Under the pieces are notes generated by a model. That model had not been told where the DNA came from and ran no database searches. It worked only from the letters and a program-made list of their open reading frames with translations. DNA of 53,987 bases, taken from an uncultured Actinomycetes bacterium (GTDB lineage Bacteria > Actinomycetota > Geothermincolia > Geothermincolales > RBG-13-55-18). Shown here piece by piece: positions 1 to 53,987 of the stretch. A program made the position numbers and the translations under genes. How positions within the stretch are numbered: the first letter of the stretch is position 1; every line of letters starts with the position of its first letter. The stretch covers positions 1 to 53,987 of the forward strand of contig CAKZMC010000160.1 in assembly GCA_937128055.1 (NCBI GenBank), written 5' to 3'.

Positions 1-210
1 GCCGAGTAATGGTCTCGCTCCGCAGGCTGCGCTGCGACCAACTCGGCCGTTCCCGGGCAAGCTGGGTGGAGATCCCTTCCTTCTTCCAGGCCGGGCCGCC
101 GTGCAGTGGTCTCGCCACGCAGAGCGCGCGAGAAAGGTCGAAGGACCTCATAAGAGGGCGCCGTGATATGATGTGAATTGCAGGAAGAGACGCGGATAGG
201 GGGGCTGCGA

Positions 211-1776
211 ATGGATAAACGGTATGTCCTGGTGAACGACGTGGGGACCACGGGGGTGCGGGCCGTTCTCTTCGACCGCGACGCCAATATCGTCCACGAA
301 ACCTATGCCGAGATCCCTCAGGTCTTTCCCAAGCCCGGCTGGACGGAACAGGACCCCCTGCTCCTCTACGAGAAATGCGTGGAGGTGACCCGGGAGACCC
401 TGCGGGCAGCGGGCGTGGGGCCGCCGCACATCGCGGCCATGGGCATCGCCACGCAGCGGGCCACCAGCCTCCTCTGGGACCGCGTGAGCGGGGAGCCGGT
501 GTACAACGCCATCACCTGGCAGGACACGCGCATGTCCGACGCGTGCGAGAAGGTCAACCGCAGCCCCCTCTTCCGCCTCCTGCACTTGCTTGGCAATATC
601 TACCAGAGAGTCGCCGTCCTCGGCGAGGGCCTGCGTCGCAACCGCCTGGGGAAGCTGCTCATCACCGCGGCGCATTTCACCGTCACCCCCGCGCAGTCCT
701 CCGCTCACGCCCGCTGGATCCTGGACAACGTGGAGGGGGCGGCGCGCAGGGCGGCGGCCAGGGAGCTGCTCTTCGGCACCGTTGATTCCTGGCTGGTCTG
801 GAAGTACACGAGGGGGGCGGTGCACGCCACCGACTACTCCAACGTCAGCGCGACCGGCATGTACGACCCCTTCGGCATGCGCTGGAGCCCGCTGCTCCTC
901 AAGCCCTTCGGGCTGCCGGGAGGGCTGCACCTGCCCGAGATCCGGGAAACCAGCGGCGACTTCGGGGTCACCGACGCTTTCGGGGAACCCATCCCCATAA
1001 GGAGCGTGGTGGCGGACCAGCAGGCCGCCCTCTTCGGGGAGGCCTGCTTCGAGCCAGGCAGCGTGAAGTGCACCAACGGGACGGGATCCTTCATCGACAT
1101 GAACACGGGCGGGGAGCCCATGGCATCGGTGCACAGGCTCACCCCCATGATCGCCTGGAGGATAGGGGGAAAGACCACCTACATGATCGAGGGAATAATT
1201 TCCAGCGCGGGCTCCTCCGTGCAGTGGCTGCGGGACAACCTGCAGATAATTGGGGATGCCGCTGAGTCGCAGGGGCTGGCGCAGTCATGCTCCGACTGCG
1301 GCGGGGTTTACTTGGTCCCCGCCTTCACCGGACTGACCGCCCCTTACTGGGACCCCTACGCGCGGGGCACGGTGATCGGCCTCACCCGCGCCACCACCCG
1401 CGAGCAGGTGGTGCGGGCTACCCTGGAGTCCATAGCCTACCAGTGCCGCGACGTCATCGAGGCCATGCGGGGGGATTCCGGCATAGAGGTGCGGTCTATC
1501 AAGGCGGACGGGGGAGCGTCCCGCAACGACTTCCTCATGCAGTTCCTGGCGGACATCCTCGATATCCAGGTGGAGCGCCCGCAGATGCTCGAGGCCACCG
1601 CCCTGGGCGCCGCCTACCTGGCGGGGATGGCGGCGGGCTTGTGGAAATACCCCGACGACATCCTGGGAACCAGGAAGGTGGAGAGGGTCTTCGCGCCGCG
1701 CATGGACGCCGCCGCCCGGGAGGAGCTCTACGCGGGATGGAAAAGGGCGGTGGAGAGGGCGCGCCACTGGGCTTGA
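211..1776 (+). CDS. FGGY-family glycerol kinase-like protein (GK5-like insertion)
   Basis: DVGTTG, ATQR, ITWQD, DQQAALFG and DGGAS motifs. Extra segment after WQD resembles eukaryotic GK5. ATG at 211; the ORF track starts at TTG 178. Confidence 0.9.
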   Translation: MDKRYVLVNDVGTTGVRAVLFDRDANIVHETYAEIPQVFPKPGWTEQDPLLLYEKCVEVTRETLRAAGVGPPHIAAMGIATQRATSLLWDRVSGEPVYNAITWQDTRMSDACEKVNRSPLFRLLHLLGNIYQRVAVLGEGLRRNRLGKLLITAAHFTVTPAQSSAHARWILDNVEGAARRAAARELLFGTVDSWLVWKYTRGAVHATDYSNVSATGMYDPFGMRWSPLLLKPFGLPGGLHLPEIRETSGDFGVTDAFGEPIPIRSVVADQQAALFGEACFEPGSVKCTNGTGSFIDMNTGGEPMASVHRLTPMIAWRIGGKTTYMIEGIISSAGSSVQWLRDNLQIIGDAAESQGLAQSCSDCGGVYLVPAFTGLTAPYWDPYARGTVIGLTRATTREQVVRATLESIAYQCRDVIEAMRGDSGIEVRSIKADGGASRNDFLMQFLADILDIQVERPQMLEATALGAAYLAGMAAGLWKYPDDILGTRKVERVFAPRMDAAAREELYAGWKRAVERARHWA

Positions 1777-1815
1777 GGCGCTTGAAGGTTACGCGGGAGG
1801 GGGCCCTTTCTGCAC

Positions 1816-1872
1816 TTGACAAGCGGCTCGATGATGCTTACGTTGGAATTATCTAAAGTTGAAGTTAACTTG
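1816..1872 (+). promoter_or_regulatory. sigma70-type promoter with MerR-type dyad
   Basis: TTGACA (1816-1821), 17-bp spacer, TACGTT (1839-1844). Perfect palindrome AAGTTAACTT at 1862-1871, upstream of an operon containing a MerR gene. Confidence 0.55.
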
Positions 1873-1965
1873 AAATCATGACCACGAGATGGCTATGCCC
1901 GGTTTCCCGGCGGCGTTGACGCCCGGGATCCCACGCGAGGCGTGGGGAGAAAAGGAGGTGCCGCC

Positions 1966-3597
1966 ATGTCCCTTCCGGATAGAAACAACCCCTATACCTT
2001 CCAGCCCTACCTGGAATGGCGCAAAGGCGTCGATTACTACGCCGATGACCCCTTCCTCCAGAAGATGCTGCGCGTTTTCGCGGGTCCCGAGGCAGAGGCG
2101 ATCGACCGCGAGGCCAGGGAGTTCTCGCGCAAGGCTTCCTTCCGCTGGCGCGATCTCGCGGAAAGGATAGCCACGCCGGAGAACCGTCCCTACATGCAGC
2201 ATTACGACGGGCACGGTAACCGCATCGACCGCATCGTGCGGCCTTACGAGGTCGAGGTCATGGAGAGGGAGATCTTCTCGGAGGGCATGTTCTCCGACGC
2301 CGTCTCCCCCTGGACGCGCTTCATGAAGATATTCCTCCTCAGCGAGAACTCCGAGGCGGGGGTGGTGTGCCCGCTGGCCTGCACGTGGGGCATGGTGGCG
2401 CTCCTGGAAAAATACGCAGATAGCACCGAGACCAAGCGCATCCTCTCGCACGTGAAGGAAGGCATCGACGGCGAGTTCGCCATCGGAGCCCAGTTCGTCA
2501 CCGAGATCCAGGGAGGGAGCGACGTGCCCGCAAACCTGGTGGAGGCGGTGGAGGAGGGCGGGGCGTGGCGCATATACGGGAGGAAGTTCTTCTGCTCGGC
2601 CGCCCACGCCGACTACGCGGTGGTCACGGCGAAACCCCGCGGCTCCGAGCGCGTGGGCTGTTTCCTCGTCCCCATGTGGCTGGACAAGGAGAGGGAGATA
2701 CGCAACGGCTACACCATCGACCGCCTCAAGTGGAAGCTGGGCACGGTGGAGCTGCCCACCGCCGAGATCACCTTCGACGGCGCTCTCGCCCACCCCGTGG
2801 GGCCCCTGGACAGGGGGGTGGCGGTGGTGGTAGGGATCGTGCTCACCATATCCCGCCTGGTGGTGGGCATAGGGGGAGGAGCGGGAATGGCGCGGGGATG
2901 GCGCGAAGGCCGCGCCTACGCATCCTTCCGCACCGCTTTCGGGCTGCCCCTGGAAATGTTCCCCATGGTGGTCGCGCAGCTCGCGGATTACGAGAGGTAC
3001 ACCAGGCGCACCATCGCCGGGAGCTTCAGGCTCTACCGCGATTTCATGCGCCTCCCCGGGGGGCTCGCCCCCGGCCTCACCACGCAGGAACCACTGGACC
3101 TGAAGAGAAGGCGCTTCGAGGTGCGCCAGCTGGTCATGCTGCAGAAGATCACCGTGGCCTCGGACACCAACGACTTCGCCCGCAAGGGCATCAGCCTCTT
3201 CGGGGGCCACGGCGTCATGGAAGACTTTTCCATCTTCCCCCGCATGCTGAGGGATGGCCTCGTGAACGAGCTGTGGGAAGGTCCCCGCAACGTGTTGCTC
3301 ACGCAGATGCACCGCGATTTTCAGCGGGTGGCGGAATGGTACCCCGCGGACGAGTTCGTGGCCTCCGTGCTGCGGGGAGCGGATCCCTCCCTGGTCGAGG
3401 ATTTTACGCGGGAAATACGAGAGCTTCTCTCCCTGCCCCATCTCTTCGAGATGAACGAGAGAACGCTGGAGATCTGCGCACGTTGGGACGACTTCTGCTC
3501 CCGCTTCTTCCATGCCTACCAGGACCTTGCCCTCGCCGAGGCGGAGTCGGAGGCGGGGGCGAGGGAGTACGCGGCCGGGCAGCCGGCGGGAAGATGA
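1966..3597 (+). CDS. acyl-CoA dehydrogenase, AidB-like
   Basis: CPLACT, AQFVTEIQGGSDV, GRKFFCS, RLKWKLG, GGHGVME and LWEGPRNV motifs. SD AGGAGGT precedes ATG 1966. Confidence 0.9.
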   Translation: MSLPDRNNPYTFQPYLEWRKGVDYYADDPFLQKMLRVFAGPEAEAIDREAREFSRKASFRWRDLAERIATPENRPYMQHYDGHGNRIDRIVRPYEVEVMEREIFSEGMFSDAVSPWTRFMKIFLLSENSEAGVVCPLACTWGMVALLEKYADSTETKRILSHVKEGIDGEFAIGAQFVTEIQGGSDVPANLVEAVEEGGAWRIYGRKFFCSAAHADYAVVTAKPRGSERVGCFLVPMWLDKEREIRNGYTIDRLKWKLGTVELPTAEITFDGALAHPVGPLDRGVAVVVGIVLTISRLVVGIGGGAGMARGWREGRAYASFRTAFGLPLEMFPMVVAQLADYERYTRRTIAGSFRLYRDFMRLPGGLAPGLTTQEPLDLKRRRFEVRQLVMLQKITVASDTNDFARKGISLFGGHGVMEDFSIFPRMLRDGLVNELWEGPRNVLLTQMHRDFQRVAEWYPADEFVASVLRGADPSLVEDFTREIRELLSLPHLFEMNERTLEICARWDDFCSRFFHAYQDLALAEAESEAGAREYAAGQPAGR

Positions 3598-3673
3598 GGG
3601 GCGGATGCGCGGGGCACCCGGGAAGGCGGGGGGGAAGCCGCGCAACGAGGTGGTCGCGGGGCGCGAGAGGAAG

Positions 3674-4240
3674 ATGACCATCTCCGAGCTGGCGCGCGAG
3701 TTCGGCATCGCCCCCAGCGCCATCAGGTATTACGAGGAGGTGGGGCTGCTCTCCCCCCACCGCGACTCCCCCAGGAGCCAGCGGCTCTACGACGACAGGG
3801 ACCGGGCGCGCCTCAAGCTCATCCTGCGCGGAAAGCGCTTCGGATACTCCCTCTCCGAGCTCGCCGACATACTCGCGCTCTACGATGTCGACCCCACCCA
3901 GGAGAAACAGATCGTGCGCACCCTGGAGTACGGGTTTCAACACATCCGCGAGATAGACGAGAGGATAGAGGAACTCCTCGAGATCCGCGGCGAGATGCTG
4001 GAGTTCGCCGAGGCTTTCCTCGCCATGCTGGAGAGGAAGGAGGGGAAGGAGGGGGAGAGAAGGGAATTCGTCGAGGCGGCGCGCAAGGTGATCGGGGAAC
4101 TGGGGGCGAGGGAATGGGGCACCGTTTCCAGGCCGGCGAGGGGGGCCTCCGCGGCGGGTGGTTCGCGGGCAGGGAGCGGCAAACAGGGCGCGGGGAGAGG
4201 AGGCCGTGGTTCCGCAGGTAGGATTTCCAGGGAGGGATGA
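3674..4240 (+). CDS. MerR-family transcriptional regulator (LiuR-like)
   Basis: MTISELAREFGI...IRYYEEVGLL...RLKLILRGKRFGYSL HTH, typical of acyl-CoA-linked MerR regulators. Confidence 0.9.
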   Translation: MTISELAREFGIAPSAIRYYEEVGLLSPHRDSPRSQRLYDDRDRARLKLILRGKRFGYSLSELADILALYDVDPTQEKQIVRTLEYGFQHIREIDERIEELLEIRGEMLEFAEAFLAMLERKEGKEGERREFVEAARKVIGELGAREWGTVSRPARGASAAGGSRAGSGKQGAGRGGRGSAGRISREG

Positions 4241-5478
4241 GGATGTTCGACTTCATCATGAGCGAGGAGCAGAAGGGGCTGCAGGATGAGGTGCGCGACC
4301 TGGTAAGCTGGGTCCCGCGCCAGCTCATACTGGACATGGACGCCATGATCGCGCCTTTTCCCAGGTTTTTCCTGGAGGAGGCGGGGCGGAGGAAGCTCCT
4401 GGGCCTGCGCTTCCCCGAGCAGTACGGGGGCCGCGGCCTGAAGTGGGAGGACGAGATCATCGCCATCTCCGAGATGTCCCTGGTGGGCGTGCCCCTGACC
4501 TGCCTCTACTCGCTGGTGAGCATCGTGGGAGAGTGCATAGTGCAGTTCGGGAACGAGGACCAAAAGGAGCGCTTCCTGGTCCCCACCCTCAAGGGCAAGA
4601 AGGTGTGCGCGGAGGCGCTCACCGAGCCGCGCGGCGGCTCCGACTTCTTCGGGGCCACCTGCACGGCCCGCCGCGAGGGGGACCACTACGTCCTGCACGG
4701 CCAGAAGCGCTTCATCGTGGGCGCGGAGGGTGCCGATTACTTCATGGTCTACGCGCGCACCGATCCGGACGCCCCTCCCCGCGACGGCCTGAGCTGCTTC
4801 CTGGTGGAGCGGGACGGCAGCGTGGAGGTAAAAACGGTATACGGGCTCATGGGGGCGCGGGGAAGCGGCACCGGCAGGGTACTCTTCCGGGACACCAGGG
4901 TTCCCGCGGAGAACCTGGTGGGAGAGGAAAACGGCGCCTCCCACATCTTCTACCGCATGATGGTTCCCGAGCGCATGACCTCTGCGGCGGGCTGCGTGGG
5001 GGCTGCGCGAGAGGCCATCGATCTCGCCGCCCGCTACACCACGCGGCGCAAGGCCTTCGGGGTGACCATCAAGAACTTCCAGGCGGTGAACTTCATGATT
5101 GCGGAGAGCCTGGTGAAGCTGGACGCCATGGCCAGCCTCATCTGGATGACGGCACGGGCCATCGACGCCGGCATCCCCCACGGCAGGATGCGGCGCATGG
5201 TTTCGGAAGCGAAGAAGTTCGCCACCGAGGCCGTTTGGGACATATGCTACAACGCCATGCAGGCCATGGGGGGCATCGCGTACACCAACGTCTACCCCAT
5301 CGAGAGGATGCTGCGCGACTCCCGCCTTCTCTCCATCTGGACGGGCACCAACCAGATCATGAACCTCATCATCCAGCACGAGTTCTACAAGGAGCTGGAA
5401 GAGCAGGTGAAGGGAAAGAGGGACGTGGAGCTGGACGCCCCGGAGGCCTTCAACGAGGAGGAGAAGATCTACGAGTAG
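4237..5478 (+). CDS. acyl-CoA dehydrogenase
   Basis: ALTEPRGGSD, GQKRFI, FQAV and GGIAY...IWTGTNQI motifs. ATGA overlap with the MerR stop codon. Confidence 0.92.
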   Translation: MRMFDFIMSEEQKGLQDEVRDLVSWVPRQLILDMDAMIAPFPRFFLEEAGRRKLLGLRFPEQYGGRGLKWEDEIIAISEMSLVGVPLTCLYSLVSIVGECIVQFGNEDQKERFLVPTLKGKKVCAEALTEPRGGSDFFGATCTARREGDHYVLHGQKRFIVGAEGADYFMVYARTDPDAPPRDGLSCFLVERDGSVEVKTVYGLMGARGSGTGRVLFRDTRVPAENLVGEENGASHIFYRMMVPERMTSAAGCVGAAREAIDLAARYTTRRKAFGVTIKNFQAVNFMIAESLVKLDAMASLIWMTARAIDAGIPHGRMRRMVSEAKKFATEAVWDICYNAMQAMGGIAYTNVYPIERMLRDSRLLSIWTGTNQIMNLIIQHEFYKELEEQVKGKRDVELDAPEAFNEEEKIYE

Positions 5479-6127
5479 GCGGCTTCCCGGGCGGAACCGC
5501 GGGGCCGGTCGTCCCGCCGCCCGCTTTCGGTGCCCAGGAGGCCAGGATGGGGCGCATGATCACCGACGCCGCCTCCTCACCCCGCGGCAGCAGCCAGTCC
5601 TCCTCGAAGGCAAGCATGTAGGTGAGGAAGAAGAAGATGAGCACCAGGACCCAGGCCAGGTAAGCGGGATCGAGGGAAGGGTCGAGCGTCCCCTCCTTGA
5701 TCCCCGCTTCCACCAGGCTGCGGATATCCCCCGCCCTGTCGGCGAGCAGGCTTTCGATGTTTTCCTGGAATTCGCGGGCCGCCGCCTCCGAAACCGTGTT
5801 CACCACTATGCGCAGCATATCCGGGTTCTCCTCGCAGAAGCGCAGGTGGGCGCGCATGAGCAGGTCGGCGAGTTCCGTGAAATCCCTGGCGGGAGGCAGC
5901 TCCCGCCAGAGGTTCTCCACGATGGCGGTATAGACCTCGTTGCGCACGGCGTAGAAGAGCTCGCGCTTGGAGGGGAAGTGGCGGTAGATGGCCCGCTTGG
6001 TGATACCCGCGGCCCGCGCGATGTCCGCCATGGAGGCCCCGTCGTAGTTCTTGGCGGCGAAGGCCTTGAGGGCGGCCGCGACGATGAGCGGGCGGCGGTT
6101 TCTCCTGGAAGATTTTACCTCAGCCAT
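5450..6127 (-). CDS. TetR/AcrR-family regulator
   Basis: N-terminal HTH ASMADIARAAGITKRAIYRHFPSKREL. Confidence 0.88.
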   Translation of the reverse strand: MAEVKSSRRNRRPLIVAAALKAFAAKNYDGASMADIARAAGITKRAIYRHFPSKRELFYAVRNEVYTAIVENLWRELPPARDFTELADLLMRAHLRFCEENPDMLRIVVNTVSEAAAREFQENIESLLADRAGDIRSLVEAGIKEGTLDPSLDPAYLAWVLVLIFFFLTYMLAFEEDWLLPRGEEAASVIMRPILASWAPKAGGGTTGPAVPPGKPPTRRSSPPR

Positions 6128-6131
6128 CGCG

Positions 6132-6749
6132 TCAGCCCTCGATGCGGCCGGTGGTGGAGATGCTCGAGAGCAACCTGTCCACCAGGTCCAGGTAGGTGCG
6201 CTTGTCGTTAAAGGGGACCTCCAGGCCCAGCGCGTTGGCGATATAGACGATCTCCATGAGGGCGACGAAGCTCCAGGCGAATTCCATGGCGTTCACGTCG
6301 TCTGTCGCCTCACCCCGCCGCTGCGCCTCCTCGATCATGTAGGAAACCGCCGCGTAGAGGTGGTGCAGGCGGTCCACGGGGGTGCGGTGGAAGCCGCCGC
6401 GGCCGAGCTCCGGTATGGAGTAATAATATGCCCGCATCTTGCTGCGGTGACGCCTGGTGAAGTCGAAGGCCGCCTCCGCGGCCTCGCGCAAGCCCGCCAG
6501 TGGGTTGCTTTGCTTCAGGACGCGCATGACCACGTAGCGGGAAAGCTCCTTGACGGTGCGGTGCCGGAGGCATTCCACCAGGTCCCGCTTGTCCTCGAAG
6601 TGCTGGTAGAGGATGGGCTCGGTGATGCCCGCCTCGGCGGCGATGTCCGCCGTGGTGCATGAGTAGTACCCGCGCCGCGCCAGGCAACGTTCCGCCGCCT
6701 TCAAGATGCTCTCCCTGCGCTTCTCCGCCGGCAGCCTCTTCCTGGCCAT
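6132..6749 (-). CDS. TetR/AcrR-family regulator
   Basis: HTH TTADIAAEAGITEPILYQHFEDKRDL. Confidence 0.9.
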   Translation of the reverse strand: MARKRLPAEKRRESILKAAERCLARRGYYSCTTADIAAEAGITEPILYQHFEDKRDLVECLRHRTVKELSRYVVMRVLKQSNPLAGLREAAEAAFDFTRRHRSKMRAYYYSIPELGRGGFHRTPVDRLHHLYAAVSYMIEEAQRRGEATDDVNAMEFAWSFVALMEIVYIANALGLEVPFNDKRTYLDLVDRLLSSISTTGRIEG

Positions 6750-6939
6750 GCCCTTCCCTTTCCGCGCTTCCTCAAACGTTCACGGGAGTTAAAATAACAA
6801 TCCCCATGTTAAAAGAACCAGTTACTAATGATAATAACCGTGACGGGTATATGATAGCACGCTTTTGGGGCGCTATCTCAAGGACGCCTCTTTCATTACA
6901 GGCGGTTTTGCTATGAGGACGCTCTCCCTGCCGCCACCC

Positions 6940-7349
6940 CTAGCGGGGAAAGCCGAAGCGCTTCTGTATGCGGGCCACCGCCTTGAGCAGCAAGGGGTAC
7001 TGGCGGGCCCTCATCCCAAGGAAGCGGGTCTGGATGAACTCCAGGATGATTCCCGTAGATTCGGCGGTATCCAGGTAAGCGTAGTCGATGGTCATGCCCA
7101 ATTGTTTCAGGGTGCCCCGCTGCAGGATCCCGATCCCCTGCTCGCGGGCCGCCTCCAGCCTCTCCTCCAGGTTGTCCACGGTGAAGCCCAGGTGGTGCAG
7201 GCCTTCCTCGCGGTCTCCCCCTCCAGCACCAGCCAGGGACCGATACCGAAGACGTCCTCGAGCTGCCTTATGGTGCTGTCCATGTCTCTTACCACCACGC
7301 CGACCTGGGCCAGCCTGGGCATATGCAGGTCCTTCGCCGTGCTCCTCAC
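6940..7349 (-). pseudogene. VOC/glyoxalase (methylmalonyl-CoA epimerase-like) gene with internal deletion and frameshift
   Basis: N-half (QVGVVVRD...FGIGPW) and C-half (EGLHHLGF...YAYLDT...ILEFIQ) lie in different frames and join at about 7212-7218. The middle of the VOC fold is missing. Confidence 0.7.
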
Positions 7350-7984
7350 GCGCCCCCTCCTTGCCGTTTTCTGGGCGGCAGCCTGACGAGGATATTCGCC
7401 GCCCCTTGCACCAGGCTCTCCTCGTATACCTCGCGTGGGTACATACGGTATTTCATCCAGTGCAGCGCGGTGGACTCCACCATCCCCACCAGCATCACCG
7501 CCGTTATGTAGATCTTTTCCGCCGGCACGGCCTCCGTGTCCGTGTAGTATCGCACCCTCTCGTTGACCAGGTCGATGATGCCCGAGCGGATCTCGGTCAC
7601 GCGCTCCTGTGCCTGGCTGTCCACGTTGAGGTCGGTGTCGTATATGAGGCGAAAGCCGGCCTCGGATTCCTCCACGAAATCGAAGTAGGAGCGCACCGCG
7701 TGGCGGATGGCGGTGATCCAGTTCACCTGGCTGGTATCCGGCTTGAGAAGCGACTGGCGCAGGTTCTCCCCGGAACGGTCTATGATGGCCAGGAGCAGGT
7801 CGAGCTTGCTCGGGAAATGGCGATAGAGGATGGGCTTGGTTACGTCCGCCCTCTCGGCGATGGTCTCCATGAGCGCGCCGTGGTAACCGAACTCGACGAA
7901 GGCGTCCAGGGCCGCATCGAGGATGACCTTCCTGCGCTCCGACGCGGGGAGCCGCTTCTTCACGCGGTTCTCGTTCTTCTCCAT
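7346..7984 (-). CDS. TetR/AcrR-family regulator
   Basis: HTH METIAERADVTKPILYRHFPSKLDL. Confidence 0.9.
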   Translation of the reverse strand: MEKNENRVKKRLPASERRKVILDAALDAFVEFGYHGALMETIAERADVTKPILYRHFPSKLDLLLAIIDRSGENLRQSLLKPDTSQVNWITAIRHAVRSYFDFVEESEAGFRLIYDTDLNVDSQAQERVTEIRSGIIDLVNERVRYYTDTEAVPAEKIYITAVMLVGMVESTALHWMKYRMYPREVYEESLVQGAANILVRLPPRKRQGGGA

Positions 7985-8123
7985 GGGTTCACCTGGAAAC
8001 ATATTACCATTCTTCCGGCAACCATCAAACCGGTATTACGAGGAGGGTTCCCCGACCTTTTCCCCCGAAGACGCCTGCCGAGATGATACGACATTTGAGG
8101 GCGGGCCGGCTTCGATCGGGCAG

Positions 8124-10349
8124 TCAATGGGGCACCGTGAAGCTGAAGGCCGAGCCCCCCTCCGGCGTTGATTCCACCCACAACCTGCCGCCCCATTTCG
8201 ACACCATGCGCTGCGCTGAGGAAAGCCCGATCCCGAAGCCCGGAGACCCCCTGTCCAGCTGCCGGAAGGGCTCGAAGAGCGTGGCCCGTTCCTCCTCCGG
8301 TATGCCGGGCCCGTTGTCCCTTACCGTGATCACCGTCTCGCCCTCTCCCGGCAGGGAGCTCACCTCCACCAGGGGACTTGCGGCCGTGCAGTTATGCTTG
8401 ACCGCGTTTTCCACCAGGTTGAAGAGGACCTGCCGCAGCAGGACGGGGTCGGCGACCACCGTCTCCCGTTGCAGGGAGAGCACGAGGCTGGCGCGGGACG
8501 CCTGGTTCACCACCCTCAGCTCATCCCAGATTTCCCTGACCACATCCTCGATGTCCACCTCCGCCTGCTTCCAGGGCTGCAGGCCGTAGCGCGCCATCTC
8601 CATGATGGAGTCGATTATCCTCTCCATGCCCCGGCAGGCCTTGAGGATGTAGGAAAAGTACTCCATCTCCTCGGGGGTGCACCTTCCCTCCGCGGCGTCG
8701 CGGGCCAGGCGTGCGAATCCGTCGATGCTGGTCAGGGGGGCGCGGAGGTCGTGGGAGACGATCTCGGCGAAGGACGACAGGTCCTCCATGCGCTCCCGCA
8801 GCCCCTCTTCCAGCTCCTTCCGAGAGGTGATGTCCAGGTCCATGCAGAAGGCCTCGATACAGGCACCGCGGTGCATGACCGGGAAGATGGTGGAGTAGAC
8901 CCAGCGATGGTTTCCAAGGCGGTCGCGGGTCAGCCATTCCCGCGCCGGAGAGGGCACGCCCGTTTCCCAGATACCGTGCAGCTCTTCCAGGAATTCCCGT
9001 GCCGCGGCGGCATCCAGGATGAGCTGGTCCAGGGTCTTCCCCAGGGCCTCCTCCCTCCGGTAACCGTAAAGCTCCTCCGAGGCCCGGTTCCAGTAGGTTA
9101 CCCGCCCGTCGTGATCGTATCCCTGCACGGCCACCATCGGCGCCTGGTCGATGGCGGCCTTGAAGCGCGTCTCGGCCTCCTCGGAAACGCGGCTCTCCAA
9201 CTCCTCCGCATCGGCGGGGAGTTCCTTGACCAGCGACAGGAGCAGCTTCTCATCGTCCCCCTCCAGCGTGGTGGCGGTGACCGCAACCTTTTTAAGCGTG
9301 CCGTCCTTGCATTGCACCGTTCCCAAGAAGCCGAAGAATTCTCCCCGCTTTGCCTTCAGCAGCTCGGCTTCGGAGATGTCGCGCTCCTGCGGGATGTGCA
9401 GGTCCTGCACGTGCATGGAGAGAAGATCCTCCCTGTCGTAGCCGCAAAGGCGCGAGGCGGCGGGGTTGATCTGGAGTATCTTTCCCTCCATATCATGGAG
9501 GAATACGGCGTCGCTCGCCTGCTCGAAGAGCAGCCCCCACCTTTCCTCGGCCTGCCTCGCCCTGGCTTCGGAGCGCCTCTGCTCCGTCACGTCCCGCAGG
9601 ACCGCAAGGGTGTAGGAACCCTCGGCATCCTGGCTGGCGGAGGCGGTGAGCTCCAGGCAGATCTCGTGCCCGTCCCGGTGGAGAGCCCACATTTCGTAGG
9701 TCGGGGGCGGGGGCAGTTCCTTCCCGGCCTGGCGGCGCCGGTATCTGTCCATGATCATCTCCCTCCACGAGGGTGCGGCGAAGTCGATGAAGGGCCGGGA
9801 GTAAAATTCCTCCGCGCCGTATCCGAGCATTTCGCAGAGCTTGGGATTGACGTAGATGGCGCGGTCATCGCGCAGCAGGGCGATGCCGGCGTTGACGTTT
9901 TCCACCAGGTGGCGGTAGCGAGCTTCCGTCTGCTCCCTCTCACGGCGGTCACGGCATGCCTCCCACTGTTTGCGGATGGTAAGCGCCACGCGCTTGAACT
10001 GCAGGAGCCCGGAGCGCTTGATGATGTAGTCGTCCGCCCCCATGCGCAGGGCCTCCGAGGCCACCTCCTCGTTCCCGTGGCCGGTGAGGATGATGAAGGG
10101 GATCTTGCTGTCCCCCTCCCGCACTTTCTTCAGGAGGTCCAGCCCGCTTATCCCCGGGCCCAAGAGGTAATCGCTCAGGATCACCCCGTACCCTCCCTCC
10201 TCTATCAGCCGCAGCGCCTCCTCGCCGCTGGTCACGGAGGTGATCTTCAGGTCGGGATCCTCCCGCTCCAGGCTGCGCTTGATGAGGAGCGCATGGTCCG
10301 GGTTGTCCTCAACGTGAAGAACGCGGATGCTTTCACGCAAAGCGTACAC
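8124..10349 (-). CDS. hybrid sensor histidine kinase (receiver + 3 PAS + HisKA/HATPase)
   Basis: N-terminal receiver (VEDNPD, SDY, LTGHG, IIK), three PAS-like repeats, H-box SHDLRAPL, N-box NLVENAVKH, G-boxes DNGPGI and GIGL. Confidence 0.92.
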   Translation of the reverse strand: MYALRESIRVLHVEDNPDHALLIKRSLEREDPDLKITSVTSGEEALRLIEEGGYGVILSDYLLGPGISGLDLLKKVREGDSKIPFIILTGHGNEEVASEALRMGADDYIIKRSGLLQFKRVALTIRKQWEACRDRREREQTEARYRHLVENVNAGIALLRDDRAIYVNPKLCEMLGYGAEEFYSRPFIDFAAPSWREMIMDRYRRRQAGKELPPPPTYEMWALHRDGHEICLELTASASQDAEGSYTLAVLRDVTEQRRSEARARQAEERWGLLFEQASDAVFLHDMEGKILQINPAASRLCGYDREDLLSMHVQDLHIPQERDISEAELLKAKRGEFFGFLGTVQCKDGTLKKVAVTATTLEGDDEKLLLSLVKELPADAEELESRVSEEAETRFKAAIDQAPMVAVQGYDHDGRVTYWNRASEELYGYRREEALGKTLDQLILDAAAAREFLEELHGIWETGVPSPAREWLTRDRLGNHRWVYSTIFPVMHRGACIEAFCMDLDITSRKELEEGLRERMEDLSSFAEIVSHDLRAPLTSIDGFARLARDAAEGRCTPEEMEYFSYILKACRGMERIIDSIMEMARYGLQPWKQAEVDIEDVVREIWDELRVVNQASRASLVLSLQRETVVADPVLLRQVLFNLVENAVKHNCTAASPLVEVSSLPGEGETVITVRDNGPGIPEEERATLFEPFRQLDRGSPGFGIGLSSAQRMVSKWGGRLWVESTPEGGSAFSFTVPH

Positions 10350-10750
10350 CCTCCCTTAGCCTTCCGCGCTACCGATCCTTCACCGGTCGTAGCGACGGCT
10401 GACCGCAAGCGGGCAGGCCGCAAGCGCATGGTATGACGCATGTCGGGATTTTGGGAAGCGCGCGTGGTACAAACGCGGACCTTCCGCGCCCGCGAGCGCC
10501 CTCCGGAATCCTGGAATATAATACCATGATCTCTCGCGTGCCGGTAGCCTCTCGCCCGGGAACCTCGCCCGCCTTGCGACGGTCAATGCTGCGGCCTCTG
10601 CTCGTGGATATGGTGAAGATACTGCTTCCTGCCCGGCCTCTTGTGCTCGTATGCATTTATCATAAATAATCTATTACATCTTCAGGGCCCATGTAAATGG
10701 ACCGCGGAGCGGTTTTCCCATATATGCGCGGGGAAGTTATAATAGGTTCC

Positions 10751-11884
10751 ATGAGCGAGTTTCATTACATCGGCGAAGAGCCACCCCTGCAAAAAATGCT
10801 CGCTTTCCTCGAGAAGCGCCCCCGCTTTTCGGTGGACCTGGAATCGGACGGCTTTCACCATTACGCGGAGAGGATAGCGCTCCTGCAGATCGCGGCGGGC
10901 GACAGGGTCTTCATCGTCGATCCCCTGCAAGTGGACATCTCCCCGCTCGCCTCCCTCTTCGCGGACGCGTCCAAGGAGAAGGTCTTTCACGACGCGGACT
11001 ACGACGGCAGGATGATCCTCACTTCCCTGAAAGTAAAACCGTACCCGGTGTTCGACACCATGATCGCCGCGCGCGTCCTGGGCAAGCGGAAGGTCGGCCT
11101 CGCCGATCTCCTGGAGGAGTATTTCGGAATCTGCGTGGATAAGGGGCTCCAGAAGGCCGACTGGTCACGTCGTCCCCTGGAGAAGGAGATGCTCGAGTAC
11201 GCCGCCCTCGACGTGGCCTACCTCCTGGCCTTGCGGGACGGCATGCATGAGGAGATGGAGAAGCTGGGACGCCTGGCATGGGCGCGCGAGGAGTTCGAGA
11301 GGCTGGTAAGGGAACTGGAGCCCATTCCGGAGAAGAAAAGCAACCTCGCCAGGGTAAAGGGCGCGCGCAACCTTACGACCAGGCAGCTCGCCGTTCTCGA
11401 GGAACTGCTGGAGTGGAGGGAGGGGGTGGCCAAACGCATGGACCTTCCCCCCTTCAAGGTGGTGGGCACGGAAAGGCTGCTCAGGATGGCGGAAGCCCTT
11501 CCCCGCACCCGCCGCGAGCTCGAGGCTTGCGGGGCGCTCTCCCCGCGCCAGTCCAAGCGCTTCGGGGAGGAGTTGGCGCGGGTCGTGCACCGTGGCTTGG
11601 GCCGAGCGAAAGCGAGCTTGCCGCAGTTACCGTCTCCCGCGAGGGTCCCGAGGGACCTCGAGGCGGAGAACCTGCTCAGAAGATTCAAGGAGGTCCGGGA
11701 CCTAAAGGCCGTGGAACTGGGCGTAGATCCCGGTTTTCTCCTGCCCAACGCGTCCCTGAAGGGGCTGGCCAGGCTGAAACCGCGTGGCCTGGAGGACATC
11801 CGCAAGAGCGGCTTGCTCAAGCAGTGGCAGTTGCATGCGGTGGGAAAAGCCCTGGCGAAAGGCCTTTCCTCCGGCCGTGCGTGA
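10751..11884 (+). CDS. rnd: ribonuclease D (DEDDy exonuclease + HRDC)
   Basis: VDLESD, KVFHDADYD, FDTMIAA, QKADWSRRPL and YAALDV motifs, followed by HRDC domain(s). Confidence 0.88.
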   Translation: MSEFHYIGEEPPLQKMLAFLEKRPRFSVDLESDGFHHYAERIALLQIAAGDRVFIVDPLQVDISPLASLFADASKEKVFHDADYDGRMILTSLKVKPYPVFDTMIAARVLGKRKVGLADLLEEYFGICVDKGLQKADWSRRPLEKEMLEYAALDVAYLLALRDGMHEEMEKLGRLAWAREEFERLVRELEPIPEKKSNLARVKGARNLTTRQLAVLEELLEWREGVAKRMDLPPFKVVGTERLLRMAEALPRTRRELEACGALSPRQSKRFGEELARVVHRGLGRAKASLPQLPSPARVPRDLEAENLLRRFKEVRDLKAVELGVDPGFLLPNASLKGLARLKPRGLEDIRKSGLLKQWQLHAVGKALAKGLSSGRA

Positions 11885-11929
11885 TCTCCGCAGGTACCCA
11901 CCCGTCAAGAGCCCGGATTTTACCGCTGC

Positions 11930-12853
11930 TTATTCGAACTTGGCGCCGCACCGGCGGCAGTACATGGCTTTCTCGTCACCGCGGGGGTGACCGCATTTCC
12001 GGCAAAACGCCTGTGTTGAGGGCTCCTCCGGGGGAGGTGGCGGCGCGGGAGGAGGCGGGACGTATGCCTCCTGCAGGGGTGGAAACGCGGGGGTCTCCGC
12101 AGGCGGGGGTGTTCCAGGCAGCGGAGGCGCGCCCACCGTGGCCGGCACAGCTTCCCTCGTCTTGCGCGTGGAGGCGAAGAGGAAGAGGAGCAGGCCGATG
12201 GCTGTCAGGAGGGAGAAAACGATGGTGAAGAGCGACTTGTGCCGGTAGAGGAATCCCCCGCCCGCGGGGGTGATCTCCGGCAGGTCATACCTCACCGCGC
12301 CCGTCTCCTCGTCCCATTCCGCGTTGCGCGCTCCTTCCGGCAGGAGGATGGTCACCTTCTCCTCGAGGGGCATCTCCTCGAAGAGGGTGAACTCGTTGTT
12401 GAGGGTCCAGGAGGCCTTGAGGACCATGCGCTCGCCTCCCTCGTCAACCACCTGGTATCCCGCGTATCCGAAGAGATGCCACCCGTCGTCAAGCAGGTAG
12501 GCCAGCCCCGGTGCATCGAAGGATACGGTGACGGTGGCCTTGCTGTGGCTTATCTTCACGGAGAAGTTCTCTATCTCCCCCAGGTTGGTGTCCGCGCGGA
12601 AACGGCGGGAGAGGAGATTGGGATTTTCCTCGAAAAGATATCCGTACGTGGAGAACCAGTCGGGGTCGTAGCTTATGGTGTCCGTGATGCTGGCGTCACC
12701 CAGCCCATTGAGCTCGATGCGGTAATCCTCGCTCAGGGAATAGGGCTCCCCCTCGCCGATTTCCTGGGCGAGGGGCGCTTCCGCCAGCGGGAGGACGAGC
12801 AGGGCGGCGAGCAGCACCAGGAGCAGACCCTTGCAGAGCTTTCCGCTCACCAT
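11930..12853 (-). CDS. exported single-pass membrane protein with Pro-rich linker and C-terminal zinc ribbon
   Basis: Signal peptide, beta-rich extracellular part, TM helix, poly-Pro stretch, CRKCG...CRRCG. Confidence 0.75.
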   Translation of the reverse strand: MVSGKLCKGLLLVLLAALLVLPLAEAPLAQEIGEGEPYSLSEDYRIELNGLGDASITDTISYDPDWFSTYGYLFEENPNLLSRRFRADTNLGEIENFSVKISHSKATVTVSFDAPGLAYLLDDGWHLFGYAGYQVVDEGGERMVLKASWTLNNEFTLFEEMPLEEKVTILLPEGARNAEWDEETGAVRYDLPEITPAGGGFLYRHKSLFTIVFSLLTAIGLLLFLFASTRKTREAVPATVGAPPLPGTPPPAETPAFPPLQEAYVPPPPAPPPPPEEPSTQAFCRKCGHPRGDEKAMYCRRCGAKFE

Positions 12854-13947
12854 ATGGGCATCACCCCCTGCTCCCAGCTCTTTTCGATATCGATGAGTAT
12901 GTAGGAGCCTTCCTCCATGGCGGCCTTTATCTGCCGTGCGGCGATGTCCATGCATTCCAGCGCGGTGACCTCGGGGCTGGTCTCCCCGGGGTAGTGGGAG
13001 AGTACGTAATCGCGGTCGATGAAGGTGGACTCTATGGCGTAGAGCTCGCCGCTCTGGGGAAGCTGGATTACCGGTATGGCGTGCCCCGGTATGAGGGCCA
13101 CGTAGGAGCGTATGCCCACCGCCTCCATGAGGGCGGCCATGCATATGGCAAGGTCAAGGCAGGTTCCGGAAGCCCTGAGGATGGTCTCGTGCGGGTACTG
13201 CACGTACTGCGCCTGATTTTCCGTCCAGAAACCTGAGGGCTCCATGATATAGCGCACGCCGTACTGGCGCAGGATATCGAAGGAGCGCAGGAAAGCCGTA
13301 TAGGCGTCCTGGTCGCTGATCACCGTCTCCAGCCCGCCGGAGATCTGGTTGGCCATGCTCTTGACCGTTTCCTCGTTGGGGGTCACGAAGGCGGCCAGCA
13401 GGGGGTAATTGTCGAAGGCGTCGCTGAAGGTGAATATGTCGTCCTCCTCAAGGGAAGTGAAGGTGAAGTCGTTCTTGCCCAGCAGGTAGATCTTCTCCGT
13501 GTCCTCCACGGGGGAGTCGAGGCCGTCGTGCTCGTATCTCATCTTGAGCTCCACGGGCGTCTTGGTGGAGATCTCCTTCACCTTGGCATCGTCGAGGTTG
13601 GGCCAGCAGTAATCGCGCACCGTCTGGCCGGGGAGGATGAGGGGGTAGACCTCCGTGGAGGTCCAGTCCGTGTAGCCCTCGATCTTGTAGGCGATGCGGA
13701 AATCGCGCGCCGGCACGTCGCCCACGTTCCTGATGATGGTCTTGGCCACCCACATGCCCTGCTGGTCGTCACCATAGACCTTGTACGCGCAGGTCATGAT
13801 CTCCTCGCGCGTGTGAAGCTTGATTTCGAGGCGCGGCTCTCCCTGCGAGGGTTTTTCGGCGCCGACGGTCACCACCAGGCCGAAGACCGATCCCAGGAGA
13901 AGCGCCGCCGCCGCCAGGGAAAGGAACACCTTAAGGCCCTTGCTCAA
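12847..13947 (-). CDS. exported transglutaminase-like (Cys-His-acid) domain protein
   Basis: Signal or anchor helix; GTCLDLA...GHAIPV...IEST triad pattern. Confidence 0.7.
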   Translation of the reverse strand: MSKGLKVFLSLAAAALLLGSVFGLVVTVGAEKPSQGEPRLEIKLHTREEIMTCAYKVYGDDQQGMWVAKTIIRNVGDVPARDFRIAYKIEGYTDWTSTEVYPLILPGQTVRDYCWPNLDDAKVKEISTKTPVELKMRYEHDGLDSPVEDTEKIYLLGKNDFTFTSLEEDDIFTFSDAFDNYPLLAAFVTPNEETVKSMANQISGGLETVISDQDAYTAFLRSFDILRQYGVRYIMEPSGFWTENQAQYVQYPHETILRASGTCLDLAICMAALMEAVGIRSYVALIPGHAIPVIQLPQSGELYAIESTFIDRDYVLSHYPGETSPEVTALECMDIAARQIKAAMEEGSYILIDIEKSWEQGVMPIW

Positions 13948-14152
13948 GTTCTCTCACCTCTTTCGTGCCGACAAGCAACCCCGACGTTGCGGCCCTTTCC
14001 CTGCACGCCTCGCCGACGTCGCGGACGCCGCTTTTACGGCTATAATATACTCTCCGGGGGGGAAATGAAAATGAGGAATGCCGCCGCCGCGTGCGGGCGC
14101 CGTTACCGTGGCATTTCGGTCCCGTGACGGCCATGTGATAAAATGCTTATCC

Positions 14153-15223
14153 ATGGAGCTCAAGGGACTGATCCTTTCCGGTGGCGAGGGGACGCGGCTG
14201 CGTCCCATAACCCACACCAGGGCCAAGCAGCTGGTGCCGGTGGCCAATAAGCCCATACTCTTCTACGGGCTGGAGGCCTTGCGGGAAGCCGGGATAGAGG
14301 AAATCGGCATCATCGTTGGCGATACCGAGGAAGAGATACGCGAGGCGGTCGGGGACGGATCACAGTGGGGGGTCAAGGTCACCTATATCAGGCAGGAGGC
14401 ACCCCTCGGCCTCGCCCACGCCGTGCTGACCGCGGCCGATTTCCTCGGGGAAACCCCCTTCGTCATGTACCTGGGAGACAACCTCATCAAGGAGGGCATA
14501 GTCGGTTTCGTGGACGAGTTCCGCGGCAAGCAGGTGGACGCACTCATCCTGCTTGCGCACGTCGCGGAGCCGCAGCGCTTCGGGGTGGCCCGCCTGGATG
14601 GGGACAAGGTGGTGGGGCTGGTCGAAAAGCCCAAGGACCCGCCGAGCGACCTCGCCCTGGTGGGCGCCTATATGTTCCGCCCGGTGATCCTGGAGGCCTC
14701 CCGGGCCATCAAGCCCTCCTGGAGGAATGAGTTGGAGATCACCGACGCCATACAACACCTTATCGACGAGGGATACCACGTGGAGGCGCACGTCATCCGG
14801 GGATGGTGGAAGGACACCGGCCACCTGGAGGATCTCCTGGAGGCCAACTGCATGGTCCTGGAGGACCTGGAGCCGCTCTGCGCGGGCACGGTGGACGAGG
14901 AGTCCCGCATCCTCGGCAGGGTGGTAGTGGAGGAAGGGGCGGAGGTGATCCGTTCCACGCTGCGGGGACCATCCATGGTGGGGAAAGGCTCGCGCATCGT
15001 CGATTCCTACGTCGGGCCCTTCACCTCGATATATTACGGCGTGACGGTGGAGGGCAGCGAGCTGGAACATTCCATCGTCATGGAGAACAGCACCATCCGG
15101 AACATCCCTGGCAGGATCGAGGACAGCCTCATCGGTAAGAACGTGGAGATCGCCCGGTCTTTCGACCGCCCCAAGACCTTCCGTTTCATGCTTGGGGACA
15201 ATTCCAGGGTCGGCCTGATCTAA
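14153..15223 (+). CDS. rmlA: glucose-1-phosphate thymidylyltransferase (long form)
   Basis: LSGGEGTRLRPIT, KQLVPVANKP, LGDN, EKP and ELEITDA motifs; C-terminal hexapeptide repeats. Confidence 0.93.
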   Translation: MELKGLILSGGEGTRLRPITHTRAKQLVPVANKPILFYGLEALREAGIEEIGIIVGDTEEEIREAVGDGSQWGVKVTYIRQEAPLGLAHAVLTAADFLGETPFVMYLGDNLIKEGIVGFVDEFRGKQVDALILLAHVAEPQRFGVARLDGDKVVGLVEKPKDPPSDLALVGAYMFRPVILEASRAIKPSWRNELEITDAIQHLIDEGYHVEAHVIRGWWKDTGHLEDLLEANCMVLEDLEPLCAGTVDEESRILGRVVVEEGAEVIRSTLRGPSMVGKGSRIVDSYVGPFTSIYYGVTVEGSELEHSIVMENSTIRNIPGRIEDSLIGKNVEIARSFDRPKTFRFMLGDNSRVGLI

Positions 15224-15235
15224 GGGGGGGCGGCG

Positions 15236-15676
15236 TTGATACCGGGAGTAGTCGCTCGCGAACTCGCCACCGCCCTGGGATCCGGCGGTTACACGGTGGA
15301 CCTCTGGGGCGGTGATATCTGCCCCGCGCCGCGCGGCAGCGCCGCACTGCACCATCTCTTCCCGGGCAGGGTGGAAGCCTGGTTCCGGAGAAGGGAGGCG
15401 GCGGAGAGGATAATCTGCCTGCAGGGGATGATCAAGCTGGTGCTCTGCGATCGCAGGAAGGGTTCCGAGGGCCGCGGCGAGGTGGCGGAACTGTTCCTGG
15501 GAGAATACCGCTTTCGCGAGGTGACCGTCCCGCCAGGCATCTTGCGCGGATGGAAGGCGGTGGGAAGCCGCCCCGCTCTGGTGCTCCTGGCCGTGGAGGG
15601 GGAAGCCGGGGACCTGGAATGCGTGGGCCAGGAGGAGGCGGCGGTTCCCTACGACTGGGAAATAGTGATGCGCTGA
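15236..15676 (+). CDS. RmlC-like cupin with degenerate active site
   Basis: Lies between rmlA and rmlB. GMIKLVLCDRR, VPPG and PYDW match the short RmlC type, but the catalytic His positions are replaced. Confidence 0.7.
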   Translation: MIPGVVARELATALGSGGYTVDLWGGDICPAPRGSAALHHLFPGRVEAWFRRREAAERIICLQGMIKLVLCDRRKGSEGRGEVAELFLGEYRFREVTVPPGILRGWKAVGSRPALVLLAVEGEAGDLECVGQEEAAVPYDWEIVMR

Positions 15677-15704
15677 GGGAATGGCGGGAGAGGTGGTGCG
15701 AGGG

Positions 15705-16703
15705 ATGCGCCTGCTGGTCACCGGCGGATGCGGGTTCATAGGCAGCAACTTCGTCCGACACGTCCTCCGCGAGCATGCGGAGGACGAGGTGCTCAACCTG
15801 GACAAGCTCACCTACGCCGGCAACCCCGAGAACCTGCGCGAGGTGGAGGGCGACCCGCGTTACCGGTTCCAGCGGGGCGACATATGCGAGGAGGAGGACG
15901 TGGCGCAGGCCTTCGCCTGGGAGCCGGAGGCGGTGCTCAACTTCGCCGCGGAGACCCACGTCGACCGCTCCATCGCCTCCCCCGAGGCCTTCGTGCGCAC
16001 CGACGTGCTGGGAACCTTCCGTCTGCTGCGCGCGGCGCAGGAGAGGGGCGTACGCTACGTGCAGATCAGCACCGACGAGGTATACGGGAGCATACCGGAA
16101 GGCTCCTTCCGTGAGGACAGCCCCCTGCAGCCCAACAGCCCCTACGCCGCGTCCAAGGCGGGCGCGGACCTCCTGGTCCGCTCCTACGTCATGACCTATG
16201 GCCTGGACGCCGTCATCGTGCGCAGCTCCAACAACTACGGCCCCTACCAGTATCCGGAGAAGGTCATCCCCCTCTTCGTCACCAACCTCCTCGAGGGGAG
16301 GAAGGTCCCCCTCTACGGCGAAGGGAAGAACGTGAGGGACTGGCTTTTCGTGGAGGACAACTGCCGCGCCATCGACCTGGTGCTCAGGCGCGGCGAGACC
16401 GGGGAGATCTACAACGTGGGAGGCGGGCAGGAGAAGAGCAACCTCGCGCTGACGCGCTCCATCCTGGAGATCATGGGGATGGGCGAGGAATGCATACAGT
16501 ACGTGCCCGACAGACCCGGGCACGACCTGAGGTATTCCGTGGACTGTTCCAAGATCCGTTCCCTGGGCTGGCGGCCATTCACGGATTTCGAGGGCGGGCT
16601 GCGGGAGACGGTGCGCTGGTACCGGGAGAACGAGGACTGGTGGCGCCCCATAAAGAACGGCGAGTTCCGCCGCTATTACCTCGAGCGCTACGGCGACATA
16701 TGA
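15705..16703 (+). CDS. rmlB: dTDP-glucose 4,6-dehydratase
   Basis: GGCGFIGSNF, DKLTYAGN, AAETHVDRS, STDEVYG and YAASK motifs. Alternative start at 15681. Confidence 0.95.
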   Translation: MRLLVTGGCGFIGSNFVRHVLREHAEDEVLNLDKLTYAGNPENLREVEGDPRYRFQRGDICEEEDVAQAFAWEPEAVLNFAAETHVDRSIASPEAFVRTDVLGTFRLLRAAQERGVRYVQISTDEVYGSIPEGSFREDSPLQPNSPYAASKAGADLLVRSYVMTYGLDAVIVRSSNNYGPYQYPEKVIPLFVTNLLEGRKVPLYGEGKNVRDWLFVEDNCRAIDLVLRRGETGEIYNVGGGQEKSNLALTRSILEIMGMGEECIQYVPDRPGHDLRYSVDCSKIRSLGWRPFTDFEGGLRETVRWYRENEDWWRPIKNGEFRRYYLERYGDI

Positions 16704-16924
16704 TGCCGTGGATAGGGTGGCGGGGATTCGCGGAGGCCGCCTTGCGGGAGCGAATGGGATGGGCGGAAAGTGCCGATGAACGCATCAGCGGCTGTCGATG
16801 CCGGCAGGGGTTGCGGTGACATGGCCGGCGCGGACCCCCTTGGATCTCTTTTGCGCGCAGGAGTTACAGTGATGCAGGAGATCCCGCGGCGGGATGGCGG
16901 GAGAAATATGCGGGAGGAGGAGCG

Positions 16925-17611
16925 GTGAAGCTCTCGGTCATCATCCCCGTGTACAACGAGCGCAACACCATCAAGGAGATCCTGCGGCGCGTGCGCCAGG
17001 TGGACCTGGGAGACCTGGACGTGGAGATTGTGGTGGTGGACGACGGGTCCACCGACGGGACGCGCGACATCCTGGCCATGGAGGAAAACTCGGCAACCCG
17101 GGTCATCTACCAGCCGAAGAACCGGGGCAAGGGAGCCGCCGTGCGCGCCGGCCTGGCCGCCACCACCGGCGACCTCATCATCATCCAGGACGCGGACCTG
17201 GAGTACGACCCCGAGGATTACCCCAAGATGCTGGAACCCATATTGAAGGGGAAGGCGGAGGTGGTGTACGGGTCCCGTTTCACCGGCCCGCGCCGGAACA
17301 TGCTCTTCTGGCATTACGTGGGCAACCGCTTCCTGGCACTGGTGACCAACGTCCTCTACAACACCACCCTCTCGGACATGGAGACGTGCTACAAGCTCTT
17401 CACCCGGCGTGCGCTGGAGGGCATAGTGCTGCGTTCCAACCGCTTCGACATAGAGCCCGAGATCACCGCCAAGATACTCAAGAAGAAGATAAGGATCTAC
17501 GAGGTACCCATCTCCTACACGGGGCGGGAGATCGAGGAGGGGAAGAAGATCTCCTGGAGGGACGGCCTGCCGGCCCTGTGGACCCTCATCAAGTACCGCT
17601 TCGTGGACTGA
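16925..17611 (+). CDS. GT2 glycosyltransferase (polyprenol-phosphate glycosyltransferase-like)
   Basis: IIPVYNE, DDGSTDGT, NRGKG, QDADLEYDP and DMETCYK motifs. Confidence 0.92.
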   Translation: MKLSVIIPVYNERNTIKEILRRVRQVDLGDLDVEIVVVDDGSTDGTRDILAMEENSATRVIYQPKNRGKGAAVRAGLAATTGDLIIIQDADLEYDPEDYPKMLEPILKGKAEVVYGSRFTGPRRNMLFWHYVGNRFLALVTNVLYNTTLSDMETCYKLFTRRALEGIVLRSNRFDIEPEITAKILKKKIRIYEVPISYTGREIEEGKKISWRDGLPALWTLIKYRFVD

Positions 17612-17839
17612 TCGCCTCCCTCTCGCGCGGCGAGCCCCCAACGCGTGCGCGCCTCTTCGCGAGAAAGCGCTGGCGGGCGCGCGGTTGGCGGGAATCGCCC
17701 GTCTCTCTCGGATGAGCGTGAAGGGTGCAGGGCTGCAGCACGACGCGGCGCCGCTTACACCCCAGCGCCGGTTACGGAGGCTTACGGGAGAGGGGCGCCG
17801 CCCGGCGCCCCTCCGCTGCGCCCAGCCCTATCGCTTAGC

Positions 17840-18124
17840 CTACTTCAAGTTCTCGATGAAGGTGTCGACGTCGATGGCCGGCAGGGTCATGATGCGCACG
17901 GTCCCGCGCGACGCCAGTTGCACGGAGATGCGGCCAATAGTCTCGTTGTTCGGCGCCTCCACGATGTTGATGAAATCATACTGCCCCAGCACCACGTACT
18001 GCGAGATCACCTTGCCGCCCATCGCCTCGACGTCCTTGTTCACTTCCTTGATGCGATCGGGGTTCTTGGTCAGGGTCGCACATCCCTCGTCCGTCAGACG
18101 GCTGATGAGGATGTAGGTCGCCAT
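17840..18124 (-). CDS. GYD-domain protein
   Basis: 94 aa with LGQYD motif and the typical N-terminus ATYILISRLTDEG. Confidence 0.85.
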   Translation of the reverse strand: MATYILISRLTDEGCATLTKNPDRIKEVNKDVEAMGGKVISQYVVLGQYDFINIVEAPNNETIGRISVQLASRGTVRIMTLPAIDVDTFIENLK

Positions 18125-18427
18125 AAGCCTTCCTCCTTTCCTTGACTATCCATCCGCCGATGCAACTATCTTAAGTATCTACCCCCTTGGCCACCGGGAT
18201 AAACGCGCGCGGGCGGTGCCGCCGCCGCGCGCGGCAATGATGCCCGCCGGGCGCAGGGAGGATGGCAGCGGGTAATATATGGGCATGCGATGTGATACGG
18301 TAATGGTCTTCTTGGCGGAGGACGGGGCTGGGTTGCGGGCGGGATGCCGGCCGCTTTCCGGGCCCGGGAAGGGTGTTACCCTCCCCGCCTGGAAATGATT
18401 GCATGGTGAGAACGAGGAGGAAAGACC

Positions 18428-19279
18428 ATGGCCTCGATCCCGCGTTGCAGGCTGGTGGTTGTCTACCACCCCGAGTTCGCCACCCGCGGCTATCCCGCCT
18501 TGCGGGAAAGGGTGGCGCCGGCATTCGATGAGCTGCGCTCCAGGGGTTTGCTGGGGCGGGAGGGGGTAAGGCTCGTGGAGGCAGAGCCGGCGCAGGAGCG
18601 CCTGGCCGCGAGGGTCCATAGCGAGCTGCACATCCAGGGCGTCAGAAACAGCGGCTATTACGAGATCGCCCTGCTCTCGGCGGGGGCGGTGATCATGGGC
18701 GCCAGGGAAGTGGCCGAGGAGAGGGCGGACGCCGCCTTCTCTTTCGTGGGCGCCGCCGGGCACCACGCCAGCCACGACGGTTTCTGGGGCTTCTGTTACC
18801 TGAACGACGTGGCCATGGCCGTGACCTCGCTGCGCGAGGAGGTGGGAACCAGGCGCATGGCCATCATCGATATCGACCCCCATTTCGGGGACGGCACGCG
18901 GGATATCCTGGGAGGGGATCCCGAGATACTGCACGTGAACTTCCATTCCGGCTACCTGATGAAGGAGGCCCGGGGACCCCACAACCTGGACCTCGCCCTG
19001 CCCCACAACGCCGGCGACGTGCAGTTCCTGCGCGCGGTGGACCAAGCCCTGCTGGCGGCGGAGGACTTCGGGCCCGAGCTCCTCTTCATCGTCTTCGGGC
19101 ACGACAGCCACCGCGAGGATTACGGAGCCTTCGAGTTGAGCGACGAGGCGTACCGCGAGTTCGCGGTGAAGGTAAGGGAAGTTTTTCCATATCGCGTGTG
19201 TTACGTGCTCTCGGGAGGCGCGCGCCCCATGGTGGCTCGCAAGGCCATCGGGGACGTGGTGGAGGTGCTGGCGGGCTGA
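18428..19279 (+). CDS. histone deacetylase-superfamily amidohydrolase
   Basis: GHHA, GFCYLND, DIDPHFGDG and GHDSH motifs. Confidence 0.85.
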   Translation: MASIPRCRLVVVYHPEFATRGYPALRERVAPAFDELRSRGLLGREGVRLVEAEPAQERLAARVHSELHIQGVRNSGYYEIALLSAGAVIMGAREVAEERADAAFSFVGAAGHHASHDGFWGFCYLNDVAMAVTSLREEVGTRRMAIIDIDPHFGDGTRDILGGDPEILHVNFHSGYLMKEARGPHNLDLALPHNAGDVQFLRAVDQALLAAEDFGPELLFIVFGHDSHREDYGAFELSDEAYREFAVKVREVFPYRVCYVLSGGARPMVARKAIGDVVEVLAG

Positions 19280-19339
19280 GCCGTCTCCGCGGTTTCGGAG
19301 AGGGCTCAGGAGTCACGGCAGAAAGGCGGAAGGCAGCGA

Positions 19340-21253
19340 ATGAGGCGTTTTAAAGCGATTTTCCTGACACTCGCCATGGTCACCGCGCTCTTTCTCCCGC
19401 CCGTGGGCGCCCCCCGCGCACTCGCCGCGGACGGCCCGCCCCGCGTGGTCTTGACCTTCGACGATGGCTACAACCTCGACCACCGCATCCTGGAGTTCCT
19501 CTCCTCGCAGGGGATCAGCGCCACCGCCTTCGTCATCGGGTCGTGGGCGGAGAGGAACCCCTCACTCCTGCAGGAGATGAACGCCCTGGGGTGGGATATC
19601 TGCAACCATACCCAGACCCACCCCTGGCTGACCAGGATCGGCGACGACCAGATCAGGGCCGAGCTCAATACCTGCCAGGCGGTGATCACTTCCATCACCG
19701 GGCAGCAGCATCCCCTTTTCCGGCCCCCCGGGGGGTTCATAGATGCGCGCGTACAGGCGGTGGCCGCCGCTGCGGGTTACACCCCGGTCATGTGGGACCT
19801 GGACAGCGGGGATTCGCGCGGGGTCGATTACCCGGTGCAGGAGCGCGTAGCGTACATGGTGAACGCCGCGCGCGACGGAAGCGTGCTCCTCTTCCACTTC
19901 GGCGGCCGCCAGACCTATGACCTGGTGACCGGCGTGGTGAAGGGGCTGCAGCAGAGGGGCTTCTGCTTCGTCACCATCACGGAGCTTTTCGGGTGGAAAA
20001 GGGTGATAAGGGGCGGCGAGATGAGCCTCGGCGCGAGCGAAACCGCCCGGACCCTGTACTTCGCCGACGGCACCACCGCCGAGGGGTTCGAGGAGTGGAT
20101 CACCGTCTTCAACCCGGGCAGGTCGGAGGTGGACCTGGAGGCTCGTTACTTCACCGCGCAGGGGAGCGTGGTGAAGAATTACAGGATACCGCCGCAACGC
20201 CGCATCTCCGTGCCGGTAAACCAGGAGATCGCCTGGCAGGGAGACGTTTCCGTGCAGTTGCAGGCCTCTTCACCGGTGGCGGCGGAGCGGACGCTCTTCT
20301 TCGACCGGGGCTCGGGGTTATGCGGCGGCTCTCTCTCGCGGGGGACGCGGGAGCCTGGGAAGCTCTTCTATTTTCCCGGCGGCACGACGAGAGAGGGATT
20401 CGAGGAATACCTGAGCATCTTCAACCCCTCCGGGACGCAGGCGCTCCTGGACCTGCAGTTCCTCGGCTGGGGCAGGGCCGATACGGTCAAGGCGGCGGTT
20501 CCCCCTCTCGGCAGGGCGACCCTGCGCGTCAACGATCTGGTGCCGCCGGGTGACCACGTGCTGGTGGCGAAGTGCGACACCCCGGTGGTCATGGAGAGGG
20601 CGCGGTACTTCTCCTACGGCGGCACGATCAAAGGTTCCAGTTGCACCTCGGGAAGCGGTCCGCCCAGGGGCGACTGGTATTTCGCGGGGGGGACCACCAG
20701 GAACCTCTCCGATTCCTACCTCTCCGTGTACAACCCCTGCCGGGAGGCCACCTGGCTGCGCCTGGCGCTCTCGGGGTCGGACGGTTCGCGCGTGGAGGAG
20801 GAGCTCATCCTGCAGGCGGGCGAGCGGAGAGACCTCTTTCTCGACTCCTACCTGCCTCCGGATATCGATTACGCGGCCAGGGTGGAGAGCCTGCTGCCCG
20901 TGATGGCGGAATGCAACACCTTCTTCCTTTTCAACAACGTGGCGGGGGGTTCCTGCGAGAGCGGGAGCGAGATCCCCTGCGAACACTGGTGTTTCGCGGA
21001 AGGATGCACGGCCCCCGGCTTTTCGGAGAGCCTGACCCTCTTCAATCCCCTTGAAGGAGCCCAGAAGGCTAAGGTAACCTTCATGCTGGGTTCTGGCGAG
21101 AAGGTGACGCGCACCTACAAGCTGCCCTCCCAGGGAATGGTGAGCGTGGACGTGGCCGCGGAGGTAGGCCAGGCCAACGAGGTCGCAATGGTGATACAGG
21201 CCCAGCGGGAGATCATCGCGGAGCGCACCTTCCTCTTCGAGTTCAGGAGGTAG
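19340..21253 (+). CDS. secreted polysaccharide deacetylase (CE4/NodB) with C-terminal WYFAEG/DUF5719-type repeats
   Basis: Signal peptide; TFDDG, HTQTH, RPPGG, LFH; four repeats of xYF(A/P)xGxT...NP...AER. Confidence 0.88.
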   Translation: MRRFKAIFLTLAMVTALFLPPVGAPRALAADGPPRVVLTFDDGYNLDHRILEFLSSQGISATAFVIGSWAERNPSLLQEMNALGWDICNHTQTHPWLTRIGDDQIRAELNTCQAVITSITGQQHPLFRPPGGFIDARVQAVAAAAGYTPVMWDLDSGDSRGVDYPVQERVAYMVNAARDGSVLLFHFGGRQTYDLVTGVVKGLQQRGFCFVTITELFGWKRVIRGGEMSLGASETARTLYFADGTTAEGFEEWITVFNPGRSEVDLEARYFTAQGSVVKNYRIPPQRRISVPVNQEIAWQGDVSVQLQASSPVAAERTLFFDRGSGLCGGSLSRGTREPGKLFYFPGGTTREGFEEYLSIFNPSGTQALLDLQFLGWGRADTVKAAVPPLGRATLRVNDLVPPGDHVLVAKCDTPVVMERARYFSYGGTIKGSSCTSGSGPPRGDWYFAGGTTRNLSDSYLSVYNPCREATWLRLALSGSDGSRVEEELILQAGERRDLFLDSYLPPDIDYAARVESLLPVMAECNTFFLFNNVAGGSCESGSEIPCEHWCFAEGCTAPGFSESLTLFNPLEGAQKAKVTFMLGSGEKVTRTYKLPSQGMVSVDVAAEVGQANEVAMVIQAQREIIAERTFLFEFRR

Positions 21254-21287
21254 AGGCGCCGTGGCGGGAAGAGCGCGGAGGTGGGAG

Positions 21288-21749
21288 ATGTTGAGACGCG
21301 AGCTGGTGACCAGCCTGGAGGTGGAGGCCGACAGGGAGCGCGCATGGGAAGTGTTGACGGACCTGGAGGCTTACCCGGAGTGGAACCCCATGATACGCAG
21401 GGCGAGCGGTGAGCTGCGGCCGGGAAGCGTCTTGCGGGTGCGTTTCGAGCCGGAGGGGATGCGGGGGCGCGACTACCGGCCCAGGCTGAGCGTGGTGGAT
21501 CCTCCGGGCGAGCTGCGGTGGACGGCTTTCCTGAACCTCCCGGGGGTGTTCGCCTTCGAGCATTACTGGTTGCTCGAGCGGGCGGGGGAGGGGAGAACCC
21601 TGCTGAAACACGGCGTCTCCGTTTCCGGGATCCTGGCGCCCCTTGCATGGAAAATAGTGGAAAGAAGCTCACGGGGCCCCTTCGAGGCCATGAACCGGGC
21701 GCACAAGGAGAGGGCGGAGGGGCCGGCGGGGAAAGGCGGCGGCGGGTAG
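21288..21749 (+). CDS. SRPBCC/polyketide cyclase-like protein
   Basis: AWEVLTDLEAYPEWNP and FEAMNRAHKERAE motifs; SD GGAGGTG. Confidence 0.85.
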   Translation: MLRRELVTSLEVEADRERAWEVLTDLEAYPEWNPMIRRASGELRPGSVLRVRFEPEGMRGRDYRPRLSVVDPPGELRWTAFLNLPGVFAFEHYWLLERAGEGRTLLKHGVSVSGILAPLAWKIVERSSRGPFEAMNRAHKERAEGPAGKGGGG

Positions 21750-21886
21750 GGAGGAAGGACCGGGCGGGGGGCGAAGCCCCGGTTCCTCGCTTTCCGGGAG
21801 CGTCCGCGCGGCGTTGCGCTTGAGCGTTGGCCGGGGGAGGCGTGTTGTCCTCCCCGCGGCGGTGCCTTATCATTTCCCGTAGCGAC

Positions 21887-21961
21887 GGGCGTTTAGCTCA
21901 GCGGGAGAGCGCCTGCCTTACAAGCAGGAGGTCGTGGGTTCAAATCCCGCAACGCCCACCA
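21887..21961 (+). tRNA. tRNA-Val (anticodon TAC)
   Basis: Cloverleaf: acceptor GGGCGTT/AACGCCC, anticodon arm CCTGC-CTTACAA-GCAGG, T loop TTCAAAT, encoded CCA. Confidence 0.97.
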
Positions 21962-21969
21962 CTTGAGAC

Positions 21970-22001
21970 GCCTGGCCGGAGGAGAACCCGGCCAGGCTTT
22001 T
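21970..22001 (+). terminator. intrinsic terminator after tRNA-Val
   Basis: GCCTGGCCGG/CCGGCCAGGC stem followed by TTTT. Confidence 0.7.
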
Positions 22002-22150
22002 CTACATCGTGCAATACGGATCGGAGCCTCCGTCTTGCGATGGATAACGGGAAATTCCTGCGGAAAAAAAGAACAACAATATGAATATTAAGTTATCTTC
22101 CAACGCATACGATTAATTGACTTAGACGGGATATGAAGGGAGTGGTGGAT

Positions 22151-23385
22151 GTGCTGGGAAAAATTTGCAGTCAATGCGGCGCGGAATCAGCATCCAGGAA
22201 TATTTCTGCCCACGATGCGGTACCACCTTGTTCGCCGACGATACGGCGGAGTCGCCGATAAAAGGCCCGCCCACCGCCGCCATGGGGGCCCCCGGGCGGC
22301 ATCCGGCGGGGGGTCAGCAAGGCATGCCAGGAGGGGCGCCCGGGGGCATCGCGGCAAGCTCCCAGAACGCCAGCACCTTCCGCCATGAGGGATAGGGCAC
22401 CTATAGCGTTGTATGGACAGGGTTTCCCGGCACGCAGCGCCAAGCTGTTTCCGGCACGGGCATGGGCGTTTCCGTGAGCAGGGAGCAACTGCGGCGCATG
22501 ATCGAGGAGGACAGGCGAAGGAGGAAGAAGATCCTGCTCATTTCCATTCCCGCCGCTTTATCCGTCTGTGCCGTCGTCTTTTTACTGCTTTTCTTCCTCG
22601 TTTTCCACAAAGGCATGAGTCCGGAGGGGTACAAGAAGGAAGCCCTGAGGGTCCACGATAGCGTCATCACCAAGCTCCAGGCTATCGAGAACGGCTGGAA
22701 CCGGAGCGATTACAGCGACAAGCCCTACAGCTGGTGGTACGACAAGCTACGCGACGAGTTCAACGAAGTCGCCTCGGTGATCAGCCAGGCGCTTGAGGAA
22801 TTGCAGAGACTGCGACCTCCCGAGCAATGCGCGTCGCTGGCTGAGGAGGCGCTTTCATACTACGAAGAGGCAGCCGATTACGCTGCCCGCGCGGTACCGG
22901 TCTTCACGTTCGCGGGGGATTGGGCGCGCATATGGGAAGGATGGGTGGATACCCCCTTCGTATCGGATGGCATGAGGGAGGACATGACTCCTGCGGATGC
23001 CGTTTCCCTCATCGACCAGGATATCGCCTGTATCGACCAGGTGACCAAGAGCTTCCAGGAGCTAAGTGCACCCGTGGAATGCAGCAACATGCTAAACGGT
23101 GTATTATCCCTCATCCAGGAACAGAGGACGCTTTTCGAGCGCCTGAAGAGGCCGATCATCAATTACGACGTGGACGCCTTTGAGGTCCTGTGCGCGGACT
23201 GAGACCATTTCGACAACACCGCTGTGGAGAGAATTGTAAAATTATGGGAAGACATGGATTCTTTTCACGACGAGTACCTGGGGCTTCTCGACAAGGGATA
23301 CGATATCCTGGCTATGCTCAAAGGCTTGCAGATGGAGTTGGAAGACGAGAGCGTGGAAGGAACCACCGCTTTCCTGGCGCCGTGA
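22151..23385 (+). pseudogene. decayed zinc-ribbon / single-TM membrane protein gene
   Basis: A 1-nt deletion near 22186 splits CSQCG from FCPRCG. In-frame TAG at 22393 and in-frame TGA at 23200; the frame continues to TGA at 23385. Confidence 0.75.
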
Positions 23386-23474
23386 CCTGAGATGCCGGTA
23401 ATGCAAGCGGGGCGGCTCGGGAATACGCGGTTTCCCTTCATCGCCCGCCGCGCTTTTTTGCTGCATTTGACAGG

Positions 23475-23545
23475 GGGCATGCGACCCAGCGGGTGAGCGC
23501 CTACCTTACAGGCAAGAGGTCATGGGTTCAAATCCCTTAAGGCCC
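23475..23545 (+). pseudogene. degenerate near-full-length copy of tRNA-Val(TAC) lacking its CCA end
   Basis: Colinear with 21887-21957 (CAGCGGG, GAGCGCCT, CCTTACA, GAGGTC, TGGGTTCAAATCCC); diverges at TTAA 23537-23540. Confidence 0.85.
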
Positions 23546-23630
23546 TTGGAAGACCTATCCCCACTTATCGTCCTGGGGGAGGCGGTATGAAAAAGGGCCA
23601 CGGTGGCCCCATGTTATTGGTGGGCGCTAA
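23537..23630 (-). repeat. ~93-bp tRNA-3'-end-derived repeat unit
   Basis: Reverse complement matches 29633-29726 at 91/94 nt; bounded by TTAA and CTAA cores. Confidence 0.92.
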
Positions 23631-23664
23631 AGGATTTGAACCCATGACTTCCTGCTTGTAAGGC
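23618..23664 (-). repeat. inverted 3' half of tRNA-Val (att-like fragment from anticodon to CCA)
   Basis: Reverse complement reads GCCTTACAAGCAGGAAGTCATGGGTTCAAATCCTTTAGCGCCCACCA. Confidence 0.9.
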
Positions 23665-23694
23665 CTATCCAGATTAGAAACCAAGGATTGCGGC

Positions 23695-24360
23695 TCAGGA
23701 GAAGAGGCCCTCGCGGAAGGCTTTTAGTGCATAGTCGCGGTCGTTTTCAACCAACCCTCGAATGGCCCGCGATGCTTCCTCAGCGTCTCTGCCCGTGAAC
23801 GCGTCCATGGCCTCCTGGAAAAACTTGAGATTTTCCAGGAGGTTTTCTTTCTGCATGATCAGAGCGGCGTATTCAATTCGTGCGGTAATAGGCCATAGAT
23901 ACAGCACCACGTCCTCCAGGATCTTGTTCTTACTGGATCTGCAAGAATGGTAAGCGACCTGAAAGGAGCCCTCGAGGTAGCCCTCGAGATCACCCGTTCT
24001 GGCGCTCTCACGGAGCTTCTCCAGCGCCTTTTCTATGTTCAGGAAGCTTCCCTCGTCTTGATTCTCCACCCCCCTGAAAGCAACCAGGCCGAGGATCTCC
24101 TTCAGCACGTCCGCAAGCCAGATTATTGTTTCCTCCGTTATCTCGGACACTCTCGCTCCGCGGCGCGGCGTAAGCTCCACCAGCTTCTGCTTTTCCAAGA
24201 TGCGAAGCGCCTCTCGCAAAGGTGAACGGCTCACGCCGAGCTCGTCAGCAAGTCTCGTCTCGACGATCTTCTGGCCCGGCTTCATCTCCAGGCTGATGAT
24301 CCTCTGACTGAGATAGGCCGCTATCTGCTCGGGAAGGTTTTCCGATGGTTTGAAGGGCAT
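23695..24360 (-). CDS. GntR-family regulator (FCD domain)
   Basis: PGQKIVETRLADELGVSRSPLREAL HTH with a C-terminal FCD-like helical domain; divergent from the GRE gene. Confidence 0.92.
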   Translation of the reverse strand: MPFKPSENLPEQIAAYLSQRIISLEMKPGQKIVETRLADELGVSRSPLREALRILEKQKLVELTPRRGARVSEITEETIIWLADVLKEILGLVAFRGVENQDEGSFLNIEKALEKLRESARTGDLEGYLEGSFQVAYHSCRSSKNKILEDVVLYLWPITARIEYAALIMQKENLLENLKFFQEAMDAFTGRDAEEASRAIRGLVENDRDYALKAFREGLFS

Positions 24361-24544
24361 ATCTGGCTCCCCGGGAATACACAGCCGCCGTTTGCCTGTT
24401 CCGAAAACGTGGTCCTTATCATCATGTAAGGATTTTACTTTATTGCAGGCGAATGCGGAACGTAACCATGCTGCGCATGCTCTTTCAGGCGGGAAGCGTC
24501 TGTTGCTTGGCAGAGAATCTTATTGATGATTATTGATGAAGAGC

Positions 24545-24583
24545 TTGACATAGCATACAGTATACAATATACAATATGATACA
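24545..24583 (+). promoter_or_regulatory. GRE promoter with GntR-type ATACA operator repeats
   Basis: TTGACA at 24545, followed by ATACA at 24555, 24562, 24569 and 24579 overlapping the -10 region. Confidence 0.6.
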
Positions 24584-24794
24584 AAGGAATCTATGAGCCT
24601 GAATCGATCGATGGTCGCTATTCGCGAAGTAGTTGGGCGGATTCATGCGCCATTTTAGGGCTGTTCCTGCGGCTCTAGCTGCGACGTGGCGGTGGCTTTC
24701 TGGTCGACACAGGAACGGAGGAAGCGAAAACACGTGAAGATTTTTCGGATTTCAGCATATCGGTCGGCGTTGTTCTCCAGAGGGGAAGGGGGAG

Positions 24795-27473
24795 GTGTCT
24801 CGCATGGGCGTCGCTGTTAAGCAATTGAACGCATCCCGCATCACCAAGGCAGTCCAGATAAAGGACGCCGAGCGGCCTTCGGTGAGCATGCCGGTCGAAG
24901 TCAAGCTTGATCCCAACGTCAGGATCTGCACAGAGCGCGCTGAGCTCGTTACTGAATCCTACCGCATGACGGAAGGGGAACCCTGGGTGATCAGGAGGGC
25001 GAAAGCGCTCGACCACCTCCTGCGCAACATGACCATCTACATACTGGAGGGCGAGCAGATAGTGGGCAATTACGCCAGTACCCCGGATAGCCTGCCTACC
25101 TACCCGGAGATATCATGCCGCTGGCTGGATGAGGAACTCGAGGGCGCTTTCAGGGAAAACATCGATGAAGCGGGCAGGGCGAGGCTGCGAGAGATTCATT
25201 CCTTCTGGTACGAGCGGAACGTCGAGGGCAGGATACTGGCCACCTTGCCCGATGACCTCAGAGTTTTTATCGAGAAGAGCAAGTCCACGGCCATGTTCAC
25301 CATCTTCTGGCCTTTGGGGTGCTTCACCCTCGATCTCAGGCATTGGGTTTTCCCCAGGGGGCTGCGCGGTATCGTCGAGGAGATAGGCAGGCTGCGCGGG
25401 GAGCTGCGTGCGGATGATCCGGAATACGGTGAGAAGAAGGATTTCTACGACGCCGCCGAGATATGCTGCGAGGCGGCGATTGCTTTCGCGCGGCGCTACG
25501 CGGAACTGGCTCGTAAGAAAGCGGCCTCCGCACGAGGAAAGGTCAGGGAAGATTGCCTCAGGGTAGCAGAAGTATGTTCGCGCGTGCCCGAGAACCCGCC
25601 CCGGACCTTCCACGAGGCGCTGCAGGCGGTTTTCTTCTGCCACCTGATCAGCGCGCAGATAGACTGGTACAGCGTGGGCCTAGGCCAGCGTTTAGACCAG
25701 CTTCTCTGGCCGTATTACGAAGCCGATAAGGAAGCCGGGAATATCGACTACGACCGCGCCGTGGAGCTGCTCGAGTTCCTCTGGATCAAGCTGGACGATC
25801 TGGGACAGATAAACCCCGTGACCACCTCTATCTACCAGGCGGGTGGCACGAAGTTCCAGAACATCTCGATCGGCGGGGTGGATGAGCACGGCAACGACGC
25901 CTCCAACGAGCTTTCCCTGGCAGTTTTGGACGCGACCATCGATGTACGTACGCCCCAGCCGTCCATATGCCTGCTCTTCCACGAGAAAATGGACCCGAGG
26001 CTTCTGGATAAGGCCATAGAATGCATTGCAACAGGCCAGGGACAGCCTGCCATATTCAACAACGACGTCTGCGTGAAATGGCACCTGGACAAGGCGCTGG
26101 AGATACTGTACCCGGAGTCGGGGGTCCATATCGGCGTGCCGTGTCTCGGTCTGGTGCAGAAAGCGGATCGGGTTGTGAGGAGGATGATAGCGCGGCTGCC
26201 GAGGCGCGTTCGCCAGCGAATCGAGTTATCCATAGACGAATGGCCCAATGCGGTGTACACGGGCGGGGGCGCCGTCGGGGATGCGTTGCGCAAGGTCGCA
26301 AAGAAAACGGGTTTCTGGGACGCCGAGAAAGGGATGGCGATAGCTCGCGGCTGGGCTCCGACCGCTTGCGTCGGAGGCGGACTGCAGGGCAGAGTGACCA
26401 TCCAGGGGACCCTTACTTCGATCCTCATCTTCACGGTCCTCGATTTCGTCAAATGCTTCGAGTACGTGATGTACCAGGGCGTCGAGCCGGAGACCGGTGA
26501 GCTGGTGGGGGCGCCCACGCCCGACCCCCGTACTTTTAAGACCTACGAGGAATTCCTCGAGGCTTTCATGCGGCAGATCGAGTTCCAGGTAGACCGGGCC
26601 AACCGCGCCTACCAGGTTGCGGAGAAGATTTACGAAGAACAGATGCCGCGACCATTCGCCTCGGCCTGCACGGAGACCTGCGTGAGGCGCGGTAGGGACG
26701 GAATGAGGAAGGGCGATGCGTCCATAAGCGAGATCTTCAGCATGGGCAGCGTGAACGCTGCCGAATGCCTCGCAGCGGTGAAGAGACTGGTTTTCGAGGA
26801 AAAATCCGTCACCATGGACGAACTGATCGCCGCCTGCGCGGCCAACTGGGAAGGTTACGAGGACCTGCACCGCAAGTGCCTGGAGGTGCCGAAGTTCGGC
26901 AACGACGACGATTACGTGGACGGCATCCTGGCAGAATTCTACCGCAAGGCACAGGCAGTGGTGCATTCCCACAGGGACCACTGGGGAAACGGCCTGCAGT
27001 TGGAGTCATCGCTCGCGGCCGGATATTATGTGGGCGGCCTCGTCTGCGGCGCTACCCCGGATGGTCGGGTCAAGGGAGAGACGGTCTCCGACGGACAGCT
27101 CTCTCCCATGCACGGGCGCGACGTGAAAGGACCTACGGCGGTACTGAAATCCTGCTCCAAGGTCGATCCTCACAAGACCTGGAACCAGTTATGCAACCAA
27201 AAGATAAACCCCGCCTTCCTCAAGGGCGAGAATCGCAAGCTCTTTGCCGATTACCTGCGCACCTGGCTGAAGTTCGGCAACTGGCACGTACAGTTCAACT
27301 GCCAGAGCGCCGAGGAGCTCAGGGATGCCGTGGCGCACCCTGAAAGGCACAAGGACCTGATCGTGCGGGTGGCCGGGTACAGCGCATATTTCATTGACCT
27401 GGCTCCAGGTCTGCAGCAGGATATCATCGCCCGCACGGAACAGGACCTGAGCGAGTTCGCCAGCAGAGCGTAA
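24795..27473 (+). CDS. glycyl radical enzyme of unknown function
   Basis: C-terminal HVQFN...LIVRVAGYSAYF glycyl motif, FGNDDDYVD, TPDGR; single active-site Cys in ACVG. Confidence 0.93.
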   Translation: MSRMGVAVKQLNASRITKAVQIKDAERPSVSMPVEVKLDPNVRICTERAELVTESYRMTEGEPWVIRRAKALDHLLRNMTIYILEGEQIVGNYASTPDSLPTYPEISCRWLDEELEGAFRENIDEAGRARLREIHSFWYERNVEGRILATLPDDLRVFIEKSKSTAMFTIFWPLGCFTLDLRHWVFPRGLRGIVEEIGRLRGELRADDPEYGEKKDFYDAAEICCEAAIAFARRYAELARKKAASARGKVREDCLRVAEVCSRVPENPPRTFHEALQAVFFCHLISAQIDWYSVGLGQRLDQLLWPYYEADKEAGNIDYDRAVELLEFLWIKLDDLGQINPVTTSIYQAGGTKFQNISIGGVDEHGNDASNELSLAVLDATIDVRTPQPSICLLFHEKMDPRLLDKAIECIATGQGQPAIFNNDVCVKWHLDKALEILYPESGVHIGVPCLGLVQKADRVVRRMIARLPRRVRQRIELSIDEWPNAVYTGGGAVGDALRKVAKKTGFWDAEKGMAIARGWAPTACVGGGLQGRVTIQGTLTSILIFTVLDFVKCFEYVMYQGVEPETGELVGAPTPDPRTFKTYEEFLEAFMRQIEFQVDRANRAYQVAEKIYEEQMPRPFASACTETCVRRGRDGMRKGDASISEIFSMGSVNAAECLAAVKRLVFEEKSVTMDELIAACAANWEGYEDLHRKCLEVPKFGNDDDYVDGILAEFYRKAQAVVHSHRDHWGNGLQLESSLAAGYYVGGLVCGATPDGRVKGETVSDGQLSPMHGRDVKGPTAVLKSCSKVDPHKTWNQLCNQKINPAFLKGENRKLFADYLRTWLKFGNWHVQFNCQSAEELRDAVAHPERHKDLIVRVAGYSAYFIDLAPGLQQDIIARTEQDLSEFASRA

Positions 27474-27613
27474 TCGGAAGACAGCCTTTCTCCAGCTGCT
27501 TGATGGCAGGGGAAAGGCGTGAGATGACCGCGCTGGGGAAAATGGGCTGGAGACGCAATAACAGTTTTAAGGGCTTAAGCGGGAGGTCCGGTCGTCGTGG
27601 CGGTGACGACGTT

Positions 27614-28546
27614 GTGGAGGGCCTGGTCTTCAACATCCAGAAATTCAGCATCCATGATGGCCCCGGCATCAGGACTACCGTCTTCCTCAAGGGATGTCCC
27701 CTGCGCTGCCCCTGGTGCTCCAACCCCGAATCCATCAACCCCTTTCCAGAGGTGCTCGCCAAGTTCGAAAACCTCTGCCTGGATTGCGGCAGGTGCAACG
27801 AGGTCTGCCCTCGCGAAGCCATCGTGGTCACCAAGAAGGATCGTGCCGACGTCGACGACGGCGGGCACATGCGCTCAATAGACCGTGATCTCTGCGAGCG
27901 GTGCATGAAATGCGTCGAGGTATGTCCCAGCGGCGCGTTGAGCAAGGTGGGCGAGGTAAGAACGGTGGGCGAGATAATGGGCCTGGTGGAGCAAGACCGC
28001 CTCTTCTATGAGACCAGCGGCGGAGGCATAACCCTATCGGGGGGAGAACCGCTGTTGCAGCCGCACTTCACCCTTGCGCTATTACGGGAAGCGAAGAGGA
28101 GAAGCATCCACACCGCCGTGGACACCAGCGGCCACGCCCCCCGTGAGGTGCTGGAAGGCGTTCTGCCGTATGTGGACCTGGTGCTCTTTGACATCAAGCA
28201 CGCCGACCCGGTGATCCATCGCGATACCGTGGGGGTGGATAACCTGCTGATATTTAACAACCTTGAATATCTTTCTGGTAAGACGAGAATATGGATCCGC
28301 GTGCCTCTTATACCGGGTTTCAACGACGATAAGGCGGGAATCTGTGCGATAGCGGAAAAGATACGTCGCTTGTGTTTCGATAAGCTGTGCATTCTGCCAT
28401 ATCACAACTGGGGGAGCGGAAAGTACGCCGCTTTAGGGAGAAGTTATCCTCTGAGCGAAAAAGATGAGACCAATCCCGCCTGCCCCTGCCTGGCGCAGGC
28501 GCTTTTCAGGGCGGCGGGCGTGCAGGATTGCGAAATCGTGCGATGA
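27614..28546 (+). CDS. glycyl-radical activating enzyme (radical SAM with ferredoxin insert)
   Basis: HDGPGIRTTVFLKGCPLRCPWCSNPES, two CxxCxxCxxxC clusters, SGGEPL. The start could be upstream (ORF track 27500). Confidence 0.93.
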   Translation: MEGLVFNIQKFSIHDGPGIRTTVFLKGCPLRCPWCSNPESINPFPEVLAKFENLCLDCGRCNEVCPREAIVVTKKDRADVDDGGHMRSIDRDLCERCMKCVEVCPSGALSKVGEVRTVGEIMGLVEQDRLFYETSGGGITLSGGEPLLQPHFTLALLREAKRRSIHTAVDTSGHAPREVLEGVLPYVDLVLFDIKHADPVIHRDTVGVDNLLIFNNLEYLSGKTRIWIRVPLIPGFNDDKAGICAIAEKIRRLCFDKLCILPYHNWGSGKYAALGRSYPLSEKDETNPACPCLAQALFRAAGVQDCEIVR

Positions 28547-28636
28547 TGGTGGGGGCCAGGATCTGGCTGCCACTCGAACGGAGTCGGAGTGCGTTAAACT
28601 CGTCTTCAACAGTTACATTTTGAGATTACCAGGTAA

Positions 28637-28697
28637 GGTGGCGTCAAGGGATTTGGAAGGCCTGTCCCCACTTGTCGTCCTCGCTTGGCAGTGATGG
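28637..28697 (-). repeat. partial, diverged copy of the repeat unit (cassette junction)
   Basis: Reverse complement contains GGACGACAAGTGGGGACAGGCCTTCCAAATCCC-TTGA-CGCCACC. Confidence 0.8.
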
Positions 28698-28727
28698 TTA
28701 TGCTGAATACGCGAGGAAGTCGATTTT

Positions 28728-29120
28728 TCAGTCCGAAGCGTGTGTCTCGAAAAAGGCAACTGCTTCTTCCTTGGATATATCCCCCGCTGCAACCCCGAGG
28801 CAAAGCCGTTTTAGTTCCTCATTCGACGCCTCGAGCTGCACGCCGTTGATGTTCAAGAATATCTCGGCGGCTACAACCGCCGTACGCTTGTTGCCGTCAA
28901 GAAATGGGTGGTTCTTGCAGATATGAAAGAGGTACGCCGCGGCCATGGCGGGAAGGCTCTTATGAAGGAACTCACCTGCTAAGGCAGCAGTCGGCATCGC
29001 CACCGCACTTTCGAGCATTCCACGGTCTGCGATGCCCTCGGCCCCGCCGAACTCGGCTATCATGCGTGCGTGGATCTTCAGTATGTCTTCGAACGAGAGG
29101 AATACGGGTTCCACGCTCAC
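28728..29120 (-). CDS. doc: Doc-family (Fic) toxin
   Basis: HPFLDGNKRTA Doc-type motif; 130 aa; overlaps the antitoxin stop codon. Confidence 0.92.
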   Translation of the reverse strand: MSVEPVFLSFEDILKIHARMIAEFGGAEGIADRGMLESAVAMPTAALAGEFLHKSLPAMAAAYLFHICKNHPFLDGNKRTAVVAAEIFLNINGVQLEASNEELKRLCLGVAAGDISKEEAVAFFETHASD

Positions 29121-29350
29121 GAATCAGCCAGTTCCTTGAGCACCTTCCCGCGCTCCCCCACGATTCGGTCCAGGTGACGCTCGAGCTCCTCCGGGTCCAC
29201 CCGCCGAGGGCTCACGGGAGTGATGATTATCGACCCGTTGCTCACCGTCAACTGGACTTCCTTGCCCTCTTCAAGCCCGACCATCTCCATGATCGGCAGA
29301 TCCAGTATGAGGGCGTTGCTGTTTCCCACTTTCTGCAGTCTCTTTATCAT
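29117..29350 (-). CDS. AbrB/MazE/SpoVT-type antitoxin
   Basis: KRLQKVGNSNALIL swapped-hairpin motif; C-terminal LKELA; upstream of doc. Confidence 0.9.
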   Translation of the reverse strand: MIKRLQKVGNSNALILDLPIMEMVGLEEGKEVQLTVSNGSIIITPVSPRRVDPEELERHLDRIVGERGKVLKELADS

Positions 29351-29365
29351 TGTGCCGACTCCTTT

Positions 29366-29388
29366 ATGTTATAACATAATTATAACAT
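29366..29388 (-). promoter_or_regulatory. putative TA autoregulatory operator
   Basis: Perfect palindrome ATGTTATAACAT at 29366-29377 plus an adjacent TTATAACAT copy, just upstream of the antitoxin. Confidence 0.6.
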
Positions 29389-29543
29389 CATTTGATCCCA
29401 AGTCAATCCCGCGCAGCAAGACAAGAATCGCAGCCCCTTATAGGGCATGACCGCAGAAGCTGCTGGTTGGCGCCGGCAGACAGATCAAGCCGAGGCAGCA
29501 TTAAGCGAGGCATGGAGTCCGGCTTCTATTGCTCTGGTGGGCG

Positions 29544-29814
29544 TTAAGGCCTCTGGAAGACCTATTCCAGTTTATCCTACTGGGGGAGGCGGTATGAAAA
29601 AGAGCCGCAGGCGCCCCAAAAATTGGTGGGCGTTAACGCCCACCAATAACATGGGGCCACCGTGGCCCTTTTTCATACCGCCTCCCCCAGGACGATAAGT
29701 GGGGACAGGTCTTCCAAGCGCCTTAACGCCTGCCAATCACCAGGGCCCCTGCGGCCTCCATCACAACGCCTCATCCAGGACGACAAGTGGGGATAGGCCT
29801 CCCCGGGGCCTTAG
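29544..29814. repeat. three adjacent ~93-bp units (one inverted, two direct) joined at TTAA cores
   Basis: Cores TTAA 29544, TTAA 29633, TTAA 29723 and TTAG 29811. A 26-bp perfect palindrome at 29622-29647 marks the head-to-head junction. Confidence 0.92.
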
Positions 29815-30100
29815 CGCACGCGGAGGCATAAAGGCTGAGAGCACCCGCCTCTCCGTGCTAGGACCGGCGAAGTAGCGCCGCGGCCTTGATCGCCGGCGGC
29901 GGGCGGCGGTGAGGCCGACATGCCGCGTGCCGGCCAGCACCGGCACGGTGTAACCGGCCCGATAGCGCGGCAGGGCCGTGAAACGGGCATCCCGCCGCTT
30001 GCCCCTCGCCACCCTCAAAAAGCCCGGTCAAGGAGGCGGAAAAACATCCCCCTTAAAAGGGCTTCGCGCTTGCGTTCTGAGGATTTGCGGGAAACATGCC

Positions 30101-30129
30101 TTGATATATAAGCACGAAGGGGTTATATT
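30101..30129 (+). promoter_or_regulatory. sigma70-type promoter of the RRM gene
   Basis: TTGATA, 17-bp spacer, TATATT. Confidence 0.55.
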
Positions 30130-30164
30130 GTATGTGCATTGGTTTTTGAGGATGGCGTGAATCG

Positions 30165-30196
30165 TCCCGAGGAGACCTGCTCCTCGGGATTTTTTT
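30165..30196 (+). terminator. terminator-like hairpin in the 5' leader of the RRM gene
   Basis: TCCCGAGGAG/CTCCTCGGGA stem followed by T7, immediately before SD AAGGAGGTGA. Confidence 0.55.
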
Positions 30197-30214
30197 GAGA
30201 AGGAGGTGAGAGAA

Positions 30215-30487
30215 GTGAAGATATACGTCGGCAACCTGAGTTACGCGACGAGTTCCAGCGACCTGCAAGGCGCTTTCGGGAAGTTCGGAGCGGTGGACTC
30301 GGCGGAAGTGGTCATGGACCGCAACACCAACCGCTCCCGCGGTTTCGGTTTCGTGGAGATGTCCGACGAGGGCGAGGCAAAAGCCGCCATAGCCGGCCTT
30401 AACGGCAAGGAGATGGACGGCCGCACCCTCAAGGTCAGCGAGGCAAAGCCGAGAAGGGCGGAGACGAGGAGCAGCTACCGCTTCTGA
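30215..30487 (+). CDS. single-RRM RNA-binding protein
   Basis: RNP2 IYVGNL, RNP1 RGFGFVEM, C-terminal VSEAKPR. Confidence 0.95.
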   Translation: MKIYVGNLSYATSSSDLQGAFGKFGAVDSAEVVMDRNTNRSRGFGFVEMSDEGEAKAAIAGLNGKEMDGRTLKVSEAKPRRAETRSSYRF

Positions 30488-30767
30488 TCTCGTACGGTTT
30501 GGCGGCAGCGCGAGGTTTGCTCGCAAGGGGACAGGCGGTGAGGTCGCCGCCTGTCCCTCCCTTCCCGGGCAAGACTCGTTGCCGGCATCCGGAGCCTGCG
30601 GGGCCGCACCCTTTCCGGCGTCCGACGTTGTGCTCCAGGGGCGCCATTCCGCCGGTCTGCCCTGGGGGGAAAGGCCCGCGCACCGTGTTCGCCGGTTGAC
30701 CGCGGCGAAAACCCGGACATATCATGATTTTGCATGATTCTGCAGCAATAAAGCGGATGGAGGTCGC

Positions 30768-31562
30768 ATGATGGAGAGAACCCCCGAGGAAAAGACGGAA
30801 TTCCTCATGGAACTGGCGGAAGCGCCCATCGCGCGCCTGGAGGCGGAACTGGCCTTTCGCTTTCTTTACAAGCACCTCGAGGCGGATGTGAGAAGGGAGG
30901 GCGAGGGGCTCAACGTCCTCGACGTGGGAAGCGGGCTGGGGGAGGTCGCCCTGCGTTTCGCGGCGCTGGGCCACAAGGTCACCATGCTGGAACCCCAGGC
31001 CTGCCTGCTGCAGACGGCGGAGGAAAGGGCAAGGGAGCAGTTGCCCGAGCGGGCCTCCCTCCTGCGTTTTCTGAACGAACGCATTGAGAACCTGGAGGAG
31101 AGCCTGACGGACGAGTTCGACCTCATCATCTGCCACGAAACCATAGAGTACGTGGACGATCCCCTGAAAGCCCTGAACGTCATCACCCGGGTGCTGCGTC
31201 CCCGCGGCAAGCTCTCCCTGGTCTTCCTCAACCGCTACGGCCTGGTCATGGAGAAGGTGGTCGTGGAGGGCAACGTGAAGGAAGCCGTGGAAGCCTTTGA
31301 TATGGAAGAGTTTCCCACACAGTTGCACCATGGCCGCGGACACCTGTATTCCGATGCGGAGATGATGAACCTACTCGACCCACTGGGGTACAACCTGGAG
31401 GGGCAGTACGGGCTGCTCATCTTCTCCGAGTTCATCGACTGCTCCCTTTTCGAAGAAGGGCAGTGCTACCGGGGCATGCTGGAGCTCGAGGAGAGGGCGG
31501 GGCAGGAGCCGCAACTCAAGGGCATCGGTAAGTACATCCAGCTCATCTGCTCCAAATCCTGA
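30768..31562 (+). CDS. class I SAM-dependent methyltransferase (SmtA/CmoM-like)
   Basis: VLDVGSGLG, FDLIICHETIEYV and LRPRGKLSL motifs. Confidence 0.85.
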   Translation: MMERTPEEKTEFLMELAEAPIARLEAELAFRFLYKHLEADVRREGEGLNVLDVGSGLGEVALRFAALGHKVTMLEPQACLLQTAEERAREQLPERASLLRFLNERIENLEESLTDEFDLIICHETIEYVDDPLKALNVITRVLRPRGKLSLVFLNRYGLVMEKVVVEGNVKEAVEAFDMEEFPTQLHHGRGHLYSDAEMMNLLDPLGYNLEGQYGLLIFSEFIDCSLFEEGQCYRGMLELEERAGQEPQLKGIGKYIQLICSKS

Positions 31563-31704
31563 GGGCCGGGGGCGTCGCGGGAGAAGCGCCCTTACCGGCA
31601 GCGGGCTCGCGCGGGGGGCGGAAGCCAGCCGCGAAGGTGAGGCGGCCGTCGCGGGCTACCCGGTATGAAAGCCTTTTATCCGAAAGGGCGGGTTTCTCGC
31701 GCTC

Positions 31705-32964
31705 TCACAGGAAACGGCGCAGGGAAGCGGCATAGCCGTGGAGGCCCCTCTTCACCGTGGCGTAGGTGAGGAGCTGCTGGTAGAGGCTCTCGTCCGCCAG
31801 GTCCCGCCAGCGCAGCTGCCGCTTGGTCTTGGTCAGGAAGAGCATGGGTATCCAGGTGCCTGTGTTGATGTAATACTTACCTCTCTTGCCGCCCAGCACC
31901 GGCTGCAGCTCGTTTGAATAATAGCGGTGGTCATGACCGAAGACGACCACGTCGATGTCCTGGTCCGAGAGGAGGAGATCGCGTGCCGCCACCGAGAGGG
32001 CGTCCTCCCTGGTGGCCAGGGAGTCGAGGAGGAGCCCGTCAGTCGCCAGCTCCGATGTCTCCCCTTCTTCCTCCTCCGGGAGCTCCGGGCTCACCCGCTC
32101 CGCGTCCTCCACTCCCTGCAGCTCCACGCGGGCGCGGCCGGAGATGAAATCCATGGTCCTCTTCAGCGAATATCCCCAGGTGTCCAGGCGCCCCTCCCGC
32201 CGCCGCCGCTGCAGCTCCCGGCTTTCCTTGAAAGGGGGAAAGCCCACCTTGGACATGAAGCGGAGCAGCTTGTACCCGTAGACCAGCTTGAACCACCAGT
32301 TCTCGTCCTGGATGCCCATGAAGACCATGTTGGGGATGGGCCTGACGTTGTTGATGAAGGGACTCCTTTCGCTTATCATTCCTTTGGCAAAATATTCCAA
32401 GAAACAGTTGCTCCAGCTCCTCTCCAGCCTCAGCTCCCCCGACTTGGGATCGCGCAGGAAGGGGTGGGTGAAGTTCTCGAAGGCGCTGTCCGCGAAATAC
32501 TGGTTGCCATGCTCCACGTACAGGCCGCCGTCCCGGTAGATGCCCGTGTACTCGAAGTGGAAGTGCTCCGAGTCGGGGGTCCCGAATTCCTCCAGGAGGC
32601 GGTCGCGCACCTGCGGCCAGAAGAGGTCCACGTCATGGTTGCCCGGCACCAGCACCAGGCGATGGCCGTCTTCCATGAAGCGGCGCAGGGAAAGGAAGCA
32701 GTCCCGGTGGGCTTCCAGGACGCGCTCCAGCTTGTGCAGTGATTCCGCCTCCGTGCAACCCAGGCGCTGGAAGGGCTTGCTTACCGTCTTCTCCAGGGTG
32801 ACGCCGACGAAATCGATGAAATCCCCGTTGATGATAAGCTCCGAGCTGCGCCGCCTGGCGATGGTTTCCACGAAGGACCGGAAGGCGGCGTCCTGCTGGA
32901 AGTCGTCCAGGTAGTCCCCTGCCCCCAGGTGCAGGTCGCTTATTATGAATCTGGTCCTGGGCAT
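31705..32964 (-). CDS. calcineurin-like metallophosphoesterase
   Basis: SDLHLG, NGDFIDF, PGNHD, EHGN, FGHDH and YINTGTW motifs. Confidence 0.85.
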   Translation of the reverse strand: MPRTRFIISDLHLGAGDYLDDFQQDAAFRSFVETIARRRSSELIINGDFIDFVGVTLEKTVSKPFQRLGCTEAESLHKLERVLEAHRDCFLSLRRFMEDGHRLVLVPGNHDVDLFWPQVRDRLLEEFGTPDSEHFHFEYTGIYRDGGLYVEHGNQYFADSAFENFTHPFLRDPKSGELRLERSWSNCFLEYFAKGMISERSPFINNVRPIPNMVFMGIQDENWWFKLVYGYKLLRFMSKVGFPPFKESRELQRRRREGRLDTWGYSLKRTMDFISGRARVELQGVEDAERVSPELPEEEEGETSELATDGLLLDSLATREDALSVAARDLLLSDQDIDVVVFGHDHRYYSNELQPVLGGKRGKYYINTGTWIPMLFLTKTKRQLRWRDLADESLYQQLLTYATVKRGLHGYAASLRRFL

Positions 32965-33246
32965 CGGCGCTCCTTGTCGGGGCCGCCTGCAAGCACGGGG
33001 CGGCAGGCTGAACAACAATTGAGTATAGCATCATGCGGCGCGCCGCACATGCCCAGGCGGGAGAGCGGGAAGCCCGCCCGCGCATCGCCCGGCCCCGCAT
33101 GCGGGAGCGCGCTGCCGGGCGGGTTAGGGGAAGCGCTACGCCCCGGCCATGTTGAAACGGGCGCTTTCCTGTATATTAGTCCTGTATGTTGGAACGGAGC
33201 CGCATACGGACGTGGCGGGAAAAGGGCTCTTGCGCGGAGGAGAGGG

Positions 33247-34368
33247 ATGAGCTGCGAGGCGGGACGGGTGATCGGACTCATGGAGCGTCTGGCGCCCCCG
33301 GAGCTGGCGGCGGATTGGGACAATGTCGGGCTGCTGTTCGGGTCGCCGCGCGCGGAGATAGACGCCGTCCTGATCGCGCTCGAGGTGACCGTTGAGGTGC
33401 TGGAGGAGGCGCTCGCGAGGAAAGCCGGCCTCATCATCTGCCACCACCCGCCGCTTTTCCGGCCTTTGCGCCGCCTTCGGGAGGACGAGCCCGAAGGCGC
33501 TCTGGCCTGCGGCATCGTGCGTTCCGGCGTTGCCGTCTATGCGGCGCACAGCAACCTGGACGCCTCGTCCCAGGGGGTCAACGCCGCCCTCGCCGAGGCC
33601 CTCGAGCTGCGGGAGCACGTGCCCCTGGGCGAGGCCTCGCTGGAGGGTTACAAGCTGGTGACCTTCCTGCCGCCGGAGTGCCTGGGGGAGGTGAGCGAAG
33701 CCCTTTTCCGCGCGGGGGCAGGGGCCATCGGCGACTACCGCGGGTGCTCTTTCCGCGTCGAAGGGACGGGGACCTTTCTCGCGGGTCCCGGCTCCCGGCC
33801 GTTCCGCGGGGAAGCGGGGAGGCGGAACGAGGTGCGGGAGGCGAGGCTGGAGGTGTGGGTGAAGGGGCAGGACCTGCCGCGGGCGATGGGGGAGCTCATG
33901 GGCGCCCATCCCTACGAGGAGCCGGCCGTCGATATCTACCCGGCGCGCCTGGGCCAGCGTGGAGGCATAGGAAGGATAGGGACCCTTTCCCGCGCCATGA
34001 CCCTGGGGGAGCTGGCGGAGTCCTGCCGCCTGCGGCTGGCGAACCCCGCTGTGAGATACGCCGGCGATGCGGGTCTGCGGGTGAGAAGGGTGGCGGTATG
34101 CGGCGGACGGGGAGGAGATGTGGCCGGCGAAGCGAGGCGCATGGGGGCCGAGGTGTTGATCACGGGAGACGTGAGCCACCACGAGGCGCAGGATGCGCTG
34201 CGGGCGGGGTTGGCCATAATCGACGCAGGGCATTATCATACCGAGAGTGTGGTGGTCCCCTTCCTGGCCAAGCATATCGCAGGGTTGGCGGGCGCGGCGG
34301 GCCTGGAGGTCGAGTTCTTCATCTCCGAGACGGATACCTGCCCCTGGCACACCGGAGGTGAGAGTTGA
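33247..34368 (+). CDS. Nif3/DUF34 dinuclear metal-centre protein with PII-like insert
   Basis: WDNVGL, HHPPLF, HSNLD, HPYEEPA and DAGHYHTE motifs. Confidence 0.93.
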   Translation: MSCEAGRVIGLMERLAPPELAADWDNVGLLFGSPRAEIDAVLIALEVTVEVLEEALARKAGLIICHHPPLFRPLRRLREDEPEGALACGIVRSGVAVYAAHSNLDASSQGVNAALAEALELREHVPLGEASLEGYKLVTFLPPECLGEVSEALFRAGAGAIGDYRGCSFRVEGTGTFLAGPGSRPFRGEAGRRNEVREARLEVWVKGQDLPRAMGELMGAHPYEEPAVDIYPARLGQRGGIGRIGTLSRAMTLGELAESCRLRLANPAVRYAGDAGLRVRRVAVCGGRGGDVAGEARRMGAEVLITGDVSHHEAQDALRAGLAIIDAGHYHTESVVVPFLAKHIAGLAGAAGLEVEFFISETDTCPWHTGGES

Positions 34369-35084
34369 GCGAACTGGCAAGGTTGCAGCAGGTACAGGAG
34401 CTGGACACGCGCATCTTCGCGCTGCGGGCGCAGGCGGAAAGACATCCCCTGGCGGAGGAGATAGCTGCCCTGAAGGAAAAGGAGGGCGAGCGTGTCCGTG
34501 ACCTGCAGGAAGCGGAGTCATCCCTGGAAAGATCCGGCAAGAAGCAGAGCAGGTTGGAAGCGGAGGTCCGGGCTATCGAGGAGAAGCTGGCCCGCGAGGA
34601 AGAGAAGCTCTTCGGGGGGAGGGTGACGAATCCCAAGGAATTGCGAGGGTTGCAAGCCGAGGTGCGTTCGCTGCAGCGGCAGAAGGACGGGCTGGAGACG
34701 GAGCTGCTGGAGGAGATGGAGGAACAGGACGGCATACGTTCCCGGGTGGAGGAGATACGCAGCGAGCGAGAGGGGTTGCTCGCGGAGATCGCGGAGAAGG
34801 AAGCCGTCCTGCGTTCTGACCTGGAGAAGCTGCACGGCGAGCTGGGCGAGCTGGAGAGGGAGAGGGAAGAGCTGGCGGCAGGCTTGGAGGAGGAACTCCT
34901 GCGCCTGTACGAAAAACTGCTTGCCGGCAAACAGAACCTCGCCGTGGTCAAGGTCGTCGAGGGCATATGCCAGGGGTGCCGGGTCGAGCTGCCGGGGAAG
35001 GAGTACGACCGTTTCCTCAAGAGCGAGGGGATATTCCGCTGCCCCAATTGCGGGCGTATCCTGGTCAGGCAGAACGGCGGATGA
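34365..35084 (+). CDS. coiled-coil protein with C4 zinc ribbon (DUF164-type)
   Basis: LQELD, long coiled coil, CQGC...CPNCGRIL; conserved position after nif3. Confidence 0.9.
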   Translation: MSELARLQQVQELDTRIFALRAQAERHPLAEEIAALKEKEGERVRDLQEAESSLERSGKKQSRLEAEVRAIEEKLAREEEKLFGGRVTNPKELRGLQAEVRSLQRQKDGLETELLEEMEEQDGIRSRVEEIRSEREGLLAEIAEKEAVLRSDLEKLHGELGELEREREELAAGLEEELLRLYEKLLAGKQNLAVVKVVEGICQGCRVELPGKEYDRFLKSEGIFRCPNCGRILVRQNGG

Positions 35085-35104
35085 GTGATGAGGCGGTGTA
35101 GGAC

Positions 35105-35677
35105 TTGCAGGCAAGGAAGAGCAGGAAAAGCGTGATAGAACCGGCATTTCAGGGAGCCAAGCGTTTCGAGGAATTGCACGTGTTCGTCGACGGTGCAGCG
35201 CGGGGCAACCCCGGGCCCGCGGCCATCGGGGTGCTGGTGCTGACCCGGCAGGGGAGAAAGGTCGCTTCCTTCGGCGAGGTGATAGGCGAGGCCACCAACA
35301 ACTTCGCCGAGTACACGGCGCTGGTGCATGCCCTGCGGCTTCTCTCCGTCTTCGAGGTGGACCGCCTGCGCCTCTACACGGACAGCGAACTCATGGCGCT
35401 TCAGCTCCGCGGCGAATACCGGGTAAAAGAGAAGACCCTAAGCAGCCTTTACGCGCAGGTGGCATCCATGCTCGGCCGTTACCGCGACTGGGATATCGAG
35501 CACGTGCCGCGGGAGCGCAACCAGGAGGCCGACCGCCTGGCCAACCAGGCGCTCGACCAAGCGGGCCCCCGCCCCTTTGCCCGGCGCCGCCGCGAGGCGG
35601 ATTCCTCGCAGGGGCAGGAAGCGCTCTTCACCGAACCCGGCGAGCAGGAAGAAGACGGCGAAGAGGCGGAGGAATAG
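35105..35677 (+). CDS. rnhA: ribonuclease HI (archaeal/actinobacterial type)
   Basis: DGAARGNPG, TNNFAEY, DSEL and HVPRERNQEADRLAN motifs; start codon uncertain. Confidence 0.88.
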   Translation: MQARKSRKSVIEPAFQGAKRFEELHVFVDGAARGNPGPAAIGVLVLTRQGRKVASFGEVIGEATNNFAEYTALVHALRLLSVFEVDRLRLYTDSELMALQLRGEYRVKEKTLSSLYAQVASMLGRYRDWDIEHVPRERNQEADRLANQALDQAGPRPFARRRREADSSQGQEALFTEPGEQEEDGEEAEE

Positions 35678-35679
35678 GC

Positions 35680-36270
35680 ATGTTCCTCATAGCGCACGCG
35701 GGCATCGCCGCCGCCCCCGCTTCAGCCGTGCTGGCCTGGTGGCAGGAGAACCGCGGCTTCTCTCGCGAAACCCCCGACCTCAGGTGGTTGCTGCTGGGAA
35801 GCGTGTTGCCGGATCTGGTGGACAAGCCGCTGGGGCAGGCTGTGCTGCGTTCCTATTTTCAGAACGGGCGCATCTTTTTCCACACCTTCCTCTTCACCAT
35901 CCTTTTCCTCCTGGGGGGCGCCTCCCAGTGGAAACGCCGCGGGGACAGCCGGTTGTTCATGCTGGCATGCGGCATGTTGGCCCACGTGGTGGTGGACAGG
36001 GTATGGGTGGAGCCGACAACCGCCTTCTGGCCTTCCCTGGGGCCTTTTCTGCGCCACCCCTCCCTGGGGACAATCATGGAACAGGTGATGGAATACCTGC
36101 GTGAGCCGTCTTTCTGGGTGGAGGAAGTGGGTGGAGGAGCCCTGCTCGTAGGCTCGCTCCGCCTGCTTGGGGTAAGGTCGCTCCGGGATCTCAGGCAGTT
36201 TGCAGGGCACGGCACCCTGCCCGCCCTCGCTTCCCCACTGCCTGAAGACGGCCGTGGGGGCCGGGGATGA
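35680..36270 (+). CDS. membrane-bound metal-dependent hydrolase (YdjM/DUF457-like)
   Basis: HAG, LPDLVDKP, HT and HVVVD motifs with TM helices. Confidence 0.8.
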   Translation: MFLIAHAGIAAAPASAVLAWWQENRGFSRETPDLRWLLLGSVLPDLVDKPLGQAVLRSYFQNGRIFFHTFLFTILFLLGGASQWKRRGDSRLFMLACGMLAHVVVDRVWVEPTTAFWPSLGPFLRHPSLGTIMEQVMEYLREPSFWVEEVGGGALLVGSLRLLGVRSLRDLRQFAGHGTLPALASPLPEDGRGGRG

Positions 36271-36331
36271 GCCGCTTTCCGCGCGCGGGTTCCTTGCCCC
36301 CCTGGTAAACCGCGGCTACAATGGTTAGGTC

Positions 36332-36952
36332 ATGGGAACGATATACCTGTTGCGACACGGAGAAACCGAGTACAATGCCCAGCAGAGGTTGCTGGGGCGC
36401 CTGGACCTCAGCCTCAACGAGAAGGGCCGCGGGCAGGCGAGGCGGGTGGTGGATTTCTTCCGCGGCGTGGACCTGAAGGCTATCTATTGCAGCCCCCTGA
36501 AGCGTTGCCTGGAGACGGCCGCCCCGGTAGCGGAGGCGCAGAGCCTCGAGGTGGAGATCATGGAAGGCCTCATGGAAGTGGACATGGGGGAATGGGACGG
36601 GCGCTCCATCAAGGAGTTGTTCGAGCGGGAAGGGGAAGCGGTGGGAAACTGGATGCGCAACCCGTCCTCGGTGGCCATACCCGGGGGAGAGAGCTTCGAT
36701 GCGGCGAGGGAGCGGGTGATGGCGGCGATCGGCGAGATCACCTCCCGCAATCCGGGCGGCGAACAAGTCCTCGTCGTATCCCACGGGGGGCCCATAAGGG
36801 GCGTGCTTTGCGAGGCGCTGCGCATGGACCTGGACAGCATGTTCCGCCTCCAGATAGACCTGGCCTCCGTATCCGCCGTCAAGTATTACGAGGGCGGCAT
36901 ACAGGAGTCAGCCACTGTGACGCTGGTCAACGAGACCTATCATCTGAGGTAG
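36332..36952 (+). CDS. histidine phosphatase (CobC/GpmB-like)
   Basis: RHGET, SPLKRC, E..MGEW and SHGG motifs. Confidence 0.9.
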   Translation: MGTIYLLRHGETEYNAQQRLLGRLDLSLNEKGRGQARRVVDFFRGVDLKAIYCSPLKRCLETAAPVAEAQSLEVEIMEGLMEVDMGEWDGRSIKELFEREGEAVGNWMRNPSSVAIPGGESFDAARERVMAAIGEITSRNPGGEQVLVVSHGGPIRGVLCEALRMDLDSMFRLQIDLASVSAVKYYEGGIQESATVTLVNETYHLR

Positions 36953-37016
36953 GCCTCCCCTCGTGGTGAAAGCGCGCCGCGCGCTTCGCGGACGGAAGGA
37001 GCAATTTAGGATTATC

Positions 37017-37682
37017 ATGAGGGAAACGGATTTGCGCTCTGTAAACTCTCTCCTCTTCGACCTGGACGGCACCCTGGTGGACACCATCCAGCTCATCCTG
37101 TATTCCTTCCGGGAGACCTTCCGCATCCTGGGGCTGCCGCCGCGCAGCGAACGCGAGCTGCTGCTGCAGGTGGGACGCCCGCTCCTGGAGCAGGCATGGG
37201 ACATCGATCCCGAGCATGCCGAGGACATCTACCAACTCTACCGGCGCGTCTACGACGATAATTACCAGCATTTGGTAAAGGAATATCCTGGCGTGAGGGA
37301 AGCGCTGGCCGAGTTGAGGCGGAACGGTTACCGCCTGGCAGTGGTGACTTCCAAGCGGCGCCGCAGCGCCTCGCGTGATCTTGAGGTGTTTGGCCTGGCA
37401 CTTTACTGCGAGGTCCTGGTGACCGCCGAGGATACGGAAAACCACAAGCCCGATCCGGAGCCGGTCCTCAAGGCCCTGGAGAAGCTGGGCATTTCACCGC
37501 GGCAGGCCACCTTCATAGGAGACAGCCCGTACGACGTGCGCAGCGCGCATGCCGCGGGCCTGTCTGCCGGGGTGGTGGGGTGGGGACCTTTTCCCAGGGA
37601 GATACTGGAAAAAGAAAGCCCGGACTACTGGATCCCAGACCCACAGAGCCTGCCGCGCATCTTCCCTGGAAGGGGAGGTTGA
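37017..37682 (+). CDS. HAD hydrolase (PpaX/Gph-like)
   Basis: FDLDGTLVDT, VTSK, KPDPEP and GDSPYD motifs. Confidence 0.9.
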   Translation: MRETDLRSVNSLLFDLDGTLVDTIQLILYSFRETFRILGLPPRSERELLLQVGRPLLEQAWDIDPEHAEDIYQLYRRVYDDNYQHLVKEYPGVREALAELRRNGYRLAVVTSKRRRSASRDLEVFGLALYCEVLVTAEDTENHKPDPEPVLKALEKLGISPRQATFIGDSPYDVRSAHAAGLSAGVVGWGPFPREILEKESPDYWIPDPQSLPRIFPGRGG

Positions 37683-37944
37683 GGGGGCGGGAGAGAAAGG
37701 CCCTCCGCGCGGCAAGCGCGACACCACCAGGGAAGGAAAAGCCCCCGTGCCGAGCCGCGAAGGGCGTAACCGGCATATGCCCGTGAGAACGAGGGATTCC
37801 ACGGGCGCATGACGATGTGGGCCGGCGCGGCCCTCGCCGGTGGGATCCGCGACCTCAAGTTCGTCACAGGCGCTTCCGATTTAAGGATGGGCGTGAACAG
37901 CGCCCGTCTTTTGCGGTTATGTATCTGCGAGCAAGGAGCCTTGA

Positions 37945-39002
37945 GTGAAAGCGAGGAAATGCTCCGCCTGCGGGGTCCCCAAGCTGGTGAGCAAGGGTCA
38001 CGAGTGGACGAGCGGCGGAGCCATCGTGAGCAAGAAGAACCCGGTTTTCCGCATGATCTTCTGGGAGAGTGATTACATATCCCGGGTACTGGGCATCTTG
38101 CAGCAAATCACCGAGGTACCCCTGGAACGCATGGTCATAGAGCTTACCCGCAAAGCAAGTCATGATTACGTGACGAGCTACATATACCCCGCCTTGCTCA
38201 AGGTCATCAACCGGGTATCCCTCAACCCTTTCACCAAGAACCTGCTCTCCCTGCTGCGCGCCTACGGTTTCGGCGAGGCGAGCTTTCATGAGGTGCAGTA
38301 CAGGAAGGGGGAGGACGACTACGTGATCGTGAAGGTGAAGAACCCCTATTACCTTCCCTCTTGCGCCGGCACCCTGCTCGGTGGCGTGGAAGCCGTCTGC
38401 GGGCGAGAGGGCAGCGTGAGAAACGAGGAGATCGCGCCCGGTGAATACCTGCTGGACGCGTACATCTCCAACCACCCCATGGAGTTCAGCGGGCGCTTGC
38501 ACTTACGCCACTACCCCGCAAAGCCGGGCGAAATCGCATTCGAGCGCTGTCCTTCCTGCGGGAGCCCCGCGAACTCTCCGCCTACAACTGGGACATGGAG
38601 AGGGGGATCATCACGAGGAAGCAGGACGGAGCGCGCATGGCGCTGGGAGCCTTCGGGATCTACGACGCGCTCATCGAGGACCTGAAGCAGGAGCTGGGAA
38701 GGCATATCCCGCGCCTTGTCGCGGAGTCGGCGAGGCGCTGCGCCACCGGGGGCCGCTTCGAGGCGGACCTGGTGAGCCGGGAGGGCATCGTGCGCCGCCA
38801 GATGGCGCTGCAGGGATTGGGCAACCTGCGCAGGTACGTGGTCCAGAAGGACCACATGCTGGTGAAGATAGAGAACGCCTGCCTGCATCCCATAATGGCG
38901 GGCACCTTCCAGGGCTTCTTCGAGCTCATCTCCGGCCGCCGGGGCGAGGTGGAGTGGGACTGCGCCCCGGACGGCGACCTGAGCATCACGGTATGGGCCT
39001 GA
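37945..39002 (+). pseudogene. frameshifted paralog of 44233-45312 (tandem CxxC + V4R-like domains)
   Basis: ORFs 37945-38685 and 38595-39002 fuse if one C is added to the C4 run at 38565-38568, giving GSPRELSAYNWDMERG. May be a sequencing error. Confidence 0.7.
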
Positions 39003-39228
39003 GGGCGGCGCGCTTGCCGGGATGCCGTCCCCGGCGGCAGAGGCGGCCGCTCGGGGCCGCCGGGCGGCCAGGGACCACGCAGCGGAATCTTGGCCGGGGA
39101 AGAGGGCCCTCCGGTTTCCTCTCCCTGCATCGATCTCCGGATTTGCGGGTAGAATAAGGTGGAACGGGAGCACCTGCGGGCGCTCCTCCCGTGCGTCGGG
39201 AAGGTCCCCAAGAGGCGGGGGGACGGCC

Positions 39229-40623
39229 ATGGTGGATGTTGTGAGCGAGCTCAGGGAGATAGTGGGCGGAGATAACGTCCTCGCGGGGCTCTCCTCCCTG
39301 CGACGCTTCTTCCAGGACCCGGTAGGGGATTGCGGGCTGGTGCTGGTGAGGCCGCGGGACGAATACGAGCTCAACGAGGTCATGGTCGCGGCTTACCGGA
39401 ACGGCTGCTCCGTTTACTCCCTGCGGCGCGAACAGATAGACGCTTCCCTTGCCCGCGGCAGGGGAGTTCTCCTGGATCTCTCGCGCATGGACACCGTCAA
39501 GAAGATAGACCGGCGCAACCTCATGGCGCACATATACGCCGGCGTGACCTACGAGAGCCTGCAGAAGGAATGCCTCGAGAGGGGCTGCAAGCTGCTCCTC
39601 CCCGCCGCGGCGCGTTCCCGCTCCGTCCTCCGCTCCTACCTGGACCGGGACATCCTCAACGGCAACGCCGTCCACCGCTTCCCGCAACTGTCCCTCTTCC
39701 ACGCCGTGCTCAGCGACGGCCGCGTCTGGATATCCGGCTCCCAGCAGTTGACGTCGGAAGGCATAGCGGATTTCCGCGAGGACCAGGGGCCCCAGCTCTC
39801 ACCCTTCTTCGGCGCCAGCGAGGATATCTTCGGCATACCGTTCTATGGAATAATTTACCTTTACCCTCTGCGGGAGGAGCGGCGCGTGCTCCTCTTCGGC
39901 TTCGAGGAACTGGAGCCGGCTCTCGCGCTGGCCTACAAGGTGAACCGCGAGGAGCACTGCTTCGAGTGCCTGACCGCCGATGCCCGCTACCTCTCGGTGC
40001 TCCTTTCCTCGCGCGCGGACGACGCAGAGGGCCTGCGCGCGCGCCTTCCCGCCTGGACCACGGCGGTGAGCCTGGAGCATCACGCCGAGCTGGTGGACCT
40101 CTGGGAGAAGTACGTGCGGGAGGACGCGACCCGCCTGGGAGGGAGGCCGCTGGACGCGGAGCTGGCGGCGGCGGTGGACAGGAAGCTACAGGTGCCGTGG
40201 TACGTGCAGGAGCGCGACTACCTGCGCGGACGTTGCGAGCTGGTGGAACATTACGACCTGCGCAAGCGCATACCGCGCCTGTTGTCCATGGTGCGCGAGG
40301 CTGCGGAGGCGCGGGGATACCCGCGCGGGGAGGTGGGCCAAGCTCTCATCCCCGTCTACTTCGGCGGCTCCTTCTACTGCGAGAGCGACCTCTACTTCGA
40401 CCCCTCGCGCGAGAGCGAGAGGGAGAGGGCGCGGGAGGCCGTTCTCGCCGGCTATCGCGTGCTGCTCGAGGAGGGGAGCTACGTGGACCGCCCGCGGGGG
40501 GAGGTCGCGGAAATGGTCTACGGGCGCGCCAACGCGGGGTTCGTCAAGGCGATGAGAACCCTCAAGGACATCCTCGATCCCCGGGGTCTGCTGAACCCCG
40601 GCCAGCTTCTGGAGGGGGTGTAG
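39229..40623 (+). CDS. FAD-linked oxidase family (GlcD/VAO fold) subunit, degenerate FAD loop
   Basis: GVLLDLSRMD, AGVTY and C-terminal LKDILDPRGLLNPG; no Gly-rich PP loop. Confidence 0.8.
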   Translation: MVDVVSELREIVGGDNVLAGLSSLRRFFQDPVGDCGLVLVRPRDEYELNEVMVAAYRNGCSVYSLRREQIDASLARGRGVLLDLSRMDTVKKIDRRNLMAHIYAGVTYESLQKECLERGCKLLLPAAARSRSVLRSYLDRDILNGNAVHRFPQLSLFHAVLSDGRVWISGSQQLTSEGIADFREDQGPQLSPFFGASEDIFGIPFYGIIYLYPLREERRVLLFGFEELEPALALAYKVNREEHCFECLTADARYLSVLLSSRADDAEGLRARLPAWTTAVSLEHHAELVDLWEKYVREDATRLGGRPLDAELAAAVDRKLQVPWYVQERDYLRGRCELVEHYDLRKRIPRLLSMVREAAEARGYPRGEVGQALIPVYFGGSFYCESDLYFDPSRESERERAREAVLAGYRVLLEEGSYVDRPRGEVAEMVYGRANAGFVKAMRTLKDILDPRGLLNPGQLLEGV

Positions 40624-40626
40624 GGG

Positions 40627-41847
40627 ATGAAGAGGCGCCTTACCGCTCCCCGCGAGGTTCTGGCCGAGCTGCAGCAGGATTACTTCATCTGCACGAAATG
40701 CAAGATCTGCCAGGCGGTGCACGTGCAGTTCTGCGACGATTCCCGCTTCTGGCGCAACTGCCCTTCCGGCACCCGCTTCCGCTGGGACGCTTATTACGCC
40801 TCGGGGAAGATGGAGATCGCCCGTGGACTGCACCTTCACGAGCTGGAGCCGGGCGATTCCCTGCGCCATGTCCTCTACACCTGCATGCTCTGCTCATCGT
40901 GCCAGGAGCAGTGCTACGAGGTGAAGCAACTGCACCCCACGCGCGTCTTCGAGCTCATGCGCGAGAAAGCGGTACGCGAGGGGTGGGGACCTATGCCCGA
41001 GCACGAGCCGCTGCGCCGTAGTATGGAAGAAAATGGCAATCCCTTCGGGCTGGAAAGCCGGCGGCGGGGTGACTGGGCCAGGGGTCTGGGGATGAAACGC
41101 CTGCCGCGCGAGAAGGCGCAGGCGCTCTTCTTTGCGGGCGACGCCTATGCCTCCGATCCCTCCCTGCGCCGCGCCGTGCGCGCCGCGGCGCGTGTCCTCC
41201 TGAGGGCGGGCCTGGACCTGGGCACTCTGGCCGCCCGCGAGAAGAGCGACGGGGCCCTCATGCTCCTCCTGGGCGACCGCGATCTATTCGAGACCTTCGC
41301 CTGCGAGAACATCGGGACCTTCAACCGCTTAGGGGTGAGCACGATCGTCACCCCCGACCCCCACGCCGCCTGGGTCTTCAAGGAGGAGTACGCGCGGGAG
41401 CTCGACCCGGGCGTGGAAGTGAGGCACACCAGCGAGGTCTTCAGCCGCCTGCTCGGTGAGGGCGCGCTGAAACCCGAAGGGGAAGTCCCCATGAAGGCGG
41501 TTTACCATGACCCGTGCAAGCTGGGAAGGCGCTTCGACATCTACCAAGAGCCCCGCGAGGTCCTCCGTGCCATCCCCGGGCTGGAGCTCTTGGAATTCCC
41601 CCGTGCCACCTTCAATTCCCTGTGCTGCGGGGGAGGGGGAGGAGTTCCCTACGCCTTCCCGGACTTCGCTCTCTGGACGGCCGGGGAGCGGCTCCGCGAG
41701 GCGGAGAGCACGGGGGCGGAGGCGATCGTCACCGCCTGTCCCTACTGCCTGCAGATGTTCGGCAAGGCGGTCGCGGCGGCGGGAAGCGGGATGAAGGTAT
41801 ACGACCTGGCGGAGCTGCTGCTCGCCTCGCTGGGGGAGGAGGCGTAG
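40627..41847 (+). CDS. Fe-S oxidoreductase (GlcF/HdrD-like: ferredoxin + CCG domains)
   Basis: CTKCKIC..CP, CMLCSSCQEQC, HDPCKLGR, CCGGGGG and TACPYC motifs. Confidence 0.88.
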   Translation: MKRRLTAPREVLAELQQDYFICTKCKICQAVHVQFCDDSRFWRNCPSGTRFRWDAYYASGKMEIARGLHLHELEPGDSLRHVLYTCMLCSSCQEQCYEVKQLHPTRVFELMREKAVREGWGPMPEHEPLRRSMEENGNPFGLESRRRGDWARGLGMKRLPREKAQALFFAGDAYASDPSLRRAVRAAARVLLRAGLDLGTLAAREKSDGALMLLLGDRDLFETFACENIGTFNRLGVSTIVTPDPHAAWVFKEEYARELDPGVEVRHTSEVFSRLLGEGALKPEGEVPMKAVYHDPCKLGRRFDIYQEPREVLRAIPGLELLEFPRATFNSLCCGGGGGVPYAFPDFALWTAGERLREAESTGAEAIVTACPYCLQMFGKAVAAAGSGMKVYDLAELLLASLGEEA

Positions 41848-41851
41848 GAGG

Positions 41852-43495
41852 ATGTGGATCAGGGACGCGGTGCGGGACATAAAGGAGCGCAGAATAAACG
41901 GCATTATATTCCAGCACGAGGCGGAGCCCCTCCACAACCGCCCCGATGACCTGGCTCGCGCCAGGGAGATGCTCGCGGAGGCCCTGGGTGCGGAGTGGGT
42001 GAGCGACGACCCGGCGATCCTCATCGGCTACTCCCGTGACCAGGGCCCCTTGCCGGCGCGCTATCCCCACCTGGTGGTCATGCCGCAGAGCAGCGAGGAG
42101 GTGGCGGAGGTCTATCGCGTGGCCAACGAGTGCGGGGTGGACGTCATCCCCATGGGTACCGGACTCACCACCATGGGCCTGCACATCCCCATGTACGGCG
42201 GCATCGTCATGGACCTGCGGCGCATGGACCGCATCCTGGAGGTGGACGGGGAGAACATGTTCATGGTGATCCAGCCGGGGGTGAATTACCTGGCGGCGCA
42301 GGTGGAGGCGCAGAAGGTGGGATGCCGGGTGCTCAATCCCTCCACCGCGGCCACGGCGGGGGTCATCTCCAACCACGCCTTCTGCAACATCAATACCCTG
42401 GCCTCCAAGTACGGGTTCGGCATGGACAACATCATCGACGTGACCATGGTCATGCCCGACGGCACCATCCTCAAGACCGGCCCCGCGGCCTGCGGGTCGG
42501 TGAAAGCGCACGTGCCGGGGCCCGGCCCCGACATGTCCTCCCTCTTCCGCTACGCCTACGGCACCCTGGGGACGGTGACCGAGATGACCCTGCGCCTCTA
42601 CCCGGAGCCGCGCCATACATACCAGATATTCCCGGTATATGAAGAGGACGACCTGACCGTCGTTATCGACGTGCTCTACAGGGTCGCCAACGAGAACCTC
42701 GCCCTGGAGCTGGCCCACATGCAGAACTCCTTCTTCGGCATCTTCGTGGGGGAGACGAACGCGCAGGCCAGCGCCGTCGCGGGAGCCTTCCCCCGCAACA
42801 ACCTCCTCACCATCTTCGGCGGCTGCAGCGAGGAGGAGGCGAGGCTCAAGGCCGAGATAGTACAGCGGGCCATACTGGAGATCGACCCCGCCTGGGGTTT
42901 CCTGCCGGCGGAGATGGTGGAGGAGATCGCGGGGGAACTGCGCAGCGTCAACCTCGACCGCTGGCAGAAATACTTCAACGTCACCGTGCGCGTCATGAGG
43001 GTAAGGGGATCCTTCCTCATCGGGGCCCTCATCGGCCACCTGGACGATTTCCTGGAGGCGGAACGCGACATGCGCCGGGTGACCAGCGACCAGGTGGGCC
43101 ATAGCGAGGACATCCTCCCTCCCGACGACGCCTCCACCTACCTGCAGCCCTACCACATGGGCCGTTCCGCCTACATGGAGTACGATCTCTATGCCAACCA
43201 GGGGGACAAGGACGACAACATGCGCATGTTCCTGACCTACATGCGCGCCATGTTCCAGGGGCAGCTTGCCCACGGCCTGGTGCTGGCCGCAGGCGCCCTT
43301 CCGCTCTACAAGGGAATGCCGCTGCCGCTCCCCGCGTGGATGCCGGGGCTCGACGATCTCATGGCCCTCTTCATGCCCGGCGCCTCGACTTACCTGGACA
43401 CCTTCACCGCCTTCAAGATGGCGGTGGACCCCAACAACGTGGCCAACCGCAGGTGGGATTACCGCACGGGGTTGTGCAAGAAGATCTCCCTATAG
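41852..43495 (+). CDS. FAD-linked oxidase family (GlcD/VAO fold) subunit
   Basis: PMGTGLT, GGIVMDLRRMDRI, GPDMSSLF..GTLG and KMAVDPNN motifs. Confidence 0.85.
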   Translation: MWIRDAVRDIKERRINGIIFQHEAEPLHNRPDDLARAREMLAEALGAEWVSDDPAILIGYSRDQGPLPARYPHLVVMPQSSEEVAEVYRVANECGVDVIPMGTGLTTMGLHIPMYGGIVMDLRRMDRILEVDGENMFMVIQPGVNYLAAQVEAQKVGCRVLNPSTAATAGVISNHAFCNINTLASKYGFGMDNIIDVTMVMPDGTILKTGPAACGSVKAHVPGPGPDMSSLFRYAYGTLGTVTEMTLRLYPEPRHTYQIFPVYEEDDLTVVIDVLYRVANENLALELAHMQNSFFGIFVGETNAQASAVAGAFPRNNLLTIFGGCSEEEARLKAEIVQRAILEIDPAWGFLPAEMVEEIAGELRSVNLDRWQKYFNVTVRVMRVRGSFLIGALIGHLDDFLEAERDMRRVTSDQVGHSEDILPPDDASTYLQPYHMGRSAYMEYDLYANQGDKDDNMRMFLTYMRAMFQGQLAHGLVLAAGALPLYKGMPLPLPAWMPGLDDLMALFMPGASTYLDTFTAFKMAVDPNNVANRRWDYRTGLCKKISL

Positions 43496-43505
43496 CGGCG
43501 GCGGC

Positions 43506-44006
43506 TCAGCACACCTTTTCCATCACCTCGCGGGCGAAGGCGCGCGCCTTCTCCAGGCGGGACTCGTCGGGCTGTCCCTTGGTCTGCGGCGCGTACTCCG
43601 CGAACTGGCGGTGGCGCGGGTTCTCGCTCTTGGAAAGGAATTCCATGATGGCTTCGGCCATCTCTCCCTGGCAGTTGAACATCCCCACCAGGTCCACGTC
43701 CACCAGCGACGCCCTGCAATTTTCCAGGTAACGGGCGACGTTCTCGCCGTCCTCGGGGTTGGAGTGGGTGATGAAGACGGCCACCTTCCTGCCCCGCGCC
43801 TTTTCCTCCAGGAAGGCCTTGGCGTCGCTCGCCGGGTTGGCGGCGTGGATGGGGAACCCGATGAAGGCGAGGTCGAAGCCCTCGAGGCTTTCCACTTCGC
43901 CCAGGGGTTTGAGTTCCTTATCCGCCTCGATGGCATCGTAGATTGCCTCGGCCACCTTCCGGGTGTTCCCCGTCTGGGAAAGGTAAGCCACAAGAACTTT
44001 CATCAT
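43506..44006 (-). CDS. flavodoxin-family protein
   Basis: YLSQTGNTRKVAEAI FMN loop, FIGFP, F.CQGE. Confidence 0.88.
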   Translation of the reverse strand: MMKVLVAYLSQTGNTRKVAEAIYDAIEADKELKPLGEVESLEGFDLAFIGFPIHAANPASDAKAFLEEKARGRKVAVFITHSNPEDGENVARYLENCRASLVDVDLVGMFNCQGEMAEAIMEFLSKSENPRHRQFAEYAPQTKGQPDESRLEKARAFAREVMEKVC

Positions 44007-44232
44007 GCACCTCCTCGCACGCGACTGTTAAGCCGGAAGCCCCGCAAGCGGTCCTGTGTGACACAGAACAATTCTACCAGAAGTTGACGGCAGGTTAACG
44101 AAAATGGCGGGATGACATATCCCCGCGCCTCCCGTAGCGCGGGCGGGGATAATGCGGATACTATGATAGACGGGAGGACGCTGGGAAAGCGAGGACGCAG
44201 GGAAGGCGATAGGGGCGGATAAGGAGGCTTTC

Positions 44233-45312
44233 ATGGCAAAGGTTAAATCGTGCGTGGAGTGCGGCGTTCCGCTCGCGGTGAGCCGGGATCACGTCTGGCA
44301 CGAAAACGGGGTGATAGCCCAGGCCAAGAACCCCGATCACCGCATGGTCTTCTTCGAGTCCGAGAACATAGACCGCGTTTTCCAAAAGATCGAGGAGATC
44401 ATCGGCATATCCGTGGAACGCATAGTGGTGGAAAGCCAGCGCCGTTCTACCAGGGAATACCTGGAAAAGCAGTTTCCGCTGGCGGTGAGGAGGATGCTTT
44501 ACTTCATGCAGCCGGGGTTGATAGCGAAGCGAATGGCAGGGATCGCCAACCTTTACGGGTACGGGCACGTAGAGCTGGTGGAGGTGCGCGCGGGCTATTT
44601 GTGGCGCGCGAGGAAGGGTGAAGACTACCTGGTCATGACCATCAAGCATCCCTATTCCATCTATCGCTACAGCGGCGACAACCTGGGGGGCATGGAGGCG
44701 GTCACGGGGCGCGCCTGCTCGGTGACCCGGGAGAGGACCGGCGAGGACACCTACCGGCTGGAACTGACGGTGGGCCGTCACCCGGTGGAGCTGGAGGAAA
44801 GGCTGGCGCGGCGGAAATACGCTTACAAGGAAGGAAGTATCCGTATGGAGAGGTGCCCGGCTTGCGGCGTCCCCCGGGGAGTGGCGCGCTGCAGGTGGGA
44901 CCTGGAGAACGGGACGATCACCGATCCCGACACGGGCAGGAGGATGGCTCTCTTCGGGCCCGCCTCCCTGGAAGCCGCCTTCGGCGAGCTGGAAAGCGAA
45001 TTGGGGGAGACCATCCCGGACACCGTCATCGAGGCGCAGCGTCGCTTCGTGAGGGAGGCGATGCGCAAGGGTGACTGGCGAGCCTATACCTCGTCGCTGG
45101 AGGAAATCCTGGCCACGCGGGGGCTGGGCATGCTCGCCGCGTTCGAGGCGGACGACCGGAGGCTCGCGCTCACCATCCAGAACCCCTGCCTCCACCTCTG
45201 GGTGGTGGGCCTGGTGCAGGGGATTTTCGAGCTGGAAACAGGCCACGAGACCTCGAATCGCGAATGGAGCCTCGCTCCCGACGGCGACCTCACCGTAACG
45301 GTGAGCGCGTAA
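44233..45312 (+). CDS. hypothetical protein with duplicated CxxC + V4R-like modules
   Basis: CVECGVP and CPACGVP each start a half; YGYGH, GLGML and IQNPC are V4R-like motifs. Confidence 0.75.
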   Translation: MAKVKSCVECGVPLAVSRDHVWHENGVIAQAKNPDHRMVFFESENIDRVFQKIEEIIGISVERIVVESQRRSTREYLEKQFPLAVRRMLYFMQPGLIAKRMAGIANLYGYGHVELVEVRAGYLWRARKGEDYLVMTIKHPYSIYRYSGDNLGGMEAVTGRACSVTRERTGEDTYRLELTVGRHPVELEERLARRKYAYKEGSIRMERCPACGVPRGVARCRWDLENGTITDPDTGRRMALFGPASLEAAFGELESELGETIPDTVIEAQRRFVREAMRKGDWRAYTSSLEEILATRGLGMLAAFEADDRRLALTIQNPCLHLWVVGLVQGIFELETGHETSNREWSLAPDGDLTVTVSA

Positions 45313-45480
45313 CGCGCTCGCGCCGCGGCTTGAGCGGCGGGTCTTCCCGGTGCCGGGTTGACGGCGGTCATGGAGGCGTCCTCGCGCCTCAAACATAATT
45401 GTGACCAGGCTCCTTTCGTGTACGGGGATTTGGTAAGGGCCTACAGGCTTAAGAGTGTGCCCGAGGCGGGGAGGGAGAGA

Positions 45481-46476
45481 TTGCAAGAATTCGACAGGAG
45501 GGAATTCCTGGAAAAGGCGGGCTCCGTGGCCGCGGGCCTCGGAGCGCTATACCTGGCCGCGGTCCTGCCGGGATGCGGGAAGGGAGAGAGCGGTACCTGC
45601 CCCGTCGACGAGGGGCCGCCGGCCACCGCAGAGGAGCTGCCGTCGCCGCAACCCGTCGCGGAGGCTCCGGCGGGCATCGTGGTGGTGAGAGGGAGCGACC
45701 CCGCCACCATGCTGCGCCGTGGCCTGGAGGAGCGGGGTGACTCCGCCCGGCTCGATCCCTCGGGCAAGAAGGTGCTCATCAAGGTGAACGCCGCATTCGC
45801 GCGTTCCCCGCAGGAAGCCACCACCACCCATCCGGACCTGGTGGCCGAGGCGGTGAGGTTTTTCCTGGCGGCCGGCGCGGCGAAAGTCACGGTGTACGAC
45901 CATATACTCCAGGACCTGGTGGATCCCACCCTGGAAAAGAACGGCATCGGGCCGGCGGCGCGCGCGGCGGGGGCGGAGCTCGCCGTCTACGCGGTGGGAA
46001 AGCCGGGGAAATCGCGAGTGGTGCAGGTCCCCAACGGTCGAGCCCTGCCCTCGGTCGGCATCCTGGAGGAGATCTTCCAGGCGGACATCATCGTCAACAT
46101 GCCCAAGGCCAAGCATCACAGCGGCGCCGGCCTCTCCATGGCCATGAAGAACCTCATCGGATGCACGCAGAACATGGGGCGCATGCACGAGAGCGATCTC
46201 CACCGCGCCATAGCGGAGCTGAACACGGTCATCCGCCCTTCGCTGGTGATCCTGGACGCCACGAGCATCCTCCTGGACAACGGGCCGGGAGGGCCGGGCA
46301 CGGTCTCCCGTCCCGGCACGCTGGTCATCGGCGGCGATCCCGTGGCGGTGGATGCTTATGCCTGCTCCTTTTTCGGGGTGCCGCCGCGCGATATCCGCTA
46401 CCTGTCGCACGGCGAGGAGCTCGGTGTGGGCAGCATGGATTTCCAGTCCCTGGGAGTCAAGGAGGTGGCCGTTTAA
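45481..46476 (+). CDS. DUF362 protein with Tat signal and lipobox
   Basis: RREFL, LPGC, VLIKVN, TTHPDLV, MAMKNLIG and DPVAVDA motifs. Confidence 0.85.
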   Translation: MQEFDRREFLEKAGSVAAGLGALYLAAVLPGCGKGESGTCPVDEGPPATAEELPSPQPVAEAPAGIVVVRGSDPATMLRRGLEERGDSARLDPSGKKVLIKVNAAFARSPQEATTTHPDLVAEAVRFFLAAGAAKVTVYDHILQDLVDPTLEKNGIGPAARAAGAELAVYAVGKPGKSRVVQVPNGRALPSVGILEEIFQADIIVNMPKAKHHSGAGLSMAMKNLIGCTQNMGRMHESDLHRAIAELNTVIRPSLVILDATSILLDNGPGGPGTVSRPGTLVIGGDPVAVDAYACSFFGVPPRDIRYLSHGEELGVGSMDFQSLGVKEVAV

Positions 46477-46479
46477 GGC

Positions 46480-47388
46480 ATGGAGGGCAGGCAGAGGCGT
46501 ATCGCGCGCTGGACGAGGAGGGTGGTGCAGCTCTCCTTCCTCGGATTTTTCGTCGCGCTGGCGTGGGCGGCCTCCTATCCTCCTTCCGGGGCCGTCGGCG
46601 AGAACCTCTTCCTGCGCGTGGACCCCCTGGCGGCCTTCGTCGCCGCGTACGGCAGTTCCCTCTGGCTCTACCTCCTGCCCGCCTGGGTGATGCTGGGGCT
46701 GACCTTCCTGAGCGGGCGCTTCTTCTGCGGCTGGATATGTCCCCTGGGGACCGTGTTGGAAATTATCCCTAGCCCGTGGAAGAGGCGCAGGAGGAAGCTC
46801 TCCGGGCTGCGCGCCCGGGACCTTTCCGGTAGGCCGCTGCGGGAGGGCGACCGCCGCCTGCGCCTTAAGTACCTCTTCCTGGCGGTGCTGGCGCTGCTCT
46901 TCCTTGTGGGCACGAACCTTTTCTGGATCTTCGACCCCCTGGTCGTCGCCAACCGCGCCGTGGTCTTCATCCTTGCCGGCAGCGTACCCCTGGTCTTTGT
47001 CGCCCTCGCCGTCCTTGCGGTGGCGGCCGGACCGCGCTTCTGGTGCCAGGAGATGTGTCCCCTCGGCGCCTGCCTTTCCCTGGCGGGCATGGCCGGCTCG
47101 CGCCTGCCCGCGGCGGCCAGCCCCCTGGCTCTGGTGAAGCGGGAGGAATCGTGCATCCACTGCGGGAAATGCGCCTTGGCCTGTCCCTTCGGCATCGTGG
47201 AGGTGGCCGACGCCCGCAGGACGGGACGGCTCGCCCTGGCCGACTGTGCCCTGTGCGGCGAGTGCGTCGCGGCCTGTCCCCGGGAGGGCGCCCTTTCCCT
47301 GCGGGCCATGGGAGCGCCCATCATGGTTTCGAGGGGGAAGGGGACGACGGGCGAGGCGCGGGAGGAGGGAGCGGCATGCGCGGTGTGA
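46480..47388 (+). CDS. membrane polyferredoxin (NapH/MauN-like)
   Basis: GRFFCGWICPLG, RFWCQEMCPLG and two CxxCxxCxxxCP motifs. Confidence 0.88.
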   Translation: MEGRQRRIARWTRRVVQLSFLGFFVALAWAASYPPSGAVGENLFLRVDPLAAFVAAYGSSLWLYLLPAWVMLGLTFLSGRFFCGWICPLGTVLEIIPSPWKRRRRKLSGLRARDLSGRPLREGDRRLRLKYLFLAVLALLFLVGTNLFWIFDPLVVANRAVVFILAGSVPLVFVALAVLAVAAGPRFWCQEMCPLGACLSLAGMAGSRLPAAASPLALVKREESCIHCGKCALACPFGIVEVADARRTGRLALADCALCGECVAACPREGALSLRAMGAPIMVSRGKGTTGEAREEGAACAV

Positions 47389-47996
47389 AGATCGCCCGCC
47401 GCGATTTCCTCGCCCTCGGCCTGACGGGGGCCGCGGCCGCTTTCCTCCACGGTATCCTGCGCCGGGAAGCCTCCGCCGCCCCCCTGCTGCGCCCCCCGGG
47501 AGCACAGGACGAGGAGGAGTTCCTCTCCCGCTGCCTGCGCTGCCAGGAATGCGTGCGCGCCTGCCTCACGGAATGCCTGGAGCCGGCGGGTAAGGAATAC
47601 GGCGCCGCGGCGCTCTGGACGCCGCGCCTCAACCCGGTCCTCGCCAAGTGCGAGTTCGAGCTGTGCGGCAGGGCCTGCGCTCGCGCCTGCCCCGTGGGGG
47701 CCATACGGCGTCCCGCGGACGAGGAGGTGCGCATAGGCACGGCATCCGTGAACCGTTCCAAGTGCATCGCCTGGAACGAGGGGAAATCATGCCTGGTCTG
47801 CTACGAGCGCTGTTCCTACCAGGCCATAGAGGTCGACTCACGCGGCCGCCCGCGAGTGGTCGCCGAGAGGTGCACCGGATGCGGGGCCTGCCAGAACACC
47901 TGCGTGACCTGCCCCGACCCCGCCATCGTGGTCTACCCGCCGGGGGAGATCCCAGGGGGCGGCGGCGGGAAGGGAAAGCAAGTCAAGCAAAACTGA
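47376..47996 (+). CDS. 4Fe-4S dicluster protein (MauM/NapG-like)
   Basis: RRDFL, LRPPGA and four Cys-cluster motifs. Confidence 0.88.
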   Translation: MRGVKIARRDFLALGLTGAAAAFLHGILRREASAAPLLRPPGAQDEEEFLSRCLRCQECVRACLTECLEPAGKEYGAAALWTPRLNPVLAKCEFELCGRACARACPVGAIRRPADEEVRIGTASVNRSKCIAWNEGKSCLVCYERCSYQAIEVDSRGRPRVVAERCTGCGACQNTCVTCPDPAIVVYPPGEIPGGGGGKGKQVKQN

Positions 47997-48381
47997 CGAG
48001 GCCAACGTTCCGGTCAACACTTGGGGTCGGGACTCATCTATTGCCTTTTTCAAGGCCATGCCGCCGGACAGTGGCCTCGCTCCTCGTTCATGTCTTGGGT
48101 GGGTAAGCGGGGGCGCGCCTCCGATCGCGGGTGAGCGGGGAAGCGCCTCCGATCTTCGCTCTTATGCATGGGCCTGGGAAAACACATCTATCACCAAGAT
48201 CGAAGGTCGAGGACAGGACCCCCATTGCATCTCCATGTGCGCGGGAGGCGATAATTACTCAAGCGTTTCCCCGTTGCTGCCGGGAAAGACGCCGCTTCGG
48301 CCATTCTCGGCAAAACGGACGCGCAAAACGGATATAATTAGAAAAATGTGAGACCCGGTCGCCCGTGAGGAAAGGAGCCCC

Positions 48382-49515
48382 ATGGATGTGCAAGCCACCG
48401 TCGAGGAATGCCTGGAGTTATGGCGGAACCCCTATCCGCAGCTGGCGCGCCTGCGCGAGGAAGGGGAGAGGCCGGTGGCGTTCTTCTGCTCCTACACGCC
48501 GGAAGAGATATTGCATGCGGCCGGCCTGACCCCCGTGCGCCTCATGGGGGCGGTGCGCACCATCACCCACGCCGATGCCCACCTGCAGCCCTACTGCTGC
48601 TCGCTTGCCCGCACCGACCTTGATATGGCCTTGGCGGGAGAGCTGGGTTTCCTGGAGGGGGAGGTGTTCGTGCAGACCTGCGACACCATGATGCGCCTCT
48701 CGGATATCTGGCGACGCAACGCGGGACTTTCCTTCCACGGCGACCTGGTGCTCCCTATTCGCATGGGGGAAGAGATATCCCTGCCCTTCATCGTCGAGGA
48801 GGTACGCCGCTTCCGGAAGCAGGTGGAGTCGTTCATCGGGCGAGAGATATGGGACGACGCCATAGAGGAGAGCATGCACGTCTACAACCGCAACCGGCGC
48901 CTGGCGGAAAGGCTCTACGGGCTGCGGCGCGAGAACCCGGGCATCCTGGACGGGCTCTCGGCCACCGCCTGCCTGGTGGCCGGGTTCTGGATGCGCAGGG
49001 ATAAGCACAACGAGCTGCTGCACGAGCTGGTTGAGGAGCTGGGGAAAGGAAGAATATCCCAGGAGGAGAGGGTGCCCCTGCTGGTGAGCGGCAGCGTTTG
49101 CACCATGCCGGACCTGCCGGAACTCCTGCTCGAGCTGGGGGCGGACATGGTGGACGACGATCTCTGCTGCGGTCACCGCTACTTCGACGCCTTCGCCGAC
49201 GAGTCCGTCTCCCCCGAGGAGGCCCTGGCGAAACGCATGTGGGAGCGGGTCAACTGCCCTGCCAAGCACCAGTGCATAGAGGACCGCGCCGAACGCCTCA
49301 TGCGGCAAGTGGGCGACTGCGGCGCCAAGGGGGTGGTTTTCTACCTGCAGTCCTTCTGCGAGCCGCACCTCTTCGACATCCCTTACCTGCGGGGGCGGCT
49401 GCAGGAGGAGCTCGGGGTGCCCTCGCTGGTGCTGGAAAGCGAATTGCAGTCCTTCTCGCGGGGGCAGTTGCGCACCCGCCTGCAGGCCTTCATCGAGACC
49501 ATAAGAGGAGTTTAG
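48382..49515 (+). CDS. 2-hydroxyacyl-CoA dehydratase / benzoyl-CoA reductase family subunit
   Basis: CSYTPEEI, TCDTM, DDLCCG, FCEPH and RTRLQAF motifs. Confidence 0.88.
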   Translation: MDVQATVEECLELWRNPYPQLARLREEGERPVAFFCSYTPEEILHAAGLTPVRLMGAVRTITHADAHLQPYCCSLARTDLDMALAGELGFLEGEVFVQTCDTMMRLSDIWRRNAGLSFHGDLVLPIRMGEEISLPFIVEEVRRFRKQVESFIGREIWDDAIEESMHVYNRNRRLAERLYGLRRENPGILDGLSATACLVAGFWMRRDKHNELLHELVEELGKGRISQEERVPLLVSGSVCTMPDLPELLLELGADMVDDDLCCGHRYFDAFADESVSPEEALAKRMWERVNCPAKHQCIEDRAERLMRQVGDCGAKGVVFYLQSFCEPHLFDIPYLRGRLQEELGVPSLVLESELQSFSRGQLRTRLQAFIETIRGV

Positions 49516-49525
49516 GGGGTTCACG

Positions 49526-50779
49526 ATGAGCAGCGATGGAAACGCGGACGCCAGGGCGGCGGACAAGGAACGGAGGCGCATCAAATCCACCGAGGCCATG
49601 CGGGACCTCATGGTCAAATACTACACGGAGGCCAAGGCGGCGGAGGGCACGGATAAGCATATCGCCTGGATCACCAGCGGCGCGCCCGTGGAGCCCCTCA
49701 TCGCCTTCGACGTCATCCCCGTCTACCCGGAGAACCACGGGGCCATGTGCGGTGCCGCCCATATGAACGTGGAGCTGTGCGAGGCGGCGGAGGCGCGAGG
49801 CTTCTCGCGCGACCTCTGCTCCTACGCCCGCGGGGACATCGGGAGCGCCCTCACCAAAGGGGGGCCCATCGGGGGGCTGCCCCGCCCCACCTTCCTGATC
49901 GCCTGCAACAACATCTGCAACACCGTTTTCAAATGGTACGAGGAACTCTCGCGCTTCTTCGGGGTGCCCCTCTTCATCTACGACACTCCCTTCGTGCGCG
50001 GGGAGCTGCCCGCGCACATCGCCGACTACTCCCTCCGGCAGATGAAGGAATACATTTCCTTCCTGGAAAAAACAACCAATAAGGAATACGATGAGCAGCA
50101 CTTCGTCGAGGTGGCCGCGAAATCACTCTTCGCCTCCGGGCTGTGGGCGGAGGTGCTGGCCTGCAACCAGCACCGGCCCGCGCCCATGACCTGTTTCGAC
50201 GCCTTCATCATGATGGCCCCCATCGTCACCCTGCGCGGCACGCAGGAGGTGGTCGATTTTTACCAGGGATTGCTCGCCGAGATGCGGGAACGCGTGGAGC
50301 AGGGCATCGGCATACTGCCCTCGGAGAGGTACCGCGTGCTCTGGGACAACATCCCCGTCTGGTACGAGCTGCGCAACCTGGGGAGGCTCTTCCTGGAGCT
50401 GGAGACCTGCCTGGTGGCGGACACCTACACCAGCGCCTGGACCTTCGAAGACGTGGACCCGTCCGACCCCCTGGGCAGCATGTCCAAGATCTACGCCGAG
50501 GTTTACCTGAACATAAACCTGGAGCGCATGGCGGACAAGATAGAATCGCTGGCTGCCCGCTTCGACGTCGACGGCATGATCATGCACTCCAACCGGAGCT
50601 GCAAGCCCTACTCCCTGGGCCAGTACGACCTGGCCAAGGAGTTCACGCGCCGCACCGGCAAGCCGACCCTCGTCATCGAGGCCGACCACACCGACTCGCG
50701 CTGGTACAACCGCGCCGAGGTGGAAACCCGCATCCGCGACTTCGTGGAGAACCTCCTGGGAGGCGGCGTCGGCCTTTGA
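49526..50779 (+). CDS. 2-hydroxyacyl-CoA dehydratase / benzoyl-CoA reductase family subunit
   Basis: YPENH, DLCSYAR, NNICNT..KW, NRSCK and IEADHTD motifs. Confidence 0.9.
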   Translation: MSSDGNADARAADKERRRIKSTEAMRDLMVKYYTEAKAAEGTDKHIAWITSGAPVEPLIAFDVIPVYPENHGAMCGAAHMNVELCEAAEARGFSRDLCSYARGDIGSALTKGGPIGGLPRPTFLIACNNICNTVFKWYEELSRFFGVPLFIYDTPFVRGELPAHIADYSLRQMKEYISFLEKTTNKEYDEQHFVEVAAKSLFASGLWAEVLACNQHRPAPMTCFDAFIMMAPIVTLRGTQEVVDFYQGLLAEMRERVEQGIGILPSERYRVLWDNIPVWYELRNLGRLFLELETCLVADTYTSAWTFEDVDPSDPLGSMSKIYAEVYLNINLERMADKIESLAARFDVDGMIMHSNRSCKPYSLGQYDLAKEFTRRTGKPTLVIEADHTDSRWYNRAEVETRIRDFVENLLGGGVGL

Positions 50780-50981
50780 TGGAGACGCGCTCTCCCCGGC
50801 TCGCGGCCGCCATAACGGGGGCCGCCTTCTCCCCCGCATATCCTGGTGACGGTCCGTGCCTGGGCGGCGCTGCGAGGCGGTCTTTTTCAGGTTTGCGATG
50901 CCAAATGCGGGATGGGATAATTCTTATCGTGGCACATTATCGAGGCGCGCACCGCGAAGTGTGGCCGTCCTCGGAGGAAAC

Positions 50982-52847
50982 ATGCGAACGGAAAAAGTCG
51001 GAGCGCTTCTCATCGCCGTGGTGGGCGCCTTGCTCTGCGCAGTCCTGTCGGGCTCCGCAGTGATCGCCGCAAACGGCCCGCCTCCCCCCGGCACTTCCCC
51101 CGCGCTTGACGTGGGTGGGGGGACGGGGGGTCGGGACGGCGCAGGTCCCATGCCTGCGGGAGCGACCCGCCGACAGGTCGGCGCCTCCGAGAAGAAGTGG
51201 GAGTTCGAGCGCTTCGATTCCGAGATCGTGGTACACGACGACGGCTCCTTCACCGTGCGCGAGACGCAGGTGGTGAACTTCACCGGCAGCTTCTCCTTCC
51301 TCACCCGCGACATCCCCACCCGCATGGCCTACTTCGACGAGGGAAGGACCTACGGCAAGGTGCGCGTGAAGGACGTGCAGGTCTACAACCTCGACGGCAC
51401 CCCGTACGACGGCGGCCTGTGGGAGACGGACTCGTACGCGGGCGGCGAGCTGGTCCGCATCAACTTCCAGGCCCGTGACGAGCAGAGGGGATGGATAATC
51501 AGTTACCGCATGCAGGGAGCGATCATCTACGCGGAGGATTACGACCGCCTCTACTGGAACGCGGTCTCCCATGACCGGGCGGCACCCATCAAGCACGCGC
51601 GCATAAGCGTCGAGCTTCCCGCGGAAACGGATATGAGCGCGGTGCGGAGCCTCGATTATTATGGCGATCCCGGCAACAGCTCTCACCGCAGCGGCAGGAG
51701 CGGAAAAACCGTATGGTGGGAGGCGGAGAACATCTATCCCTACACCGATTTCACCATCGACGTCTCTCTCCCCAAGGGCCTCGTCCGCAAGCCGTGGCCC
51801 TACCGCGCCTCCACCCTCTGGCTCATGCTCTTGGTGGCCGCGGGCTGCTTCCTCGGCGCCGTGCTGATCATGCTCGCGCTCTGGTTCTGGAGGGGAAGGG
51901 ATGCCTACGGGGGCCCCCGACCGGGGGTGAGCTACGGGGCGCCGCAAGAGCAGAGGCCGGCGATCGTGGCCATGCTCATGCACCAGCACCCGAGGATCGA
52001 GGACGTGGCGGCGACGGTGGTGGACCTGGCGGTGCGTGGCAAGCTGCGCATCATCGAGGCCCCGGAGGAGAAGATCCCGGGGAGAAAGAGTTTCGTCTTC
52101 GAGCGCAGGGACGCCTCCGAGAAGGATCTGCTCCCCTACGAGCGCACGCTCATGAAAGCGATCTTCGCCGCGGGGGAGAGGGTGGAGGAGGACGACCTCA
52201 AGGTGGGAACCAGGTTCCTCTCCATCGTGAACGCGGTGAGGAAGGAAGTGAAGAAAAGGAGGCTTTTCCACGATGACCCCGAGAGGACGGTCGGCACCTA
52301 TTTCCGGACGGCCAGAGCCGTCCTGCTCATACCGCCGCTGGTCCTCTTCATCCTGCGCTTCTGCATGGACATGGGGTACCTCTGGGTGCTGCTGGCGGGC
52401 ACGCTTGCCGCGGGCGTAGCCGTGTGGGTGATCGGCCATGCCATGCCCAAGCGCACCGCGATCGGATCGCGGCTCTTCTGGCAAGCCATGGGATTCCGGG
52501 AATACCTCAGGACCGCGGAGGCGGGGGAGCCGGAATCCATGACCCTGCAGAGCTTCCAGGAGAACCTCCCTTATGCCATGGTCATGGGAATGGCCGACAG
52601 GTGGGCCGCCCTCTTCGCGGACGTCCTGACCTCCTCGCCGGAATGGTATAGCGGGGCGGAGCCCGCTTTCAGCACCACGAGGCTTGCCTCGAGCTTGAAC
52701 GGCATGGCCACCACCCTCTACATCAGCGGGCTGCCCAAGGCCTCATCGTCGAGCAGTTCCGCTTTTCACTCCGGCTTCGGCGGCGGAGGCTTCGGGGGAG
52801 GCTCGTCGGGTGGCGGCTTCGGCGGGGGAGGTTCCTCCGCCGGCTGA
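50982..52847 (+). CDS. DUF2207 membrane protein
   Basis: LYWNA, TVVDLAVRG, GFREYL and LPYAMVMG motifs; Gly/Ser-rich tail GGGFGGGGSSAG. Confidence 0.88.
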   Translation: MRTEKVGALLIAVVGALLCAVLSGSAVIAANGPPPPGTSPALDVGGGTGGRDGAGPMPAGATRRQVGASEKKWEFERFDSEIVVHDDGSFTVRETQVVNFTGSFSFLTRDIPTRMAYFDEGRTYGKVRVKDVQVYNLDGTPYDGGLWETDSYAGGELVRINFQARDEQRGWIISYRMQGAIIYAEDYDRLYWNAVSHDRAAPIKHARISVELPAETDMSAVRSLDYYGDPGNSSHRSGRSGKTVWWEAENIYPYTDFTIDVSLPKGLVRKPWPYRASTLWLMLLVAAGCFLGAVLIMLALWFWRGRDAYGGPRPGVSYGAPQEQRPAIVAMLMHQHPRIEDVAATVVDLAVRGKLRIIEAPEEKIPGRKSFVFERRDASEKDLLPYERTLMKAIFAAGERVEEDDLKVGTRFLSIVNAVRKEVKKRRLFHDDPERTVGTYFRTARAVLLIPPLVLFILRFCMDMGYLWVLLAGTLAAGVAVWVIGHAMPKRTAIGSRLFWQAMGFREYLRTAEAGEPESMTLQSFQENLPYAMVMGMADRWAALFADVLTSSPEWYSGAEPAFSTTRLASSLNGMATTLYISGLPKASSSSSSAFHSGFGGGGFGGGSSGGGFGGGGSSAG

Positions 52848-53076
52848 GCCGCGCACGGTCCCGTGACGTGACCGGTACGTGGCACGGCCCGCCGTGGCCG
52901 CCGGCGTGGAGATCGCCGTGCAGGCGCACAGGCCCGGGCACTACCGATACGTGCGCGGGGCGCAGGAAAAGGGAACCCGGCGATAATAGCGTATTTAGTG
53001 GTGGAGCGTCGGAGAACGGGCAAGCCCTTGACCGAGATGTCTGGCGGGCGTGATCGGATCCGGGAAAAGGGACGTT

Positions 53077-53970
53077 ATGCTGGATGACGGCCACCTTATC
53101 GGCTTAGGCGGCCTTTCGGAGGAGGAGGCAGCCCGCCGGCTGCGCGAGGAAGGCCCCAACCTCATCGCCTCCGCGGAGAGGAGAACCGCCTTCCGCATCG
53201 CCCTGGATATCCTCAGGGAACCCATGTTCATCCTTCTCATCGCCGCTGGCGCCGTGTACCTGGTCCTGGGAGACCTGCAGGGGGCGCTCATCCTCATGAG
53301 TTTCGTGGTCCTGGTCCTCTCCATCACCTTCTTCCAGGAGCAGAGGACGGAGCGCGCCCTGGAGGCCCTGCGCGACCTCTCCAGCCCCCGCGCCCTGGTC
53401 ATCAGGGAGGGGAGGCGCAGGCGCATAGCCGGTACGGAGGTTGTGCGCGGGGATATCATAGTCCTGGCCGAGGGAGACCGCGTGCCCGCCGACGGCGTGC
53501 TGGTCGCCTGCTCCAACCTCGCGGTGGACGAGTCCCTCCTCACCGGGGAGGCGGTCCCGGTGCGCAAGCTGCCGCGCGAGGGGCCCGTGGACATGGGAGA
53601 GCCGGGCGGCGAGGATTCGCCCTGGGTCTTCGCCGGTACGCTGGTGGTCAAGGGCCACGGCATCGCCGAGGTAAGGGGCACGGGGGCCTCCAGTGAAATG
53701 GGAAAAATTGGAATATCATTGCGGGAGATATCCCCCGAGCCCACGGCGCTGCAGAGGGAGACCCGCGGCCTGGTCCTGCGCCTGGCGTCCCTGGGGGCCG
53801 TACTCTGCGTCACCGTCTTCGTCGTCTATGGCGCCACCCGCGACGACTGGCTGCAGGGGCTGCTGGTGGGCAATGTCCAGAAGGTGTTGATCAGCATGGG
53901 TCTATGGCTACCCTATCTGCTGCTGTCGAAACGGGTGAACGTCACCTTCCGAAGCCGCGTCCCGGCCTGA
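53077..53970 (+). pseudogene. N-terminal fragment of a cation (Ca2+-like) P-type ATPase with a foreign C-terminus
   Basis: GLSEEEA..L..EGPN, GDRVPADG and VDESLLTGE are present. The ORF ends before PEE/DKTGT, and its last ~34 aa are unrelated to ATPases. Confidence 0.75.
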
Positions 53971-53987
53971 TTATTTCAGCCGCTCCT

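Follow-up and report, generated by a model that had tools for sequence, protein, structure and literature searches.

The stretch of DNA analysed here (the window; 53,987 nt from an uncultured Actinomycetota bacterium) carries a series of short repeats behind a tRNA-Val gene, with genes in some of the intervals. A first-pass annotation made from the letters alone had read it as a tRNA-Val-anchored, integron-like cassette array, which raises the question of whether the repeats bound discrete mobile units and how such units might have accumulated. Our analysis supported this reading in part. The window appears to carry one example of a cassette system that is specific to a lineage, an uncultured Actinomycetota family, and that places small cassettes serially at tRNA-Val 3' ends.

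Architecture of the boundary repeats

The boundary repeats next to tRNA-Val are real and non-random: a search with GGACGAYAAGTGGGGA allowing up to two mismatches gave four matches in the window versus 0.08 expected, and none of 100 shuffles reached four. All seven cores proposed at first were recovered, as TTAA at 23537, 29544, 29633 and 29723, CTAA at 23627 (TTAG on the opposite strand), TCAA at 28644 (TTGA on the opposite strand) and TTAG at 29811. Each site is ~75 nt long, imitates the end of tRNA-Val and bounds a gene packet; its order is a conserved left arm (L), TTAA, and the tRNA-Val 3' end CGCCCACCA with a terminator (R). The cores and tRNA-3'-end repeats described earlier are genuine, but the conserved part is longer than described and extends ~60 nt to the left of TTAA. 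Both arms (L ~60 nt, R ~45 nt) are of high identity and of a length at which occasional homologous recombination could imitate site specificity.

With the 94-nt unit as nhmmer query, 49 matches were obtained; five fall within the window and the other 44 are spread over all 20 relatives' loci. The unit was not found elsewhere in the 2.7-Mb source genome (G000) and is thus not scattered like a MITE or REP element. TTAA sites have only 13 nt in common with the tRNA and possess their own diverged arm. All four pairings of a left half (tRNA or L) with a right half (type-A or type-B terminator) were found, and native tRNA-Val terminators are similar to both types, as expected if chromosomal DNA that lies between a tRNA and an L site further downstream can turn into a cassette. 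Decayed sites are numerous (TTGA, TTAG, ATAA and damaged CGCCACC). Some L arms are hybrids with the tRNA's ATCCC ahead of TTAA (e.g. G022_16624, G010b_10501 and win28644r). Three of the five copies in the window lie on the minus strand, so its array is not co-oriented.

In an alignment of 46 copies, invariant and more than 90% conserved columns lie in AAGTGGGG..AGGTCTTCCA and CCTTAACGCC, with free columns between, a pattern compatible with a protein-binding site. RNAalifold detected no fold shared by the copies (-2.0 kcal/mol; covariation term, -0.01). The repeat might instead be a functional RNA or transcript element, such as a tRNA-like 3' module plus terminator that acts in the stability or processing of cassette mRNAs; it does hold canonical terminators and a CCA-ending tRNA-like tail, and would be a 3' UTR in co-oriented cassettes such as AbrB-Doc. 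We consider this highly improbable, given the lack of conserved structure or covariation among the 46 copies, the Rfam matches at gathering threshold to the true tRNA only, the missing 5' partner of the acceptor stem, and the many cassettes with genes opposite to the site (e.g. ParE-RHH and Doc in G022).

Anchor of the array and native flanks

The following features define the surroundings of the array.

21887-21961, plus strand: intact tRNA-Val(TAC) with GCAA core (ARAGORN, Rfam), the sole tRNA in the window
22133-23389, plus strand: native zinc-ribbon membrane protein pseudogene (frameshifts, TGG-to-TGA; read-through translation stop-rich)
~23475-23540, plus strand: pseudo-tRNA-Val(TAC) of TTAA type, full-length but mutated (repeat D3, 59 nt, 86% to the intact tRNA)
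30127-33000, plus strand: native right flank, where homology to the sister species resumes (84-87% identity)

The intact tRNA-Val is followed by its native terminator hairpin, to ~22005, and has a 100% identical copy in the sister species (G001) with the same deacetylase gene upstream. It is syntenic with that copy and is not the array anchor. The true anchor is the decayed pseudo-tRNA-Val 1.5 kb further on, which is separated from its acceptor 3' end at TTAA 23537-23540; a tRNA-like relic is present at the matching place in the sister species. Anchoring at the intact gene, as first proposed, is not supported. The 1.6-kb interval, previously counted as a cassette, is native chromosome containing the tRNA's neighbour gene, whose orthologue in the sister species stands at the matching place behind the tRNA as an intact ORF of 416 aa. 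That species has the same flanks, with ~2.3 kb from the tRNA to the resumed right-flank homology versus ~8.2 kb in the window, and GC content in the window is 0.52-0.61 over 22000-29499 versus 0.62-0.68 upstream (15000-21999) and 0.57-0.72 downstream. The flank comparison and the GC drop indicate that the cassette block is an insertion.

Cassettes in the window and in related genomes

We examined a family sample of 24 genomes belonging to seven genera (g1-g7). The site is present in 15 of them, distributed over three genera (g1, g4 with 10/10 and g7 with 3/3), and was not found in the sampled genomes of g2, g3, g5 and g6. All copies lie on the same strand within each of the 20 relatives' loci. 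In nine of these loci the array head is a tRNA-Val (TAC or CAC), directly followed by an empty unit in eight cases. The relatives' tRNAs end in ...CCCTTAACGCCCACCA, with a core identical to that of the site; the earlier proposal that the sites regenerate the tRNA-Val 3' end is supported. Some sites stand apart from any tRNA; for those of G001:C1, none was found within the 19 kb examined.

Units and cassettes range from 0.09 to 6.5 kb and often hold one toxin-antitoxin operon. Their content is not fixed: cargo (Doc, ParE-RHH, AbiEi, FGGY kinase with URO-D, SfLAP, P-type ATPase, TetR, a second glycyl-radical enzyme with activase) and order vary between genomes. The genes have their own promoters and lie in either orientation, ParE-RHH and Doc in G022 running against the site. 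One such cassette, of 0.9 kb, is present in the window.

28644-28683, minus strand: L arm of the Doc cassette, degenerate core TTGA (repeats D2, I6, I7; partial unit copy at 28646-28681)
28728-29120, minus strand: doc toxin (Pfam, NCBIfam)
29117-29350, minus strand: abrB/mazE-type antitoxin (Pfam, NCBIfam)
29499-29547, minus strand: R end of the Doc cassette, with TTAA, CGCCCACCA and type-B terminator, hairpin decayed (core positions, relatives' loci, DNA comparison)

The toxin-antitoxin pair has its own promoter and operator; after the L arm, the tRNA 3' end is present in damaged form, as CGCCACC. The window Doc shares 87% identity with its cassette-borne counterpart in G011 and 81% with that in G022, and the flanking core protein is 54-55% identical to those other genera versus 80% to the congener. 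Across the three genera, the alignment of AbrB-Doc DNA is confined to the stretch between two flanking sites, and the neighbours differ. The view of the repeats as boundary sites of discrete gene cassettes was borne out by this site-to-site homology. Such comparisons indicate that the cassettes are discrete and mobile over evolutionary time, and the window block was probably acquired horizontally from another genus. No pair of empty and occupied sites with orthologous flanks was found at single-cassette resolution among the loci compared.

Empty units and an inverted block

Four units of the window contain no gene, as had been noticed, and two of them meet in a palindrome.

23537-23630, minus strand: empty unit of 94 nt with CGCCCACCA, type-A terminator, L arm and TTAA (repeat I1)
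29544-29636, minus strand: diverged empty unit, ~80% identical (repeats D1, I2)
29624-29645, no strand: perfect palindrome TGGTGGGCG-TTAA-CGCCCACCA, an inverted-R-TTAA-R junction
29633-29726, plus strand: empty unit of 94 nt, reference copy (core positions, repeat and genome comparison)
29723-29814, plus strand: diverged empty unit (CGCCTGCCA ... TTAG), ~80% copy, the last site of the array (repeat D4)

The two 94-nt units are 97% complementary to each other, and the one at 23537-23630 is 97% identical to copies in G015, which belongs to another genus. The junction at 23537 reads tRNA/left arm-TTAA-inverted left arm and is reciprocal to that at 29633, and the segment 23541-29632 is inverted exactly between two TTAA cores. 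Reversing it gives the canonical order of tRNA, unit and type-B terminator, as in relatives. Among 194 loci the inverted-R-TTAA-R pattern occurs only at loci of this genome, which leaves a single event as evidence that TTAA is cut exactly.

The glycyl-radical enzyme island

The largest interval carries a glycyl-radical enzyme (GRE) and associated genes.

23618-23681, minus strand: tRNA-Val 3' half (tRNA positions 29-75) and adjoining motif TTTCTAATCTGGATAG (repeat I4, 47 nt, 87% to the tRNA)
23695-24360, minus strand: GntR/FCD-family regulator, cargo (Pfam PF00392, PF07729)
24795-27473, plus strand: GRE of the PFL2/dehydratase group, cargo (Pfam PF02901, PF01228)
27500-28546, plus strand: GRE-activating radical-SAM enzyme, cargo (Pfam; NCBIfam TIGR02494, 346 bits)

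Pfam and NCBIfam confirmed the gene content reported for this interval (GntR-GRE-activase) as well as for AbrB-Doc. In NCBIfam the GRE matched only the subfamily model TIGR01774, below every equivalog cut-off; the ORF was delimited mechanically and may in truth begin further in. The inverted tRNA-Val 3' half itself spans 23618-23664 (repeats I4, I5) and, together with the pseudo-tRNA-Val, flanks the first unit. In G018, too, the motif TTTCTAATCTGGATAG borders on a tRNA-Val 3' half, next to ATTTCTAACA arm repeats. The feature at 23618-23681 is an attR-type scar of a classical anticodon-loop integrase with a P-arm motif and forms one end of the GRE island. The interval had been placed between the same cores as the others, but one of its boundaries is not a TTAA site.

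Candidate recombinases and mechanism

The arrays are not integrons, since they come with neither an integrase nor an attC-like hairpin, nor with a serine recombinase. The absence of a recombinase in cis agrees with the first-pass annotation; the integron-like membership that it had suggested is contradicted by the absence of intI beside the arrays, of an attC hairpin or covariation, and by cassettes with own promoters in either orientation. In the source genome only two tyrosine recombinases were detected, both on other contigs and Xer-like by score, and no serine recombinase was found; serine recombinases are present in two of the 24 family genomes. Five array-rich genomes yielded 16 tyrosine recombinase matches, only one of which is on an array contig, and it has a different crossover that duplicates tRNA positions 1-37. 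A second tRNA-Val integrase lineage (G021:C16, with a truncated copy in G015:C3) goes with duplicated 3' halves (tRNA positions 31-75), implying an anticodon-loop crossover; the family offers no close homologue of it (38% identity at best). No enzyme attributable to the TTAA sites was found in the 24 genomes.

The best explanation, to which we lean slightly, is serial site-specific insertion, in which a recombinase supplied in trans would place mini-islands that lack an integrase. A cassette comprises CGCCCACCA with terminator, the cargo and the ~60-nt L arm, with TTAA on both sides. The ends of head-to-tail cassettes join as L-TTAA-CGCCCACCA-terminator, a mimic of the tRNA-Val T-arm and acceptor end, so that insertion at the tRNA's TTAA would restore the tRNA and leave a fresh target behind the cassette. 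Such recombination would be conservative and site-specific, with strand exchange within or beside TTAA. The cassettes do not encode the recombinase, which would therefore act in trans, and mini-islands without integrase would pile up by accretion, comparable to cis-mobilizable elements.

On the other hand, there might be no dedicated recombinase, and cassettes could spread by homologous recombination after DNA uptake, with the L and tRNA-end/terminator arms as short homology; arm conservation would then reflect which cassettes remain exchangeable, or the arrays would be fossils that are immobile today. The failure to find a cognate recombinase in 24 genomes, the highly identical arms of ~60 and ~45 nt, the hybrid L arms, which suggest exchanges left of the core, and the many decayed sites agree with this possibility. 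However, homologous recombination cannot make junctions of the forms L-TTAA-inverted L and inverted R-TTAA-R where the repeats have their outer edges, conservation is position-specific in three genera with unrelated cargo, and selection on cargo hardly explains 90-bp units that have none. In addition, the recombinase could sit on plasmids or phages, which are often missing from MAGs. We thus regard this scenario as rather unlikely.

A transposon origin seems quite improbable. Here the cassettes would be non-autonomous elements inserting into TTAA (or YTAR) in either orientation with a 4-bp target duplication, served by a DDE transposase elsewhere, a behaviour resembling that of piggyBac/IS1380 or IS5-type elements. 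A single TTAA is found between all units, the cores TTAA and TTAG/CTAA match YTAR, insertion in reverse would yield the backward-facing block, and the source genome has four PF01609 and four rve matches on other contigs. However, the ends share no terminal inverted repeat beyond ~5 nt (GGGCC/CGCCC), the single orientation per locus in the 20 relatives' loci is untypical of transposons, and exact regeneration of the tRNA 3' end is a hallmark of site-specific integration. PF13843 had no match in the five array-rich genomes, in a search whose control was uninformative.

Under serial site-specific insertion, the array might have begun as an old tRNA-Val of the TTAA type with empty units behind it. 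The GRE island would then have come in through a different integrase, of the classical anticodon-loop kind, after which an empty unit and the AbrB-Doc cassette would have joined at TTAA. Finally, the 6.1-kb block 23541-29632 may have flipped, or come in backwards, exactly between two TTAA cores. This event would have destroyed the TTAA-type tRNA-Val copy, a loss that could be tolerated thanks to the second, intact tRNA-Val(TAC) located 1.5 kb upstream. The block is decaying and probably inactive now, and no matching recombinase was found in the source genome.

Comparison with known systems

The closest analogues are cis-mobilizable elements (CIMEs) and the ssrA island arrays of Dehalococcoides. 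CIMEs are att-bounded, lack an integrase, are proposed to move with a related integrase in trans and stack at one tRNA, e.g. in streptococci; they are regarded as decayed remnants of integrative conjugative or mobilizable elements. The cassettes described here are likewise integrase-less, att-bounded and stacked at one tRNA site, but among them the absence of an integrase is the rule, a cassette has the size of an operon, and empty units of 90 bp occur. A parental element that shares their L arm did not turn up in this comparison.

Integrons, including sedentary chromosomal ones rich in toxin-antitoxin genes, share with these arrays the small cassettes with one site each, toxin-antitoxin promoters of their own and common sets in different order. 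Integron arrays without integrase are known as CALINs (PMC7923331). Unlike integrons, our arrays have no intI, no attI/Pc platform, no imperfect palindrome of the attC type and no site folded from a single strand; their sites directly copy a tRNA-end mimic, and multi-gene operons occur in either orientation.

Tyrosine-integrase islands that target tRNA genes reportedly use anticodon-loop or T-loop sublocations (Williams 2002). As in such classical islands, the tRNA 3' end is regenerated and partial tRNA copies lie at the far end, and the window holds one classical-island scar (23618-23681). Whereas those islands have their own integrase and duplicate 40-50 nt of true tRNA, the TTAA sites share 13 nt with it.

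In the sections of PMC3146451 on the Dehalococcoides ssrA islands, several islands stand in tandem directly 3' of the tRNA-like gene, each flanked by a directly repeated copy of the gene's 3' end and an extra conserved motif, just upstream of that repeat, which does not align with the gene, and insertion takes place in the T-loop or acceptor part. These sections give 16 islands with an integration module (serine recombinase, DsiB) and 15 without; the authors interpret the latter as cis-mobilizable elements that moved by accretion, and content differs between strains (PMC3146451). Set against this account, our arrays differ in that no cassette examined holds a recombinase and serine recombinases are rare in the family, in their much smaller units (0.09-6.5 kb), in a conserved arm of ~60 nt versus 15, and in their target, tRNA-Val rather than tmRNA. 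As far as those sections describe them, both systems have in common the tandem arrangement, tRNA-3'-end repeats with an extra motif, integrase-less members and variable content.

Repeats, native DNA and a foreign block in the window

The first-pass annotation had placed a series of tRNA 3'-end cores downstream of tRNA-Val, with four gene-less units between them. By reading the sequence at 21700-23800 and 28500-30100, we located every core that it had named, and the four units (cargo-less repeats of about 90-94 nt) were recovered both in this way and by a repeat search. The features of the region are as follows, with similarities taken from the repeat search.

21887-21961, tRNA-Val(TAC), the sole tRNA in the window (ARAGORN, Rfam)
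23487-23545, plus strand, tRNA-Val-like piece (86%)
23537-23630, unit, 94 nt, 97% complementary to 29633-29726
23618-23664, minus strand, tRNA-Val-like piece, 87% to the 3' 47 nt of the tRNA
28646-28681, partial unit copy
29544-29636, copy with about 80% similarity to the unit
29633-29726, reference copy of the unit
29723-29814, copy with about 80% similarity to the unit
Between the sites, ORFs for a GntR/FCD regulator, for a glycyl-radical enzyme (GRE) and its activase, and for Doc with an AbrB/MazE-type antitoxin

In addition, the 16-mer GGACGAYAAGTGGGGA, with up to two mismatches allowed, occurs four times in the window against 0.08 occurrences expected. The GRE received an NCBIfam assignment at the subfamily level only.

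In the sister species G001, the tRNA-Val(TAC) is identical, lies behind the same deacetylase gene and has a similar terminator; next comes an intact gene for a 416-aa zinc-ribbon membrane protein, for which no Pfam or NCBIfam family was found. Positions 22133-23389 of the window are a pseudogene of this gene, with an early frameshift and a later TGG to TGA change. Since the two are the same gene, the 1.6-kb interval that had been regarded as a cassette is native DNA. A zinc-ribbon protein beside the array on contig G015:C66 of a relative was compared with the pseudogene and found to be unrelated, as were two 302-aa ORFs compared with each other.

About 85 nt past the zinc-ribbon gene, both the source genome (G000) and G001 contain a tRNA-like sequence, which in the window (about 23475-23540) is a full-length but mutated tRNA-Val with a TTAA core and in G001 is a shorter relic. 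The array of the window is headed by this pseudo-tRNA, and not by the intact tRNA-Val that had been proposed as its anchor. Homology to G001 resumes at 30127 with 84-87% identity, and the GC content is 0.52-0.61 over 22000-29499 versus 0.62-0.68 upstream and 0.57-0.72 downstream. This indicates a foreign block that starts at about 23541 and ends somewhere in 29814-30126. To the right, the variable region is flanked by a conserved 90-aa ORF (30215-30487) with RNP-type motifs (RGFGFVEM) and a strong Shine-Dalgarno sequence; a paralogue, about 68% identical, is found on G001:C34, roughly 8 kb away from a further site.

Anatomy of the site

When 46 site copies from the window and relatives were aligned, they gave the consensus TTCATnCCGCCTCCnCnAGGACGATAAGTGGGGnnAGGTCTTCCAAGGGCC - TTAA - CGCCCACCA, in which the part before the core is the left arm (L) and the part after it is a tRNA-Val 3' end that continues into a terminator (R). 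TTAACGCCCACCA or close variants of it stand at the site junctions of these copies. After CCA, two terminator types were distinguished: type A is a GGGCC...GGCCC hairpin with a T run, and type B reads (G/A)AGCAATAGAAGCCGGGC...GCCCGGCTTT. The left half of a joint may be tRNA or L and the right half type A or type B, and all four combinations were observed.

The final 30 nt of the site resemble a shortened T arm. The tRNA-Val genes of relatives end in ...GGTTCAAATCCC TTAA CGCCCACCA, so that 13 nt are common to site and tRNA. In the genus of the source genome (g1), the native tRNA-Val(CAC) has the core CCAG, not TTAA, and its terminator is type-B-like in G000 and type-A-like in G001; given this resemblance, the R ends of cassettes look like captured regions downstream of tRNAs. 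In the TTAA-type tRNA-Val of relatives (e.g., L042 17581-17655), A49-T65 replaces G49-C65 (canonical numbering), and the next T-stem pair is a T-T mismatch versus a T-G wobble in the GCAA type. These T-stem changes suggest that the core used by cassettes is a lineage-specific tRNA allele.

Invariant and >90% conserved columns of the alignment are grouped in AAGTGGGG..AGGTCTTCCA and in CCTTAACGCC, with free columns in between. No conserved pairing was found in the 46 aligned sites (RNAalifold -2.0 kcal/mol, covariation term -0.01) and Rfam matched tRNA alone, and a structured RNA was rejected for these reasons. A small reverse-strand ORF in the unit (SD-like GGAGG, then ATG) was likewise discarded, as its ATG is unconserved in the alignment and the conservation is not codon-like. 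We read the site as a probable protein-binding DNA element rather than an RNA.

Distribution in the family

When the unit was searched against its source genome and relatives, as had been suggested, it was confined to a single locus in G000 and matched 15 of the 24 family genomes. In the G000 assembly (2.7 Mb, 99% complete), all matches with E < 1e-5 lie within 23537-29726 of the window contig and the remainder have E > 1; a dispersed repeat of the MITE or REP kind was rejected, as there is no copy outside this locus. Matches were found in g1 (G000 and G001), in all ten genomes of g4 and in all three of g7, and in none of the nine genomes of g2, g3, g5 and g6.

In 20 regions fetched from relatives, nhmmer detected 44 unit copies, at least one per locus and on the same strand throughout each locus. 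Nine of these 20 loci contain a tRNA-Val (TAC or CAC; ARAGORN), which in every case heads the array and points the same way as its units; in eight of the nine, the next element is a cargo-less unit of about 90 nt. Most of the loci that lack tRNA-Val end at a contig edge. On G001:C1 (8990-9830), two sites surround a ParE-RHH cassette and the 19 kb retrieved contain no tRNA, which implies that arrays or array fragments can lie away from tRNA-Val.

A pattern scan with 17 specified bases over one genome per species of all prokaryotes yielded 99 stretches. Four matches of Anaerolineae type (L101, L120, L098 and L123) were read and rejected as chance or as a conserved coding stretch, K-W-G-Q-V-F, which we take to belong to an RNA-polymerase subunit. 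The 19-nt site pattern also matches this coding stretch in many Chloroflexota genomes and is a source of false positives for motif censuses. With an extended site pattern, the matching records were solely Actinomycetota or Actinobacteria MAGs, one of them Candidatus Solincola, which NCBI places within Candidatus Geothermincolia; the five loci that we traced (L103, L130, L159, L160 and L161) came from four genomes whose integrase coordinates are equal to those of family genomes already counted (G006, G007, G008 and G022). Three pattern scans of viral contigs gave three chance matches, none and none.

Cassettes and their exchange

Downstream of tRNA-Val, the content and order of cargo vary among relatives, as the first-pass annotation had anticipated, and so does its orientation. 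AbrB-Doc intervals in G011 (g4) and G022 (g7) can be aligned with that of the window over the stretch between the TTAA of one site and the next core; the similarity stops at the sites, and the neighbours are unlike in all three genomes. The Doc protein of the window is 87% and 81% identical to those of G011 and G022, respectively, and three copies in G015 match the 94-nt unit at 97% identity. A core protein encoded upstream of the tRNA is 80% identical to that of G001 and 54-55% identical to those of G008, G011 and G022. The high identity of cassettes and units across genera, compared with 54-55% for the core protein, points to exchange of cassettes between genera.

Elsewhere, the cargo includes toxin-antitoxin (TA), defence and surface functions, such as a second Doc family, ParE with an RHH antitoxin, AbiEi and a 1260-aa DUF5719 surface protein, as well as an FGGY kinase with a URO-D-like protein, SfLAP, a P-type ATPase, TetR and zinc-ribbon proteins. 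On G010:C20 (2357-7369), a GRE of 842 aa, 34-36% identical to that of the window, and its activase form a cassette between two standard sites; GRE operons thus recur as cargo. Cargo genes are oriented both ways within arrays, and TA cassettes carry their own palindromic operator and promoter regions. When empty and occupied loci were compared, the flanks downstream of the last site proved non-orthologous in six loci.

An inverted segment in the window

Two junctions of the window depart from the canonical joints. At 23537, TTAA connects the T arm of the pseudo-tRNA to an L arm in reverse complement, and at 29633 two tRNA 3' ends meet head to head (TGGTGGGCG-TTAA-CGCCCACCA). Judged from their sequences, they would be the reciprocal products of a flip of 23541-29632 at the TTAA cores, or of a backward insertion. 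After the flip is undone, the order becomes pseudo-tRNA, unit, type-B terminator, AbrB-Doc, L, GRE operon, tRNA half and three units; all joints are then canonical and the array starts as in relatives. The head-to-head joint occurs in G000 loci only, among 194 loci. A palindromic crossover leaves the orientation unfixed, as with serine integrases and symmetric lox and FRT spacers. Backward events would then be expected to persist only where the tRNA is dispensable; here it is, since an intact tRNA-Val(TAC) stands 1.5 kb upstream.

The GRE island of the window appears to have a different history. The tRNA 3' half at 23618-23664 starts at tRNA position 29, with TTTCTAATCTGGATAG in front of it. 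A near-identical motif adjoins a tRNA-Val 3' half in G018, next to arm repeats of the ATTTCTAACA type, and in G021 such repeats lie between tRNA-Val and an intact integrase. Together, these findings suggest that the island entered via a classical anticodon-loop integrase and not via TTAA.

Candidate recombinases

No recombinase is encoded in cis, in agreement with the first reading: PF00589 has no match on the window contig. The enzyme that this reading had sought elsewhere in the genome did not emerge; G000 has two tyrosine recombinases with Xer-like scores (C167 and C177), no serine recombinase, and a few ordinary DDE transposases outside the array. Serine recombinases are present in two of the 24 family genomes. 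In five array-rich relatives, 15 of 16 tyrosine recombinase matches lie off the array contigs, and the six phage-type integrases examined stand beside other tRNAs or none. No recombinase was found among the Pfam-scanned ORFs of cassettes bounded by L-TTAA-R, in MAGs that may lack carrier elements. The ORFs that flank the tRNA in two arrays encode TPR, ABC-2, BNR and response-regulator proteins.

Two integrases close to tRNA-Val were considered as drivers of the arrays. The first, the only one of the 16 matches on an array contig, belongs to an element on G011:C212 (132-4105), with a CHC2 primase, DUF3631 and a 306-aa tyrosine integrase, that ends 13 nt before tRNA-Val(TAC). A 93% homologue of the integrase is split over G012:C58 and C32, and the G012 element (C58:1-4808 with C32:92111-92623) has on its far side an exact copy of tRNA positions 1-37 (G012:C58:4772-4808; also on G011:C192). 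We rejected this phage-type integrase because of that duplication, which places its crossover in the anticodon loop; the element appears to replace the 5' half of the tRNA instead of the usual 3' half. No L site and no core in the expected orientation was found in 47 kb of G012:C58, and a metagenome scan with the G011 integrase returned one relative, 26% identical.

The second integrase, on G021:C16, adjoins tRNA-Val and has ATTTCTAACA arm repeats. A truncated copy of its lineage lies on G015:C3 behind the L-TTAA-CGCCCAGCA joint of a unit, an arrangement most readily accounted for if the unit was inserted later, at the TTAA of the tRNA. As a driver, this lineage was also rejected, since its scars elsewhere are tRNA halves 31-75 and the best family homologue is 38% identical; it is a weak lead for the TTAA enzyme. 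On the same contig (G015:C3 3353-8964), the truncated integrase is followed by ORFs of 1167 aa (helicase-like, with a run of N) and 547 aa, which look like a defence-type island. The enzyme of the TTAA site may be a resident Xer-like protein or the product of an unbinned plasmid or phage gene, or it may be extinct.

Mechanism

We favour conservative site-specific recombination, in which an enzyme supplied in trans would exchange strands within or beside TTAA. Five observations speak for this: the tRNA end is regenerated exactly, conservation is position-specific over some 75-110 bp on and around the core, all units are separated by one core, left and right halves recombine freely, and the two inverted joints are reciprocal. 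Exchange by homologous recombination through the arms is a less likely alternative. Transposition with duplication of TTAA is an unlikely one; the terminal inverted repeats and the insertion in either orientation that mark DDE transposons duplicating TTAA or YTAR were not seen, as the ends share only about 5 nt, the copies are co-oriented within each of the 20 relatives' loci, and the single reversed block is that of the window.

On site-specific recombination, the arrays would be an independently arisen integron-like capture system. A mimic of the tRNA-Val end of about 110 bp would allow recombinase-less cassettes with TA, defence and anaerobic-metabolism operons to dock serially at tRNA-Val and to circulate between genera of the family; chromosomal DNA between the tRNA and a downstream L site could be converted into a cassette, and a resident, plasmid or phage recombinase would exchange strands in TTAA. 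As a whole, this reading is tentative, and we regard it as possible rather than probable. Most likely, the copy in the window was gained by horizontal transfer, was inverted and is now in decay, with the system in better condition in two other genera. From the first reading, the cassette array built on tRNA-end mimics with no recombinase in cis was retained, but the integron, the anchor at the intact tRNA and the view of every interval as a cassette were not.

If the proposed movement of cassettes is correct, single operons could be stored and shuffled in the manner of integrons by a second route, based on tRNA-end mimicry and not on folded attC sites. The system would also provide a defined site for finding a new site-specific recombinase and, as a short site working in high-GC Actinomycetota, a possible tool, and it would account for the spread of TA, defence and GRE operons among these uncultured anaerobes.

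Comparison with known systems

We know of no integrons described in this phylum and habitat, and the arrays lack the features of that class. There is no IntI beside the array. attC sites are imperfect palindromes (R''-L''...L'-R') that fold as single strands; here no attC fold was seen, and both unit ends carry the same direct core, not inverted cores. The layout of mostly promoterless, co-oriented cassettes behind a common promoter is absent from the arrays examined. In Xer-dependent modules (dif or pdif type), a dif-like site consists of 28 bp, with two inverted 11-bp arms and a 6-bp spacer. When the sites were read by eye, a 14-nt near-palindrome, GGGCC-TTAA-CGCCC, was seen around TTAA, and no ATAA-N6-TTAT-like arms.

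Tandem islands that accrete at tRNA or tmRNA genes (ssrA-island or CIME type) are closer. As in these, the target RNA gene supplies the boundaries, in the form of direct copies of its 3' end, and the array begins at that gene, with content that varies among relatives (G001:C1 is an exception). No cognate integrase, which at least some such islands carry, was found in the cassettes scanned, and the integrases seen at tRNA-Val use anticodon-loop crossovers. No published description of a tRNA-Val cassette array was found in the literature searched, whose coverage left out most subscription journals.

The nearest described case, which follows the same logic, is that of the tandem ssrA islands of Dehalococcoides, where 20-bp repeats of the tmRNA 3' end with a 15-bp conserved upstream motif lie downstream of ssrA (PMC3146451). 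There, 16 islands have a serine-recombinase module and 15 do not, the latter being viewed by the authors as cis-mobilizable elements (PMC3146451). By comparison, the tRNA-Val arrays have no bounded unit with a recombinase, their units are operon-sized or empty, and their private arm is four times longer. On a conservative reading, they are a clear addition to the small class of tandem tRNA/tmRNA island arrays, with mostly integrase-less members, and a case of one tRNA gene targeted by three different integration chemistries.

Follow-up and report, generated by a model that had tools for sequence, protein, structure and literature searches.

A block of 6.1 kb (positions 23537-29636) in the genome of an uncultured member of the Actinomycetota appears to have been inverted, the breakpoints being located in the TTAA cores of a pair of sites of a repeat array linked to tRNA-Val. 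This inversion is well supported by sequence comparison, because the junctions restored by reversing the block match those of relatives letter for letter, while the observed ones match none. The block lies within the window, i.e., the whole stretch of 53,987 nucleotides that was analyzed. The locus consists of att-like recombination sites in a decayed array linked to tRNA-Val, and the units of ca. 90 bp that recur along it are the recombination sites of this cassette array.

The functional tRNA-Val(TAC) gene is located at 21887-21961 on the + strand (ARAGORN; Rfam tRNA, 76 bits). Its 3' end reads ...AAATCCC-GCAA-CGCCCACCA, and the array is absent behind it. Further along, a pseudo-tRNA (fragment A, 23487-23536, + strand) covers positions 13 to about 62 of tRNA-Val plus the T arm, with 86 to 90% identity; taken to 23545, the degenerate copy matches tRNA positions 13-71 with 86% identity. 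The first 12 nt are missing from it, as is the 3' strand of the acceptor; it receives no Rfam call at an E value of ≤1 and ends in ...GGTTCAAATCCC, followed by TTAA at 23537-23540. As in the array-bearing tRNA-Val genes of relatives, fragment A contains CATGGG...CCC-TTAA. A 3' half of tRNA-Val (half B, 23618-23664, - strand, 47 nt, positions 29-75, 87% identical) runs directly into the first of the repeat units. This unit, U1 (23537-23630, - strand), is made up of TTAG-CGCCCACCA, a terminator, the L arm and TTAA, and it is 97% identical to U3 and 96 to 99% identical to the unit directly downstream of the tRNA-Val gene of genome G017. A partial unit (28640-28681, - strand), with the L arm, a degenerate core TTGA (TCAA on the + strand, 28644-28647) and CGCCACC, forms the border of a Phd-Doc cassette with the block that carries a glycyl radical enzyme (GRE). 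Unit U2 (29544-29636, - strand), 80% identical to U1 and U3, has the side of its tRNA 3' end turned toward the right breakpoint. Units U3 (29633-29726) and U4 (29723-29815) are both on the + strand, in the orientation of the tRNA; U4 is degenerate (TTAA-CGCCTGCCA ... TTAG) and shows 89% similarity to a site pair on contig C124.

The stretches 23537-23630 and 29633-29726 are inverted repeat arms of 94 nt, 97% complementary (91/94), with an exact stretch of 68 nt in common. A second pair of arms, 29535-29618 and 29652-29735, spans 84 nt and is 80% complementary. At 29622-29647 there is a perfect palindrome of 26 bp, ATTGGTGGGCG-TTAA-CGCCCACCAAT, a length that was not reached when the window was shuffled 200 times (Markov-1; longest palindrome per shuffle, mean of 16.5 bp and maximum of 24). 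Copies of the unit in this genome are confined to this locus and the one similar site pair on C124, which rules out a genome-wide MITE or REP element. A known RNA was likewise ruled out, since Rfam at an E value of ≤1 finds the real tRNA only. That the L arm is a decayed half of a tRNA was not supported either, with 405 of 2000 shuffles aligning to the tRNA equally well.

The left breakpoint is the TTAA core at 23537-23540, where fragment A is followed directly by an L arm in reverse complement, and the right one is the TTAA core at 29633-29636, in the center of the palindrome. Both junctions are placed in noncoding repeat DNA (pseudo-tRNA/unit and unit/unit), and zero bases were gained or lost at either. 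The initial annotation had proposed an inversion of 23537-29636, having noted the degenerate copy of the tRNA that stops at TTAA, the 26-bp palindrome and the two units with 91 of 94 identical positions. All of them were found where it had placed them, and the four effects it had attributed to the reversal were reproduced in silico: ...AAATCCC-TTAA is joined to CGCCCACCA, the palindrome disappears, U1 and U3 become a tandem pair, and U1, U2, the partial unit at 28640-28681 and the tRNA half all take the orientation of the tRNA. It had also suggested checking the orientation in sister genomes, and the junctions of the reversed form are indeed present in relatives without a single change, the left one (28 nt) in three loci (L036, L037 and L064) and the right one (28 nt) in one (L034). 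At ≤2 mismatches there were 15 matches to the left junction and 10 to the right one, counts to which some pairs of loci that overlap on one contig contribute (L019/L032, L026/L027 and L038/L057). The observed junctions had no match within two mismatches in 39 loci of relatives (306 kb in total). Among the 30 genomes of the order, the head-to-head junction was seen in this one only, save for a two-mismatch match in G029:C32, which belongs to a family without arrays. A search of the assembly itself for the reversed junctions at ≤2 mismatches gave no match and no contig with the alternative junction; at three mismatches, it recovered only the 3' end of the real tRNA and tRNA half B.

The layout of the sites is an L arm of about 45 nt, TTAA, CGCCCACCA (the 3' end of tRNA-Val) and a terminator hairpin. 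The L arm, the core and CGCCCACCA are common to 40 distinct sites from 20 loci of relatives, (C/T)(C/T)-core-CGCCCACCA, and the core is TTAA in 33 of the 40, as counted with a search pattern that admitted only five core variants. The array-bearing tRNA-Val genes have the 3' end ...AAATCCC-TTAA-CGCCCACCA. The site pattern was detected in 17 of the 30 genomes of the order (≤3 mismatches) and in 16 of the 51 of the class (≤2 mismatches), all of them from the family of the window (f1); the reversed pattern, used as a control, gave five matches in four genomes at ≤3 mismatches and zero at ≤2. Viral contigs yielded 0 matches to two site patterns. Wherever tRNA-Val and sites were found together, the sites shared the orientation of the tRNA (15/15 loci), and on contigs with at least two sites these were all co-oriented in the 17 other cases, the only mixed contig being that of the window. 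Phd-Doc has the orientation of the array in 4/4 relatives, and in the window it has that of U2 and of the partial unit. The restored junctions in relatives, the 0/39 loci for the observed ones and this co-orientation all bear out the inversion that had been proposed.

The sites of relatives separate cassettes of 0.09 to 6.6 kb that carry no integrase; the cargo of those of 0.7 to 6.6 kb comprises toxin-antitoxin pairs, defense genes, glycyl radical enzymes and transporters. Judging from their sequences, the pieces of the array seem to move as discrete units, because two cassettes keep their size between genomes, positions in the array vary, two tRNA-Val genes are involved and a breakpoint between strains falls on a site core. 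The Phd-Doc cassette measures 900 bp both in the window and in G021:C11 and takes the first, middle or last place in other arrays, which follow two different tRNA-Val genes; that of ParE/RHH measures 792 bp in both G009 and G017. A full-text literature search, run on terms other than taxon names, found no description of these arrays, only analogues.

The inverted block codes for a GntR/FCD-family regulator (23695-24360, - strand; Pfam PF00392, 2e-18, and PF07729, 7e-9), the GRE, with PFL-like and Gly_radical domains (24795-27473, + strand; PF02901, 8e-150, and PF01228, 1.5e-27), and the GRE activase, a radical SAM protein with ferredoxin-type clusters (27500-28546, + strand; PF04055, PF13353 and Fer4 families). 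They are accompanied by a type II toxin-antitoxin pair, formed by a Doc/Fic toxin (28728-29120, - strand; PF02661, 4.7e-18) and a Phd-like antitoxin of a MazE/AbrB-type fold family (29117-29350, - strand; PF04014, 6.5e-6), with amino acid identities to the array cassettes of G021 and G009 of 81 to 87% and 94 to 97%, respectively. Two metagenome contigs encoding the GRE were found, neither of which extends to a junction. One of them (L044) comes from the same species, with 99.4% DNA identity over window positions 24989-28635 (3647 bp) and a GRE protein 100% identical over residues 66-892, and then departs from the window sequence where the core of the partial unit lies, which marks a strain-level boundary there. 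The other (L045) is 77% identical and has a different gene order. The scan of genome contigs gave a sole match, 38% identical, in an Oscillospiraceae genome. In the sister species (G001), the flanks are present and 23416-30125 is absent. A cassette with a GRE and an activase in G023:C20, antisense to its array, was dropped as support for the un-inverted order, with only 34 to 36% protein identity to the GRE of the window.

The initial annotation had invoked a recombinase acting on a self-complementary core. The exchange is precise and affected two homologous sites at equivalent positions, in agreement with it, but no recombinase gene was found in the window, nor any match to PF00589 or PF00239 on the contig. 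The assembly is 99% complete and contains XerD and an XerC-like protein only, with no gene of the serine recombinase/resolvase family. As the only tyrosine recombinases of the assembly, XerC/XerD were considered for these sites; dif-like inverted arms were not seen by eye. Among relatives, no integrase consistently linked to the arrays was found. Only G021:C212 and G011:C32 have one immediately upstream of tRNA-Val, that of the former scoring 69 bits against the integron-integrase model (cutoff of 265), and the conserved genes upstream code for TPR and BNR/TIG proteins. At both junctions, the bases beside TTAA are parental on each side, and the exchange is therefore confined to ≤4 bp. The overlap of tyrosine integrases is usually 6 to 8 bp, longer than the exchange here, and one of ≤4 bp would fit the 2-bp stagger of a serine recombinase or the resolution of a Holliday junction by enzymes of the host. 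Since the sites of relatives are strictly co-oriented, the normal reaction does read polarity, so that the event in the window would have to be illegitimate.

The 6.1-kb block is probably the result of a one-off conservative site-specific inversion of 23537-29636 between TTAA cores, carried out by a recombinase acting in trans; we infer the enzyme, the antiparallel alignment in synapsis and that the event took place only once. The ancestral order, all in one orientation, would have been pseudo-tRNA A, U2, the Phd-Doc cassette (900 bp), the partial unit, activase/GRE/GntR, half B, U1, U3 and U4. The exchange would have involved two direct-repeat sites, A-TTAA-R(U2) and L(U1)-TTAA-R(U3), aligned antiparallel, an arrangement that only the self-complementary central TTAA would allow, and 23537-29636 would have been flipped as a result. 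Equivalently, the segment may have been excised as a circle and then reinserted backwards. The enzyme would not have been encoded at the locus, a candidate type being the tRNA-Val-adjacent tyrosine integrase of a small primase-carrying element in G021 and G011. The event would have happened once and would not represent a maintained switch.

The initial annotation had also considered a shufflon-like switch, and a block bounded by 94-nt inverted repeats, together with a palindromic core, is what a maintained and reversible system of phase variation for the GRE and toxin-antitoxin genes might look like. We regard it as extremely unlikely, given that there is no recombinase beside or inside the block (its genes are those of GntR, GRE, activase, Doc and Phd), that the junctions change no promoter link and rebuild or fuse no gene, that the head-to-head junction has only the inexact G029:C32 counterpart in the order, that the assembly holds no contig with the alternative junction and that the sister species is devoid of the entire block. 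A metagenome-assembled genome with repeated units, and with a paralogous site pair on contig C124, could also raise the suspicion of a pure assembly or binning artifact, the inverted unit being present in no cell. This is very improbable: a de Bruijn path cannot switch strand at direct repeats, an all-direct array offers an inverted match of only 4 bp, and both junctions are precise. Besides, the arms of U2 and U3 around the palindrome are only 80% identical, not 100%, and a fold-back chimera is therefore unlikely.

Two other explanations were considered. In one of them, which seems unlikely, only the 94-bp U1 would be truly inverted, from the TTAA at 23537 to the TTAG at 23627-23630, and the orientation of the remaining 6.0 kb would have been set by the assembler or would be flipping in the population via homologous recombination between U1 and U3. 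These 94-nt inverted repeats, 97% identical and with a 68-nt exact stretch, might let a short-k assembler pick an orientation, and the genome is a metagenome assembly of 210 contigs. Flipping 23631-29632 likewise yields canonical junctions (B-U3 and the A-unit-U2 series), and the junction type tRNA-TTAA-AATAACATGG occurs in L027, L028 and L031. However, assemblers mostly break contigs at unresolved repeats instead of guessing, and three mismatches near both repeat ends let 150-nt reads phase the repeat. A core-to-core inversion would still be needed, and the mechanism would be the same, the inverted segment differing only in how long it is and which genes it contains. The breakpoints share 4 bp only and a recombinase gene is absent, as might be expected from a nonenzymatic origin, either template switching in replication or end joining of two breaks at the TTAA microhomology. 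This seems improbable as well, since both breaks are at exactly the equivalent position (L/tRNA arm versus R arm) of homologous sites of ~100 bp located 6.1 kb apart, without gain or loss of bases, something that random breaks would seldom do; end joining usually leaves small indels.

The one-off inversion between array sites, and the arrays themselves, can be compared with known systems. In integrons and CALINs (attC clusters without integrase), small cassettes lacking a recombinase, often toxin-antitoxin ones, are found between conserved sites, and the same cassette occupies different array positions among genomes, as happens here. Unlike integrons and CALINs, the arrays described here have no adjacent IntI-type integrase and no attC-like hairpins, they are anchored on a tRNA gene, and many of their cassettes are multigene and antisense to the array. 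The attC-like folding of the units and the full site was no better than that of shuffles (z = -0.10, +0.08, -1.61 and +0.53), and in the only candidate hairpin of the L arm, the 5' half varies without compensation (alignment, by eye). Sites of the lox/FRT type with symmetric spacers lose directionality: their crossover region is self-complementary, a recombinase can join them in either relative orientation, and direct repeats can then invert. Natural switches such as shufflons, Hin/Gin and Fim have a dedicated recombinase beside the segment and a regulated output; here there is neither, and the sites of relatives behave as polar.

Tandem genomic islands are known at tRNA genes, the tycheposon islands of Prochlorococcus (Hackl et al. 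2020, bioRxiv 10.1101/2020.12.28.424599), and at the tmRNA gene, the ssrA-specific islands of Dehalococcoides (McMurdie et al. 2011, PMC3146451). The similarities to the arrays are several: older elements are displaced outward as new ones insert successively at the 3' end of a small-RNA gene, the pieces are bounded by a repeat of the 3' end of the gene, many are cargo-only without integrase, and the content is hypervariable among close relatives, with niche and defense cargo. In contrast to the islands as described there, the repeat here is a composite one of ~100 bp (conserved 45-nt L arm, 13-nt tRNA end and terminator), many cassettes are very small (89- to 92-bp "empty" units and 0.7- to 1-kb toxin-antitoxin ones), and most genomes have no array-linked integrase. 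The inversion seen in a tycheposon culture is ascribed to homologous recombination between identical copies of an element and not to a core-to-core exchange (10.1101/2020.12.28.424599). Int-pTN3 of Thermococcus nautili is a tRNA-targeting tyrosine integrase that inverts chromosomal DNA between tRNA-derived sites (Cossu et al. 2017, PMC5495485). It leaves rearrangements that homologous recombination does not explain, as here. However, its substrate sites are inverted, whereas the parental sites here would be direct and only the 4-bp palindrome alignable, it has a second, homology-driven activity that requires segments of at least about 100 bp, and the organism here is a bacterium. As regards the features of a tRNA-linked array, this one starts at a tRNA 3' end (in the window, after reversal, with pseudo-tRNA A as the anchor) and has repeats of the tRNA end and mobile pieces; no integrase was found in or beside it.

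It is possible, although doubtful, that the arrays represent a cassette platform of an integron-like and undescribed kind, present in a single family of anaerobic, uncultured members of the Actinomycetota. Sites of ~100 bp (L arm, TTAA, mimic of the tRNA-Val 3' end and terminator) behind two tRNA-Val genes would serve to capture and shuffle integrase-less cassettes of 0.7 to 6.6 kb, with a recombinase in trans, an exchange confined to the 4-bp palindromic core and a polarity read from the arms only; the inversion would then be the footprint of a wrong-way synapsis. No new regulatory switch is revealed, and the rearrangement is neat but fairly ordinary. Rather than random debris, the palindrome and the dispersed pieces of tRNA represent the sites of a cassette array that is anchored on tRNA-Val and widespread in this family of uncultured Actinomycetota. 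The accessory GRE operon together with Doc/Phd is a site-bounded block, which the sister species lacks and which has a different neighbor in the contig of the same species. The inversion would be a natural example of a known principle, i.e., that a site-specific system can invert DNA between direct repeats when its crossover core is self-complementary, and the head-to-head junction may be used as a signature to find such events in metagenome assemblies.

The window carries a functional tRNA-Val(TAC) (21887-21961), with GCAA at the core position and no array behind it. Further along there is a degenerate copy, fragment A (23487-23536, plus strand), 86-90% identical to tRNA positions 13 onward. 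As the initial annotation had noticed, this copy halts at the TTAA core without its 3' end: it finishes in ...GGTTCAAATCCC, TTAA follows at 23537-23540 and the acceptor 3' strand is absent. Fragment A is of the TTAA type and has the CATGGG T-stem, as in the array-bearing tRNA-Val genes of relatives. A tRNA-Val 3' half covering positions 29-75 (fragment B, 23618-23664, minus strand) continues into unit U1 (23537-23630, minus), one of four copies of a repeated unit, together with U2 (29544-29636, minus), U3 (29633-29726, plus) and U4 (29723-29815, plus). The near identity of two units and the palindrome between U2 and U3, both seen from the sequence beforehand, were confirmed. Arms 23537-23630 and 29633-29726, each of 94 nt, show 97% complementarity (91/94), and positions 29622-29647 form a perfect palindrome of 26 bp in which two CGCCCACCA tRNA ends stand back to back around a central TTAA. 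In 200 Markov-1 shuffles of the window no palindrome attained this length (longest palindrome per shuffle, mean 16.5, maximum 24). Complementarity between the arms flanking the window's palindrome is 80% along 84 nt. Between the TTAA cores at 23537-23540 and 29633-29636 lie a GntR/FCD regulator (minus), a glycyl radical enzyme (GRE) with its activase (plus), a partial unit (28640-28681, minus) and a Doc/Phd toxin-antitoxin pair (minus). Immediately before the Phd start, an AT-rich repeat of TTATAACAT motifs contains a separate perfect palindrome of 16 bp (29364-29379), which may serve Phd-Doc as its operator.

The unit is not dispersed across the genome. Within the metagenome assembly (210 contigs, 99% complete), it was found only at this locus and on contig C124, there in a site pair of 89% similarity. 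This paralogous pair of array sites (positions 810-947, 89% identical to window 29689-29825) follows an antisense membrane-protein ORF near the contig start, and its tRNA anchor is not in the assembly. In relatives, the unit sequence lies directly 3' of full tRNA-Val genes, of both TAC and CAC types, and is then repeated along the DNA. From 40 distinct sites at 20 loci we derived the consensus ..CCGCCTCC.C.AGGAcGAcAAGTGGGG.aAGGTCTTCCAaGGGCC - TTAA - CGCCCACCA - terminator hairpin, i.e., a left arm, a core and a right arm made of the tRNA-Val 3' end and a terminator, of which there are two common types. The core is TTAA in 33 of the 40 sites, no more than five core variants being permitted by the search pattern. 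Where two cores lie closest together, the 89-92 bp from one to the next make up a full unit, which comprises a terminator-type right arm and then a left arm. Array-bearing tRNA-Val genes end in ...AAATCCC-TTAA-CGCCCACCA, and this TTAA 3' end is a native variant, occurring also in a family without arrays. No attC-like folding of the sites was found (z against shuffles about -1.61 to +0.53), a tRNA origin of the left arm could not be demonstrated (405 of 2000 shuffles align equally well) and the Rfam search recognised the real tRNA and no other RNA.

The site pattern was present in 17 of 30 genomes of the order (at most 3 mismatches) and in 16 of 51 genomes of the class (at most 2), all of them in the window's family; the reversed pattern, used as a control, gave 5 matches in 4 genomes at up to 3 mismatches and none at up to 2. 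In this one family of the class, hypervariable arrays lie behind tRNA-Val(TAC) and tRNA-Val(CAC) (L027-L043 and L057-L064 among the compared loci; window 23487-29815), with conserved bounding sites of ~100 bp, abundant toxin-antitoxin and defence genes and, in most cases, no linked integrase. Within one genus, the upstream flank is common to the species and the cassettes are entirely different. Intervals between sites span 0.09-6.6 kb. The cargo includes ParE/RHH, AbiEi, Fic, Phd/Doc, a P-type ATPase, an amidohydrolase, a sugar kinase, a glycosyltransferase, a Schlafen/AlbA_2 ATPase, TetR regulators, a group II intron and, in G023, another GRE with activase; many cassette genes are antisense to their array. 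The intron reverse transcriptase/maturase sits within the first cassette of a tRNA-Val(CAC) array (G020:C20, locus L061, 2719-4128). Particular cassettes recur at unchanged length at different array positions and behind different tRNA-Val genes, such as Phd-Doc (900 bp in the window and in G021:C11) and ParE/RHH (792 bp in both G009 and G017). In another family of the class, three GRE paralogues stand in tandem on G036:C1 (L016, 1-5602). One shares 76% identity with the GRE of the window and the others share ~55%, which fits the window's GRE being acquired cargo.

Judged against these relatives, an inversion of 23537-29636 is well supported by sequence comparison. All sites are co-oriented in the 17 other contigs holding at least two of them, the window's being the sole mixed one, and they run with the tRNA in all 15 loci that have a tRNA-Val. 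Phd-Doc is likewise co-oriented with the array in 4/4 relatives; in the window it runs along with U2 and the partial unit, opposed to fragment A, U3, U4 and the tRNA. We reversed the block in silico and compared 28 nt around each TTAA with 39 loci totalling 306 kb. As the initial annotation had proposed, reversal at the TTAA cores yields an array co-oriented with the tRNA. Both alternative junctions have exact matches in relatives, in L036, L037 and L064 for the left one and in L034 for the right. Allowing up to 2 mismatches, there were 15 matches to the left and 10 to the right junction, some from loci overlapping the same contigs, and none in these 39 loci to either observed junction. Among the order's 30 genomes, the only match to the head-to-head junction outside the window's own genome was one with 2 mismatches in an array-less family (G029:C32). 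The order after reversal is fragment A, U2, Phd-Doc cassette, partial unit, activase-GRE-GntR, fragment B, U1, U3 and U4, and the two tRNA fragments become a direct-repeat pair flanking a 6-kb island.

That the inverted unit is purely an assembly artefact seems very improbable. An all-direct array offers the assembler just a 4-bp inverted match, a de Bruijn path is unable to switch strand at direct repeats, and a fold-back chimera would have made the U2/U3 arms 100% identical instead of 80%. No contig of the assembly carries the alternative junctions. Somewhat less remote, but still unlikely, is that only U1 (94 bp) was inverted and that the orientation of the 6.0 kb between U1 and U3 was set by the assembler or flips by homologous recombination; these units now form inverted repeats of 94 nt, identical without interruption over 68 nt, although a core-to-core inversion would still be needed. 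The shufflon-like, programmed switch suggested initially as one alternative is the least probable reading and found no support, as recombinase, output and second example are all missing. Random breakage is about as doubtful as an inversion of U1 alone. Both breakpoints occupy the equivalent position of two homologous sites, between left and right arm, with no base lost or gained, which points to conservative site-specific recombination instead.

The best mechanism for the inversion of the whole block would be a putative recombinase acting on the palindromic core. Since the parental sites are direct repeats, they would have to synapse antiparallel, which is possible only through TTAA because this core is self-complementary; excision followed by backward re-insertion would be an equivalent route to this outcome. 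Parental bases are kept on either side of TTAA in the left as well as the right junction, and thus the exchange is limited to at most 4 bp. Tyrosine integrases usually have an overlap of 6-8 bp. The shorter exchange would be compatible with the 2-bp stagger of a serine-type enzyme or with host enzymes resolving the junction. There is no recombinase gene in the window, and the assembly contains only XerD (341 bits, cut-off 330) and a XerC-like protein, with no resolvase-family gene. The genes conserved on the upstream side of the arrays are for TPR and BNR/TIG proteins and not for recombinases. In G021:C212 (L031, 132-4105), a small integrative element directly upstream of a full tRNA-Val and unit encodes a CHC2 zinc-finger protein and a DUF3631 protein alongside a tyrosine integrase of 306 aa. 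An integrase 93% identical to it precedes the tRNA-Val of G011, where it is divided between the ends of two contigs (C32 and C58). This type of integrase, though sporadic, is a candidate for a trans-acting enzyme. The strict site polarity in relatives implies that the event in the window was illegitimate and rare, not the normal reaction.

The sister species G001 keeps both flanks, with ~590 bp containing a small gene in place of 23416-30125. On its contig C5 (L017, ~1430-1470 on the minus-strand ruler), the counterpart of window 23480-23505 resembles by eye the tRNA D-arm region, followed by a small unrelated ORF, suggesting that the pseudo-tRNA may be older than the split of the two species. 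A metagenome contig of the same species (L044) matches the window at 99.4% identity over 3647 bp and departs from it at the partial unit's core (last ~20 nt aligned by eye), so this core has been a recombination point at the strain level. There, at 3640-4138, the Phd-Doc side gives way to a small ORF on the minus strand and one end of a repeat. At least 13 contigs of the window's genome end in copies 90-95% identical to this repeat, presumably an insertion sequence fragmenting the assembly.

By analogy, the array would work like the tandem islands at tRNA/tmRNA genes. For Prochlorococcus tycheposon islands, Hackl et al. (2020, 10.1101/2020.12.28.424599) describe partial tRNAs, degenerate remnants and older elements pushed inward by successive integrations, and the Dehalococcoides ssrA islands (McMurdie et al. 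2011, PMC3146451) offer a second likeness. Cossu et al. (2017, PMC5495485) report integrase-catalysed inversion between tRNA-derived att sites in Thermococcus; however, those sites are in inverted orientation, while the window's parental sites are direct repeats. Integron and CALIN arrays are similar in cassette size, toxin-antitoxin content and cassette shuffling, but the window's array fails the attC-fold and IntI tests. The locus is a tRNA-anchored att-site array, of an already known kind, with a recombinase-type rearrangement; the cassette array shared across the family deserves more attention than the flip.

Follow-up and report, generated by a model that had tools for sequence, protein, structure and literature searches.

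The window, that is, the whole stretch of 53,987 nt that was analysed, carries a gene for a glycyl radical enzyme (GRE), followed by that of a radical SAM activase and preceded by a divergent gene for a GntR/FCD regulator. These three genes form a module bracketed by att-like repeats, near a tRNA-Val gene and a toxin-antitoxin pair (Table 1). An earlier note on this DNA had described the locus as GntR, GRE and activase only; all three genes are real, but this is a stripped form, other family members occurring as tandem paralogues.

Table 1. Features of the GRE locus, numbered from the first letter of the window.
Feature	Position	Strand	Remark
tRNA-Val(TAC), probable integration target of the island array	21887..21961	+	ARAGORN; syntenic tRNA in G028, G032, G033
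Degenerate copy of tRNA-Val positions 13-71, 86% identical	23487..23545	+	
Left arm of 94-nt, 97% inverted repeat, att-like unit	23537..23630	.	tRNA 3'-end core, ~38-bp arm, terminator-like hairpin
tRNA-Val 3' fragment, 47 nt, 87%; left boundary of the GntR-GRE-activase module	23618..23664	-	
GntR/FCD regulator, divergent from GRE	23695..24360	-	Pfam GntR; TIGR03338 best but below cut-off
GRE ORF	24795..27473	+	892 aa, 889 from likely start ATG 24804; Pfam PFL-like and Gly_radical
Lys353, candidate carboxylate ligand	25851..25853	+	24/24; aligns with HypD Asp339 on beta3
Basic helical insert, residues 436-509, family-specific	26100..26321	+	between helices preceding the Cys loop
Catalytic Cys loop C525-V-G-G-G	26367..26381	+	Gly where eliminases have Glu
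Leu540 at BSS fumarate-binding Arg508 position	26412..26414	+	alignment
Glu646 on beta7, candidate relocated acid/base	26730..26732	+	21/24; BSS Trp613 position
Gly861, glycyl radical site in RVAGY	27375..27377	+	motif and codon position
Radical SAM GRE activase, two ferredoxin motifs	27500..28546	+	likely start ATG 27524
Activase 34-residue basic N-terminal extension	27524-27625	+	from likely ATG 27524
att-like core and arm, right boundary of GRE module	28640..28683	.	
Doc/Fic-family toxin of toxin-antitoxin pair	28728..29120	-	just downstream of activase
Probable antitoxin, 77 aa, upstream of toxin	29117..29350	-	phrog_4324 (function unknown); role inferred from position
Three further att-like units	29535..29813	.	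including the right arm (29633-29726) of the 94-nt repeat

PF01228 scores the GRE at 96.7 bits, and the RVxG[FWY] motif is present as RVAGY, with Gly861. The catalytic Cys525 is encoded by TGC at 26367 within the loop T-A-C-V-G-G-G and aligns without gaps with the catalytic Cys of HpzG (Cys435), BSS (Cys493) and MASS; the intact RVAGY loop and the ACVGGG loop had both been read correctly beforehand. The activase, whose gene adjoins that of the GRE, passes TIGR02494 (346 bits, cut-off 174) and contains two 4Fe-4S ferredoxin motifs. An AlphaFold model of the GRE (pLDDT 89, pTM 0.91) supports the 10-stranded barrel fold, with structural matches at Z 37–47. Judged from its codons, the GRE is under purifying selection, with a dN/dS of 0.08–0.12 against three orthologues for which dS is saturated, and the same reading frames are intact in a second assembly, 99.4% identical (L008). 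As the note had held, neither a small subunit nor a BMC accompanies the enzyme: an ORF search of 23300-29500 for small Cys-rich subunits (35–130 aa, CxxC, ATG start) gave one spurious 38-aa match, and BMC shell genes (PF00936) are absent from both the window's own genome (G000, 99% complete) and G005 (94% complete).

The module was also said to be mobilised cargo, and its mobility is supported by the sequence context: att-like repeats lie on either side of the module, and 6.7 kb of the window correspond to 0.6 kb in a congener. As in known tRNA-integrated islands, the 3' end of a tRNA is directly repeated, GC is lower, a toxin-antitoxin pair is carried along and the site is empty in a congener; unlike them, this island has several tandem ~89-bp units and a partly inverted array, and no integrase turned up either in the window or in the 56 flanking ORFs that were scanned. 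PF00589 matches in the genome are confined to contigs C167 and C177. The repeat was also considered as an integron attC or single-strand hairpin, which was rejected, as 23530-23640 folds no better than shuffled sequences on either strand (z about -0.8). The two right-hand stretches of the repeat do fold well (z -4.4 and -2.8); we put this down to a head-to-head palindrome.

Sequence comparison places the GRE in an uncharacterised subfamily with sharp limits. This family comprises 24 other clusters at 52–81% identity to the GRE, after which identity drops sharply to about 40%. In trees built without MASS, PhdB and AAD sequences, one of them read without branch supports, the family is monophyletic with a long stem and is one lineage within a broad Glu-less radiation, whose sister group contains the fumarate-adding enzymes. 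All 24 members have the Cys context A/S-C-V and the family loop reads C-V-G-[GP]-G; Glu at C+2 occurs in none of them and in 2 of the 95 next-closest relatives, and Gly at C+2 in only one of these 95. Smithella sp. SDB and Desulfosudaceae are among the hosts with a name. Plasmid records gave 56 matches, every one below 60% identity; a scan of genome contigs with the single GRE protein gave 29 pattern matches and one distant locus, with no family member; the ESM Atlas returned only generic GRE clusters for the whole protein. No study of the clade or of a membrane-bound GRE was found in the literature covered, which excluded most subscription journals and supplements. Overall, the GRE is a good biochemical target and no new kind of system.

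The view that this is an uncharacterised GRE class, to which the PFL, C-x-E and fumarate-adding motifs do not fit, is borne out by the monophyly and long stem, by the NCBIfam GRE models, all of which score below cut-off, and by the absence of those pocket residues that were mapped from eliminases, from BSS and from HPAD. Two adjacent Cys, as required of PFL, are found in 0 of 24 members, and TIGR01255 gives 78 bits (cut-off 994); the best score against the equivalogs HypD, CutC, HpsG, HpfG and PflD is 479 bits where 1100 are needed, and the PFL2-3 subfamily model gives 522 bits (cut-off 678). The phylogeny called for by the same note places the family outside the BSS-like clade and HPAD/IAD-like proteins in another clade. 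The resemblance to the fumarate-adding branch stands, the C-terminal half scoring best against BSS in agreement with the trees, while kinship with the decarboxylases finds no support for HPAD, and AAD, which the trees leave out, scores no higher than the eliminases. As for the proposed 'non-Glu chemistry', the loop indeed has no Glu, but the phrase is overstated: a Glu-less loop is usual in this part of the tree, BSS and PhdB function without a loop Glu at C+2 (PMC7079210, excerpt), and such chemistry is not established because a conserved Glu646 sits on strand beta7.

Pocket residues were assigned through sequence alignments and not from model coordinates. Lys353 is invariant and lies where HypD has Asp339, an essential active-site residue (PMC7077986, excerpt); it is among several conserved polar residues of the pocket, as are Gln288, Gln298 and Gln348. 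Glu646 is replaced by Gln or Asn in 3 of the 24 members; its counterpart in BSS, Trp613, contacts fumarate (PMC13298812, excerpt). At the position of Arg508, which binds fumarate in BSS (PMC11194802 and PMC13298812, excerpts), the family aligns Leu in 23 members and Met in one. The CxE motif has been defined for GRE 1,2-eliminases/isomerases (PMC13450708, excerpt); the Cys-loop backbone holds the Glu carboxylate or a water in these enzymes (PMC13232127, excerpt) and a fumarate carboxyl in BSS (PMC11194802, excerpt).

The large insertion noticed earlier is real: 81 residues separate positions 432 and 512 in the GRE, as against 4–5 in all 95 nearest non-family relatives. This insert of ~77 residues, basic, helical and just ahead of the Cys loop, is present in 21 of 24 members, the other three being without most of it, and its net charge is +1 to +12 in all 21. 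Its best 18-residue window exceeds, in a HeliQuest-type lipid-binding score, every control window of the same length from its own protein in 11 of 21 cases. The hydrophobic moment alone is unexceptional (a median of 23% of control windows equal or exceed the insert); an extreme moment against single windows came from a biased test and was superseded by this matched same-protein control. Moreover, seven of nine family activases have N-terminal extensions of 25–34 residues with a charge of +2 to +7, the other two being without a long basic extension, whereas only 1 of 23 control activases reaches +2 and their median extension is 13 residues.

The insert was also compared with other proteins. Folded alone, it gave a poor model (pLDDT 63) with a best Z of 4.3 among 48,161 chains, and thus neither a usable match nor a claim to a new fold. 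The ESM Atlas returned PFL-like leads only, all under 0.9, and the 18 matches of the insert profile among 7,994 longer proteins scored were all family members, hinting that the insert may be unique to the family. Similarity to the N-terminal extension of a neighbouring HGD-D subunit was rejected (probability 1.4%), as was a role as encapsulation peptide, given the absence of BMC genes from the two genomes. The insert lies at the site of tetramer formation in GREs (PMC13232127, excerpt), so that it may govern the oligomeric state and not docking on a membrane.

Elsewhere, family members occur as two or three tandem paralogues (55–58% identity) with one activase, and one set lies beside acyl-CoA enzymes; in G005, three family GREs stand with an HGD-D subunit and an ACAD pair, a block missing from the congener G004. 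Three other members are neighboured by an enoyl-CoA hydratase, a MaoC-type dehydratase and an HpaB-fold gene. Acyl-CoA neighbours were found in only 4 of 11 family loci (10 from mostly short metagenome contigs, and G005), and none inside the window's own module or in 14.8 kb of a further locus (L015). The window's genome encodes homologues of the G005 ACADs (46–77%) and HGD-D subunits (51–59%). Since the HGD-D system is present in 44 of 51 genomes of the host class, its adjacency to the GREs can be due to chance. Of 14 sister-clade loci, three carry CoA ligases, three carry paired carboxyltransferases and one has a methylmalonyl-CoA mutase. An orthologue of the GntR regulator (51%) lies beside the G005 GREs; those of G022, G023 and G026, read from ORFs, are located away from family GREs and gave no clue to the ligand.

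Of this intact single-subunit GRE with its activase we propose, with a probability of roughly 30%, that it is likely docked to the membrane through the insert and likely cleaves a lipophilic carboxylic acid at a C-O (or C-N) bond, giving a product that would enter acyl-CoA oxidation. By standard GRE chemistry, the activase would install the Gly861 radical, from which the Cys525 thiyl radical would arise. Gly at C+2 may leave the backbone pocket of the Cys loop, which is occupied by the Glu carboxylate in CxE enzymes and by one carboxylate of fumarate in BSS, open to the carboxylate of the substrate, with the help of Lys353, and Glu646 could stand in for the loop Glu as the acid/base of an elimination or a ring opening. 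Being positively charged, the insert and the extension of the activase would bind an anionic surface, most simply the membrane; the GntR/FCD protein would sense the acid, and the ACAD and HGD-D-type enzymes common in the host class may handle the product.

The same pieces of evidence can be read in other ways. That the enzyme is soluble, with an insert that remodels the tetramer face or mediates assembly with paralogues or the activase, and acts on a small polar or CoA-linked substrate, is possible though we do not favour it: paralogues sharing one activase, the polar pocket and the members that lack most of the insert would suit it, but the window holds a single GRE copy with a full insert, so that a paralogue partner is not required, the basic character of both insert and activase extension speaks against mutual binding, and shell genes are missing from both genomes searched. 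Addition of the X-succinate synthase type appears unlikely. Here, the thiyl radical would activate a hydrocarbon or alkyl C-H for addition to an unsaturated acid (monocarboxylic, or fumarate held by Lys353 and not Arg508), the insert replacing the small subunits. The C-terminal half does score best against BSS (221 bits; HypD 214.5, MASS 203), BSS 4pkf is the top VIA match, the Glu-less radiation is sister to a group with BSS-like proteins, and the named hosts and the sister-clade loci with their CoA genes agree with such a reaction. Against it, the fumarate-binding residues are replaced, the locus has no small subunits, an acid (Glu646) at the fumarate face speaks against fumarate, identity to BSS is 30%, the other BSS chains reach only Z 39.2, under several eliminases, and both the N-terminal half and the family profile prefer glycerol and diol dehydratases.

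A radical decarboxylase similar to PhdB or AAD, taking CO2 off a carboxylic acid (aryl, alkyl or terpenoid) bound at a Glu-free Cys loop, is likewise doubtful. PhdB uses Gln and not Glu at C+2 (PMC7079210, excerpt), AAD and IAD need no small subunit (PMC13450708 and PMC6181972, excerpts), and a carboxylate-binding Lys with a beta7 Glu recalls the second Glu of HPAD; however, HPAD Glu637 aligns with Phe648 and not Glu646, Gly527 cannot do the work of Gln484, which is essential in PhdB, and the trees put HPAD orthologues and IAD-like proteins in a different clade. AAD comes 11th among the sequence matches and 31st among the structural ones, and beta-oxidation genes nearby would be expected of an entry step more than of a reaction ending in a hydrocarbon that leads no further. 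Finally, a decaying, non-functional passenger of a tRNA island, retained only through the linked toxin-antitoxin pair, is very improbable: the island location, the lower GC, the linked Doc toxin and a module without acyl-CoA genes would be expected of it, but the frames are full-length and open, also in the second assembly, the Gly, Cys and activase motifs are intact and dN/dS is low.

Many GREs of sediment and digester anaerobes have no assigned reaction, and distant homologues are often called alkane- or toluene-activating from similarity alone (e.g. PMC8163825, excerpt). With one catalytic subunit, an activase, a regulator and few invariant pocket residues, this family is a compact test case. 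If the insert anchors the GRE to membranes, lipid-like substrates would come within reach of GRE chemistry, which could provide the anaerobic breakdown of hydrophobic organic matter with an entry step that it lacks so far; if not, this is one more unassigned GRE clade among many. A bolder generalisation, which we regard as improbable, is that the family is a monotopic membrane-anchored GRE class, enzyme and activase being tethered to the bilayer by basic helices, in which a Lys/Glu pair would replace the loop Glu for an undescribed radical chemistry on lipids or long-chain substrates, and that its three-gene cassette is spreading among syntrophs and sediment anaerobes by plugging into resident acyl-CoA pathways.

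Compared with known systems, the eliminases and isomerases (GD 1r8w, propanediol dehydratase 5i2a, HypD 6vxc, HpzG 8iof, CutC, IslA, YbiW, PflD) likewise have one catalytic subunit and a ferredoxin-type activase, and are the best sequence matches (HypD, 402.6 bits for the whole protein; GD, 553 bits against the family profile). They differ by the CxE Glu, which no family member has, by His164, His281, Asp447 and Tyr640 of GD, at which the GRE has Cys176, Val294, Ile545 (approximate) and Ser739, and by HypD Asp339, which is Lys353. The X-succinate synthases (BSS alpha 4pkc/4pkf, MASS MasD 9o8u) share the barrel (Z 46.9, rmsd 2.2 over 794 residues to 4pkf), the lack of Glu at C+2, the Trp ahead of the loop (Trp520) and the C+4 Gly, as well as the best match to the C-terminal half and a sister position; the family is nonetheless not nested in their clade but forms a sister radiation outside the BSS-like clade, in trees that leave out MASS. 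Their loop is C-M-[SA]-P-G, BSS Arg508, Trp613, Asn615 and Gln707 become Leu540, Glu646, Phe648 and Ser739 (Ser/Thr in the family), identity is 27–30%, the GRE locus has no genes for small Fe-S beta/gamma subunits, and the insert is found only in the GRE.

Among decarboxylases, PhdB likewise has no loop Glu, IAD and AAD (7e7l) have no small subunits, and HPAD (2y8n) also uses a Glu on strand beta7; they differ in that HPAD and IAD score 316 of 1150 and 405 of 1100 bits (NCBIfam), HPAD Glu505 and Glu637 become Gly527 and Phe648, and Gln at C+2, as in the CxQ loop of PhdB, is found in 0 of 24 members, which have Gly at the Gln484 position; AAD, left out of the trees like PhdB, shows no preferential score. 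The closest relatives, at about 35–47% identity, are uncharacterised GREs without the loop Glu from anaerobes of sediments (records with a name: Dehalococcoidia, Deltaproteobacteria, Lokiarchaeia, Baldrarchaeia, Thermodesulfobacteriota), of which 93 of 95 also have no Glu at C+2 and 89 share an acid at position 737. The family is set apart from them by its insert, present in 0 of 95, and by Lys353 and Glu646, neither of which is among their four commonest residues at these positions.

The window encodes a real and intact GRE, which is mobile and belongs to a distinct subfamily of uncharacterised enzymes. The open reading frames of the GRE, its activase and the divergent GntR/FCD regulator were all found where the earlier note had placed them, and the cysteine codon that it had pointed out encodes Cys525, the glycyl codon being that of Gly861. 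By gap-free alignment, Cys525 corresponds to the catalytic cysteine of HpzG, BSS and MASS. The AlphaFold model of the GRE is confident (pLDDT 89, pTM 0.91), and a structure search matched it to solved PFL2-type GREs with Z scores of 37–47 and no single class favoured: 46.9 for BSS (4pkf), 45.7 for diol dehydratase and 44.4 for glycerol dehydratase, with lower values for other BSS chains (39.2), AAD (38.5) and HPAD (37.7). The GRE remained below the cut-off of all 12 NCBIfam models that it matched, and the activase exceeded, among the NCBIfam models shown, only that of the general TIGR02494. Against three orthologues, and with dS saturated, the dN/dS of the GRE core is 0.08–0.12 and that of its insert 0.12 and 0.22, the third insert value being undefined. 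Overall, we are highly confident that this is an active GRE lying outside all the characterised classes tested.

Features of the GRE module and of the repeats that bracket it (positions in the window)
Feature	Position	Remarks
tRNA-Val 3' fragment, one bracket of GntR-GRE-activase	23618-23664	minus-strand direct repeat
GntR/FCD gene	23695-24360	divergent from GRE
GRE ORF	24795-27473	892 aa; likely start ATG 24804 favoured by ribosome-binding site
Cys525 codon	26367	
Gly861 (glycyl) codon	27375	
Activase ORF	27500-28546	
Repeat copy, other bracket of GntR-GRE-activase	28640-28683	minus-strand direct repeat

The subfamily is sharply bounded. Among the best 120 matches listed, 25, one being the window protein itself, score at least 1014 bits (52–99% identity) and the next reaches only 666 bits; an equal gap was seen on searching 50%-identity representatives. 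Named hosts include Smithella sp. SDB, Desulfosudaceae and Nitrospirae, the majority of members being without a name. Family counts refer to 24 rows (the window protein and the other members, P0004–P0027, minus the truncated P0011), which were compared with the 95 next matches and with 139 of 148 new representatives, sequences shorter than 700 aa having been removed. At the second position after the cysteine, Glu occurs in 0/24, 2/95 and 71/139 sequences of these sets, and Gly in 21/24, 1/95 and 2/139, respectively. Thus, of the atypical, Glu-less loop described in the earlier note, C-V-G stands as a family signature, yet near relatives as a rule lack the Glu as well.

In a FastTree of 130 sequences and 762 columns, arbitrarily rooted on YbiW, 20 family rows form a single clade with a long stem, nested in a Glu-less radiation which is sister, under this root, to a grade with BSS-like proteins (support 1.0 at all three levels); the latter were recognised from the names of their sources and from P0217, which matches BSS at 755 bits. 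An IQ-TREE analysis of 40 of these 130 sequences reproduced the arrangement, without supports. With PhdB, AAD and MASS left out of the trees, the phylogeny agrees with the proposal of an uncharacterised GRE class, and the suspected likeness to fumarate-adding enzymes and arylacetate decarboxylases is retained for the BSS-like side but not for HPAD, three orthologues of which are placed elsewhere. A 2026 GRE review describes entire clades as being without validation (PMC13450708), and our literature search found no study on the family clade; supplementary sequence tables, outside that search, could contain members. Among distant representatives, P0143, P0168, P0173, P0219, P0264, P0265 and P0268 carry, as aligned, Ala or Thr in the radical-Gly column, making them candidates that resemble aminoacyl radical enzymes. 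The Oscillospiraceae genome G051 has a very large GRE expansion, with 28 PFL-like matches, most in 700–780-aa frames.

The GRE had been regarded as mobilised cargo, and comparison with the same-genus genome G028 upholds this: between syntenic flanks, ~0.6 kb in G028 corresponds to 6.7 kb in the window (23415–30126). This segment has a GC content of 57% vs 64% for the genome and a GC3 of 0.69–0.77 vs 0.83–0.87 in two flanking genes. The bracketing repeat consists of the tRNA-Val 3' end and a ~38-bp arm; there are five copies in the window, two on contig C124 of the window's genome and 12 across loci of G028, G033 and G035, and the unit next to the GRE module contains a Doc toxin pair. No integrase was found near the island by scanning flanking ORFs and by profile search, and we read the segment as a non-autonomous tRNA island array. 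Lateral acquisition of the GRE module in this genome is very likely.

These att-like repeats, often in tandem units of ~89 bp, are located at 23487–29813 in the window, at C124:807–935 and in loci L092–L096 and L098. In several relatives they bracket the toxin-antitoxin modules Fic/Doc, ParE-RHH and AbiEi, as well as a Fic_N protein, an amidohydrolase and a glycosyltransferase, often close to tRNA-Val. No integrase was found among the ORFs scanned there, and the arrangement looks like a cassette-style island array. Right of tRNA-Val in the window, the gene at 22462–23385 stops after 246 codons, vs 416 aa in its 78% identical G028 homologue, and appears broken or shortened. In G033, a group II intron reverse transcriptase (L094:2722–4128) immediately follows tRNA-Val(CAC).

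The family was found in 2 of the 51 genomes of the host class. G005 possesses three tandem family GREs (57%, 76% and 56% identical to the window GRE), accompanied by one activase and a GntR 51% identical to that of the window and surrounded by four ACAD genes, four HGD-D subunits and a BadF-type activator. Its congener G004 has ~6 kb of unrelated DNA in place of the block from tRNA-His to activase, which includes one HGD-D subunit and one ACAD pair. Homologues of the ACAD and HGD-D genes of G005 are also present in the window's genome, though on contigs other than that of the GRE. Given that the HGD-D type of the G005 locus is present in 44/51 class genomes, the link of the GRE to an ACAD/HGD-D pathway is suggestive only. 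Of ten metagenome loci counted (L009–L018, leaving out L008, a second assembly of the window locus), five have an ORF that resembles GntR, two have tandem GRE paralogues, these two being near duplicates, and three adjoin an enoyl-CoA hydratase, MaoC-type or HpaB-fold gene; L015 and L016 have none of these. At 14 sister-clade loci (60 of 108 candidate ORFs scanned), we found enoyl-CoA hydratases at five, paired carboxyltransferases at three and CoA ligases at three.

A near-core cluster of 44/51 class genomes, seen on contigs C58, C110 and C111 of the window's genome and at L075–L076, combines HGD-D subunits that are extended at the N terminus with a BadF-type activator, an ACAD pair and a 428–534-aa protein without Pfam match. 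The window's genome has 15 HGD-D matches. Another HGD-D pair is located in the window itself (48382–50779), ~20 kb from the GRE and not in the island. Contig C110 also encodes a GRE of another kind, whose CxE loop is normal (L109:16577–18106); downstream of it follow a CoA transferase, an ACAD and the ACAD/HGD-D cluster, so that two GRE types adjoin this pathway. At L015:4846–6600, a 585-aa radical SAM protein is encoded between family GRE and activase, with another GRE ~8 kb off.

Between positions 432 and 512, 21/24 family rows have 81–92 residues and three have 18–20, vs 4–5 in all 95 relatives. The insert forms five helices in the AlphaFold model; its mean pairwise identity is 35% vs 63% for the core, with several near-invariant positions, and its net charge is positive in 21/21. 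The best insert window by a HeliQuest-type score tops all matched control windows in 11/21, the hydrophobic moment taken alone being ordinary against such controls. A profile search with the insert returned 18 matches, family members only, and neither fold nor atlas searches yielded a usable match. Most of the insert is missing from P0021, P0026 and P0017, two of which carry Arg537, Gln646, Tyr648 and Gln650, a switch that suggests a different substrate.

With starts chosen by heuristic, 7/9 family activases have an N-terminal extension of 25–34 residues with a charge of +2 to +7, and 7/9 have a Trp within it; in 23 control activases, many closely related, extensions have a median length of 13, with a charge of +2 reached once and a Trp present once. 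For two basic add-ons on partner proteins, a shared anionic surface would fit better than mutual binding. BMC shell genes were found in neither G000, the window's genome, nor G005. Since the add-ons favour an anionic surface and no shell genes were found, our preferred reading is that family GRE and activase are associated with the membrane, a prediction made from sequence features.

Our tentative proposal, with a probability of about 0.3, is that the GRE would act at the membrane as a radical entry enzyme, cleaving a C-O or C-N bond of a lipophilic acid. In CxE enzymes, backbone amides of the Cys loop hold the carboxylate of the loop Glu, or a water (PMC13232127); Gly at this position would leave the site vacant for a substrate carboxylate. 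The acid would be bound by this vacated pocket and by Lys353, which is kept in 24/24 family rows and aligned with HypD Asp339, a residue described as essential (PMC7077986). Glu646 (21/24) would serve the cleavage. Glu737 (24/24) is probably not family-specific, as the position is acidic in 89/95 relatives and in HypD; Gln288, Gln298 and Gln348 are also conserved in the family. It is possible, if doubtful, that the GRE is soluble and that the five-helix insert shapes the oligomer. That the GRE is a dead passenger of its mobile segment is very improbable beside the low dN/dS of its core.

An XSS-like C-C coupling, towards which the BSS-like sister grade and the 4pkf match would point, is unlikely. 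BSS Arg508 holds one fumarate carboxylate and Cys-loop backbone contacts the other, with Trp613 and Asn615 touching the fumarate face (PMC11194802, PMC13298812). By sequence alignment, through which all pocket residues were solely assigned, BSS Arg508, Trp613, Asn615 and Gln707 become Leu540, Glu646, Phe648 and Ser739 in the family. We give equally little credence to a decarboxylation of the PhdB/AAD kind: AAD is among the lower structural matches, and HPAD Glu637 is aligned with Phe648. As for the dehydratases, His164, His281, Glu435 and Tyr640 of glycerol dehydratase, of which we take His281 and Tyr640 to be pocket positions with an active-site role, correspond to Cys176, Val294, Gly527 and Ser739 in the family.
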